Assembly: GCA_026770705.1 (NCBI GenBank)
Contig: JANJGN010000031.1
Coordinates: 1,054,001 to 1,118,000, forward strand
DNA: 64,000 bases
Direction of reading: 5' to 3'
From: Isurus oxyrinchus
Taxonomy: Eukaryota
The notes under the pieces were generated by a model. That model had not been told where the DNA came from and searched no databases. It saw only the letters and a list, made by a program, of their open reading frames with translations. Shown here one piece after another: positions 1 to 64,000 of this stretch. Each line of letters opens with the position of its first letter. Positions within the stretch are counted from its first letter, which is position 1. The translations under genes and the position numbers were made by a program.

Positions 1-870
1 CCTGCGATTACTGCTTTCGAAATCCATGAAAGAAACTCAAATGTGGGTCTTTCATGCAGAAGGTAAGACAGACAAGGTTATGCAACCTGTCCTCATGATT
101 TAAAACCGTAAACGCAGGTATAATTCTGTTGAATAAGCTTTGTACTCCCTCCAGGTCCAATTCATCCTTCCTGAGGTGTCTGCCCCGAATGGAAAGAAGG
201 ATTCCCGAAGGAACTTGCTCTGGGTTCCCTCCAATGAGCCAGAACTTCCTCCGTTTCGCCTTCTAGTTCCCTTCAAGTAAAAAATCCATTGGACTGTATG
301 ATTCTTCCTCATACAGCGAGACAACTAATTCCCTTTGCAGCTCCAGACATCCTTGCTTCCCACGAGATAGAACCTATTCTGCTCTATCTTTGTGAGGTCG
401 ACCCTGGATGACTTGAGAATGGTTCACATTAAACTGCATCTGCCGCGCCTTTACCCAAGCTGTCCCCTTTCAAACGCCCCGTTCCGCGCAATAATAAGGG
501 TGGGGCTTTCAATCAGAGGAGGCGGGGCGTGGCCTTTTACACCTAAATCATTTCCTTAAGCTCTTCATGTTTTCCTCAATGATTTTAAACAAGCAGGTCA
601 GCTCCCAACAAGACTCCATCTTCTTGGCTCAGCTCATTTCCTTATTACAGGAAAGGTTTACCAGTCAACATATACGTGGTTTTGAGTTTCCTGAGCTTAT
701 TTCAATGCCAGTGATTTTTTTTATGCAATAACCTGTTTAACAACAATTCTTTATATTTCCTTTCCTTCATTATTCCTTTCCTTCCCTTCCTTTCTTTCTT
801 TCCCTCCTTCCTTCTTCACCTCTAAGATTTCTTCAGTTCTGACCTCCTCCTCACCCTGTCTCTTCCCCAG

Positions 871-1166
871 ACGTGAACTTGCAGCCGATCTGCCAGACTC
901 CCGCCGCTATCTACAAATTTCCTAGGCAGGCAGTGGAACTGAATTGCGAGGTAGAGGGCAGGAGTATCCCTGCTAATTACGGGTACAGACAACACCAGGA
1001 GAAAGTGTCCCAAGTAATGTTTTACTCCAGTAATATCAGCCACGTGAGTTCAGAGGGGCCGGTGGACGGTTTCACCGCCGAGCGACCGACTGGCTCCAAG
1101 TTCAAGCTGCAGTTCTCCACCCTGCGGGCGGATCACTCGGCCATGTATTACTGCGCCTGGCGTCTT
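871..1166 (+). pseudogene. TRBV: TCR beta-type V exon, CAW subgroup; frame open but probably non-functional
   Basis: Pyrimidine tract and AG at 869-870. Translation DVNLQPICQTP..VELNC..NYGYRQ..QVMFYS..FKL..DHSAMYYCAWRL, followed by an RSS. The conserved Trp of WYRQ is Gly (GGG at 981-983). The candidate leader (579-651) has no phase-1 GT donor. Confidence 0.85.
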
Positions 1167-1206
1167 CACAGTGATTTAAAGAGATGGAGTATCTCAAACA
1201 AACACC
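1167..1206 (+). other. Recombination signal sequence with 24-bp spacer
   Basis: CACAGTG at 1167-1173 and ACAAACACC at 1198-1206; the spacer is one base longer than the canonical 23. Confidence 0.85.
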
Positions 1207-2194
1207 AAAGGCGGCAGGAAACGGCTGTGAATGAGGAAACCAGGTCGTGTTGTAAAGAAAGAAAAATTGGGTTTATTTTGCAGAATGAATGTGTTTTTGA
1301 CAAGAAGAAGAGACTAAAAGATAGATCGGGAATATAGAAAGCAAGGAAGGAAAGATGGAATGTAATAAACAAAGGATGAACGACAGAGAGGAGAGAATTT
1401 GTTTGCAATCGATATACTGAAGCTGTGTTGCATTTATCCACAAATACAGCCGAGGACTCCTTAGGACCCTGAAACAGACGACTGCAATTTTTTTATATGG
1501 CACAGCAGGATCCCATTAAGCTCCCTCGATCTTGTTACGTATAAGCAGGCGGAGGTCAACTGCCCCTGACCAGGCAGGAAGAGACCATTTAAAAGACTCT
1601 CGAGCCTGTAGCACAGAAACAGTAGGAGACCCATTCACTCCCTTTGTGCTTGTTACACATGAACGAGAGGAAGCCATTAAGCTCTTTCAATATGTTATAT
1701 AGAAGAGGAAGAGGTCATTCATTTCCTCGTTGCTGTTAAACATGAACAGGCCGAATTCATTCATTTACCCGAACTGCTTTGCCTTTCAATTAGATCATTG
1801 TTAAAATGTGTCTTAATTTAACTTAAATGTATGTTTATTCCATATGTATCTCTTGAAAGCTCCAAGTTCACCCTTAACTCCAAGAAGATCATCAGTCGTG
1901 TGAAGGAATGGAACAGGACATCTGAAAATACCTAGCCTTAATTTCAATGCTTTGCCATCTTGTCTGGATTCAGCCACCACCGGGAACTGTTTCACTTTAT
2001 CAAATGTATCAGCCCTTTTTAACATTTTTCCAATCCTCAATTAGCTAACCACTAAATTTATCTTTCTCAAGCGAAAAGAGTCCAAGTCTATGCCAGTTCA
2101 ACTATCTCCAAATGGCATTACGTTCGCTCAATGCTCCATCATCGATGTCCTATGTATTATCATTGACCAGAATCTCAAGTCAGAGGCTGGGTTT

Positions 2195-2670
2195 TCTGTG
2201 GCAAGTAACTCACTTCTTGACTCCCCAAGGCCTGACCACCGTATACAAGGAACAAGTCAGGAATGTGATGGCATACACTCCACTTGGCTTGATGAGTGCA
2301 GCTCCCATAACACTCGAAGCTAAACACCCTATGCCCAGGGCAAAGCAGTCCGTTGATGGCACCACATCCACTAAAATTCACTCCCTCCATCACCAATGCA
2401 CAGTAGCAGCAGTGTGTACCATCTACAAGATGCACTGCAATAATTCACCAAGGTTTCTTTGGCAATGTGATCCAAACCCGCTACATTTACACCTGGGAGA
2501 GGGGCAGCAGAGACATGGGAACACCACCACCTTCAAATTCCCCTCCAAATCACACACCATTCGGACTGGGAAATACTTAACTCTTCCTTCACAGTCGCTG
2601 GGTGGAAATACTGGAACGCCTTCCCTAAAAGCACGGCTGGTATACCCACACCCAATGGGACTGCAGCTGG
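2195..2670 (+). mobile_element. 3' fragment of a non-LTR LINE ('family 2', CR1/L2 superclade)
   Basis: TVYKEQVRNVMAY motif and downstream sequence are shared with copies at 27700-28260 and 57615-58160. Confidence 0.7.
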
Positions 2671-3010
2671 TTACATAAATAGGGAGGGTTGATGGGGCTG
2701 GAGCATGTTACACAGACAGGGAGCATTGTAGGGGGTGTAGGAAGTTACAAAGTTAGGGAGGGTTGTAGGGGCTGGAGGGGATTCCAGAAATTGGAACGGT
2801 TGGAGTAAGTTACAGAGATAGGAAGGGTGTTATGGGCTGGTAGAGGTTACAGAGATAGGGAGAATTGTAGTGGCTAGAGTTGGTTACTGTGATAGGGAGT
2901 GTTGTAGGTTCTGAAGGTGGTTACATAAATAGGAAGGGGGTTATGGGCTAGTAGAGATGACAGAGGTAAGGAGGGTTGTAGGGGCTGGAGGTACTTACAG
3001 AGATAAGGAA
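2671..3010. repeat. Degenerate ~38-bp G-rich tandem repeat
   Basis: Recurring GGAGGGTTGTAGGGGCTGGAG..GTTACAGAGATAG units. Confidence 0.8.
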
Positions 3011-3054
3011 TGAGTGCGACCATGGCGTGATTTGAGAACAAGGTTAACAGTTGT

Positions 3055-3440
3055 AGTTAAGCATTAAAGTAGAGAAGTCTTGGTAAAACTGCACAGGGAA
3101 TTGGTGAGGCCACACATATGGCAATGGGTTCCATCTTGGTCATCTTACATAAGGAGGGATAAACTTGCATTGGAAATAGTTGAGAGACGGTTCACTAGGC
3201 TGATTCATGGCATGAACCGCTTGTCATATGAGGAAAGGTTGAGCAGGTTGGAACTGTACAGATTGGAATTCAGAAGAGTGAGCAGTGATCTTAATGACAC
3301 AGAACAAAATCTGACGAGACTTAACAGGGTCAGTCCTGAAAGGGTGCTTCCACTCGTCAGAGTATTCAGAACTAGGGGACACAGTTTCAAGATAAGTGGA
3401 CTCTTATTTAAGGCAGATATGAGGAGGAATTTCTCAGGAA
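3055..3440 (+). mobile_element. CR1 LINE ORF2 C-terminal fragment
   Basis: LVRPHI..LEIVERRFTRLI.GM..LSYEERL..L.LY.LEFRR..TRGH motifs. Confidence 0.85.
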
Positions 3441-5188
3441 GAAAAGGAACTGTTAAAGAGGTTTAAAAGCCAACGCTCACAGAAGATATGGAAGAGTACA
3501 AGAGGCAGAAGGGAATAGAAAGGAAGCGATTGCTAGAGAAAGATCCTGGCCATTGAAGAAATATATGAAAGCCTGGGCACCGACGAGGAACAAAGATAAA
3601 TTTCCCACATCATTTGTCCATTTATTTCAAGCAGTTGTTATTCGAAAGTTACGTACAATGAAGAACTCAGGCTGCAGTAACCTCAGTGAGAGAGGATGAA
3701 ATCAAAGGGAGGTGGAGAAAACACTAACCAGCTTGTGAGAGAAGAAGACCCAGAAGAAACGAAGACAGAAGAGGCCACTGTAAATTAAGGAATGAGAGCG
3801 AGCTTCAACCTGGAAGACATCTGGAAAGTGCTGAAAAGAAGAAAAATCGTCTAATAAGTAAAAAGGGATGAGATACCAGCAGAGGTACGCACCTGGATAG
3901 GACAATCAGGCTCCAGCTCCTGAACAACCTGCCCAATGACATTTCAAGAGAATATTGCAAGGGCATTGCAGGCAATGCATTGTTGGCAATTTCAAAGGAA
4001 AGGGAGACACTCAAGACTGTAAAATTTACGGAGGACTTAAACTCCTATCTCCAAGATATGGGAGAAAATCATAGACCAGAGGCTGTGAACAATAATGGAA
4101 ACCTGAAAACAGGGGTATTAACATCCATAGACCAAGGACCCAATAAATGGACTGTTGATTTGAGCCTAGGGAACAGGATCAGAATGAAATGTAGAGGTTA
4201 TGGGAGAGAGAGAGGGAGAGGAAATGTGATGAGGCGAGTGAAGCAGATGGGACTGCAGGGAGGAAGAGGAAAACAAGGGTCAGAGACCAGATGGAAATAT
4301 GTAGCGGAAAGAATGGGGCCGAAAGTGGAACAGATGACAGAGAAGGGGAGATGGAGTAAATAATCACCCAGGCTTTTTGTGACCGCAATTAAGGTGGGAA
4401 ATGTCAAAGAAGGAAAATAAAGAGTTGGCGTTCGGTGGGGGATGGGGGGGCGGAGGTGAGGGTGTGATATCTTCTTATACTCGAACATGAGTCAGACCGA
4501 GTTCTGGACGACAAAGGACTTCAGAGTAAAGGGGAGGACAGGAAAATGGAATTAAGTCCACAATCCCGATTTTATTGAGTGGCGGAACCGGCTCAAGGGG
4601 CTGAAAGGCCTCGTCCTATTCACACTTCCAATGTTCTTATTTGAATCGATTTCCAGTGTAGGTCAGCAAGCACACAGAATTGGGCTCAGCATTCTTGTGG
4701 GACCTGACCAATGTTCTATACAACAAAAGTATAACTACTTCCCTTTGTATACCTTCAGATGAAGAGCAAAAACTCTTTAACGTTGTGAACTCCTCTTGAC
4801 ACCTGTCCACCAGCTTTGAATTATTTGTTCATGTGGATGCAGATTCCTTTGCTCTACCTCCGGCTCTGTTTTCTCTACATTTAAAAATTACAAGCGTTAG
4901 AAACTAGATACCAGAAAGTATCATGCTTAAGTCGAAAGTGGATGACGGCACGTTACATTGTAACTCTTTTGAGCACAAACACGTTTCCATCTGTTCCTAT
5001 TCAGATGAAGTTACATTGTTTCATAGCTTACCATTGTGAGATTTGAACCCTTGATCTTGGGGTTACAAACCCAGTACCACAACCACTTGGATATTTAGGA
5101 TTGTATCTGACCCTACTTTCCCACTCAGTTAATCTGTCTATGAGTCTTTGAGCCCTGAGGTACTCTGGCTCCATGTGCTCGACTTACA

Positions 5189-5228
5189 GCCAATCAGATG
5201 GGCAGGAGCTGTCAATGAGGGATAGAGG
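5189..5228 (+). promoter_or_regulatory. Candidate V promoter module (CCAAT box - CAATGAGG - GATAGAGG)
   Basis: Lies 140-180 bp upstream of the leader ATG; the same motif order occurs at 17243-17278. Confidence 0.5.
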
Positions 5229-5368
5229 GCGAGGTTTTGTCGGTTCAATGCTCTCTTCCAGTTCAGTTGGTTTTGTTGTCACTTCTAGTTAGGGCCTCCC
5301 AAGCAACAGTCTGACAGATAGGGCCTCTGGCTTTGGTTACTCCACCCTCAGGGCCTGTGTCCCGAACC

Positions 5369-5977
5369 ATGCGGATTTCCTTTCTGTCTGGCGTGCTGTC
5401 GCTGATCTTGTTGGCGGGTAAGTAAAGCGAGTGCTCGGAGCCACACCGAGGTCTTTAGGATTTGGAGCAAGAATGTGTAAAAATAGCCTGCAACGCAAGT
5501 ATTTAATGAGAAGAGAGACAGATAGAGAGAGAATGAGTGAATGAAACAGTGAGCGAGCGAAAGAGATAATGATAGAAAGAGATAGAGCGAGTGACAGAAG
5601 AGTATCAGTCACAGAACAATTCATATTTCTGGGGAAATTGAAGTCTCCAGTTTTAATTATCCCTGTTTTATTTCAAGGTCCTGGTGCGCCTCAGAAGATT
5701 GTGCAGTCCCAGCAGTTTGTGTCGGTGAGACAGGGCGAGTCGGTGACTATCCCGTGTACCCAGCACGGGGATGATGCTTACATGTACTGGTATCGCCAGC
5801 TCCCGGACCAGGGGCTCCGGAACCTCTTGTACGCAGTGCAGGAAGGGGATCCAGCCAGGTCGGAAGGGATCACCGAGAGATTTTTCGCCAAGAAGACAAC
5901 AAACGGCAACTTCGACCTGAAGATAGGGACAGTGGAGCGGGCCGACGCGGCTCGATATTTCTGTGCTTGCAGTGATG
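5369..5977 (+). CDS. TRBV: Intact TCR beta-type V segment (leader 5369-5417, V exon 5678-5977)
   Basis: Leader MRISFLSGVLSLILLA followed by GTAAGT at 5418; AG at 5676-5677; phase-1 join. V exon GPGAPQKIVQS..VTIPC..YMYWYRQ..FDLKI..ADAARYFCACSD has no stops. Confidence 0.93.
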
Positions 5978-6016
5978 CACAGAGACATAGTCAGGCTGAA
6001 CCGTGTTACAAAAACC
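5978..6016 (+). other. 23-RSS
   Basis: CACAGAG - 23 bp - ACAAAAACC (consensus nonamer). Confidence 0.95.
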
Positions 6017-6147
6017 TGCCCGTCTCAGGCACTATAAACCCATGAGTTCTAATGTTATATCGGACATGATTCAAGGTGGAGGAATCCGTGTGTCAGAGGG
6101 AAAGTTAGCTGTCCTCCATCTATTATCTACATTAAATATATTATCCA

Positions 6148-6295
6148 CCTGTCTGTCTATCTGTCTGCCTTTCTCTCTGCCTGTCTGTCTGTCTTTCTCT
6201 TTCTGTCTGCCTGTCTGTTTAGCTACATATCTAACCGCCTATCTGTTTATCTGTCCATGTATCCCTCCATCTTATCCATCATTTATCTACCTGCC
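6148..6295. repeat. Degenerate (TCTG/TCTA)n microsatellite
   Basis: Visible tetranucleotide repeats. Confidence 0.8.
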
Positions 6296-7809
6296 TAAAG
6301 TTAATTGATTATAATTGCGCTAACTGATGAAGAAAAATCTGTATCACCGGATATAATGTCCTGCTTTTAAAATATCAACAGTCACATTGCGTTATTTGGA
6401 TAAACGTATTAACACGTCATGAGGCATACGCAGATTTTGAGTGGATCATAGAATGATTTCGCAGGAAAGGAGGCCATTCTACCCACCGTGTCCGTACTGA
6501 CATTGTTAAGGAACGATCCAGTTAGTCCTTGTTCAGTCTGCTTTCACAATCCTTCCAGCTAACGTCATTCACAACATAAGAACTGACTGAAGAAAGCAAT
6601 TCTAATTACCGCCCCCAGTCATCTTAATACATCATTCACTGGAAAAGTTTCTGCCCATTCACTATCGAAAACATCCATGGCTCTATCAAATCTCCGCTGT
6701 GGAGGAGAATGTCGGCTACTCCAATCTCTCCACACAAACTGAAAACCCTGGAAACCCTCACCCTTTCACCATTCTGGCAAACCTTGGCTCAGCCATCTCA
6801 GCTCTAAGGAGAATAACCAACACAAATCGGAAATAAATAATTTCGGAACCTTTAAACGCCTCTGATACAGTGTACAAGGTGTATTCAACAGCGGTATCCC
6901 TGCCCCCTGACAGAGGTTTCAGAATCCGCTGAAAACTGTTAACTCACTTCTCTCAGACAGAAGCCCGCGTTTCAGGTGTTTATGAAATAATCTGTGAGTT
7001 ATTGCCAGCAAAGAATTTAACGCTTTCGTTAATGCAGTGCTGGTGCCTGTTCCGATATGTTAAAAGAGAATCAAAGAACACAAGAAAGCCATTCCTCCCA
7101 TCGAGCCTGTGTTAGATCTGTGTGAAATTAGTACAATTAGACATCCCAATTCCCTTCAAGTAACGCAACAGCAGATTGTTCCATTTCTTTCTCCCTGTCT
7201 GCTCCTGCAGCTTCATCACAAATCCTACTAAATGCTTCAGTGCTGTTCTGCTCAAATACATTCTATATCAGCGAGGTCCACATTCTCACCACTCTCCTGA
7301 ATACCCGAGCGGATTTATTACTAACTATCTTATAGTCATGGTCTCAGGTTTGGTCTCTCCTGTACATTACTTCCCCGCCTCACCCTGTTATTTGCCCAGA
7401 GCGTCCATTTATTGACCAAAATTCTCCCCTTCAATTATTATTTCCATTCCCTTTAGAAAGGTAGAATTGAATTTGCTGCTAACACCCCATCCGGCCGCAT
7501 CTTCCGGAAGTATTCGTTGCCTCCTTATCTCCCGAGGCTTTGCATGCCAATTATCTTAAGTCTGTATCCTCTGGTTTACGACCCTCCTACAGTGAAATGG
7601 CTGTCACTTTAGTAACTCTATCAAAACCCTTCCTTATTGTGAACGCCCCTATTAAAGTTCTATCTGTCATGCTCTGCTCTATCACTTATGTGACGTTGAT
7701 GAACCGCCTGAGGATTGAGTGGAGTGTGGGTTATGAAGTGTGTTATTCGCAACCGTAAGTTTAATCAACTACAGAAGTGTGAGAGCCTTTGAACGTGCTC
7801 CGTTCGTTT

Positions 7810-8550
7810 AGAAACATAGAAACATAGAAAAGAAGAGAAGGTGTAGGCCTTTCGGCCCTTCGAGTCAGCTCTGCCATTCATTAGATCATGGCTGACAATC
7901 CAACTCAATAGCCTGCTCCCGCTTTCTCCACATATCCGTTGACCCCTTTCACCCCACGAGCTATATCTAACTCTTTCTTCAAAATATAAAATGTTTTGGA
8001 CTCAACTACTTTCTGTGAGGCGAATTCTGCAGGATCATAACGCTCTGGGTGAAAAACGTTCTCGTCATCTCAGCCCTAAAGGGTCTACCCCTTATTGTCA
8101 GATTGTGACCCCTGATTCCGGACTCCCCCACCATCGGGAACATCCATCCTGCATCCAACCTGTCCAGGTCTGTTAGAATTTTGTAGGTTTCTATGAGAGC
8201 CACCCTCATTCTTCCGAACTCCAGCGAATATAATCCTAACAGCCTCAATCCTTCCTCATATGTCAGTCCTGTCACCCCAGGAGTCACTCTGGTAAACCGT
8301 CGTTGCGCTCCCTCTATAGCAAGAATTCCTTCCTCAGGGAAGGAGGACAAAACTGCACACAGTATTCCACGTATGGTCCCACCAAGGCCCTTTTTAATTG
8401 CAGCAACTCATCCCTGTTCCTGTACTCGAATCCTCTGGCTATGACGGCCGACATACCAATTGTCTTCTTTACCGCCTGCTGCACCTGCATGCTTACCTTC
8501 AGCAACTGGTGTACAAGGGCACCAAGGCCTCGCTGCACATTCCCCTCAGC
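7810..8550 (-). mobile_element. 5'-truncated CR1 LINE
   Basis: ARGFEYRN..LVGPYVEYCVQF..QRRFTR..YEE.LR.LGLYSLE motifs; (ATGTTTCT)n-type 3' tail at ~7810-7830. Confidence 0.9.
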
Positions 8551-8669
8551 GAAGCAGCCATTATGCTGCTTGAATTTCAGTATCGAGCATTGATTTTGTC
8601 ACTAATTCCACGTAAGTCAAAGTAACAAACTTTTGGATATGTCTTTGTAGCTTTTGCAGTAGAATGCCA

Positions 8670-9045
8670 GTTGTCGTCGAGCTGGTAGTAATCTAGAGAT
8701 TTAAGCTCAGATCCAAGGCGATACTCCCGAGGCCAATGCAGTGGCTATTCGGCACTTTCAGATAAGGCGTTAAACTGATCGGCCCTCTCAGGTGGATGGA
8801 AGTGATCCCTGCGCCAAATTGGTGTGTACTGAGTGCTGAGTGTACTGAGCCAGCGTGTATCTCAGAAACAACACCAAAATGCCCTGGTCATTTGTTCATT
8901 GCTGTTAATGGGAGATGGTTATGCTCAACCTCTCCCCCGCGCTTTTCCCATCACAACAATGACTAGATTTAAATGAACCCTCGGTGGTAAAAATATTTGG
9001 GATTTCAGAGGTCGGGAACAATCTTTATGAATGGATGCCATTACT
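8670..9045 (+). mobile_element. Decayed SINE with Deu-like domain
   Basis: TTTCAGATAAGGCGTTAAACTGA..CCCTCTCAGGTGGA..GATCCC core; related copies at ~10580-11080, 48700-48830 and 50350-50790. Confidence 0.55.
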
Positions 9046-9118
9046 TTTTCTATATATCTTCTCTGCCCTAATCGATTGTTGACTAAAATGAGAATCCAAT
9101 GGATGTTCTATACATTAG

Positions 9119-9413
9119 GAATACTGGCCTCTTACGTGGAGTAGTCGGTTTCTCTGCTATTGATTACAGCAGGGGAAGTCAGCCACATTCTGTTGCACGC
9201 TGATGAATATCGGCTATCCCATATGTTCCGGTACAGACAACAACCAGGTCGTGCATTTGAAACTCTTTTCTATCCTGCGGGAGCAGTGGTTGTCACCAGT
9301 TACACCTCCGAGTCATTTGAGGCAGTCAGGACCAGAAAAAACACTGTTTATTCTGGAACTGAGAGACTCCGCTGCATCTCACGCTGCTGTCTACACCCGT
9401 CCTTGCAGCATCG
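9119..9413 (+). pseudogene. TRBV: TCR V pseudogene
   Basis: AG at 9117-9118. Across frameshifts it reads ILASYVE*S..KSATFCCTL..MFRYRQQPGRAFETLFY..FEAVR/PEKTLFILEL..SHAAVYTRPCS. Very degenerate RSS at 9414-9452 (AACATCT-23-ACAATACAC). Confidence 0.8.
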
Positions 9414-9474
9414 AACATCTTTCGAGAAGCCGGATCCGCAACTACAATACACAGGCATCCAGCGTCATTTTACA

Positions 9475-9490
9475 CCACTAGGTGGCAGCA
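9475..9490 (+). promoter_or_regulatory. Candidate CTCF-binding site
   Basis: CCACTAGGTGGCAGCA matches the CTCF core CCASYAGRKGGCRS at all positions. Confidence 0.65.
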
Positions 9491-11064
9491 TTCGATAATT
9501 TTCTGTCACCTGTGATGAAAGTGTCATAATTGTCAGAATATTTTCTGCTTTATTGTGAAGCAGGTTTAAGGGGGTAAGTACAGTTGAGCATCCGGGAGAT
9601 TTAATTACATTTAGGGTCAAGTAGTCTGCAAGTTTGAAATCATCAAAAGAAGCTAGGTGTTTGACATGCTAATGAGTAAACATGGATGCTGGCTTATCAT
9701 GCAATGTTTGAAGGTAATTTGCATTTTTAGATAAATGAAGAGAAATAGATTTCAAAGGGATCTTACCCTGCTTACCAGTACACAGATAAGCAACGCTAAG
9801 GAGTGTGATATTTTTCCCAAAGGTTACTGACAATATATTGACAGCATGATGGTTTTATTTTATGAGAAAGATGCAGTTTCGAACAATCAGGAACTATATG
9901 ATTTACAAATTAAAAATAGAGAAACAGAATAAAAGGCGAAGTGTCAGAAGGCCATGTATGAACTAAAGAAGTGTGTGAAACAGCTTTTGTGCATAATTCT
10001 GCGAGATAACGAAATTCAAGTTGGGGAAAAGCCATTTGGAACTCCACTTGCAAGTGGGGCACTGTGTTAACATGATAATCCTGTTTTAAGCCTAAAATCT
10101 ATCTTGGAACGTTGCCTCAAAGGGAGTGTAACTGTGGTTCAGAGAAATTAGGAATTTTAGGATTAATATAGCAGTCAGTAACAGTAGTCTTAAGTAAGCA
10201 CTTGAAATCTTTATATTTTGTCAATAAATATTTTATTTTTTAAAAAATCTCTGAAGGTCTTGGTGGCCTCATTACTTCTGAATTCAGTGAACACATCTTG
10301 TAATAAATACGAATTACAAACTGTTGTGATAGAGTGACCAAGTTTCTCTTGTGGATTTGGTCCACTTGGCACACATCATCTGCCACATCATAACAGACCA
10401 TGCATGAGAAAGGACAGCAGGAGTTGTTTTTGCCCATGTTACTGGGTATGGCCCACTTTTTAAGAACTATTCATTCGCCAGGTACCAGGGAAGTACAGTG
10501 CTTCCATCCAACCACAAGTTAGCTCTATGATTAATTATCGATACCAGGTTAAACAGGGACTGATTTTTCACCACATGGTGTCACAGTTGGTTCAGTCGGT
10601 GACTTTCTCAAGTCCGAGTCAGAACGTCTAAGTTTTAGGCCCCCACACTAGAGTCTTCACCAATCTAGGCTGGCACTTCAGTAGGAATAGTGAGGGAATG
10701 CTGCAAGTTTATTATCTGTCCTCATAGGTAGACATAAGAAAGAGACACTTGTATTTAAATACCACCTCAAAGGCCCTAAGAATTCCCCAAAGCACTTTGC
10801 AAAAACTGAATATTTTGCGTTGTAGTTACTAGTCAAATGTAACGGAGTCGAAAGCCTATTTAGGTATAAGAGCTCCCAAAACACAACTTACAAACTGACA
10901 GGTGTCATGTATCAGTGATATTGGTAGAGGAACAAATATTTGCCCATGACACCGCCTAACTTCCCACTTTTCGTCTCCTTGCAGCATCAGTGGAAATGAT
11001 TTCATTGAACATGAGTGCAGTTGTGAATCGGTTTAATACATTATTCGAAAGCCAGCACCACCAA

Positions 11065-11390
11065 CAGTGTAGCAGTTCCTCAGTACTGACCGTCCCACAG
11101 TGCAAGATCCTCTCAGCATCTACCTTCTGATAGTGTAGCACTCCCTCAACACTGGCCCTCCGACCGTGAGGCACTCCCTCAGTACAGACCCCTAGCAGTT
11201 CTACAGCCCCTCATCATTTACCCCACGACAGTGTGGTACTCCCTCAGTACTGACCCTCCGACAGCGCTGTAATCCCTCAGCACTGACTCCCTGACAGTGC
11301 GACTCGCCCTCACTACTGACCCTCGGACAGTGCAGCACTCTTTCACTACTGACACCCCGACATGGCGGCTGTCCCTCACTACTGACAGTT
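11065..11390. repeat. ~31-33-bp SINE-derived tandem repeat
   Basis: ACTCCCTCAGTACTGACCCTCCGACAGTGC-like units; a reverse-complement array of the same unit lies at ~44170-44430. Confidence 0.8.
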
Positions 11391-11973
11391 AAAGTCTAAA
11401 GTCCGCTTCACTCTGTTTCAACTTTCATCCCTGCAGCGCATTCCATGACCACAGGGCGCCCAAAAAATGCTTCACAACTTTTGAAATATTACAATGTATT
11501 TAAGGGCGACAATCATCTTCTGCACAGCAAGATCACAGAAAGAGCAAGACGGTGATAATCAGGTGATTTCGACATTTTTCTTAATGTTGGTTGTGGTGCA
11601 GATCGCGACCCAGGACATTAGATTTTGCAGTCTCCCCGAGTGTGAATGTGTCGGTGCCACATGCATTTGCCCAACTAGCGGTCGTCCTGCCAATTTTCCA
11701 ACGCTCTGACGATAGACACTTGCAGCACTGAAGGAAGCCATTTGGCCCGTCGTGCGCTTGCCGGCCCTCTGCGGAAGTTAGTCCCACTTCTTCGCCTTTA
11801 CCCGGTAGCCCTGCAATCCCTTTCTCTCCAGGTCTTATCCAACTCCCTTTGGAAAGGCACGATTGAATGCTCCTCCATCATGTGTCAGACAGTGTATTCC
11901 AGAACGCAACTGTCCTCAACAACTCAGTTCCACTTTACAATTCCTCAGAATTCCCTCCCTCAACCGCATTCAG

Positions 11974-12444
11974 ATGTCCCATGGTGCGCCAGCGGCGCAG
12001 GTGGTTGTTCCAAATGATTAAGCGGCGGCAAGGCAATGTTTCCAAAACATGTAGCAGTAATGAATACCTGTAGCAGTAATACATTAGCAGTAATACATGC
12101 AGCAGCAATGAATACATGTAGCAGTAATACATGTAGCAGTAATACATGTAGCAGTAATGAATACATGTAGCAGTAATGCATGTAGCAGTAATACATGTAG
12201 CAGTAGTGAATACATGTAGCAGTAATACATGTAGCAGTAATGATTACATGTATTGTTACGAGCAGCTGAGAGACCAGGCCTGAAAGTCACAGTGACCTCC
12301 GTGTCCTTTATCGCGCTAATGCACGAGGAAGAATTCAAGAATGGCTTGAATTCAGGAGGCCGATCTGAAGTCCTGCAGCCTGCAAACACTGAGCGTGGAG
12401 CAGACTGACACGGTGACCTATTACTGTTGAACAGCAAATGCAGA
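11974..12444 (+). pseudogene. TRBV: TCR V pseudogene related to the V at 18 kb, with a minisatellite in CDR1
   Basis: ..QCFQN-[repeat]-SSNDYMYCYEQ../GLKVTVTS..HEEEFKNG/IQEADLKSCSLQTLSVEQTDTVTYYC*; frameshifts and stops. Degenerate RSS-like CCCAGTC..GGAAAAATT at 12445-12484. Confidence 0.8.
12047..12245. repeat. Minisatellite of 12 units of ACATGTAGCAGTAAT(GAAT)
   Basis: Unit lengths 19,15,14,19,15,15,19,15,15,19,15,19 sum to 199 bp. Confidence 0.95.
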
Positions 12445-12649
12445 CCCAGTCCAAAAACTCACTGGGTAACCAAACGGAAAAATTCCAGGCACTCTCAGAC
12501 CTAGCGTCGCATAGCAACACGTACGAAATTCCTCCATCTGTTTTGTGTTGCCTGACTTAATTTCCTCTCGAAAACAGACAGAAGGATTTCGGATTATATG
12601 AGTTCACCCATATCTGCGCTGTTTTCATTCAATGAATCAATAGAAGTTA

Positions 12650-15600
12650 AAAATAAAATGAAATTGCAGGTTCTTTATCTGAAAGCACGAAGCAGCTGAA
12701 ATTAGATGGATGAATTAGTGGCACAAATATAAGTACACGATTTATATGTAATCAGCATGTCAAAAACATGGTGATAAAGTGAATTACATATTAACGGATA
12801 CACAATATGTAGGAAAGTAAACATAATGTCAAAGGGGGTGTGTAGCCCTGACAGTAAAGGTCAGACATAAAGACATTAATGAGAAAGGATCTGGAGCCTG
12901 AAGATCATGAAGTAGAATCCGTGTGGGTGGAAATAGCAAATGTCAGAAAATACTGGTGGGACCAGTTTCCCGGCCCCCCTGACAGTAATGATACCGTTGG
13001 GTACAACATTTAACAGGAAATTATTGAAGTTTGTTACGAAACCAATGTAAAAATTGTTGGGGACTTTAACCTTCATAAAGACTGGGGCAATCAAATTGGT
13101 AAGAATGGCTCAGATGTGTTTGGAGAATGTTTCCGTGACAGGCTCTTGGAGCAGTACGTACTGGATCCGACCAAGGATAAAGCTAACTGAGGTCAATTTT
13201 TTTGTCATTCTTTCATGGGATATGGGAGGCGCTGACATGGCCAGCAATTGATCATTTGTGTAATAAAGCAGGGTTAACTCACAATGTCATAGCAATAGAT
13301 CCAATGGGAAAGAGCCATACAGTTATAATAATAATAGTAATAATGCCATACAGTTTCATGTTAAGTTTGAAAGTGACATATTCGAATCGCAAACAAGAAC
13401 CTTAACCTTAAACAACGCCAATCGCACAGATATGAGGTGACAACTGGCTAAGGGTAGTTGGGTAAATAGACTAAATGTTGAGGCTGTAAACGAACAGAAA
13501 CAATTCAACATGTTCAACCAAAATGCATTCCACTGAAGAGCAAAAACTCAGCGAGGAAGGCCCACCCGTGGCATACTCAAAAGTTAAGATGGCATTAGAT
13601 TAAAAGCAGAGGCTTATAATGTTTCAACAACAAAAAAACTATAGCAAACTATAGATTTAAGGCGAGAGGAGAAAACTTTAGAGGAGATGTGCCGGGCAAT
13701 TTTTTTACGCAGAGGATAGTGAGTGTCTGGAATTCGCTGCCAGAAGAGGTGGTGGAAGCAGGTATGATAGTGGTGTTTAAGAGGCAGCTTGACAAATACA
13801 TGAATAGAATGGGAATAGAAGGATACGGACCCTGGAAGTGCAAAATGTTTTAGTCTGACAGGCAATATGATCGGCTCAGGCTTGGAGGGCCGAAGGGCCT
13901 GTTCTTGTGCTGTACTTTTCTTTGTTGTTCTTTGAGGATTGGGAGTGTTTCAGGAACCAGAAAAGGGCTACCAAAAAGTTGATAAAAAGGAGGAAGAACA
14001 AAATATGAGAACAAACTATCCAGAAACATAAACACAAATTGCAAGAGCTTTTATAAGTGTATGAAAAGGAACCGGGTAACTAAGGTAAACGTTGGCCCCT
14101 TGGAGAAAGTGGCAAATATATTGCGTCTGTCTTCAGAGTAGAATACATAACTCCCATGCCAGAAATAGAAGGTGACCTGGGGCTAAAAGGGTGAGGAAAT
14201 TAAGGAAATTAATATCAGCAGAGGAAAAGTATTGCAGAAACATAAGGGACTAAAATGCTGCAAAGCCCTAACGTCAGATGGCTACTTCCTGGGCTTATAA
14301 AAGAAATAGCTATAGCGTTAGTGGTTGTGCTGGCTATGATCTTCCAAAATTCCTTAGCTTCAGAAATGCGCCCACTAGATTGGAAGTTGGCAAAAGTTGC
14401 ACCACTTTTCAAGAAAGGAGGAAGAGCGATAACAATGAATTATAGGCTGGTTAGACTAAAATTAGTTGCTTGCAAAATGCTGTAATCTATTACTGAGGAA
14501 GTCTTAATGCACTTATAGAAGTAATTAGAACCAGTCAGCATGGTTTTACTGAAGGGGAATCAGTAATTTATTGAAGCGTTTTGAGGATGGAGCTAATAGG
14601 GCTGATAAAAATGAACCAGTAGGTGTAGTATACCTGGATTTCCAAAAGGGGTTCTGTAAGGTGCCACACAAAATTTTAATAGGCAAAATAAGGGTTCATG
14701 GTTTTGAGGGAATTAAATTAGTATGGATGGAAGATTGGTTAATGGTTTTAGCAAACATACATTGGGCATAACGGAGGCTTCTACAAGTTGGCAAGCAATA
14801 AATAATGGAGTGAACAAGGATCAGTGCTGGGGCGTCAGCTATTTGCAATCTGTATTAATGACTTAGATGAAGGTAGAGAGTAATATATCTAAGTCTGCTG
14901 ATGATACCAAGCTTGGTGGGAAGGTAAGCTGTGGGGAGGACACAGAGAGGCTGCAAAGAAATATAGACAGGTTATGTGAGTAGGCAACAAGATGGCAGAT
15001 GGAATATAAAACAGGGAAATGTGAATTATTCATTTTGGTTATAGGAATAAAATACCACAATACATTTTGAAATGTGAAAAAAGTGGAAGTGTTGATGTTC
15101 AAAGAGATTTGGTTGTTTTGGTGCAAGATAAAGTTAACATGCAGGTTCAACAAGCAATCGGGAAGGCAAGTGGCATGCTGGCCTTTATTGCAAGGGGATT
15201 GGAGCACAAGAATAAAAAAGTCTTCCTGCAGTTGTACAGGGTTTTGGTCTGGAGTACTGTGTCTCGATCTCCTCATAACAACGATTCACTAAATTAGTCT
15301 CTGGGATCAGGGGATTGTCTTATGAGAAGAGGCTGAGCAAATTGGGTTTATATCCTCAGGAGTTTAGAAGAATGAGAGGCGATCTCATTCTGTTGGGGCT
15401 TGATCGGGAGGGCGATGAGAGATTGCTTTTATTGGCCGGGGAATCTAAAATATGGCGGCACAGCTTCAGGATAAGGATCCGGTCCTTTAGGACTGAGATG
15501 AATAGAAATTTATTTATTCAAAGGGCTGTGGATCTTTGGGATCCTCTATCTCAGGTTATCGTGCTTGCCCCATTGTTGATTACAAGTTAGCTAGGATAGA

Positions 15601-15745
15601 ATGATTTTTGTTCTCTCAGGGAATTAAGTGATACGGGGAGCTGGTGGAGATATGGAATTGAAGCCCAAGATGAATCATTATGGTACTGAATGATGGAGCA
15701 GGTTCGATTGGCATGTGGTTTTACTCCTGCTGCTACTTTTTATGT
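12650..15745 (+). mobile_element. Decayed CR1 ORF2 (endonuclease to RT) with a nested younger CR1 3' fragment at ~13650-13932
   Basis: IFQNSL..DWKLAKVAPLFKKG, YLDFQKGF.KVPH and ARGLEHK motifs; the inner fragment shares its 3' UTR with copies at 52965 and 61851. Confidence 0.85.
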
Positions 15746-17416
15746 TGTTATGATCCTATGTCTACCACCTCTAGGAGGAGCTCTCTGAGCACGAGTGTGA
15801 ATTTTGCAGATTCAGTGAAGCTGGAGTGGACCATTAAGTCCCTCGAGTCTGTTACATCGGAATGAAAAAAGAAGAATTCAGCGACTGGAAACAGTTTCCT
15901 CAAACCGTTAGGTCATGGCTGATCTGTAACATAACTGATCCTGTCTGTCTTGGTTTTGCGCTGCTTAATACCATTTCATACCAATGAAAAATCTACACAT
16001 CGCAGGAGGCATCGATTTAAAGTAATTGGTGGAAGGATAAGAGGGTAGTTGGATAGGATTTGTTTTATCCAGCTGGTGGTGGCGGTCTAGATTGCACTGG
16101 GTGAGAGGGTGGTAGAGGCAAAAATCTTGACCCGTTAAAACATACACTTGGATATACACTCGAGCCTTTATGACCTTCTGGGCGACAGGACAAGGACTGA
16201 AAAGTGGGATGAGACAGGAGAGCTTTTCTTCTACTGAAATGAATGCGCTGGGTTGAATGGCCTCCTTCGGTGTCCTAAACCTTCTCATGAAATGTTGATT
16301 CTTTTTTCAATTTACACCCCCCGCAGGCTCAAACGCTTTTTAGGGAAGGGAGTGGCAGATTTTCACTATAGTTTGTGAGAAGCTGTGCTTCCTGACATCG
16401 CCCCTAAACAGCCTCGTACCAATTTTAAGATTATGCACCCCTAGATCAGGACGCCATACCAGAACAGATCATTTTTCGCCATTAACCGTATGGGATCCAT
16501 TCATTAAGCCCGTGTATTATTAAAATATAATAATTATTAAAATATTAAAAATCTCAATTTTATCTGCGGAAAAGTTAACGGCTATAATGGGGGGGGGGGG
16601 GGGCGACGCAATTATCAAGCTGAAATAAATTGTTGAATCATCTTTCTTTTTATTCATTCTTGGGAATGTGACCGTCGATGAAGAGAGTGGGCATTTGCTG
16701 ACAATGCATAGTTGCCCCTTGAAATTGTTCTGGCTATCCATTTTCTTGAACATGCTCAGCCTTCCTATGGTGAAGTTGGGGTTACAGTGCTCATAGGGCG
16801 CGAGTTCTAAGACTTTGACACAATGTTCATGAAGTAATGATCAAATCGGGATGGGAACGGGATTCTTGGATTCTCATTGAACTTGATGTTCTGTTGGCTT
16901 AACGACGTTTATGTTGGTTAATCTTATGTTAAGTTCTTAAGGTAGGACAAACTCACTCTAAGATACTTACTAGGCCAAGCCATTTCTAATCAGAGAGATA
17001 GCAGGAAAACATACATTTTTAACAAGTCAGTCCATGTGCTTGGCCCTCCGCGTAAACACAAATAATTCCAAGCGCATTTACTCGCCCTGTACCGTGATAA
17101 TTCAATCGAACAACTTCCAAAATTTGTGCAAGGTGGAAGAACACCTCGACTTATAAGCAGCCCCGGAACTCAAACCCAATTCTAACCGAGGGCGGGGGGA
17201 GGGCAGGCAACCGAACCAGTAAGACATCTGGGTCCATCCACCGCCAATCAGACACCGACAATGAGGCCCGGATACAGGTGAGAAATTATTTAATTATCGC
17301 ACTGTATTCTGCCCGAGTGTCTGAACAGGACCTCATAGCGGAAGTGAAGAGCACGGCCCCTCCCGAAGTCACGTTGAAATTTCTCCATTCGCAGATTCAG
17401 GCCCCAAGCCTGTAGC

Positions 17417-18329
17417 ATGCACTTACCGTGTCTCTTCATTATCCTCTGCCCTCTGTTACCAAGTAAGTATTCTAGATTTATGACAATACTGGCGCTAACA
17501 TTACGTCGGCGTTTTCATTAACTAATAACCTTTATCGAACTAGATTTGGAAGATAGGAGTCATTTTTGAATGATTACTTAATCTGTGTAGAACATGATAA
17601 TTGATCGAAAGTTTTTGGTGAATAATTTTGGCTCATAATTTTCTTTTAAATAAATAACCAATACATGGATCATCTTAACTTTATTAATGCTTATCGAACA
17701 GATTTTCGCGAATTACTGGCCATTTTTTTACTTGATGTCACTTTCTATCTATCTAATGCATAAATATCCATTTATTTTGTATGTATTTTATCTTTCTCTT
17801 CCTATGTATCAGTTTGTCTATCCATCTTTTATTTAGCGATCTATCTATCTAACTTTCGATCTATCCATTCATTCTTCCAATCATCCAACTATTTTTCCCT
17901 TTATCTGTTCATGATCTATCTATAATGTCTATCTACTATCTATTAATGTATCTGTCCATCTAGTTAACATAGTCAACATGGTTGAATGATGCGCTGAATT
18001 TTGTAAATATTCTCCTTATTTCTCCAGGTAAAACGCTAGCAGAGATTATTCACCAATGGCCAAGTCGGTTGACGTTGAACAAAGGCGAGCCAGCGGAATT
18101 GAACTGCTACCAGAATGACACCAGCAAGAACGTTATGCTGTGGTACCGGCAGTACGCCGGGCAGGGTCCCAGCCTAATCGGTTACTCTCGCACTGGAATT
18201 GCATCCACTTACGAAGAAAACTTTAAAAACGCGGTCGAGATTGTAAGGGCGGGGGACAAAACATGCACCTTGAAGATCTTCAAGGTTAAGACGGCTGACT
18301 CGGCGGTCTATTACTGTGCCAGCAGTGAG
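17417..18329 (+). CDS. TRBV: Intact TCR beta-type V segment (leader 17417-17462, V exon 18028-18329)
   Basis: Leader MHLPCLFIILCPLLP followed by GTAAGT at 17463; AG at 18026-18027. V exon ..IIHQWP..AELNCYQN..MLWYRQ..TLKI..ADSAVYYCASSE; CASS is typical of TRBV. Confidence 0.95.
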
Positions 18330-18368
18330 CACACCGATGAAAACTGCGCTGGTACCAGCACAAAAACC
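18330..18368 (+). other. 23-RSS
   Basis: CACACCG - 23 bp - ACAAAAACC. Confidence 0.93.
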
Positions 18369-19619
18369 AACAGGATGAACACCAGAACTGACTGCAAGGT
18401 ACAAGCCTTGAAAACAATTCACGTCTTCCCGCTTCACGGGCCGCTTTTAACATGTTGAGTGACACCCTCAGTTCGGTGTGAATGACAGGCAATATTAGAA
18501 GGTTCTAGGAAATGAGGGAGAGAGAGAAGTGGGGAAAAAGAGTTGCCCCGGATTCTCATGTTCATCGTCTTCGTTATTTTCATGTATATGTTAACATTCA
18601 GCTCCAGTCATTGTTCTGGACTTGATCAGTTAAATAGAATATTTAGCGATTTAAATAATGAAATATGTAAACCTCACCGCGGTGAAGTGTTGAAGAGGCA
18701 AACAATGATCCAACATACAATTTTCGAAACTTTAATTGATTCATTCTAGACAATAAATATCAAACATATTATATTATTCTTTTTAAAATACGCATTCAGA
18801 TTCAGTTCTGTAGACCTCCCGATTCTATTTCACAGCCGCATTGCCCCGGGTGCTTGAGTGAAATTAGAACAGAACTTTTATTTTCATGGTTAATTCAGCA
18901 CTTCTCCAACATCAATCGTCGCAAATTCAATCTAACATCCCGCAAAGATTTCAGCCCAGTTCCTGTGTTCAGGCCGTAACTGGGGCAATGAGGTTCAAAA
19001 AATGGCGTGGTGCTTCTGAAGGAGGAAGCACCGCTACATCTGCCACCTGAACAGAAAACAGTCCAATAACAAGCTGCAATATGGTCAGCCCGCTGTTGAG
19101 GTGCCACGTTAATCCGGGCAAAACATTTCAGGAGGCGAAGCTTCGTATTTTGATGGTTTACAGAGCGCGTTTGGTATAACGAAACTATTGAGACAGAAAA
19201 AGGTCCACTATGACAATGAAGAGAGATTAGCCTACATTCATGGCCACTTATTTTTGAGCAGCTCAAGGGGAGGCGGTGGAGAAGCGGCAATACCGTTGTA
19301 CTGGTAATCCAGAGACCCACGCGAATGCTCTGCGGACAACTGTTAAAATCCCATTAGAGCTGCTGGTAGAATTTAAATTCAATTAACAAAATCTGGAACT
19401 AAATGCTGGTCTCATAACGCTTGAACACATGAATCCCTTGTGAGTTTGTCGTAAAATCCGATCTAGGTTCACTAGTGCCCTTTAAGGAAGGAAATCTGCA
19501 GTCATTACCTGGCCTTGCCTCCAAGTGACTCCAGAGCCACATCAATGTGGCTGACTCTTAGCTACCATCTGAAATAGCCCAGCAAGCCACTCAGTTCGTT
19601 CAAACTCCTGGAAGGAATA

Positions 19620-21475
19620 AAACTGGGCAGACCACCTGGCGTCGACCTAAGCACCATAATTGGCATTGGCAAATACAGTTCTGTTGACGCTGGAAAGTGC
19701 TTCTCACTAACATCTGGGGACTTGTGCCGAAAGCTGCAGCCTGATATAGACATACTCATGAAATTATGACCTACAGTGTCCCAGACATTACCATCATCAC
19801 CTTTGGGTATTGCCTAATCCACCAGCAGGGCAGGCCTACTAGAGGTTGGCAAAATCTCACAGTGAGGGGGCGCCCATTTAAGACAGAGATGAACAGGAAT
19901 CTTTTCTCACAGAATGTAGTCAATCTGTGGAATACTTTGCTATAGAGACTGGGTCGTTAAGTATATTCAAGGCTGAGATAGACGGGTTTTGAATCTGTAA
20001 GGGAATCAGGGGTTATGGGGAAAAGGCAGCAAGGTGGATTTGAGGATTATCAGATCAGCCATGATCTCATTGAATGGCAGAGCAGACTCGATGGGCTGAA
20101 TGGCCCACTACTGCTCTTATGCCACATGGTCTCATGGTCTTGGTGGTGGGCGGAATTCCCTCAGCATTGACTCCTAACCTCACGCAGTCTCATGGAAACA
20201 GCTCAAACTTGGGAAAGGAAACATCCTGCTGATTACTGCCTATCGACTCCCATCCCTTTCCAGCCGATGAAGCAGTGCTCCTCCATGCTGAAATGAAGAC
20301 AGAAAATACTGGACAAACTCAGCTGGTCCGACAGCATCTGTGAAGTGAGAATCAGGGTTAACATTTCGAGCCCGTGTGACTCTTCCTCAGAGCTCCGAAG
20401 AAGGGTTATGCAGACTAGGGACATTAACTCTGTTTCTCACTCCACAGATGCTTTCAGACCTGCTGAGGTTTTCCAGCAGTTTCTGTCTTTATTTCAGATT
20501 TCCAGCATCCGCAATACTTTGCTTTTATCTCCTCCATGTTGAACACTGACTGAGGAAGTACTGAGGCTGGCAAGGGAACAGAATGTACTATGGGTGAGTG
20601 ACTCAGCAGGATTACTGCTGACTGAGCTGACCGAGACCTGGAGGTCATAACTGCTGGCCCACAACTGTGGTGGGTGGTGAGGGAACCAACAAGAGGGAAA
20701 AATCTTCTTGGCCCTTTCCAAATCAATATACTTGTCACAGATCCATCTGTCACGACAGCATCGGTAGGAATGATGACTTCACAGTCCTTGTGGAGACGAG
20801 GTCCCGCCTTCACATTGAGGATACCCTCCATCGTGCTGTGTGGCATTCCCACCTTGCTAAATGGGATTGGTTTCAAACAGATCTACCAACTGAAAACTGG
20901 GCATCCACGAAGCACTGTGGGCCATCATCAATAGCATTGTATGCAAAAACAATCTAACTCCATGGCCCAAAATATCCCCACTCGATCATTGCCATCAAGG
21001 CAGGCAATCAACCCTGGTTCAATGAAGAGTGCAGGAGGGCATGCCAGGAGCAGCACCAGGCATACCTAAAAATGAGGAGGTAACCTGGTGAAGCTAGAAC
21101 ACAGGACTACTTGCATGTCAAACAGTGGTGCAGCATGCGATGAATAGAGCTGGGCAATCCCACAACCAACTGATCAGATTTAAACTCTGCAGTCCTGCCA
21201 CAACCAGTCAGGAATGGTGGTGGACAATTGCACAACTAAAAGGAGGAGGAAGTTCCACAAATATTCCCAACATCATTGATGGGTGGAGCCCAACACATCA
21301 GTGCAAAAGACAAAGCTGAATTATAGACAACCATCTTTGGACAGAAGCACAGAGTGGGTGATCCATCCCATCCTCATCCAGGGGTCCCCAGCATCATAGG
21401 TGCCAGTCTTCAGCTAAACCGATTAACTACACGTGATGTCAAGAAACGGCTAAAGATACAGGATACTCCAAGAGC
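19620..21475 (+). mobile_element. 5' part of a long family-2 LINE, interrupted by a CR1 3' fragment (~19855-20140) and a palindromic insert
   Basis: Endonuclease-like pieces (VREPTRGKNLL) and EWWWTI; the sequence resumes at ~26812. Confidence 0.7.
20293..20528. mobile_element. Palindromic Penelope-like non-autonomous element with 15-bp target-site duplication
   Basis: Imperfect ~100-bp inverted arms centred near 20393; flanked by CTCCTCCATG(C/T)TGAA at 20278-20292 and 20529-20543. Confidence 0.7.
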
Positions 21476-21486
21476 TGCAGGTGGTT

Positions 21487-24400
21487 AGACCATAAGACAT
21501 AGGAGCACAAATTAGGCCATTCAGCCCATCAAATCTGCTCCGCCATTCAATCATGGCTGATAGGTTTCTCAACCCCATTCTCCCCATAACCTTTGAACGC
21601 CTTACCAATCAAAAATCTATCTATCTCAGTCTTAAATACACTCAATTACCTGACCTGCAAAGCCATCTGTGGCAATGAATTCCATAGATTAACCACTCTC
21701 TGGCTAAAGAAGTTTCTCCTCATCTCTGTGGGTCCAAGTCTCTCCTACAAATGGAAACATCTGCCCCATGTCCACTCTATCCAGGCCTTTCAGTATTCTG
21801 TAAATTTCAATCAGATCCCCCCTCATCCTTCTAAACTCCATTGAGTATAGACCCAGCGTCCTCAAATTTTCCTCATATGTTAAGCCTTTCATTCCTGGGA
21901 TCGTTCTCGTGAACCACCTCTGGACCATCTCCAGGGCCAATGCATCCTTCTTGAGATACGGGGCCCAAAACTGCTCACAATATTCCAAATGTGGTCTGAC
22001 CAGATCCTTATAAAGACTCAACAGCACATTGCTGCTTTTATATTCTAGTCCTCTCGAAATAAATGCCAATGTTGCATTTGCCTTCCTAACTACGGACTCA
22101 TCCTGCAAGTTAAACTTAGGAGAATCCTGGATTAGGACTCCCAAGTCCCTTTGCCCTCTAGATTTCTGAATTCTCTCCCCAGTTAGAAAATAGTCTATCC
22201 CTAAAGTCTTCCTCCCAAAGTGCATGACCTCACACTTCCCCACGCTGTCTTCCATCTGCCATTTCTTTGCCCATTCTCCTGACCTGTACAAAACCTTCTG
22301 CAGCCTCCCAGCCTCCTGAAAATTACCTGTCCCTCCACGTACCTTTTTCCCATCTGCGAACTTAGAGAATGCCCTCAGTTCCTTCATCTATGTCATTAAT
22401 GTATAAAGTGAAAAGTTGTGGTCCCAACAGTGACCCTTGCCGAACTACACTAGTCACTGGCCACCATCCTGAAAAGGACCCCCTTATCCCCAGCGTCTGC
22501 CTCCTGCCAGACAGCCGATCCTCAATCCATGCTAGTACCTTGCCTCTAACACCATGGGCTCTTATCTTACTGAGCAGCTGCTTTATCAAAGGCCTTCTGG
22601 AATTCCAATTAGATAACATCCACTGGCTCTCCTTTGAATAACCTACTCGTTACCTCCCTGATTCTAGTGATTCCTGAAAGATCACCACTAATGCCTCCAC
22701 TAGCTCTTCAGGTATTTCCTTCAGAACTCTGGGGTGTAATCCATCTGGTCCAGGTGATTTATCCACCATTAGATCTTTCAGTTTTCCTAGCACCTCCTCC
22801 TTGGTAATGGCCACCATAGTCACCCTTGCCCCCGGCTCTCTTGAACCTTGGGGATGTTACTCGCGTCTTCCATCATGAAGACAGATGCAAAGTACCTATT
22901 CAGTTCCTCTGCCATTTGTTTGTTCCCTACTACTTCTGCAGCCTCATTTTTCAGCGGCCCAAAGTCCACTTCTGCCTCTCTCTTACCCTTTATATGTTTA
23001 AAAAAAAATCTGGCAATCTTCGTTTATATTAGTGGCTAGTTTATCCTCATATTTAATCTTCTCCCTCCTTATTTCTTTTTTAGTTATCCTCTGTTGGTCT
23101 TTGCCGGCTTCCCAACCCCTAGTTTCCCACTGCTCTTCGCCACATTGTATGCTTTCTCTTTAGTTTTATGCTGTGCCTGACTTGTCAGCCGTGGTTGCCT
23201 CGTCCTCCCTTTAGTATGTTTCTTCTTCCTCGGGATGAATTTTTGCTGTGTCTCCCAAATTACTCCGAGATGCTCCTGCCATTGCTGTTCCACTGTCTTT
23301 CCTGCTAGGCTCATCTCCCAGTCAATTCTGGACAGCTCCTCCCTCATGTCTCTGTAGTTGCCTTTATTCAACTGTAATACCGTTACATCTGATTCCAGCT
23401 TTTTCCTCTTAAATTTCAGGGTAAATTCTATTATATTATGTCCACTTCCTCCTAATGGTTCCTTCACCTTAAGATCCCTTATCAAATCTGCCTCATTACA
23501 TATCACTAAATCTAGAATTGCCTTTTCCCTAGTGGGCTCCAACACAAGCTGCTTCAAAAAGGCACCTGGGAGACATTCCACAAATTCCTTTTCTTGGGAT
23601 CCACTACCAACCTGATTTTCCCAGTCTACCTGTATATTGAAATTCCCCATGATCACTGTAACCTTACCTTTCTTACACGCCTTTTCTATCTCCTGGTGTA
23701 TCTTGTGCCCCACATCCTGACTACTGTTCGGAGGCCTGTAAGTAGCTCCCATTATGGGTTTTTTTACCTTTGTGGTTCCTCAACTCTAACCACACAGATT
23801 CTACATCATCTGACCCTACGTCATTTCTTGCTATCGATTTAATTTCATTTCTTACTAACAAAGCATTCCCCTCTGTGCCAACCTGCCTATTTTTTGATAG
23901 GATGTATATCCTTGGATATTTAGCTCCAAGTCCTGATCCCCTTGCAGCCATATCTCCGTGATGCCCACCACATTATACCCGCCAATTTCAATCTGTGCCA
24001 CAAGCTGATTTACCTTATTTTGTATAGTGTGTGCATTCAGATACAACACCTTCAGTCCTGTATTTCCCGTCCCCTTTCTCATTGTTGTCCCTTTATCTGA
24101 TGTGCTTGAAGTTAGATTCCTAGCTCTTTCCAAACACTCTGTCCTATTTTCTGATCTGGAGAATTTAATAGCCTCTCCTGGGCTCTATTTCCTTTTCAGT
24201 TATTTCATAATTTGCCATGAAGTTGAATCCACCCTCACACACGCTAACCTGCTGCTTTGTTTCCCATTAGTCATCATTCTTGGAGTTTTACCCTTCCCTT
24301 CCCCCCACTGTTTACTTTATAGTCCTGTTGAACACCATATTTATCCTTTTCGCTAGAACATTGGTCCCAGATTGGTTCAGGTGGAGACCGTCCCAATAGT

Positions 24401-25730
24401 ACAGATCCCTGCTGTTCCAATACTGATGCCAGTGCCCCATCAAATGGAACCATCTTTCCCGCAACACTCCTTTAGCCAGGTGTTTACTTCCCTTATTCTC
24501 ACGAACCTAGCCCAATTTGCACATGGCTCGAGTAGTAATCCGGAGATTATAACCCTTGACAACCTGTACTTTAATGTAGTTCCTAGTTCCTGATAATCCC
24601 CAAACAAGTCCTCTTTCCTAGTCTTACTTTTGTTATTTGTCCCGACGTGGACTACAACAACTGGATTCTCCCAACCCCCTCCTCCCCCCCACCCTCCACC
24701 CTCCAAAATCCTTTCAAGCCGGTCAGAGATGTCTCTCACCCTAGCTTCGGGCAGGCAACATACCATGCGGGTCTCTCGATCCTGATTACAAAGGATGAAA
24801 TCAATTCCCCTAATTATAGAATCCCCTGCAACATCCACCTGTCTTTTTGCTGCCCCCTCATGACTGGCCTCCTGTGCCACGGTGCCATTGTCAGCTGGCT
24901 CATCCTCCCAACAGCCCTGTTCCTCATCCTCACAGGGAGAAAGTACGTCGTACCTGTTGGACAAGGTCAAGAGCTGAGGCTCCTTTGTTCCTGAACACAG
25001 GTTCCCTTTACCTCCCTCACTTGCAGTCGCACCCTGCTGAACCTGACCACTGACTGAATTTGAGGCACTTAATCTACCGGGTGTGACCGCCTCTTGAAAC
25101 AAAGCATCCAGGTAACTCTGCCCCTCCCAGTTGTGCCGCATGTCTGGAGCTTGAACTCCAGCTCATCAATTCTGAGCCAGAGTTCCTCCAAAAACCAATG
25201 CTTGCTACAGATGTGGTGACTGCATCTCGCAATGGGATCTGCCAGCTCCCACATCAGCTACAGCACATCACCTGTCCAGCCATCTCGACCTAGTTACTTA
25301 ATTTATTAGTTAGCATGCAGTGTTTTCTTTTCAAATTTGCTGCAGATTTCCTACCAAACCATCAGGTCAAACTTTCCTGTGATGTCACTTTTTCAGCTTT
25401 GGTTTCAGTTACTCTGAGCCGCGAGGTCATCACTCCGATGCTCCTCCCTCAGACTCTGCTCCCTGGAGACCAGGCCGCGAATCCCCTAGTTCAGTTACAC
25501 TTAAACTCACTGCTTCGGTTCTCCTTCCTCTGAGTCTGCTCCCAGGATTTACTCACTGAATCAGTTGTTTTTTCTGTAAAATCTATTTGCAGAAGCGTGT
25601 CTGTCGCAGGTCTGGTGCACTCCTGAATGCACTGCCTCTTACTCTCACTTTTTCTTTTTTAGGTTTGAGGAGGAGGGAGGGATGAAAACACTACAGCAAT
25701 GTAGTGATTGGGCCTATTCTGTTCTTTGAT
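21487..25730 (-). mobile_element. Near full-length degenerate CR1 LINE
   Basis: ORF1 with GDSIIRG and HVGTN (SGNH esterase) at 24440-25254; APE endonuclease (YLNA, YRPPN, GNFN) at 23084-24040; RT (QGSLLGP, FAD) at 21600-22650; short-repeat 3' tail. Confidence 0.92.
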
Positions 25731-25749
25731 AGTTGGTCCTCCTCGAGTG

Positions 25750-26497
25750 CCTCCTGAGTCATTGTGTCTGCAGTGACTTCTCCCAGAATGCTTCAGTCAC
25801 TTCACACAAGCGCCCGATATTGGATGCTCTTTCTCCTGTTGAGTGCAAGAGTCATTCTCCCCGAATCCCTCCTGAGTCACGGTGTCTGTGGTGACTTCTC
25901 CCTGAATGCTTCAGTCACTTCTCACCAGCACCCTTTCTTAGATGCTGTTCCTCCTGTTGAGGGCAAGAGTCCCTCAACTCGATTCCCTCCTGAGTCGCAT
26001 GTCTGCAGTGACTTCTCCCAGAATGTTCCAGTCACTTCTCACCAGTGCCCGCTATTGGATGCTCTTCTTCCTGTTGAGTGCAAGAGTCCTTCTCCCTGAT
26101 TCCCTCCTGAGTCACGGTGTCTGTGGCGACTTCTCCCCAAATGCTTCAGTCACTTCTCACCATCACCCTTTGTTAGATGCTCTTCCTCCTGTTGAGTGCA
26201 AGAGCCCCTCAACTCGATTCCCTCCTGAGTCGCGGTGTCTGCCGTGACTTTTCCCAGAATGCTTCAGTCATTTATCAGCAGCGCCCTCTGTTGGATGCCC
26301 TTCCTCCTGTTGAGTGCAAGAGTCCTTCTCCTCCAGTCCCTCCTGAGTCGCGGTATTTGTGGTCACTTCTCACCAGCGCCTTCTGTTGGATGCTTTTCCT
26401 TCTGTTGAGTGCAAGAGTCCTTCTCCTCGATTCCCACCTGAATTGCGGTGTCTGTGGTGACTTCTCCTATAATAGTTCAGTCAATTCTCACCAGCGT
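25750..26497. repeat. 118-bp tandem array, ~6 copies
   Basis: CCTCCTGAGTC recurs at 25750, 25868, 25986, 26103, 26221 and 26339. Confidence 0.92.
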
Positions 26498-26811
26498 GAG
26501 GAGATGTCCACAAATCAGCCAATGTATTTTTAATTTTATTCAAAAATTTCTAGTGATTCCATTTGGTAAATTGGATACAACAGAAAAACCAAGGTTTGTA
26601 AAGAAGCACAAATTTCTTTCTATACTGTGCCACTGTAACAGGTATGAAGAATGTCATCTCTTATCTTTACTTTCTAGGTGGAAAGGGAACGCCATATTGG
26701 GAATGGCATTGTAACTGTCATATTCCAAAAAGGAGAGGAATGATCACAGTACTTCAAACCATCGATGAGTCATTCCCATTTCAGACATATCCTCTTCCCT
26801 TGTCTTTACAG

Positions 26812-28260
26812 TATGGTTCCTGACAAAATTCTAGCATTAGCACTCAATGTTTGTGCTCCAGAACTAGCCCTGTCCCGAGCAAGTCGGTTCCCGCACAGGT
26901 ACAACACTGGCATCTACCCAGAAATGTGAAAAGTGCCCTGTGCACAACAAAGTTGTACAAATTCAACGTGGCCAATTACCACCCCGTCAGCCTCTTCTCA
27001 ATCATCAGTAAAGTGATGGAAGGGGTCATCAACAATGATGTCAAGGGCACTTGCTGAGCATTAACATGCCACTCAGCTCCTGACCTCATTACAGCCTCGG
27101 TCCAAACATGGAACAAAGAGTTGAATGCAACAGGTGAGGTGATAAGGACTGTACTTGACTTCAAGGCCGCATTTGACCAACTGTGGTATCAAGGGGCCCT
27201 AGCAAAACTGGAGTCTATGGGAATCAGGGAGAAAGCTTTCCAATGGTTAGAATCATACCTAGCTCAAAGGAAGAAGGTTGTGGTTGTTGGAAGCCAGTTA
27301 TTCCAGCTCCAGGACATCGCTGCAAGAGGCATTCAGGGTAGTGTCCTCGGCCCAAATATCTTCAGCTGCTTCATCAATGACCAGGTCAGGAGTTCACTGA
27401 TGTTTGCACAATGTTCAGCACCACTCACCATTTCTCAGATAGTGAAGCAGCTCTTGTCCATATATGGCAAGACCTGGACAATAATTAGGTTTAGGCTGTG
27501 AAGCGGCAGGTTACATTCACGTTCCAGAAGTGTCAGGCAATGGGCAGACTGTAAACATGGCCCACTGGCATTATTGGTGTTACTCACTGAATCCGTCACT
27601 TTCAACATGCTGAGAGTTGCCATTAAACAGAAACCTAACTGGACTAGCCATAAAAATACTATGACTAAAATATCAGGCCAGAAGCTTGGAATCCTGCAGT
27701 GAACAACTCATCTTCTGACTCTCCAAAGCCCATCCTCCATCTACAAGGCACAAGTCAGGATTATGGTGGAATACTCCCTACATGCCTCGAGGAATGCAGC
27801 GCCGACAGCACTCAGGATCCTCAATATGCTCCAGAACAAAGCAGCCCACTTGGATAGTACCCCATCTACCGCCTTAAACATTCAGTTTCTCCACAGCCAA
27901 TGCACAGTGACAGCACTGTTCATTATCTACAAGATGCACTGCAGCAACTCACCAATGTTTCTTTAGTAGCACCTTCCAAACCCGCGACCTCTACAGCCTA
28001 GAAGGACGAGCTCAGAAAGGCATATGGGAACATCACCAGCTGCAAGGCCCTGCAAGCCACAAACCATCCTGACTTGTGCTATATTGCCGTCACGGTCTCT
28101 GGTTCAAATTCCTCGCACTAACGTCTGAACAGCAATGTGGATGTACATACACCACATGTGCTGCGAGTTCAAGAAGGTGGCTCACCTTCTAAAGGTGCCC
28201 AAATGGGGATAGGCAATAAATGCTGCCATAGCAGCGAGGCCCAGATCCTGTGAATGAAAA
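26812..28260 (+). mobile_element. 3' part (RT) of the family-2 LINE
   Basis: NYHPVSLFSIISKVME, LDFKAAFD and QGSVLGP motifs; GGCAATAAATGCTG 3' end. Confidence 0.85.
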
Positions 28261-28429
28261 AAACAATAGCTAACGATGGAACTAGCAGTTCAGAGTGACT
28301 CGGTGCCGTGTCAAATACAATGACAAGTCGGCCTCAAACAGATGTATGTTTACTGAGGATTCCGGTAACAATGCCTCGTGCACAGCTTTTTCTGAATATA
28401 TGGACACTTGGAACATATTTTTGGCATGC

Positions 28430-28800
28430 AGGTTCCTTTGTTATACCACCGTTGGAGCAGTGTGTACAGCTATAATCTCTCTATACGTTGGTAAGATTGC
28501 ACTTTAATCATTGAGCCCACTTTTGGCTTCCGAATACCTTCTTTTGGCTACATTGTGAGCAATGCAGAACGCACTGATCTCTATACACGATGCCATACCA
28601 TACTTGGCGCACTTTTACAGTGTTCTGTTCTCCATATAGCTTGGTTAGGTGACATTTTGGAAACTGGACACCGTTATGGCATCCATATCCCTTGATTATT
28701 CCACATTTGTAGCACTGTGCACAGTTTTGATCTCCATATACCTTGCTTTGACCATGTCTGGGTAAGTCATAACCACACTTGTCAGTAAAGATCAAAGAGG
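28430..28800. repeat. Highly degenerate ~51-bp tandem array derived from CR1 RT sequence
   Basis: 17-aa periodicity in ORF 28508-28900 (CxKCGxxKxYGDQN); the unit resembles the CR1 LVRPHLEYCVQFWSP segment. Confidence 0.6.
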
Positions 28801-31800
28801 ATATGGTAGGCGCAGGGCATTGTGGAACACACTGGCCTAGAGTTGATTGGACAAATGACCTGATTCTGTGTTGTAAATTCAATGCTATTGCACGTAACAA
28901 ATATCAATATCTGAAACCAAGGAGGCGGCTAAATGCGTGATATCTTTCAACAGATGAAATAAGATGTCATTCTTCGTCAATTAAATTGGAAAAATCACAG
29001 ACCCATGTAGTGGCACACTTGCCAATAAGCGGCATTGTAACCACACTGAAGCCTGTGGCACATGCCTGCAGGGTATAACTCCCATCTCATCAATTGAACC
29101 GGATTCAGAACTTAACGTGATATGTTTACAAAATCAGTAATCGAAAAATCACACATTACCCCCACACTTTGCAATGTTCTTCAATTTGCTGCTTTACTTA
29201 CAGAACTATGCAAGAATGAAAGCAGTTATACTTTCGGGTAGTGATTTTAAGTTAGAACAAGAACTCATAAAAGGCCAGTCCCCTTGAATTATATCTTGCA
29301 TTATAGACTTTCCGTACAGAAACAGCTGAACTGGTTGAAACAGGAGGAGGCCATTCAGCTTCTCTAACTTCTTACAGAGGAAGGCCTCCTTGTCTTTCCC
29401 TCCTTCACCAAAGGAAAGAAATGCCTCCATTTCCACCAGATCAATTCATTTAATCATATGAAACAGGATGATATGATCACCTCATTTACTTCAAATGCTC
29501 AAATGAGTATAAGAAGGTGATAGCAGCATTGGCAGGGAGATACTCGCTGGTCCACCCAGACTGTTCCATACATACATCGTCTATGAAATTATACAAACTG
29601 CCCATCCACCCAGAGCCATGGGGCAGAAACAAAAAATAGACTGAAACCCAAACCAATTTCGGGGATGCCATCTGAGAAGTTCCTCTTCGGCTACTCTTGG
29701 ACTTCCACAATCAGTCCAGAGCTCACTGTGACACTAATACTTCAATGTGGTGTGCATCTTTTGCAAGAGGCAGTCCTCGCCCTAGTCAGAAACCTGTCAT
29801 GCTCCTACTTCAAACATTCATCTTAAAATCGATTGCATGAGATGGCAGACCATTCCAGAGGCCCACTGATATTTAAGGAAACAACAGCATTCTGATATCT
29901 TACCTGGACCGATGCTCACACAACTTTAAATAGTGGTCCCTAGTCCTACCAAACCTGGAGCCACTTGTTCAACTCGAACAGAAACTATTTCTTTCATCAC
30001 CTTGTAGACCTCCATCAGTTCACCCCTAAAGCTACTCTACGTGCTGACAGACTCCCAGATCTTTCAGTCGATATCAGAGTGACAGGGTCATTGCAGTCAA
30101 AAAAGAGCCCATTTGGCCCTTCGAGTCCATGCCCGCTCTCTGGGGAGCTATCCAGTCTGTCCCACTCACCGTTCTATCCTGCAAATATATTCCCTCAAAT
30201 ATCCGCCTAATTTCCTTTTCAAATCATTTATCGTCTTTGCTTCCACCACCCTCGTGGGCAGTGAGTTCCAGGCCTTTAGCATTTGTTGTCCTAATAAAAG
30301 AAAGTTCTTCCTCACATTCCCCTTTTTCCCCAGGCATTGTGATCATTTCCGGGTCCCAGGACCACTTGTTTCAGCAGTGAACCTGAATTAATCCCTATTA
30401 ATAGTATTAACACCAAAACCTTGGTTGCCAGGCCTCTTGCGTGGTCCATTGGTGAAAGGTTTTTTAAGTCTTTGTGGACAATGTTTTATCACCTTCCCTC
30501 ATCCACAATCTTCATTTTGTAGTGGTGAACTGACTAAGGAAAGCTCCTTTGCTGGTTTCTCCCCATCTGTCTGCCTGGCGCTTTCCCCTTCAGTTTATTG
30601 TAATAACCTCCCTTTTTCAATTTCAATGAGCAACATGACTCGGGGAAATAATTTATGAGGTGGTTTTGCGGGGATCAACCACTTGAAAGCAAGTACTGTT
30701 CCCCCGGTTTCTGGGTCCTCTGCCAACACCAAACAATGTTCGTTGGTTCTGCCCTTTGGCCTAGCTTGTAATATTGAGAATGGGAGCCTCCCTGGGCCGA
30801 TGGAAACCCAGAGAAGGGCAGGGATAAACTCGCCCTGAGGCTATAAATGACCTTCCTACCGTAACAGTTGCTACTTTTTTCAAAGAAAAAGAATCAAATG
30901 TCTGAGGCATGAAAGATATTTTATTAGACATGTTTGAAGTCCATAGTGCAGCTCTCCCTATCCAATAAATCATAAATTGCACACATGATTCTTTCAAGCA
31001 TTTTTCCCATTACTGATATCAAAATAATGTGTTTGTATTTATCAGTGTCTGTCTCGCCTTTATTTTCATAATGACTTTCTCCTTCTTCCAGGCTACACTC
31101 CAGTGAGCTTTAAACATTCAGGCAAGGGGTTCGTAAAACACTCGCACAAACCCCTGAAGACTTTGTGTGGGCACCGACAGGCAGGGAAGTCCATCTATGT
31201 TCAGATTCTTAAGTTTATCTAAAAGAATATTTTCATCTTTTTTAATGCAATGTAATTTGTTCTCAACACCATTTTTAGATTCTAACGGTAGAGCTTCATC
31301 TTCAGCAGTGAAGATTAATTCAAAGTGCGCTTTAAGTACTTTCTGTGTAGCCGTGCGTCCTTTCCGAATTTTTTTAACATTCTCAATTGGCCTCGTACAG
31401 TGTTTATGATTTCTCTGGTTCTACCAGGAACTCTTTGGAATGTGCCAGTAAGTTAGAGGTGCCATGCAAATGCAGGGTGTCCTTGTTTCCTTCTCGAACA
31501 CTGATCCAACACTGACGCTCATTCATTATACCATTAGAAAATTTCACGAAAGATCTAAACCCTCCGTCCTCCCACTACGTATTCACTCATAATATGAAGT
31601 ATTATTTGCACACATGAGAGGAAACCTGGATCACATTAGTGGGATTTAATGTAGAAATATATTGACTAAAGGCAAAAGAGAGTGGGGGAGATCGGCAGAT
31701 GGAATATGGGGAAAGGAAAGCAAAAAGGAGAACGAGAGAGAGAGAGAGAGAGAAAGAGGGAGACAGAGAAACAAGTAGAATAGTGAAAGCAAGAAGCATT

Positions 31801-32004
31801 CACCCATGGAAATAGAGAGACAGATACAGAAGTGGAGAAAGTGAGATTGGGAGACAGGATTACACAAATCAAGAAATACAGGAGGAAAGACAGAAACCGA
31901 GGCAGAGACAAAGAGAGAGAGAGAGGAATAACATTTGCGTGAACAAATGTGCCCAAACTTTTCCCCGGATTGACCGAATTCTTATTTGAAGATTATGTTC
32001 CACT

Positions 32005-34320
32005 CTCATAGAAACAGAGATTCATAGAAGCTTTCCAACGAAGAAGGAGGACATTCGCCCTTCGAATCTGCACTGGCTCTCTGAAAGCACACTCCACCCA
32101 ATCCCATTCCCCTGCCTAAAGCCCGTAGCCTTGCACATTCTCTCTTTTCATATAACAATCCAATTCCCTTTTGAATACCTCGATCGAACGTGCCTCCACT
32201 AGCCTTTCAGGAAGTATGTTCCAGACTCCAACCACCCTTTGGGTGAAAGAAAAATTCTCACATTACATTTACTCCTTTTGTCAATTATTTTGAATCTGTG
32301 CTCTCTCGTTCTTGAGGTTCTCTTGAGCAGTAGCATTTTCTCAGTTTTACCCTGTCCAAACCCCTCATGATCCTGAATGCTTCTATCAATTCTCCTCTCA
32401 ACCTTCTTTTCTCCAAGTGAAACAGTCCCAACTCTCCAATTTATCCTCATAGCTACAGTTATTTATCCCTGGAATCACTCTTGTGAATCTCCGGTGCCTT
32501 CACGTCCTTTCTCAAGTATGGCACCCAGAACTGAATGCAATACTACAGATGAGGCCAATTAATGTTTTATACAAGTTCAACATAACCTCCTTACTATTGT
32601 ACTCAATTCTCCTGTTAAATAAAGTGTAAGATACTAAATGCTTCATTAACTGCTCTCGCATCAGGCCCTGAAACATTCAATGACCTATGAATGTACACCT
32701 TGAGGTCCCTCTGTTCTTTCCCCTCCTTTCTGGTTTCTCCCTTTATTTTATACTGTCTCACCATATTCTGCCTGCAAAAATAAATCACCTCACACTTCTA
32801 TGCATTGAACTTCATCTGTCACTTGTCTGCCCAATCCACCAACATATTCTTTTGGAGTTCACGACTATCATCATCATTGCTGATAAAATTTCCAATCGTT
32901 GTAGCATCTGCAAATGTTGAAATCATGCCCTGAACACCACATTTAGGTTATTAATATAAAACAGGAAGAGCAAGGGTCCCAATACTGAGTCCTGAGGAGC
33001 TTCATTACAGTTGATCCTCGAATATGAAAAGCAACCAGTTATCACTACTCTCTGTTACCTGTTGCTCAATTAATTTCTTCTCCAAGGGCCCACTTTCCCT
33101 TTTATTCCATGCTTGGAATTTTGCTCCTTGCTCACAATTCTGTTGTATGGCACTGTATAAAACACATTTTGAAAATCCATACGCAGCACATCAACAGTGT
33201 TGGTCTTATCAAAGTTCACTGTGATCTCCTCAAAAGGCTCTAGTAAGTAAATTAAACATTATTTTCCCTTAAAGAATCCATGCTGGCTTTTCTTAATTAT
33301 CCTGCACTTCGAAGTGATTATTGATTTTATCCCGTGCTCTAGATTCCAAAAGTTTTCCAATCACTGAGTCCAACTAGCTGGTCTGTAGTTGCCACCTTTA
33401 TCCTTGCACCCCATTTTCAACAGAGGTGTAACCTTCGCAGTTCTCCACTCCGCTGGCACCTCCCCTGTATCCAAGGAAGTCTGGAAGATTATCACTAGTA
33501 CCTCAGCAATTTCTACTCTCAATTCCCTCAGTACCCTTAGATGCCGTTCATTCTGTAATGGTCCTTACCTATTTGAAGTAAATGTAGCATCCTTGTTCTC
33601 AATCCTAAATTCTTCTAGTGCACGTTCCCTCCCCTCACCTCGGCCTATTTAGCATCTCTTTACTTTGTAAAGACAGATGCAAACAACTTGCCTAATACCT
33701 CTGCTATTCCTCCTGACTCCAAGTGCAAGTCCCCTCCATTATCTCTTATCGCCCCTGCCCTTTTTTTTTAGCAGTTTTTTACACTTTACTTGCTGACAGG
33801 AGACTTCGGGACTTCCTTCTATGTTAGCTACCACTCTTTTTACATGCTATCTCCTTGCTTTTCTTATTAGATTTTTCAATTCCCCTCTAGTCCCTCAGTA
33901 TTCAGTCTGTTCTCCATTGTATTTTCCAGCTGGCATCTATCATATGCACACTTCTTCCTTTTCATCTTCACCTAGATCTCTCTTGTCATCCAGGGTTCTC
34001 TGGATTTATTTGGATACTGGTGAGCGAGATGCACTATATGCCTGTTTCTCCTAGATACTCTGGTTGTAACCTATTCCGTCTCTGCCTGTGTACTTCTTAG
34101 CTGCACTGTGAGCACCTCTCGAAACGTAGTGTCCATGTAATCATCACTTTTGTGGGATACACCATAGTGACTCCAGCTGCCACTCAAGTTCCATAACCGA
34201 GATCAAGTTTCTGCAGCTAATGACACCTATTGCAGTTGTAGCGATAGACAGCACTTTGTGCTTGCGCATCTTCCCACATCCCACAGGATGCGCACTCCAC
34301 ATGACCGAGCTGCACTGATA
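32005..34320 (-). mobile_element. Decayed CR1 LINE
   Basis: RT and 3' UTR similarity to the other CR1 copies in the window; ORF1 N-terminal remnant near 34140-34320. Confidence 0.75.
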
Positions 34321-37300
34321 ACCTTGAAGTTTATATGAAGTGTTTACTACAGCATGGAATAACATAACAACTCATTGGCCACTCACAAACTGCCTCCCTT
34401 GTGCTTAGTCCCGAAAGGCCTATACTTACCAACCATGCAAATTACGGGACTCCTGTGACGTCACTTTGCGATTTTTTTTTTATCTGTAAATTCCCACCTC
34501 ACTCTCTGCTGCTTTTTGGGCTCCTATAACATTCAGTCAGCTTCTTCCCCTGCAGCTCATAGGCACTTTCAGTGTCATAAAACCCATCTCAATGTCTCGC
34601 CTGTCCTTTTCAACATCATATCAGCTTTAACAACAGCACGTTAAACTTATACAGGCGTCTTTAATGTAATTAAACGTCTGAAATAGTTTCAGGGGAATGT
34701 TAATAAACAAAAGTTTAACAGGAAATCATATAAAGAGATATTCGAGCAGCTTAAAAGCAAAATGTCAATGCGGTGGGTTTTAAGAAGCATCATGCAGAGG
34801 AGCAGAAGAGCTGCGCAGATGTTTAGCCAACATTGCCTTACTTTAGGAGGGAGGGAGTCTTTTCTTTCAAGATCAACATGACGGGAAGCTGTTTTAACGC
34901 TAGCAATGTGTGTAAGGATGAGATTGGATCACGAGTATTTCTCTCTACTCATATCCTAAATTGCACCAAGCCCTATTCACCAATCAAACCCCACCCCCAC
35001 CCCCACTCTCACTGCCACTCCCCCGCCACTTTCTGAACTGAATTGGCTCCAGCAATTACCAATTTTAAAATGATCACGCTCACCTGAATAGCCATATATG
35101 ACCTCGCCTCTGCCTTTACCTGAAACCACCTCCTGCTCTACAACTGCCCCAGGCCTTTCCATTTGTCCAGATCTGACTCATTGTGTTTCTCCAATGTTCA
35201 TCACTCCGCTATTAGCTAACTCTATAATTTTTAAGACTGTGAGATCATCTTGATGATACGAATACAACACGTCAGAGCCTTAACTTAGTCAATGATGCGC
35301 GGCTGTTTCGCCCTGGCTTGAGCATTGGCAACAAGGTGCAGGGTTGGTCGCGGGGAGGGTTTGCAGCGGGAGCGGGCGTGCGCGTGACCGGCGGACGGAC
35401 TTTTGGGATGGTGGCACAGCCTGAGGATAAGAGGTCAACCATTTGGGATTGAGATGAGGAGAGATATCCTCACTCAGAGGGTTGCGAACCTTTGGAATTT
35501 TCTAGTCCAGAGGACTAGTTAAATATATTAAGTACATTCTCCATTACATTTGAGTGATTTTCTTTAGTGTTGTAAGAGAATTAAGGGATAAACGTGGTTA
35601 TTTGGGAAAGTGGAATTGAGAGCAGCCAGGAACCTACTGAATAATAGAGCAAATTCGACGGGACGAATGGCTTCCTCCGCTGCTTTTCGCTATGTCCTTA
35701 CATTCTTATACGCTTAAAAATTAGGTCCCTCTCAAAACCTCCGGTTTTTCCCACCCACCTTAGTTCAAGATGCTTTGGGACCTTTAAGGTTTATATCAGA
35801 TGTGTTAACTTTTACGCATACCAATGTGTGTCAATTTTTAATTGAAGTTCGCTCCTAGGAAGCACGTGGGACGTGATGTTATCTAAATGCAGGTCGCTGC
35901 CGTGATTCTGAGTAGCTGCAGGAAGTTGAATTTTGATGCAAACCATTGTTACCTTTGTGTCTTCCTTTCAATGGAGCGGGTACAGAAGCAGCAGGTATTT
36001 CTAAGTCTCTTTACGCAACTCCCAGGACTTCACTGAGTTGATCAATGTGAAGCTATGAGGTAAATCATGACGCTTTGCTCCACTGCGGAATCGATCTCAT
36101 TTACACATTCAATCCCTCCAGCACCAGCACACAATGGCAGCAGTGTGTACTGTCTATAAAATAGGCTGCTGTAATTTGCCAAGTGTCCTTCCCACAGCAC
36201 CTCCCAAACCTGGACCTCGAGCACCCAGAAAGACAAGGGCAGCAGGCTGGTAGAAATATCATCATTTACAAATTCCCCTCGAAGCCACACACCAACCTGA
36301 CTTGGAACTAGGTCGGCTCATCCTGTAAATTCCTCCTTAACAGCATTGTGGTGTACCTACAGCAGCAGCAGCTCACTCGGGCCTTCATCACCAACTTCTG
36401 AGCAAGAAAGGATGGGCAATAAATGCAATAACGGCGCTAAAATCTCAAGCAAAAGATAGATTTAATCTATTCACGGGATGTGGGCTTCGCTGGCTAGGCC
36501 ATCCCTCGATGCTCTTGAGAAGGTGGTAGTGAGCTGCCTTCTTGAACCGCTGCAGTGCGGTGCATGTGGTGCAGGTACATACACGGTGCTGTTAGAAACG
36601 GGATTCCAGGAAAGTGAAGGAACGGCCTTGATCGATCCGTTGGGTTTGTTACAATTGAACGGCTTGCTCGGCCATGTAAGAGCCAATCACATTGTCAGTT
36701 TGGGATTAATGAACAAGATGGGCTTTTACGACAATGGTTTCATGGCCATTTTTATTAAAATCAATTGTCACCATCCCTGTGCCTTTGGATTATTAGTCCA
36801 GCGGCGATACCACTGCGCCATCGCCTCCCCAGACTTTGGATTACAACTCGGCAGAATGTCCAGCTAAATTTCAGTATCCTTCTTTTGACCAGTTCTAACT
36901 GGTTAGCTAGATTGGCTGAGGGCTGAGCTGGTTGGGTGAGCCAGTTTTTGAGTTGAGATGTCTCTTCGTCGAGGCTCACAACATATTTATTATTTATTTA
37001 AGTTGAACACGTCCGAGAATCAGTTCTCTCGCTTGTAACTCGACGTTACACATGTTAAGAAATGCGCTATTCACATTGTGCATGGCGATAGACTGTACCT
37101 TCCACCAGTTGTTCACTTTACAAGACATTACACTTCGTCACCTCATTTCAGGGCATATATAACTGATGCATGGTCTGCTAGGGAAAGCTGGAAGTGGCGG
37201 AATTACACAATAAATTCAGGTTATAAACGAAACCAACATTGTAGAAACTACATAGCAGGCGCTGGGTCTACATGTTTGCAGAAATTGTAGGAAATAAATA

Positions 37301-37419
37301 ACTGATTAAAGGTGCAAAACGGAAAAAAACAGGAACTGCCAGAAATTCAGAACAGATACGGGTCTGAAGTCCGCAAAAATGGTATTGGAAACAGACATGA
37401 CGTACATGATCAGAAGAAA

Positions 37420-38080
37420 CAATAACAACCTACATTTATACAGCGCCACAACGCAATGCCCAAAGGCAATTCACAGAACCATTATAAAACTATAAACCTG
37501 AGCCACATTAATAGATATTAGGTCAGATGCATAATTGGTTGATGAATGAGGTAAATTTTAAGGAGTGTCTTGAGGAGGATGGAAAGTAGAGAGGTGTGGA
37601 TCTTTAAGGAAGCAACTGAAGGCAGGCCGCTCAAAAGTGGAGCACAGGAAAAACCAAAATGCCAGCATTAGATGAAAGGAAATACCTGGGACGTTGGTGA
37701 GACTGGAGGAGTTTACAGAGATAAGGAGGGGCGAGGTCATGGAGGTTTTTCAAAGCAAAGATGAGAATAATAAAATCAAGGTATAGCAGGACCAGGATCC
37801 AATGTTGGTCAGCGAGAAGGGGGCTGATAAGGAAAGGGGAGACGCTGCGAGTAAAGTCATGGGCAGCAGACTCAAGGGGGTATGATATGGGGGATCATTC
37901 TAGAGTGTGTAGGAATTGTTGAGTCTAGATTTAATAAAGGTACAAATGATCCCTTCAGTAGCATATGAGCTGGGACAGGGGCGATGCTGAATAATGTTAT
38001 TAAGGTGGTCACAGTGATGTCACCGATATTCGTTTGGAAGCTTATTTTGGAGTCAAATATGACTCTAAGTTTATTAACAG
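37420..38080 (-). mobile_element. Decayed L2-like LINE 3' fragment
   Basis: ACAACCTACATTTATACAGCGCC terminus on +; LRVIFDSKISF RT-like motif on -. Confidence 0.5.
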
Positions 38081-40452
38081 ACATCATTAGTCAGTAATGT
38101 CATGAAATCCAACACAGATGCTGGTCCTAAATGGGACCAGAAATTTCAAGAAACATACACATGATACAAAGTCGAATTGGGAATCACAAATAGGCCAGGG
38201 ACACGCAACGGATACAGGACCTAAAGAGACACCAATATTTGGAAGGACAGCACAACAGACACTTAAGCATGAAAACAGAAAGTGGTGGAAAATACTCAGG
38301 AGATCCGGCAGCATCTGTGGAGAGAGAGAAACAGAGTGAACTTTTCAAGGCCAGTATTTCGGAAGGAGAGCATTTTGTACTAATATAGAATTGAGGGTAC
38401 AGGGGACAGCAAAGATGTGGATGTGTGTGAGAGGTGACAGCACATCCAAGTAATTATAGATATCACGCTCGAATGGAGGTTGCAATACAGAGTAGTGAGG
38501 GGAACAATGAATACATGTTAGTAAGCTCACGTTATTGGAGCGACTGGTGCCAGACGCACATGTTTAGGCCTCTATTTCATTGTTTAATGTTTTGTTTTCA
38601 TTCATGATTGGGAATGTGCCTGGGAAAAATACAAAATTTATTGTGCATCTCTATTGGCATTGTGAAGGCGGTGATGAGCCAACACAGTGCGTGTCAATTA
38701 TATTTTTACTTGGCAGCTTTAAGGTTTGCTCGTGCATTTCGGAGACAACCACATTGTTGTGAGCTTGGACTCACTGACCAGGCCAGATAAGAGAACCAGG
38801 TTTCCTTCCTTAAAGAGCTTTAGTGAACCAGATGGAGTTCTGTGACAATCCATTAGCTACATGATCACTATTACTGAAAATAGTGTATTAATGTCAATCC
38901 CAAATTCATTTAATTAAAATTGCATTTCCTGCCAACTTATCTGAACTCATGTCTCACGACTATTAGCCCACGTATCTAGACTCCAAGTCTAGTCTACGCA
39001 AGTAACTTACTCTTTAAGGTAATTACTCCCCTCAGTTGCCGTGGTGAAAAAATGCAATGTACGTGGGTTTGTTCTGCAATTACCGTGTGATGTTCTGCAT
39101 CGTCTGACATTAGACCCATGCAGCAGGCTGAATTTGTATTCATTTTGCACCTGTTGATCTATTTTAACATTGGAAGCTGTACTCTGCTTACCGCACATGC
39201 TGAGAATTAGTTTTATGCCTCTTCTTTCCCTTTGAGAAAGCTATTCATCTGGCCCCACTCTTAATACATCGCCCTGCAAGAATATATCGAGTTCCTTTTT
39301 TGAAGTTACTATTCATTTTCTAGCACCCTTTCAAAGAATGCACTGCAAACCATAACATAACTGTCACTTCTTTTCTGCAAGTCACCTCATTTGTCTTTAA
39401 TCAAAGTCCTCTGGTTCCCGACTCTAATTCCAGGGAAGCAGTTTCTCCCTTGCTACTCTATCGTAGCCACTAATATTTTTCAACAGCTCTATCAATTTCC
39501 ACGACCTTAAAATTCGTACCTCTAAGGAGAGCAATCGCTGATTCACTACTGTCTCCACAAAAGTGAATTCCCTCAGCCCTGGTACCATTCCAAGTCACTC
39601 ACCATCTTGACTTGGAAATATATCGCCGTTCCTTCACTGACGCATGGTGAAAATCCTGGAGCTCCCTCCCTAACGGTACTCTGGATGCACCTACACCACA
39701 TGGACTGCAGTAGTTCAACAAAGCAGTTCAAGGGCAATTAGGGGATGGGCAATAAATGCTGGCCATACCCATGAATGAATGAAGAAAATGTCTCACGTAA
39801 ATCCTGCATACCGTTGCCAAAGCTTTGATATTCTTCCTAAAGTGTGGTGTCTAAGAACGGGTCACAATACTCCAGCCTCATTCCTGGTACCATTCTGGTA
39901 AATCCCACCTTAGCCACCTATGCTCTAAGGAGACCAATCGCAGTTTCTCTCGTCTTGGCGCCTAATATAGATCCACCACCCCTTGTAACATTCTGGTTAA
40001 TATCCACTTATGCTCCTCTGTTCTGAACGGCATAAGAACAGCTTCTCCAGTCTCTCCATTAGAGAGTGCAATGTAACTCAACCAATCAAGGTTTATGCTA
40101 GCGAGGGGAACCAAGCCCACGTGGTGTCGAAGGCGAAGGATACTTTTTGAAGAAGAGATATGGACAGCGTCAATCAGTTTCCTTTCAGGAATACACCGAA
40201 TAACAGTCACAGAATCAGTTCCACTTTTTTATTTTCGTGAATGTATCCAGGTGAACATATCTAAAACAAATGAAATGTATTTATTGTAGACTTGTGTAGG
40301 ACCAAAAACACTATTCGTTTTTCGGCCTGGAGACTAATTGAAAAGGCACATGTGCAAGAGTGAGCCTTTATGTAACCTGGCGTTGTTGTTGTTTGATAAA
40401 GGCCTGCCCTTTGTCAGACTGCCTACCTTTCTTACTGTCTCTGTATGTTTCA

Positions 40453-40612
40453 CTATCTATCTGCCTATCNNNNNNNNNNNNNNNNNNNNNNNNNNNNNNN
40501 NNNNNNNNNNNNNNNNNNNNNNNNNNNNNNNNNNNNNNNNNNNNNNNNNNNNNNNNNNNNNNNNNNNNNNNNNNNNNNNNNNNNNNNNNNNNNNNNNCTA
40601 TTTATCTACCTC

Positions 40613-40653
<41 letters not shown>

Positions 40654-40712
40654 GTCTGCCTGCCTGTCTGTCTATCTGTCTATCTGTCTATCTATCTACC
40701 TTGCTATCTATG
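40453..40712. repeat. (TCTA)n/(TCTG)n microsatellite spanning an assembly gap
   Basis: 128 N at 40470-40597, flanked by TATC repeats. Confidence 0.95.
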
Positions 40713-41974
40713 TGTACATCAGATCTCAGGGCAGTAACCCAAGCATACTGGACAACAGGTTACAACAGAAACGAACACATTTCATACTGATGTTCATCTT
40801 GAGCACCAGTAAGAACGATGAGATGAAGGGGATGAAAGTGCGCTAGAAATAAAGGTGGAAATGCTGGGCATTTGTTTGATTGAAAGAGAGAAGGAAAATG
40901 TCGTAGGCACGAGCTGAATAAAGAACAAGAAATATAGGGGAATGCAGGGCGAAGTGATTTAAGGAAAAGCACCAAGAAAGAAAGGAAGAAATAAATAAAA
41001 AAATGAGAGAAGATGAAACAAGAGGCAGAAAGAAAAACAAAGAGTTGATGAATGAAAGCAAGTAAGAAATATGGAAAGAAAGGCAAAGGGCCAGAGGAAG
41101 CAATAAAGATCAGCAATGAAAGAGAAATAAGAAATGACATGAAAGGAAAAACAGGAAATATTGGTCGAAGCAAAGAAAGGTAGATAGGTAGAGGGACGTT
41201 TGAGTGGGCGAAAGAAAGAAGAGACATTTTTTAAAAAGTGGAATTAAAGAAGGACAGTAATGGGAAATATAGACAAAAGGACAGATCAATAGGAATAAAG
41301 ACTTGAAGAGGGGAAGCATGGCTAAGTGAAATAAAAAAAGCAATGTTAAAGAAGGAACTTCAGCTCCAAAAATGTTAACCAAGCAGCCACTTTGAACCGC
41401 ATGGAGGTGGAAGGAGCCCAGAGATACCTCGGAGAATATGAAAGGACAACAATTCAGTCACCTGTCCTCCAAACTGAAAGCACCACCATGGCAGGCAGCA
41501 CATTCGCTTAAACCACAGAGGGAAACTCGGGGACAATGACCTACTTTAAAACCCAGGCTGTCAGCGGAAAGCTGAACCACATCATCTGAAAACTCAGACA
41601 CCGCTGCTTTCATTTCACTTCATTCCGTGCAGCTGTGAGATATATTTTTTGTGCAGTTTGGGTATTGTTTTGAGTAAACATTTTCCAGAGATGTCGGATC
41701 AACCTTCGGAATGTTACTGGACATGAATTTTAGAACAAAACATCAGTTGATTTTGGCACTCAAACAGTTGATTGCTTTGACAAGCTATGAATACTTTCTC
41801 CAATGCTATAGAATATGCGCAAACCTTTGCTCGGTTCTCCTTTCTCTCATTGACAACATCCACTGCTGCTGCTGATATTTTTGCATTTTGTGTGTCCATT
41901 GAAGTAAGGAATCGGAATGGGTTGCGTGTTGGTTGCAGTCAAATAATTGGAAAAGTGAACAGATTCAGGGGCCA

Positions 41975-42555
41975 GAAGGAGGGAGAGGAAGAGAGAGAGA
42001 ATGAGAGAGAAAGAGGTAGAGAGAGGGTGACAAAGAGAGACAGGGGCAAAAGGAGAGATGAAGTGATAGAAAGATAGAGATGGAGACAGAGCGAGAGGCA
42101 GAGAGAGAGAGAGAGGAAGCGAGAAAGAAACAGAGGCAGATACATGCTGAGAGGGATGGTGAGAGAAAGACAGAGAGAGAGAGAGAGACATACAGATAGA
42201 TGAACAGGGAGTCAGAGATCAGGGAAATAGAAAGTTAGTGAGAGACAAAGCGAGGTAGAGAAAGAGAGGGAGAGAAACAGGGGAGAGACAGAAGGCTGGA
42301 TATGGAAAGGAAGAATGAAAAACAGAAGAATAGGGGAAACAATATATCAACCTAGAAAGTGAAAGGGAATGAAAGATGTAAGAAATAGAAAGAGAGAAGG
42401 AGTCAGGGAGCGAGGACCAAGAATGAAATGGACAGGGAAAGATGGTGGATAGATATGCAATGAGACATAGAGGGAAAGAAAAGAATTAAGGAGGCAGAGG
42501 GAGAGAGAGAAGAAGAAAACAGTGAGAGTGAAGCAGATGGACAGGAGAAGAGAAT
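41975..42555. repeat. GA-rich low-complexity tract
   Basis: Degenerate (GA)n; similar tracts at 31690-31930 and 40850-41360. Confidence 0.85.
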
Positions 42556-45211
42556 GAGTTATGTTTCTTCGTGATATCCCTTGATATTCTTATACAATAA
42601 CAGCTATCAATAGTCTATCTGCATTTGTAAGATTATTTGTAAATATTATGCAAAGCTCTTGGGATGAAACTCAAATAATGATGAGGAACACTGGTCTCTT
42701 TGTAGAAATTTTCTACTTATTCCTTAAACGATGCATAAGTAGAGAAAAAGCACAAAATAACAAGCGACCTATCGATACTAGAAAAACTGAGAACCCTGTA
42801 ATCTATTATATACGATTCTGTTCTCCGTTTCTTTCTACAATCTATTGGGTAAATTCTGGCAAGACTATTTTCGAATTAATGAGAAAGGGAAACGTACATG
42901 ACCTGTCGCAGTAACGGGGCTATGAGTTACAAGTGGTCTTCTATTACTTAACAGCGGACACAGATTTACCAAAATGACCCTCTGGTTGAGGAGCTTGAGT
43001 TGCAGAGAGAGAGTAGAGAAGAGGTTATTTGGAACTAATGGTTGACACTTTCAAGAGCATGCACATGCACGATGGGCTGAATCGCTTCCCTTTGTGCTTT
43101 AATGTCTGTTACTATATTTGAAGTTGAGAAGAACCCAAGCATTGGCAATCGACACTCAGTAGAATAATCGAACAAAGCTTGTATTTTCCCCAGAATTTCA
43201 CCTATTCAAATAACGGGAACTTAAAGAAATGAGAAGATGAAAGTATATTTTCATGTAGAAAGGGCAGGACAGGGCATACATTTGTTCCATTCACGTCCTT
43301 GGTGCTGATGGAGACTTAGTGTGATTCGCCAAAGTTACATCAGGCAGCGGGAATGGGTGAGGTGAAATTTACCCTACAGGCATTTACAATATTGCTGTTT
43401 TTCTGTCCCTCCTCTTTCGTGTGTTCTGTCGTTTATCAGTTGATTGAGTTCATTACTTTGTGATGACCAGTCAGACTTTCACTATAATGTGTCTATTATA
43501 CAATAAGAAAGCAGACAGCTTTATTATCATCAGAGAATCATATAATGACACAGAACAGAAAGAGACCACCCGGACTAATGTGCAATTATTAGCACTTTGA
43601 AAGAGCTACCCAATTATTCCCAATTCACTTCTTCCACATTGCCCTGATCCAGCCCCTGCTCAAGCAGCTATCCAGCTCTCATTCGAAAATTAAAATTTAA
43701 TCTGCATCCACCGACCTTACAGGCAGTACATTCCGGATCACCACAATTCGCTGCATAATAAAAGCGCCCTTATCCCTCTCTCTCTGCTTCTTTCACCGAT
43801 TATCTTAAATCTGTGTGTACTGGTAACCAGGACTGCTGCTATTGGAAACAGTCTCTCCCTATTTACTGTATTAAAACTCCTCATGATTTGAAACACGTCT
43901 ATAAAACCATCCTTCAAAATTCATTGCTCTATAGAGAACAATCCCAGCTTCTCCAATCTCTGCATCGAACTGAAGTATTCGATGCCTGGAACTTTTCAAT
44001 TAAATCTCCTCCTGCACTCTCTCCAAGATCTTGACAGATCATATTGCCACGCCTCATTATTCCGTCTAAAATGTGTCAATTCGCTTTTCTCTGCATTAAA
44101 GTGCATCTACCAACTGTCTGCCCATATCACCAGTCTGGAAATGTCCTGTAATCGTAGCACCTAGGGAGCGCAAGACTGCTGGAGGGTCAGTATTGAGGGA
44201 ATGCTGGACGGTTGGAGGGTGAGTACTGAGGGATTGTTGCACGGTTGGAAGGTTTAGAACTGAAGACCTGCTGCACTGTCGAAGGTTCAGTGCTGTGGGA
44301 GGCTGCACTGCCTGAGGATGAGTCATGAGGGAGGCTGCACTTTCGGATGGGATCGGTACTGAGGGAATGCTACAACGTCAGGGAGTCAGTACTGAGGGAC
44401 TGATGAACTATGGCAGGCCAGAACTGAGGGAAGAACCGGCCAGTCCTATTCCACTGCTTTATCTACGAGGCCTCAAAGTTGATTTCACTCAACTGCACAT
44501 CAAATTTCCTTTTGAAATTATTGATCGTGTCAGCATCCACAATCAGCGATTTCAATGTTATTGCCACTTCCTGTGTTGAAAAAGATCGCCATCCTACCCT
44601 CGCCCCCACTCTCCCCACGTGTCTTTTGCACAAAATCTCGATCTACTCCTTTTACCATCAGCTAATTGGAATAGTTGCTCTTTGTCTACATGAAGTAAAC
44701 GTGCCAGAACCGTGTACAGTTCCATCACATCGCCCCACAGTCTCCTTTGCTCCAAAGAGAACAGCCCCAACTTCCCCAACCAAAACGTTGTTGTTAAAAT
44801 CCTTCATCACCAGAAATACTCTGGTAAATATCCTCTGCACCTTCCCATGGACCCTCTCATCCTTCCAAAGTGTGTTGTCCAACACCATAGATTGCTGAAA
44901 GAATTGGAAAGAAGAACAATAAGTTAGCAAGTTAGCATGAGAATATTTTATGTGATCACTATGCATATGTAGATAGATGTGCGTCACAGTGCCCTCTGGT
45001 ATATTGTGGGAGCCGTTTTAATTGCGTCTTAACATGAGGTACATCGTAATTTGCACACAGTCTTATGTATTTCTTGCATTATTTGTTCAGTTAGTAATTG
45101 ATTTGCTGAATCCTCCACATGGTTTATTCAGAAGAAGACAAGGTTTACAGAAATAAATGTATGTTATTTGCAGCTAAAGTAAAATAGTATGTGTTTCACT
45201 CGTGGGCCTAC

Positions 45212-45539
45212 CAGCATTGATGGTTAACATTGGACTTGTTGCATTCGGTTGTATTCCTTCAGCATAGTGTGCATTCGACATACTTGGACCTGACGCAATC
45301 TTAGACCTCGAGCCTCCAGCGACTGCTGATGCTGTAGGATTCGTTCCTTTTCCTTCAGATGAAATTGACGTCAGCCTGAGTGCTTTTATCGTTGGCCTGC
45401 TTTCCCTCGCCATCGACAATCCATCGAATCTTGATGTTATCAGGATAGTAGCCAATTACAAGACGATCACCCCTTTCTCTTTAATATCTTCTGGAGAGGG
45501 TCCAAAGACAGCCAACTTTAACATTCTTAATCTCATGTT
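45212..45539 (-). pseudogene. TRBC: TCR beta constant region exon 1 pseudogene
   Basis: Across frameshifts it reads EHEIKNVK/AVFGPSPEDIKEKG/RLVIGYYPDNIKIRWIVDGEGKQANDKSTQADVNFI*RKRNESYSISSRWRLEV*DCVRSKYVEC/HYAEG..LTINA. Phase-1 GT donor at 45211-45210; acceptor reads TG. VFxPSxEEI, FYPD, W, YSxSSRLR and C are C-beta hallmarks. Confidence 0.9.
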
Positions 45540-46649
45540 CAGTGTAGAACTTAAACAACAATAAATGGTGAGAATTAAATCACTATGCGAATTTTAATCA
45601 GTGAAGCCTTTCGGACTTGGAACAATTTACTTCCTGGAAATTCCAATGTTTCCTGACCACAATGGTATTCGTTACTAATAAAGCACCTAATCAGATGTAA
45701 ACTGGGAATGCATTGCACCTTTTAACCAAGAACGGCGAAAGCCGACAATCTGAACCATTCCTTGGTCAATTGATGATGTGAGGTTTGTTTACCTATCGAT
45801 CGGAAAAGCTTTATCTGAATTCAGGTCCAACTTGTTTTCAATTTACTGGACTGTCAATCCATCCATTGCATTATCCAGGGCCCTTTCCAATCTCACTCTT
45901 GCCTTTTCCCCGGAATGCAATCTTAAGTTTAGGCAGTGCAGTAATGAAACGGTACCGCAAAGAGGAAGGATATTCGGCCATGGTGTGCGTGCTGGTTCTT
46001 TGGCAATCCATTTAATTAATCCCATTCCCTAGCTTGCTCTTCTGCCATATTTCTGCATACGATTTTCGGTAATTTTTCTCCATTTCCATTGTGAAAGTTC
46101 CTTTTTCTTATTTGTTCTTGGGATGTGAGCATCACTGGCAAGGGCAGTAATGTTGCCTCTCCCCCCTCCCAAATTCTTCCCGAGATCGCCCGACATCTGA
46201 GTAGCTGCTAGACCATTTCAGAGGGCAGAAAAGAGTCAACGACGTTGGTGTGGGTCTGGAGTCTAATATGGTCCAGGCCGGGTAAACCCGGCAGATTTCG
46301 TTCCTAAAGGGCATTGGGTTACAAGGTGGGTTTTACGGCAATCTAAAAATTTAATGGTTTCCAGTACTGAGTGAGACTAGTGGTGAATTCCTGATATATT
46401 AACTAACTGAATCGAAACTCCGCAGCTGCGATGGCGCCATTTGAATTCTTGTCTTGAAACATTAATTCACGCCTCAGTCACAATTTTCAATGGGCCGGGC
46501 TCAAAGCTGACTTTTGGCCCCACTCTCGGGATTCGCTTCTCTGTTGTTTATCTTTTATTATGTATTTTTCTTCATCAGTTTGATTTTTGTTTATCGATTA
46601 TTCATCTGTATGCTTTTATTATAAGAACATGATAAATGCAACGGCAACT

Positions 46650-48660
46650 TCTACTTCCATTTCACCTTCTCTGCCCTAAGGAAAACAAACTCAGTTTGTC
46701 TCACCACTCGATAGAAATGAAATCCCTCAGCCTCGGCAGCATTCTAGTAAACCTCTGCGATGCCCTCTGCAAGGCCTTGTGGCCAATAATTGGCCGTAAT
46801 ACTTCAGCCCAGACCTAACCAAGGCTTAATAACGGCAAAACCACTTTCATGTAGCTCGCGCCCTTGATGCAGTTTAGCGGAAGAGCAAATCAGACAGCAA
46901 TTGGATATGGAGTCAAATACGAAATTACGAACATACGATTGAGGAGCATTCTATTCTATACCCCTTTGCAGACTCATTGTCTCCCTTTCGGAATTTACTT
47001 TCCTATCTACCTTTGTGTTCTCAACAAATTTAACCATACATCATGTCTCTTTATTCAATGATGCAATTAGTAAATAGTTGAGGCTCCATTGCTGAGCCCT
47101 GTTCCACCCCACTAGTTATAGCTTGCTAACCCGGAATACACTCATTTGCCCATACTCCCAGCTCTCTCTTAGCGAGCTAATCCTCTATCCAGGCTATTAT
47201 GTTGACCCTTACACCATGACCTCTTTGTTTTGTGTAGAATCTTTAATGTGGCAGCTTATCAAACGTCTTTTTGAAATCCAAGTGCACCGCATTTACACCT
47301 TCCCCCTTAGCCACGTTGCTTGTAGTTCCTTAAAGAAATTAGCCAAACTTGATATGCCTTTCACAAAAGCATGTTGATTTTACCTGATTGCATTAAGATT
47401 TTGTATTTGCACTTTCATACCCTCCTTAATAATAGATTCTTCCATTTTCCCAAAGACAGATGTTAGGCTAACTGGTCTGCCGTTCCCTTTCTGTCTCCTT
47501 CCTTTCTTAAATGGAGGACTTACATTTGTTATTTTCCAACCTGATTGGCTCTTTCCAGAATCTAGGGAATTTGAGAAAATTACAACCAATGCATCTGCTT
47601 CCTCAGAGGCCAGTTCTTTTAAGGCCGGAAGGTGCGGGCCAACAGATCCAGGGGCTTATCAGCCTTTAGGTCTAATAGTTTTCTCAGTGACTTTTCCCTG
47701 GTGACTGCAATTATTTTAAGTTGCCCCTGTCTTTTTGCTCCTGATTTAAAGTATTTATGTGAGGGTATGTGTGTATCCTATACTGAAGACAAACACACAA
47801 TTTCTATTCAATGTTTCTACCATTTCCTTATTTCCCATTATTAATTCTCCAGACTCACTCCCCAGAGGAGCCATGCCCACTGCCATTGTTATTTTCCTCT
47901 TAAACACTTGTAGAAGCTTTTACTATCTGTTTATTACAATTCTAGCTAGCAATCTCACATATTATGTTTTCTCACTCCGTAGGTTTTACTAATTCTTTGT
48001 TGGTTTTTAAATTCTGCCTATTCATCTGACCTGCTGCTAAGCTTCACATAATTGTCCGCTTCTTCTTTAAATTTCACACTGCCTTAAATTATTTAGTTAT
48101 CCACGGATGGTGTAACCTTCCCCTAACGTCTTACTTTCTCACTGAGCGTTATGTAATCTCTCCTTAATATCTGCCACTGCATCTCTCCTCACCTTAACTT
48201 AATTTCCAAGTTCATTTCAGCCAGCTCAGTCTTCATACCCTCGTATTTGCCTTTATTTAAAGTTAAAACACGAGTCCTTGAACCACTCATCTCTCCCTCA
48301 AACTGAATGCGAAATTCAATCGTGTTATGATCGCTGCTATATGCTCTAACGATATAAGGTCATTAATTAATCCTGGCTCATTGCACACTGCCAGGTCTAG
48401 AATAGATTGCTTTCGGGTGGGGCATAGAACGTGCTGCTCTAAGAAATTGTCCAAAAAACACTACGTGAATTAATTTTCCAGGCTATCTTTTCGGATTTGA
48501 TTCGCCTAATCTATCTGTGGATTAAAATCACCCATGATTATTGCTGTATCTTTCTTAGAAGTCCTTATTCTTTCGTACTGTCTACCCTATCCAACAGTGT
48601 ACTTATTGCTAAGGACCTAGAGACTAATCCCACAAGTCACTCCTTGCGTTTGTATTTGTT
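46650..48660 (-). mobile_element. Decayed CR1 ORF2 fragments
   Basis: IFSNSLDSG..WKITNVSP.FKKG..RPVSLTSV motif at 47380-47589, plus endonuclease-like sequence. Confidence 0.75.
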
Positions 48661-49392
48661 ATCTCTGCGCCCTGGCTGCTGATCCACCGGCAGTGCATCA
48701 CTCCCTCTTTAGTTTCCTACGGTAGTGCAGCCCTCCCTCTGAACTGCGTCCCCACAATTGCATCGTTCCGTCAGTACTGACGCTCCGACGTTGCCATGTT
48801 CTATCAGTAGAACCATTGAGAAAGACAATATGGATTTTATATTCAACTCTGCGGCGTGAAAACTGAATCTGGCCGCGACTGGCTCACAAGTGACAGGACT
48901 ACCAACTGAAACACATGTGACAACCAAACCCACATCTCCTCCAAGGTCCAATTGGCTGATATTGGTCTGTTAAGCGACCTTTTTAAATAAAGCGTCACTT
49001 TAGAAATCCTCAATCATGGAGCTGCAATGGAGGCGGGGTTCTTTGTTTTTACTTTGTTTCATATTTAACCGGGTATTAGCCAATTAAAGTTGTTAGATAC
49101 ATTGGCGAAAGCGGAGCGGTAGATGTCACAATGGCCTCAATAATACAGGCAGATATTTGATTTCCTTCTGCTTTCTGGGCCCCTGGTGCTGCAATTCCCT
49201 CCCTAAACGTTTCACCTTCTCTCTACCTGTAAGACGGTCCACCAAAGCTACCAAGCAACCATAACAGCTCCTTCTCTGACCCGATGTGATTGTTGGTTCA
49301 TATAACCTCCTTGGAAAGTTTTGATTACGGGCATCGATGTTGCTATATAAATGCAAGTTTTTGTTTCGTTACAACCCCTTGTGGGTATGGTG

Positions 49393-49431
49393 AGTTTTTG
49401 AACTGAAGACTCTCTTGCTTGCACCTCTGTG
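49393..49431 (-). other. 23-RSS
   Basis: CACAGAG (49431-49425) - 23 bp - TCAAAAACT (49401-49393). Confidence 0.92.
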
Positions 49432-50101
49432 GTGCTACTGGCAGCACAGTAATAGGTCCCCTCATCTTCTGGCTTCGCCCCGGTTATATTCAGGATAATG
49501 TTTTTCATATCCTTCCTCGTCGCTTGGTACCTATCAGAGACGCCGCTTTCTTTTTCTATGCCGGTGTTGTAGCTGTATGAGCGTAAAAGCAGTCGCAAAC
49601 TCCCGGCTTCCTTTTGTTGGTACCAGTACATGTACTCCAGCGATTGACTTTGCCGGCAGTTGAACTCCGCACTTTTCCCGGTTTCAACGGACAGTCTCGT
49701 TGTTGATTGGGAGATCTGGTGCTCGCCCTGACAAATCACATCTGCAACAGAAAAAAAGGAATTAAGTTTAAAGGGGTGGCTGGGAACGTTGTGGAAAGCA
49801 GATCAGTGGCGCTCCTGTTAATAATGAGCAAATGGCACAGCAACATCATGGAATGAATACATAGGAGGGTAATTGGCAATAACCAAAATCTGCTCTTCCA
49901 GAGTCTACGCTCCACCATTACCTCCCACAAAATTGCGTTTCCCCGACTGGCCCATCGCTGAAGGCAGGAAGTTCAACTTCTAACATTCAGTTAAAAACTT
50001 TCAATTTCTGTGATAATAAACTCATATAACGGGGTCATAGGATCAAATGACTTACATGGCAGCAATACGACAATGATGCATGAATCGAGACCCAAATACA
50101 T
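49432..50101 (-). CDS. TRBV: Intact TCR beta-type V segment (leader 50101-50056, V exon 49741-49432)
   Basis: Leader MYLGLDSCIIVVLLP followed by GTAAGT; pyrimidine tract and AG at 49743-49742. V exon ..QISQS..AEFNCRQ..YMYWYQQ..ILNI..EDEGTYYCAASS has no stops. Confidence 0.93.
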
Positions 50102-50252
50102 TCTGCGCAGATAGTGTTCGTCTCCGACTTTTGTTTTCCTGCTTGTTCTATAGCTTGCTGATTGTATCAACGGGCGATATTGCAGTTGCAACCTTATCAG
50201 AGGGAAGGATATTAAAGCGTCGTATGCGACTGATCAGTTCGTCTGATGCGCC

Positions 50253-50258
50253 TTTATA
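50253..50258 (-). promoter_or_regulatory. Candidate TATA box of the minus-strand V
   Basis: TATAAA about 150 bp upstream of the leader ATG. Confidence 0.35.
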
Positions 50259-52964
50259 TGTCAGCAGTTGCACAAGTGGAAGGCTGCTTGCTTTAAGCCC
50301 CATGTCAGCGACGAAAACGCAAGACCTAAGGGGACACTCCCAGTGCGATAGGAAGTAAGTACTTCTGTGCCGGAAGAGACAGTACCGAGGGAGCACTGAA
50401 CTGCCGGAAGGGCTGTAAGGGGGGAATGCCGCACTTTTGGAAGTATCACATAGTATTGCCCTATTGGATAAGTACAGAGGGATTACTGCTATGTCGGGGC
50501 GCCAGTAATGAATGAACGCTGAACGTTCTTTCTGCTGCTCTTCCAGGCAGGTCCCACATCCTCAATTTAGAAAAAAAAGCAGGACAATTCTCATAGTATA
50601 TCCTGGGGAATAATGTAGCCCTCAAAGGACTTCACTGACACAGGTTATCTTATATTTGTTACATTGCTGTTGTCGGAGTCTGTTGCTCACTATGGCTTCT
50701 GCCTTTCTACGGTGCCCAGACTTCAAACAAACGTCATTGCCCGTGAAGCTTAGTTGACGCGTTGAGATAGTTAAAGGCTATCGAAATTGCTGCAAGTTAA
50801 AGATATACTTAAGGGAAAGTTAAAAATCGAAAACAATTTTAATATTCCTCGTGGGATGTGCGCAGCTGCTCTTGAACTGATTAGCTTACGAAGCCATTTA
50901 CAGAGTCAACCTCATCTGGATTTACATGTAGGCCAGATAAGGACGTCAGATTTCCTTCCTCAAAGGAAGGAAATGTCCTAGGCGGACTTGTATGACAATC
51001 GATAACAGTATCGCGATTACCTTAATCAGCTTGATTTTCATTTCCAGATTTGTTATTGATTGCATTTAAATTTCACCAGTTGCTGTGTTGGGATATGAAT
51101 CCAAGTCCCCAGTGCATCAGCCTAACTTTCTGGATTATTATTAGCCCATTAATTTAACCACTACGCCACTGTCGCATTAAGGGTCTTCCATATGTTGTTG
51201 TGTAATGCACATGGGATGAGGTACTTTTCTCCGTCCGCATAATACTAAGTGCAATAATATGAGAATTTCACTGTCGCAGTGTCAAAATCCTTGAACTTCC
51301 TTCCTGAGAGCACCGTGGTTTTTTCTCCAACACTTGGACTGCAGTGGCTCAACAAGGCAGTATACCACCACTCGCTCAACGGCTATTAGGTGTGGGCAAT
51401 AAATATATTCGTTCAAGGGACGTGAATGTCACTAGCTAGGCTTGCTTTTATTGCCCACTTCTAATTGTCCTTGAGTAGGTGGCTGCCTTAGGAAGTGGTC
51501 TATGCGTCTGGCCTCTAGTGGCCGCGAAAGATCTGCAATGGAATTTCAATATTAACTGTCATCACTTTCAGTATTTGGTTACCAGACGCCAACCAGCTCC
51601 ATCTGGCGTATTAAAACGCCATCGGTAATTGCTACTTATTTTCAGCGAGCCTTGTTTATTACCTGTGCCCTTGTGCAAACTTTTTTTTTAACCAGTATTT
51701 GTTATAAGGTGCAAAAATGGGAAAATGCCTAGACTTAATAACGTACTTGGAAGTATTTCAACAAAAAATGATAATTTATTGGAACAATCCCCTTATGAAG
51801 ACGTTGCTGACAGATCACACTGGGCGATCAAAGCCCCCATTTAAATGATCTCTTTCAGAAAATACTATTTTGTGATAGATGAGTAAGCTGACACATCACA
51901 AATATATCGTTTTCGTTCTGCTTGTGGTTCCTAAAGATCTTTAACCCTTCGACCATTGTTGGCTTGATGCCTGATATTGTAGACAAATTGATGAATATTC
52001 AGTTTGTTTTAACAATTCAATGCGTATTGAGGCTATTAACAAGTCGAGCACTTATTGCCTATCCCAGTTGTCCTTGACAAAGTGGGGGTAAGCCCTTTTC
52101 CTGAATGAACCTGAATGGGTGAATAACCCCGTTCCGGAGCAACCCACTACTGTGGGTGTCAAGGTACACGAAGGCCAAACAGGAGGAGGACGGAGGAGTT
52201 CCTTCCCTAAAGGACATTGTGGAGCCAGAGGCTATTATTTTTGCGAAAATCTAGTTGTTCTGGTGTTACCAGTGTTGGTAATAGCATGATAACCGATTTA
52301 CTGAATGAACTCAATTCAAATATCCTAGGTGCTGAGACTTATGTCACAAATCATTGTTCAAGGCTTCGAGATTAGTAAACGTCCCTGCTGCCGTTCAGTG
52401 AGCAATACCATCATTATTGTAGCATGGGATTAATAGAATGGGAAAAATGCAGCGAGAAGTGGACAACCTCACATTTTCCCACATTCTTAGCTTCCATTTT
52501 TGCCAACTAACAACTTATCGAAATCCTTTTGCAGACTCTTTGTATCCTCCTCACAATTAACTTTGCCACTTGCTTGTGTATCATCAGCAAAGTTGGCTAC
52601 AATACAGTTTGTCACTTAACCTAAGTTATTAATATAGATGATAAATAGTTGCGGTCTTAACGCTGATCTTTGAGGCACTCCATCAGTTCATTTTACCAAC
52701 CAGAAAAATACGTCTTTATTAACTTTCTGTTTCCTATTAGTTTCCCAACCAATACCCATGCTAAAATATTACAGCCACCATGATATCTCCTGGAGTAATC
52801 CTTTTTGTGGCACCTTATTGAAAATCTTCTTAAGAATGCAAATGCACTACATCAACTACTTCGCTTCAGCCCGCTCTGTTTGTGCCATACTCAAAAAACG
52901 CTAACAAATTTGTAAAACAGGATATCACTTTCATAAAACCATGTTTTTTTAGGGCGTAACAGAG

Positions 52965-54090
52965 AAGAACAAAGAACAGAGAAAACTACAGCACAGAAAC
53001 AGGCCTTTTGGCCCTCCAAGCCTGCACCGATCATATTGCTTGTCAACCGAAAGCATTTTGCACTTCCGGGGTCCGTATCCATCTATTTCCATCCTATTCA
53101 TGTATTTGTCAAGCTGCCTCTTAAACACCTCCATCATAACTGCTACCATCACCTCCTCTGGCAGCGAACTACAGATACCCACTACACTCTGCATAAAAAA
53201 CTTGACCCACACATCTCTTCTAAAGTTTTCTCCTCTCACCTTAAACCTATGTCCCCTACTCATTGACTCGTCCACCCTGGGAAAAAAGCTTCTGACGATC
53301 TACTCTGTCCATGCCACTCATAATTTTGTAAACTTCTGCCAAGTTGCCCTCAATCTCCGTTGCTCTAGTCAGATCAATCCGAGTTTCTCCAACCTCTCCT
53401 CATAGCTAATAACCTCCAGGCCAGGCAGCATCCTGGTAAACCTCCTCTGCACCCTCTCCAACGCCTCCCTATCCTTCTGATAATGTGACGACCAGAATTG
53501 CATGCAATATTCCAAGTGTGGCCTAACCAAGTTTCTATACAGCTGCAGCAGGATTTCCCAGCTTTATACTCAATACCCCTGCCACATGCCTTCCTGACTA
53601 CCTTATCCACCTGCCTTGCCACTTTCATTTACCTGTGGACCTGTATACCCAGATCCCTCTGCCCGTCAATGCACTTAAGGGTTCTGCCATTTACTGTATA
53701 ATTCCTACCTGTATTAGACTTTCCGGAATGCATTACCTCACATTTGTCCAGATTAAACACAATCTGCCATTTCTCCGCCCAAGTCTCCAAGCGATCTATA
53801 ATCCGTTGTATCCTCTGACAATCCTCTTCACTATCTGCAACTCCTCCAACCTTAGTGCTGTCTGCAAACTTACTAATTAGCACAGTTACATTTTCTTCCA
53901 AATCATTTATGTATGCTACAAACAGCAAAGGTCCCAGCGCTGATCCTATGGAACACCAAAAGTCACAGATCTCCATTCAGAAATGCACTCTTCCACTGCG
54001 ACCCTCCGTCTTCTATGAACAAGCCAATTCTGTATCCATCTTTCCACCTCACTTCTGATCCCATGCGACATTACTTTCTGTACTAGTCTG
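52965..54090 (-). mobile_element. 5'-truncated younger CR1 copy
   Basis: LGPLLF..YINDL..SKFAD motif; 3' UTR shared with copies at 13650 and 61851. Confidence 0.9.
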
Positions 54091-56339
54091 GTTAGTAATT
54101 AGGTTAGTGGTTAGGTTAGTGTTGTGTTGTCCCCTTGTCCCACGTCAATCCTCTGGGAATCTGAAACATGGAAGAAAATCGACAATAGTCTGAATTGGGA
54201 GACAAGGCATACTATTCAGTCAATGCAGCAACATCAGAGAAAATTCTGGATAACTCGGGTTCTGGAATATCACAGTACATTTTCGAATCGATAAGAGCTT
54301 AAAAGTCATACAGCACATGAAGCAAGGCATTCGGCCCATCCTGTTTGTGACAGTCCTTGAAAGAACTATCCAATCAGCCCAATCCCCGAATGTTCTCCTG
54401 TAAATGTATCTTTCAACGCAATTTATTCCCAATTATTCTTTTCATTAGAAAATAGAAAAAAGTTCGCCAAGTAGAATATACATTGGTTCCACCACCAACT
54501 ATTTGAATAAAATAACACAATAGCTTCCTACATATAAAAGAAAAGATATAAACTGAATTAATTATGTTATATACAGATCATTAATTATGTTTGCTAACGG
54601 AACTAAGTTGAAATACAATAAAAGCAGCGCTTGGAAGTTAGCTAACACTGCATGAGCAATGCAAAGGCAGAAGATTCAATTCCATCCTCCAAGGAAACGC
54701 AAGGTGAGGACCGGCAGAGGAAGCAGGAGAAAGAAAATATAGAGCCTCCTGTGGCGGACACCCATCAAAAGCGTGGAAATAACATCACGGGTAATACAGA
54801 TCTTCCTATCTGAAAGCTACGAGAGGAAGTGCATGATTATGCCATGGAATGTTCCTACCAGTTCCTGATCTCTCTTGTCCAAGAGAGGAGTGTTTTAGAT
54901 ATTTCACATATTAAATTTAAGGCAAATACTGCATGCCTGAAATCTGAAATAAACTTTGGTTCTTAGGAGAAGTCTTTTTTTTTACAGGGGAAAGCATGGA
55001 CGCAGTCCTCCAATACCAATAATTTTGCAGGCGAGTATCCCGCATTTGGCGACAACCCAGGCATCAGCACACCCAGAGTGCAATGGGGTAACCTCATCCT
55101 GGGAGCACAACCTTCATGATCATTGTTTCTCCCCTGCCAGGCAAGTCTTATTGGACTCAAAAATTTAGGCCGGAATTTCCGAGCCCCGCAGCATCGAATT
55201 TGGATTGTACCCCAGAGCTGAAATGGGGAACCCATGTCAGAACTTCCAAAGGAGGGGTTTGCACTACAATTGCCCCTGGGCAATTGCCTGCTCTAGAAAC
55301 CATCGGGAAATGCAATTTAATTCACAAACTTCGGGTGGTTCTGGCTGGGTTAGACAAATAGCTGCTGAGAAAAAGTTAGAAGAATTAAAACCCCTTCAAA
55401 CTTCTGGGCAACTAAGCCAAAGGCACAGAACTGCTCCCTCCCACGTCACGTGAGGATCCCCACGCCACCGACCTTCCAGGAAATTACCACCAAGCCCCTA
55501 AACCCCAGCACCCACCCACCCACCCCCGCAGCATCCAATTGGCTCCCTACACGTTATTCCCACCCCATGACACACCAAGCGAATGCACCCAAACCGCCCC
55601 GATTCGGTGTCACCCATCATTCCCTGCAAGCACGACACCCACTGGAACTGACCCCACCAGACATCTCCCAACCCCCGTTGTCCAGACGCCACACATTGCA
55701 GCATCTGACCCGACTGGACACGCACCTCACCAGCACTGATCTTTGAATTGTCCTGACCCGGCAGGACCCCTGCCCACCCTGATATCCAACAACCCCTCCC
55801 AAACTACAGTCACCCCCTCCCCATGTTCCATTTCCATTCCCCTCTGATGTGGGCACCCGCCACACCACACCAATGTCCGATACACTCCACTCCTCCCCCG
55901 ACATCCGAACACACACCCAATGATATTCGACACCCCTCCACCCCCCCAGATATCCGACACCCACCCCCTACCCAGTCCGTGATACCCAATCTTCATGGTA
56001 TCCGAAACAAGCATTCCACCCCATCCCGATGTCTGCCCGCCAAATACCCTAACCCCCACCCGACCTCTGAGCCCCCATACTACCCAAACCCTATCCACTT
56101 ACTTTAGTCACTTACCTTCACCCAGGCCTGTCCATTTCAATCGGAGCTTTAAACTTTCCTGGTTTATGGCAGCTGGTGTGGTAAAACCGGGGCAAGACCT
56201 TCTTCAATCCAACTGTGCTGGACTGTGACGCTGGGCTTCAGGAACACCTGTGCTACCTGCGCCTTACCAGGCTTGAGAAAGAACTCTGAACAAAAAGTGC
56301 ACTTATGACATTTGTCAGGTAGAAGATGCAATTTAGTAC

Positions 56340-57370
56340 CACTCTCAATAAAGAAGGTTCAGAGAGAAAGTGAAAGAGGAAATAACAGAATCAAAAAAAG
56401 AGCATGAAAAGAGACAGGCAGTTAACATAAACGAGTCTTCTCTTGGCACACATATATTAAAAAGATGGTAAAAGGAAGCCTAGGGCGATTAGATACCAGA
56501 AATAGGGTTTACACATGGAGACAGGGGCATCGCTGAGGTATTAAATGAATACTTGGCATCAGTCTTTACCGAGGTCGAGGATGCTATGCAGGCTACAGTG
56601 AAAGAACTAGTCCTTAATAGCCAGAGAATTTAAAATGGATGAGGAGGAGGTATTAGATAGGGTTTCTGTGCTTAAAGTTGACAAGGCAGTCGAACCAGAT
56701 GAGATGCATCCAAGGATACTGAGAGGAGTGAAAGTGGAAATTGCAGAGCCACTGACAATATTTTTTCAGTCTTCCTTAGACTCAGGGGTGGTGGCAGGGG
56801 AGTGGAAAATAGTAAAGGTTACGCCCTTGTTCAAAAATGGGGTAAAGGTAAGTCCAGCAATTACAGGCCTGTTAGTTTAAGTTTGGTGGTGGGGAAACAT
56901 CTGGAAACATGAATCGGGACAGAATTAATAGTCACATGGACAAACGCAGGTTAATTAAGGAGAGCCAGCATTGATTTCTTAAGGGAGAATCGTGTCTGAC
57001 TAACATGCTGGAGTTTATCAAAGAGTGTTGATGAGAGCAATGGTGTTGGTGTGGTGGAAATGGATTTCCAACAGGCTACATAACATAATTTTCGGAACGG
57101 TTAAAACTCATTGAATAAAAGGGTCACTAGAGATGAGGATGCAGAATTTTCTGAGTCACAGTGAACAGAGATTAATGGTTAATTTAAGTTTTCAGGGGAG
57201 AGCAATATTTGTAGTGGAGTTCCCAAGGGACACTTGTTCTTCCTGATAGATATTGATGATCTAGAAATTGGCCTGCAATAGCTGATACAATATTTATAAG
57301 CATTGTAAACTGTGGGGAGGGACAGTGTAGAACTTGAAAAGGACATAGCCAAGTTGGTGGTATGGGCGGA
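56340..57370 (+). mobile_element. Decayed CR1 ORF2 fragment
   Basis: PDEMHPRILR..IFFQSSLDSG..WK..VTPLFK.G motif. Confidence 0.8.
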
Positions 57371-57614
57371 ATTTTGAAGGCAGCAAGGTGCTTGATCGGG
57401 CAGCTGTATCAGGCGTTTCTGTGTGACAGTGTTGTCAGCGTCCTGGGTGATTCTGAAGCACTGCAACCCATCGCCAAATGCTCAGAAAAACTCCACCTCT
57501 TTTGTGAGGTTAACGCTCAGGATCTTCAGAATTGACAACCTGTCGTCCACTGCTCGTGTGATTTCACATCATGTTCTGAAGCCCTGTTTATGTTGAGCTT
57601 CGCTGTTTCTGTAA

Positions 57615-58160
57615 TTAACTCACCTCCTGACTTCGTAAAGGCTGCCCACCATCTACGAGGCACAAGTCAGGAGTGTGACGGCATACTCTCCACTTGCCTG
57701 AATGAATGCAACTCCCTGAACTCTCCAGAAACTTGGCACCATCCTGGAAAATGCAGCCCGCTTGATTGGCACCCCATCCACAAACATGCACCCTCTCCAC
57801 CACTGAAGCTCAGTAGTAGCAGTGTGTACAATCTACAAGATACACTGATGTGATTCAGCAGGGTTCCTTAGGCAGCATCTTCCAAACTCAAGACCACTGC
57901 CATCTAGAGGGGCAAATGCACCAGACATATGTCAACTCCACCACCTGGAAGTTCCTCTCCAAGCCACTCGCCATCCTGACTTGGAAATATATTCCCATAC
58001 CTTCACTGCTGCTGGGTAAGAACCCTGGAACTCCCTCCTTAACAGCACTGTGGGTGCGCCAACATCACATGGACTGCTGGGGTTCCAGAAGGAAGCTCAC
58101 CACCACCTTCTCAAGGGCAATTAGTATTAGACAATAGAAGTTGGCGCAGTCCACATCTCA
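57615..58160 (+). mobile_element. Family-2 LINE 3' fragment
   Basis: Homologous to 2195-2670 and 27700-28260. Confidence 0.75.
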
Positions 58161-58289
58161 TGATGGGGGGAGGGGGGAGTTGATACAGTGTCGGATAGTC
58201 TCTACTGAGACTGCGTCACCCCCACTCCATCCTCTACAGTGCCATCTGCTACTTATTCAATGATACTATTTCAGACAATGCTACCATTG

Positions 58290-58565
58290 TCCTGCAATTA
58301 TTACATGTTGCTTTCTGCCATTATCAGCATCCTTTTTGCACCAACCACTACCATTAACACTCTCTTTACCCTTTAGCTCATGACATCTTTGTCAATCCCT
58401 CCTTTGTCCCCACCACTGGCCTTCTATTCAGCTGCACCTGCCCCACACCCCTTAAGCAGTATAAACTTCATCACATTTCCGCTTCTCTTCAGCTCTGAAG
58501 AAGGGTCAGACGGACTGGAAACATTGACTTAGTTTCTCTCTCCACAGATGTGACTAGACCAGCTC
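58290..58565 (+). mobile_element. Penelope-like terminal remnant
   Basis: CTGAAGAAGGGTC..GACTGGAAAC..TTTCTCTCTCCACAGATG is homologous to the arms at 20293-20528. Confidence 0.55.
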
Positions 58566-61500
58566 CATTTTAGAAGGTACTTGATATTTCCAGTTGATGC
58601 GGGGTGTATAACAGACATTACTACATAACAAAATGTACAATATCCAACTGTAGTTCACAACTTACTCCGATACACCAGGTGTTATCAACAAATAACCTGC
58701 ACAGTAAAATTAGCTTGCAGTTATTTAAGGAACAACAGGATTGTGTTGTAATACTGAGAACATCTAATACCAATAAATATTTTAGTCGGTAAAATAACGT
58801 TGAGCGGCTTTTGAGAACACGTGCAGATTGAAATAAATTCTGGCTCTTAAGTATTTGACTGCTTTATTTATTATTGTTCGATAGTACTATGAACAAAGAG
58901 CAGAATGCAGTTCAGCCATTGGTTTTCATGAAACCATGATCGCAGTACAGTAATTCGAAATATTCGGTATATCTCACCCCGGTCTAGAAACTGAGGGGAG
59001 GTGAGCAAATCTAGATGCGTAGCTCAGGGCAACCGGCGATGTAATGCCTGAATCAAGCACGGACAGCGACTGCAAATCTGATTTTGGACCATTGGCAAAT
59101 GGCAACGTCGCCGCCGGAAGTCAGGTAAGTAAATAGGAAAAGGGAGCATACATTTTTGGATAGCCTCTGATGATCTCGAGACAAAAAATGCGCTTTCCAA
59201 CCAGAGAAGGAACATTTAGAAGTGCAGACAATGTTGCATGATTTGGATGCTCTGCTGTTCGTGACCTTCGTTCAGTGTAAATATTGGCCTTTTGCACTCA
59301 AGCAGAACAGAGAGGTTATTTTGTAACAGCTCTCGTGAGAAATTCTATGTCCAACTGAGAAGCCAATTAAGCATTGGTTGAATTATTTCCTCACTACTGC
59401 TCCTCTGATGATTTAAGGACGGACCATCTGACAGTGCAGCGCGGTCTCAACGGAGACTCTCCAACACTGCAGCTACCCCACAGTTCTACACAAGGCTATC
59501 AACGTAAATTATTCACTAAAATATTGACTTGGGTTTTTCAGTTCACATTGAATGACAAGATGGATAATTGACTTCTGTTATGAGGAGAGACTTGCATTGC
59601 CATCCTTGGAGCAGAGATGGTTCAAGAGAGATTTAGCAGCGTTGTACCAGAATTGAGGGATATAAGTTATGAGGGGAGACTAGAGAAGCTAGTATGCTAC
59701 TCCTTAGAGCACAGAAAGATAATGGGAACATTTAGCACTAAATGCACATCTGTTTGAGAGAGACTTTTGAACAACTTGTTTCCATTGACAGGAGAAGTTC
59801 GTCTGGTTGGCACTCTGTGCACAAATTTAAACATTCACTGCTTCCACCACCGATGCATCGTAGTAGCCATATGTTCCACCACAAAATGCATGGTAGCAAC
59901 TGACCAAGGCTCCCTCGACCGTGCCAAAAAACTCGCGACATCTGCAATTCAGAAGGAGATGGACAACAGAGACATGGGTACATGAAAGTTTCCTTCCAAG
60001 CCACACGCTATTCTACCTTGGGATTAGGCCCCGGCTCCCCCACTGTCACTGGTTCAAGAAGGCGGCTTAGCAGCACATTGTCAATACATTTAGGGGTGGG
60101 AAACAGGTAGTCCCTTTTCAGCGACGACCACATCCCAAGAAACAATTTTTTAAAAATGTTCATACGCAGAGAAATCAGAATCAGAATGATTGAAAAAAGC
60201 AGCAGGGCAGTACGGAAGGTGCTGAAGTAGTGGTGACGTTTCTCTGTTAGGTATCCAGTAGGCACTGTCTAATTCTCTGGGGACTGTGTTCAAATACCAT
60301 GGCAGCTAGATTGAGTAGTAATTTTCAAAAAGGAATCGCATTAAATATTTGAAATTCTAATGCAACGATTTTGGGAAATGGAAGGTGCTAAGAATAATTG
60401 AATAGAGGGGCGAAAATTAAGGGTCTCGACTTAAGACACTTTACTAACAAATCTAATAGGCGATTCAGATGCAATCTCTACCCAAGGAGTGGTGAGAATG
60501 TGTAACTCACTGCCACAGAAAATTGATTTGCCGAATAGCATAGGTGGCTTTAAGGGGGCGGGTAGTTAAGGATTTGAAGGAGATAGCTCAGCAGGAGTCC
60601 CTGATAGGGGAAGATGAAGAGGATTGAGATGAGATTGGTGTGAGAAATGAATAGCTCTTTCAAAGCGCCGGGCCAGGGCTCAATTGTGAATGACATTGAT
60701 CTGTGCGCTATTATTCCATGATTCTTTACTCAAATAAAAGTGCCTTCCTGAATCAAGCAGAGGAGGTTTAATTTCCCAACTGAGAACAGAGTCTTAAAGG
60801 GTTAATTTCTTCTCAGTGTTGAACTCCTAGATGCTTTGAAAATTGTTCAAAAGACAGTGACAGCCTGATAGACAAATGGTTTAACGGTTTTGAACAAAGG
60901 CTTAAACCGCCGTCAGGAACCAGGTGTGCAAGCGAGAATAGGATCCGGAGAGGAAACTCATTTCTGCACTGTGAATCAACCGTTACTCGTTTAACGGTTC
61001 CAAGATTAATTATTTCCTGTGTGGGTGGATCTGTTCCTCTTAGAGCAGAGAAATAAGTGGAAATTTGAATGACGAGTTGAAGATCATGAAGCGTTTTGAT
61101 AAAGTAAACAATGAGAAACAGTGCAGGATGGCCGTTAACCAGGGACCACTGATTTTAAATAATGGCATAAGAACCAAAGTGGGAACATAGGGACACAGGA
61201 GCAGGAGTGGACTATTAGGCCTCTCGAGCCCGCTTCGCCATTTAACTAGTTCATGGCGTCCCTACTTCATCCGAATTTTCCCTCACTATTCCCATATCCC
61301 TTGAACAGTAGGTCTGTGGAGGTCAGTAAGAGATCGCTAGAACCCATCTCTGCAGCGAATTATCGCCACCTGGAATGGTACAGCTTAAATGGGCTGTGGA
61401 AGCAAATTTGATCGGAACCTTTTCAACAGAATTGGAGAAATATATGACGCGGAATATCTTCAGTGCTACTGGGAGCGGGTCAGAAGAATGCGAATTGATA

Positions 61501-61596
61501 CGTTAGCACTTTCAGAAAACAAACGCAAGCACTGTGGGCCGAATGGCATTCACTTGACCTGCATAATTTTCTGAAAGGTTTTTATGATCCATTTAG

Positions 61597-61635
61597 AGTT
61601 TTTGTTGAGATCCTCCATCTCTTTGCGTCACTTTG
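61597..61635 (-). other. 23-RSS with defective heptamer
   Basis: CAAAGTG - 23 bp - ACAAAAACT; the essential CAC is changed to CAA. Confidence 0.88.
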
Positions 61636-63881
61636 TTTACTCCAGGCGCAAAAATGCACAGCCGAGAGATTGGCCCATAAGCTGCTGGACTCGAAGTAAA
61701 ATTGGGTGTTGCTGGGACTTCTGGCGGTGAAAACCGCACAGTTCATCGGAGGGAGTGATTGTTCCGAAGTAGGAATAGAAAAGGTTCTGAGGCTGACGGC
61801 CAAGATGCCATCGGTATCAGTAGAAATAGCTGCTAGCACCTGAACGAAAGAACAAAGAAAAGTACAGCACAGAAACAGGCCCCTCGGCGTTCCAAGCCTG
61901 CGCCGATCATATTGCCTGTCAAAATAAAGCATTTTGCACTTCCGGGGTCCGTATCCCTCTATTCCCAAAGTATTCATGTATTTACTAAGCTGCCTCTTAA
62001 AAACTACTATCGAAACTGCTTCCACCACCTCTGCTGGCAGAGAATTCCAGACACTCACTCGCCTTTACGTAAAAAGCTTGACCCGCACATCTCCTCTATA
62101 GTTTTCTCCTCTCACCTTAAATCTATGTCCCTACTAATTGACTCCTCCACCCTGGGAAAAATGCTTCTGACTATCTACTCTGTCCATGCCACTCATAATT
62201 TAGTAAACTTCCATCAAGTCGCCCCTCAATCTCCTTTGCTCGAGAGAGAACAATCCAAGTTTCTCCAACTTCTCCTCATAGCTAATACCCAGGCAGCATC
62301 CTGGTAAACCTCCTGTGCACCCTCTCTAACACTTCCATGTCCTTCTGGTAAGGTGGCGACCAGAATTTCACACAATATTCCAAGTATGGCCTAACCAAGG
62401 TTCCATATAGCTGCAGCATGACTTCCCAGCTTTTATACTCAATACCCCTGCGGATGAAGGGAAGCATGTCATATGCATTCCTGACAACTTATCCACCTGC
62501 CTGGACATGTTCACCCAGATCCCTCTGCCCGTCGATGTACTTAAGGGTTCTGCCATTTAATGTATAATTCCTGCTTTTATTAGACCTTCCAAAATGCATT
62601 ACCTCGCATTTGTCCGGATTAAACTGCATCTGTCATTTCTCTGCCCAAGTCTCCCACCGTCTATATCCCGTTGTACCCTTTGACAATCCTCTTCACTATC
62701 TGCAACTCCTCCAACATTAGTGTTGTCTGCAAACTTACAAATTAGCCCAGTTACATTTTCCTCCAAATCATTGACATAAACTACAAACAGCAAAGGTCCC
62801 AGCATTGATCCCTGCAGAATACCACTAGTCACAGCTCTCCATTCAGAAAAGCACCCTCCCAAAGCTACCCTCTGTCTTCTATGACCAAGCAAATTCTGTA
62901 TCCATCTTGCCAGCTCACCACTGATTCCGTGCGACCTCTGTACCAGTCTGCCATGAGGGACCTTGTCAAAGGCCTTACTGAAATCCATATAGATCACATT
63001 CAATGCCCTTCCATCTTCGATCATCTTTGTCACCTCCTCGAAAAACTCCAGCGAGTTAGTGAGACACGACCGCCACTTCACGAAACCATGCTGCCTCTCA
63101 CTAATACACCCATTTGCTTCCAAATGGTGGTAAATTCTGTCACGAAGAATCTTCTCCAAAAATTTCCCTACCACTGACTTAAGGCTTACCAGCCTGTAAT
63201 TTCCTGGATTATCCCTGCTACACCTCTTAAACAATCGAAAAACATTGGCCAATCTCCAGTCCTCTGGGACCTCACCCATAGCCAGTGAGGATACAAAGAT
63301 TTCTGTTAAGGCCCCAGCAATCTCCTTCCTTGCCTCCCTCAGTACTCTGGGGTAGATTCCATCTGGCCCTGAGGACTTATGCACCTTAGTATTCTTCAAG
63401 ACGCCTAACAACTCCTCCTTTTTGATCTCAACATAATCCAGGCTATCTACACACTCTTCCCTAGACAAATCGACAGCTAAGTCCTTCTCTTTGGTGAATA
63501 CTGATGAGAAGTACTCATTTAGTATCTCCCCCATTTCTTCTGTCTTCACACACAGATTCCACCTCTGTCCCTGAGTGGGCCTACCCTTACCCTGTCTACC
63601 CTCTTGCTTCTTACATATGTATAAAACGCCTTGGGATTTTCCTTAATCCTCACTTCCAATGACTTTTCATGACGCCTTTTAGCCATCCTGACTCCTTGAT
63701 TAAGTTTCTTCCTACTTTCTTTATATTCTCTACGGGCTTCATCTGTTCCCAGCCTTCTAGCCCTTACGAATGCTTCCCTTTTCTTTTACAGCTTCTGTGT
63801 AAAAGCACTCTATGTTTACTGGAGTGCCAGGGGGGCTGGATATGTAAGTGGGAGACTGCTGCAGCTGTACAGCCGCCACAT
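61636..63881 (-). pseudogene. TRBV: TCR V pseudogene (CAW subgroup) split by a CR1 insertion
   Basis: 5' half 63881-63802, after a pyrimidine tract and AG: VAAVQLQQSPTYISSPPGTPVNIEC. 3' half 61850-61636: GASSYFY*YRWH..QNLFYS../FTARSPSNTQFYFESS..SAVHFCAWSK. Confidence 0.88.
61851..63801 (-). mobile_element. 5'-truncated younger CR1 LINE (~1.95 kb)
   Basis: 316-aa RT ORF at 62599-63549 (GPDGIYPR, QHGF, YMDFSKAFDKVPH, KFAD), followed by a 3' UTR. Confidence 0.93.
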
Positions 63882-64000
63882 CTGTAAAAAAGAGAGTGAA
63901 AAGACAAACGTTAATACTAACACCCCTTGAGGGAGCACACGAACAGAGAGTGAAATAGAGTAGGCGATAATGAGAGCAGGGGGAGTGAGGCAGTGATGTA

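What the first reader, a model, noticed from the sequence alone, without database searches (positions are those of the whole stretch)
45102..45539. Hidden TCR-beta constant pseudogene inside the V region
Seen: a 328-bp minus-strand exon with the C1-set C-beta pattern (VFGPSPEDI, GYYPDNIKIRW, YSISSR, SKYVEC), two stops, about three frameshifts, first Cys changed to Arg and a dead acceptor. A possible connecting-peptide remnant (KPCGGFSK) lies at 45125-45102. It is invisible in the ORF track. From recall it closely resembles shark C-beta. Inference: a former second or duplicated TRB constant gene, implying the locus once had more than one D-J-C unit.
Basis: partly seen in the sequence, partly recalled or inferred. 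Interest (0 to 1): 0.8.

Follow-up and report, generated by a model that had tools for sequence, protein, structure and literature searches.

The report
Dead TCR-beta constant exon among V genes
A broken, long-dead copy of the first exon of a shark T-cell-receptor beta constant gene lies between beta-chain V genes, a fossil showing that a further constant gene once stood there.

Summary
On the minus strand, 45539-45212 is a 328-nt exon. Read through three frame breaks and two in-frame stops, it aligns end to end with exon 1 of shark TCR-beta constant genes (TRBC). Identity is 39-54% to 12 shark chains, 31% to a sawfish and 20-26% to bony vertebrates.

In a library of 1.84 billion proteins, a shark TRBC was the only strong single-domain match: 34.4 bits against at most 12.8. 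Trees place it inside the cartilaginous-fish TRBC clade (100/99 and 98/99).

It keeps its donor GT, followed 87 nt later by a probable relic of the small cysteine exon. The acceptor reads TG. No J, D, transmembrane or cytoplasmic relic is in the window.

A second species carries the same relic at about 96% identity, and none of its listed differences touches a stop. The gene was therefore probably dead before the two species split.

It is not close to any functional TRBC found, so its age and parent gene are unresolved. That the locus once had more than one D-J-C unit is plausible but not shown. This is an ordinary pseudogene of a known family. No earlier scan note describes it.

The parts
45212..45539 (-). 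Pseudo-exon 1 of a TCR-beta constant gene (C1-set Ig domain), 328 nt
   Evidence: tblastn E down to about 1e-19 against shark TRBC. Full-length alignment, 39-54% identity to 12 shark TRBC over 104-106 columns. Pfam C1-set E 0.0029 on the 41-aa piece. Inside the TRBC clade in both trees.
45540..45541 (-). Would-be splice acceptor, reads TG instead of AG
   Evidence: Sequence. The exon start is fixed by alignment of the first residues to the start of shark C regions. The splice phase is assumed from established knowledge.
45513..45513 (-). Frame break 1: one extra base
   Evidence: Frameshift-aware alignment and piece check.
45455..45466 (-). Frame break 2 around the first-cysteine column, with TAA at 45458-45456 in the incoming frame
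   Evidence: The exact place and the fate of the Cys codon are ambiguous.
45355..45357 (-). In-frame stop TGA
   Evidence: None of the listed differences in the second species lies here.
45301..45303 (-). In-frame stop TAA
   Evidence: None of the listed differences in the second species lies here.
45269..45270 (-). Frame break 3: three codons of the alignment are represented by one base. The second species has 7 more bases here.
   Evidence: Alignment. Read laying reports ATCCCAT put in behind 45269 in both runs of organism B.
45210..45211 (-). Splice donor GT kept, in phase 1
   Evidence: Sequence. The exon end aligns with the end of exon-1-equivalent residues of shark TRBC.
45126..45209 (-). 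Relic of intron 1, ending in a pyrimidine-rich run but with no AG
   Evidence: Sequence. This is inference.
45102..45125 (-). Probable relic of the small connecting-peptide exon (interchain-cysteine motif C-G-x-x-S-K)
   Evidence: The pattern C-G-(1-2 residues)-S-K occurs once in 127,996 six-frame positions of the window, and that once is here. All 12 panel tails start x-C-G-x-S/T-K/N. The two bases before it would complete a Glu codon with the exon-1 donor, as in most panel chains.
44909..46019 (.). Single-copy island that holds the relic, bounded by high-copy repeats at 44101-44908 and 46020-46322
   Evidence: Contig word depths of 27-56 inside the island against thousands to 212,000 in the flanks (table 2).
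46650..48970 (-). Decayed LINE (endonuclease and reverse-transcriptase pieces) between the upstream V and the relic
   Evidence: Translated pieces, recognised by eye as LINE-like. Pfam named RT and endonuclease domains only in other LINE copies of the window; the one piece from this stretch that was tried, 47383-47655, gave no family.
49329..49703 (-). Open V-beta exon 3.7 kb upstream, same strand, with heptamer-23-nonamer signal at 49431-49393
17991..18383 (+). Open V-beta exon (CASS end, 23-spacer signal) on the opposite strand, 27 kb beyond the relic's 3' side
   Evidence: Its closest relatives include a Scyliorhinus torazame V whose gene number follows that of a TRBC on the same contig.
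40470..40597 (.). Run of N, 4.5 kb on the 3' side of the relic. Missing exons could lie in it.

Best explanation
This is a non-processed pseudogene relic of a TCR-beta constant gene. Exon 1, its donor, a short intron and probably the small cysteine exon survive on a 1.1-kb single-copy island among V-beta segments. A whole constant gene, most likely with its own D and J segments, once stood here on the minus strand. V segments lay upstream on the same strand, with oppositely oriented V segments beyond its 3' end. The gene then lost function. The acceptor changed, frameshifts and stops accumulated, and the D-J part and the transmembrane and cytoplasmic exons were deleted or overwritten by LINE and SINE insertions. 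It now does nothing: it cannot be spliced to a J segment and cannot encode an anchored chain. Its death predates the split of the source species from a related species.

Shown: TRBC identity, the lesions, the genomic (intron-bearing) nature, the V-beta context, the presence of an orthologue, and stops that no listed difference touches.
Inferred: that a full D-J-C unit was once here, how it was lost, and that the neighbouring open V segments are still used with a constant gene elsewhere.
For: Identity:
- phmmer of the 41-aa piece against 1.84 billion representatives gave 39 proteins at E up to 0.001.
- Re-scored per domain, the 187-aa Mustelus asterias TRB chain (named) reached 34.4 bits. The other 38, all multi-domain proteins, reached at most 12.8 bits.
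- tblastn: 18 of 30 TRB chains hit the exon at E below 1e-6.
- Alignment identity is 39-54% to sharks and 20-26% to bony vertebrates.
- Trees give 100/99 and 98/99 for the cartilaginous-fish or shark TRBC clade that holds it.

Genomic, not processed: the donor GT is kept. The cysteine-motif relic lies 87 nt on, the pattern's only occurrence in 127,996 positions.

Dead: see the lesions. There is no transmembrane or cytoplasmic relic; the best HMM hit has E 0.033, on the other strand and upstream. There is no J relic; the best has E 0.51. Between the upstream V and the relic, the only recombination signal is the V's own.

Old: organism B has a single-copy contig of 1094 nt over 44741-45802 with 39 differences and 7 gap letters. 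None of the 31 listed differences touches the three stop codons or frame breaks 1 and 2. Of the 16 listed differences in the exon, 6 are silent in the aligned frames and 10 change the residue, so nothing suggests constraint.

Context: V exons with 23-spacer signals lie on both sides.
Against: - No D or J relic supports a full D-J-C unit.
- Eight of the 39 differences in organism B's contig were not listed, so a shared lesion could differ there.
- The N run at 40470-40597 could hide the 3' exons.
Neither the parent gene nor the age could be set.
- Against solved structures, which hold mostly mammalian chains, the 41-aa piece gave only generic C1-set hits. No T-cell receptor is among the 60 shown.
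- Pfam's C1-set score of 18.4 bits is below the cut-off of 21.
Confidence: 0.78

Rival explanations
1. The relic was the only constant gene of a separate, paralogous TRB cluster that has since lost it. The event would then be the death of a whole sister locus, not the loss of an extra D-J-C unit within one locus.
For: Sharks show two TRBC lineages. The second clade has 91/90 support. In Mustelus asterias the two lie on contigs of 62,999,645 and 31,568,507 bases. The relic is not close to either lineage: at most 54% identity.
Against: Three V exons in the window are open and keep heptamer-23-nonamer signals, although the constant exon was probably dead before a species split. That suggests the V segments are still used with a constant gene in cis. 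Openness alone is not proof of use.
Confidence: 0.1
2. It is a fragment of a constant gene carried here by a transposon or by repair of a break. A working gene never existed at this place.
For: Only about 440 bp of gene-derived DNA remains, on a 1.1-kb island between high-copy repeats. LINE pieces lie on both sides.
Against: It sits in the expected place and orientation for a constant gene: downstream of same-strand V segments and upstream of oppositely oriented ones. An inverted V after the C exon is described as a shared trait of beta and delta loci (passage of PMC12227049). It also carries intron sequence and its donor.
Confidence: 0.09
3. It is a C1-set exon of another family (Ig light chain, another TCR chain, MHC) or a chance match.
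For: The PDB search gave Ig heavy-chain and MHC class II beta domains first.
Against: Those are per-domain scores of about 7-9 bits, against 34.4 bits to shark TRBC. The alignment is end to end, including the TRBC-specific start of the exon. Tree support is 98-100. Shark alpha, gamma, delta and light-chain constant domains were not fetched as direct comparators.
Confidence: 0.02
4. The exon is still used, for example in a sterile or regulatory transcript.
For: None. The RNA-labelled run was small: 116 million letters, kept as contigs only.
Against: No contig of that run lies on the exon, apart from a piece of about 35 nt that carries another copy's letter. The two species differ more in the exon (16 listed differences in 328 nt) than in the flanks.
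Confidence: 0.01

Closest known systems
Functional shark TRBC genes. Examples: Mustelus asterias XP_078097841, and the Heterodontus francisci 'T-cell receptor homolog', Hemiscyllium ocellatum and Pristiophorus japonicus TRB chains.
   Same: Same domain from first to last residue of exon 1. The exon start, the F/Y-Y-P-D-N-I strand, the conserved Trp, the S-I-S-S-R strand and the second Cys are all shared. Identity is 50-54%. That is within the 50-60% these genes show to each other between orders.
   Different: Frame breaks, stops and a TG acceptor. No transmembrane or cytoplasmic exons and no J segments upstream. It is not close to any one of them, whereas related genera share 90-93%.
Duplicated D-J-C clusters of bony-vertebrate TRB loci: two in mammals (recalled), two TRBC in channel catfish (abstract of PMC8656973), and paralogous TRB regions in salmon and squamates (search listings and abstracts).
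   Same: More than one constant gene in or near one V array, arising by duplication.
   Different: Those copies are intact and used, and sit side by side after the V array. Here one dead exon lies between V segments of opposite orientation.
Inverted V segment downstream of the constant gene (TRBV30 type). This is stated to be shared by beta and delta loci in a passage of PMC12227049.
   Same: On the relic's strand, V segments lie upstream at 49-64 kb. V segments of the opposite orientation lie beyond its 3' end at 1-18 kb.
   Different: Several V segments lie on the far side, not one, and 27 kb of repeats lie between. Whether they derive from such an inverted V was not tested.

Membership tests
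TCR-beta constant gene (TRBC) | C1-set Ig domain: Pfam PF07654, conserved Trp and two Cys | tested here: inconclusive
   Pfam C1-set E 0.0029, 18.4 bits, below the cut-off of 21, on one 41-aa piece. The other 4 pieces gave nothing. The Trp and second Cys are present; the first Cys column is ambiguous.
TCR-beta constant gene (TRBC) | Closer to TRBC than to any other C1-set family | tested here: met
   34.4 bits to shark TRBC against at most 12.8 bits per domain for the other 38 hits from 1.84 billion representatives. Inside the TRBC clade at 98-100 support. Shark non-TRB constant domains were not fetched as direct comparators.
TCR-beta constant gene (TRBC) | Full-length colinearity with exon 1, including the TRBC-type start | tested here: met
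   Alignment over 104-106 columns from the first residues to the last before the donor.
TCR-beta constant gene (TRBC) | Exon-intron plan: phase-1 acceptor, phase-1 donor, then a small exon with the interchain Cys | tested here: inconclusive
   Donor GT in phase 1 is present, the acceptor is TG, and the C-G-x-x-S-K relic lies 87 nt on. The plan is recalled from mammals.
TCR-beta constant gene (TRBC) | Transmembrane exon with the conserved Lys, and a cytoplasmic tail | tested here: not met
   An HMM of 12 tails against all six-frame pieces of the window gave a best E of 0.033, on the wrong strand and side. An N run at 40470-40597 was left unread.
TCR-beta constant gene (TRBC) | D and J segments with recombination signals upstream | tested here: not met
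   No J motif in six frames, J-HMM best E 0.51, and no 12- or 23-spacer signal in 45500-49460 other than the V's own.
TCR-beta constant gene (TRBC) | Open reading frame and usable splice sites (a working member) | tested here: not met
   Two in-frame stops, three frame breaks and a TG acceptor. It is a pseudogene of the family, not a working member.
TRB locus | V segments of beta type with 23-spacer signals nearby | tested here: met
   V exons hit the V parts of TRB chains. Heptamer-23-nonamer follows the V exons at 5978, 18330 and 49431.

The most novel reading that the evidence does not exclude
The relic is the last trace of a third, old C-beta lineage that had its own compact cassette: V, then D-J, then C, then an inverted V. 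After repeats are removed, only about 1.3 kb separates the upstream V's signal from the exon. On this reading the shark TRB region grew by copying whole cassettes, much as shark antibody genes are organised in clusters. Cassettes that lost their C then handed their V segments to a surviving D-J-C. The lineage might still be intact in other sharks or rays.
Probability: 0.15. Interest if true: 0.6.

Novelty: new member of a known kind. Interest (0 to 1): 0.35.

Why it matters
The gene map of the TCR-beta region in cartilaginous fishes is barely described. A review passage says only that shark TCR genes are in the translocon arrangement (PMC6795676). My searches found no shark TRB map and no report of a TRBC pseudogene.

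A dead constant exon between V blocks of opposite orientation is a landmark for reconstructing how the region was built by duplication, inversion or loss of D-J-C units. It also gives a neutral marker shared by two species. For annotation, it warns that a C-beta-like hit inside the V array is not a second working constant gene.

Beyond that, it is an ordinary pseudogene.

Tried and rejected
- **PDB search.** The 41-aa piece gave only generic C1-set hits. It is not informative about the family.
- **Pfam on the other pieces.** Nothing found.
- **Species naming.** Two searches with V ORFs gave no hit and a best of 64% to Heterodontus francisci.
- **Further exons, J and D segments.** Nothing found.
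- **Large inverted duplication around the relic.** A self-comparison of the window found none, only repeats.
- **Origin of the relic.** A weak sister link to the Hemiscyllium/Chiloscyllium type-1 TRBC (69/85). Grouping with the second lineage is not rejected (p-AU 0.093). Placing it outside all functional shark TRBC is not rejected either (p-AU 0.32).
- **Dating.** Not possible without the DNA of a functional TRBC.
- **Papers.** I saw passages of PMC10322711, PMC5931798, PMC12227049 and PMC6795676. For the rest I saw search listings and abstract starts only.
- **Closed supplements.** Supplementary Tables 2-3 of PMC10322711 are said to list trb V, D, J and C elements, including those of a bamboo shark. 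They may bear on the number of C genes, but supplements are closed.
- **My own errors.** One search used a last piece shifted by one base and was replaced. The identities printed run on into the intron and are not used.
Full report
**What is there.**
The minus strand of 45050-45620 has no long open frame. The stop-free pieces that matter are 45540-45514, 45512-45459, 45480-45358, 45354-45304, 45300-45271 and 45269-45213. No ORF of 20 aa or more spans them in frame. The window has 43.5% G+C and one run of N at 40470-40597.

**Which family.**
- Pfam sees a C1-set domain only in the 41-aa piece: E 0.0029, 18.4 bits, below the cut-off of 21. The other 4 of the 5 pieces gave nothing.
- Against solved structures the same piece gives generic constant-domain hits (IgG, IgA and IgE heavy chains, MHC class II beta). 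The best E is 0.003, and no T-cell receptor is among the 60 shown.
- The decisive search was phmmer of that piece against 1.84 billion representatives, which gave 39 proteins at E up to 0.001. Thirty-eight are long multi-domain proteins whose scores are sums. Re-scored per domain they reach at most 12.8 bits.
- The remaining hit, 187 aa, reaches 34.4 bits in one stretch at 58% identity. NCBI names it 'T cell receptor beta chain MC.7.G5-like isoform X2', Mustelus asterias. It reads as a J segment plus a constant region with a lysine-bearing membrane span.
- With it I collected 29 relatives among 155 candidates. They include TRB chains of ten named cartilaginous fishes, nurse-shark and horn-shark cDNAs, a giant salamander, teleosts and a bear.

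**Strength and extent of the match.**
- In tblastn of 30 of these chains against the window, 18 hit 45271-45540 at E below 1e-6. These are all the cartilaginous-fish and two unnamed metaclust entries. The best is near 1e-19 (horn shark, 57.8% over 64 residues). The other 12 score 8.8e-4 or worse.
- A frameshift-aware alignment of my own and a MAFFT alignment of the exon read through with X at each break show colinearity from the first residues of the C region to the last residues before the donor.
- Identity over 104-106 columns is 54% (Pristiophorus), 52% (Heterodontus), 51% (Hemiscyllium) and 50% (Mustelus type 1). It falls to 39% (Chiloscyllium type 2), 31% (Pristis) and 20-26% (seven bony-vertebrate chains and one unnamed entry).
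- Functional shark TRBC exons are themselves only 50-60% alike between orders, and 90-93% between related genera. The relic is therefore a normal member by sequence, with no close partner in the panel.

**Trees.**
- With 23 rows, the cartilaginous-fish TRBC clade that includes the relic has support 100/99.
- With four long rows left out (two unnamed entries, Pristis, bear), 19 rows remain and support is 98/99.
- Inside the clade the relic is a weak sister of the Hemiscyllium/Chiloscyllium type-1 pair (70/83 and 69/85).
- Holding it with the second lineage is not rejected (p-AU 0.093), and holding all functional shark genes apart from it is not rejected either (p-AU 0.32). Its parent lineage is unresolved.

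**Anatomy and lesions.**
- The exon runs from 45539 to 45212, which is 328 nt.
- The two bases before it are TG where an acceptor AG is expected. The phase-1 J-to-C splice is assumed from established knowledge.
- The donor GT at 45211-45210 is kept, in phase 1.
- The lesions are one extra base at 45513, and a frame break in about 45455-45466 with a TAA in the incoming frame. There is also an in-frame TGA at 45357-45355, an in-frame TAA at 45303-45301, and about 8 missing bases at 45270/45269.
- Whether the first cysteine became Arg or survives in a third frame depends on where the second break is put.

**The possible second exon.**
- The motif at 45125-45102 resembles the start of all 12 panel tails, x-C-G-x-S/T-K/N, with one extra residue.
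- The pattern C-G-(1-2)-S-K occurs once in the 127,996 six-frame positions of the window, namely here. It lies 87 nt after the donor, on the same strand.
- The two bases before it would complete a Glu codon with the donor's G, as in most panel chains. A pyrimidine-rich run precedes it, but there is no AG.
- I take it as a probable relic, with odds of about 0.6. The pattern was chosen after seeing the panel.

**What is missing.**
- An HMM of the 12 tails (connecting peptide, membrane span, cytoplasmic end) found nothing in any six-frame piece. The best E is 0.033, on the plus strand at 47750-47989.
- No J motif, strict or relaxed, looks like a J segment. A J HMM has a best E of 0.51.
- The only recombination signal in 45500-49460 is that of the upstream V.
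- The N run at 40470-40597, on the 3' side, was left unread and could hide exons.

**Surroundings.**
- V exons that hit the V parts of TRB chains lie on the plus strand at 888-1160, 5659-6000, 9118-9490 (frame-shifted), 12350-12448 (fragment) and 17991-18383.
- On the minus strand they lie at 49703-49329, 57613-57467, 61755-61633 (fragments) and 63903-63802.
- Three open ones carry heptamer-23-nonamer signals, the V-beta type. The two V blocks therefore face each other, and the relic lies between them on the strand of the right-hand block.
- Between that block's last V and the relic lie a decayed LINE and a very high-copy short repeat. The relic sits on a single-copy island at 44909-46019.
- Pfam names reverse transcriptase and endonuclease in other LINE copies of the window. 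Eight of the 10 ORFs tried gave no family.
- A passage of PMC12227049 states that an inverted V after the C exon is shared by beta and delta loci. Read on the minus strand, the arrangement here fits that plan.

**Other species and RNA.**
- The stretch 44900-46400 is held by four runs of one sample (organism A, shares 0.73-0.91). It is also held, at a share of about 0.23, by 16 runs of a second species label (organism B, 6 studies). Names are coded.
- Laid on 44000-47000, organism A's contigs tile the relic without differences.
- Organism B's contigs cover it at single-copy depth. One contig of 1094 nt lies on 44741-45802 with 39 differences and 7 gap letters, about 96% identity.
- The 7 letters are an insertion behind 45269, at frame break 3. 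Part of that lesion is therefore specific to the source species.
- Thirty-one of the 39 differences were listed. None lies in the three stop codons or at breaks 1 and 2.
- In the exon, 16 listed differences comprise 6 silent and 10 replacing changes in the aligned frames. Two of organism B's letters restore residues that functional genes conserve. Nothing suggests constraint.
- The gene was therefore probably dead before the two species split, subject to the 8 unlisted differences.
- The one RNA-labelled run (116 million letters, contigs only) puts nothing on the exon, apart from a piece of about 35 nt that carries another copy's letter. That piece is probably mRNA of a working TRBC. This says little about expression.

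**What it is and how it came about.**
- The relic carries an intron and a donor, so it is a DNA-level copy, not a retrocopy. It lies where a constant gene belongs relative to the V segments.
- I therefore read it as the remains of a complete constant gene, probably a D-J-C unit, that decayed in place (confidence 0.78).
- The rivals are the only constant gene of a dead sister cluster (0.10), a moved fragment (0.09), another C1 family (0.02) and a still-used exon (0.01).

**Novelty.**
- My paper searches found no map of a shark TRB region and no TRBC pseudogene in a cartilaginous fish. Most subscription-journal papers are not in that library.
- The scan's own notes hold nothing on it.
- It is a new member of a known kind, of modest interest.

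Noticed in passing
Proteins P0033, P0041 to P0055; not in the window: Sharks seem to have two old TRBC lineages. The second clade (Mustelus 2, Scyliorhinus 2, Ginglymostoma, Chiloscyllium 2) has 91/90 support. In Mustelus asterias the two lie on contigs of 63.0 and 31.6 Mb. NCBI names several of these TRB chains 'immunoglobulin lambda-1' or 'kappa light chain-like'.
   Followed up: partly
window 17991-18383 (+); proteins P0070 and P0041: The V exon at 18 kb is 56% identical to Scyliorhinus torazame scyTo_0004487. That gene's number follows scyTo_0004486, a TRBC, on the same 554,701-base contig. A V of this kind may sit next to the constant gene there.
   Followed up: no
window 888-18383 (+) versus 49329-63903 (-): The two V-beta blocks of the window face each other across 31 kb of repeats. 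A neighbouring scan note reports a further orientation switch starting at about 63.8 kb.
   Followed up: partly
window 45305-45340: A short contig present in DNA runs of both species and in the RNA-labelled run matches about 35 nt of the exon. It carries the letter that gives the conserved Leu (place 45317). It is probably a working TRBC copy.
   Followed up: no
window 52967-54069 and 61842-62935: A direct repeat of 1.1 kb at 84% identity inside the minus-strand V block, with short inverted copies at 13651-13929. It may be a repeat element or part of a duplicated V unit.
   Followed up: no
window 25739-26496: A tandem array with a unit of about 120 bp at 78-83% identity. It gives repetitive ORFs.
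   Followed up: no
window 40300-42600: CT-rich low-complexity DNA on both sides of the N run at 40470-40597. It gives long Leu/Ser-rich pseudo-ORFs.
   Followed up: no
window 46020-46322 and 44101-44908: Very high-copy repeats, with summed contig word depth up to 212,000, shared by both species and present in the RNA-labelled run.
   Followed up: no
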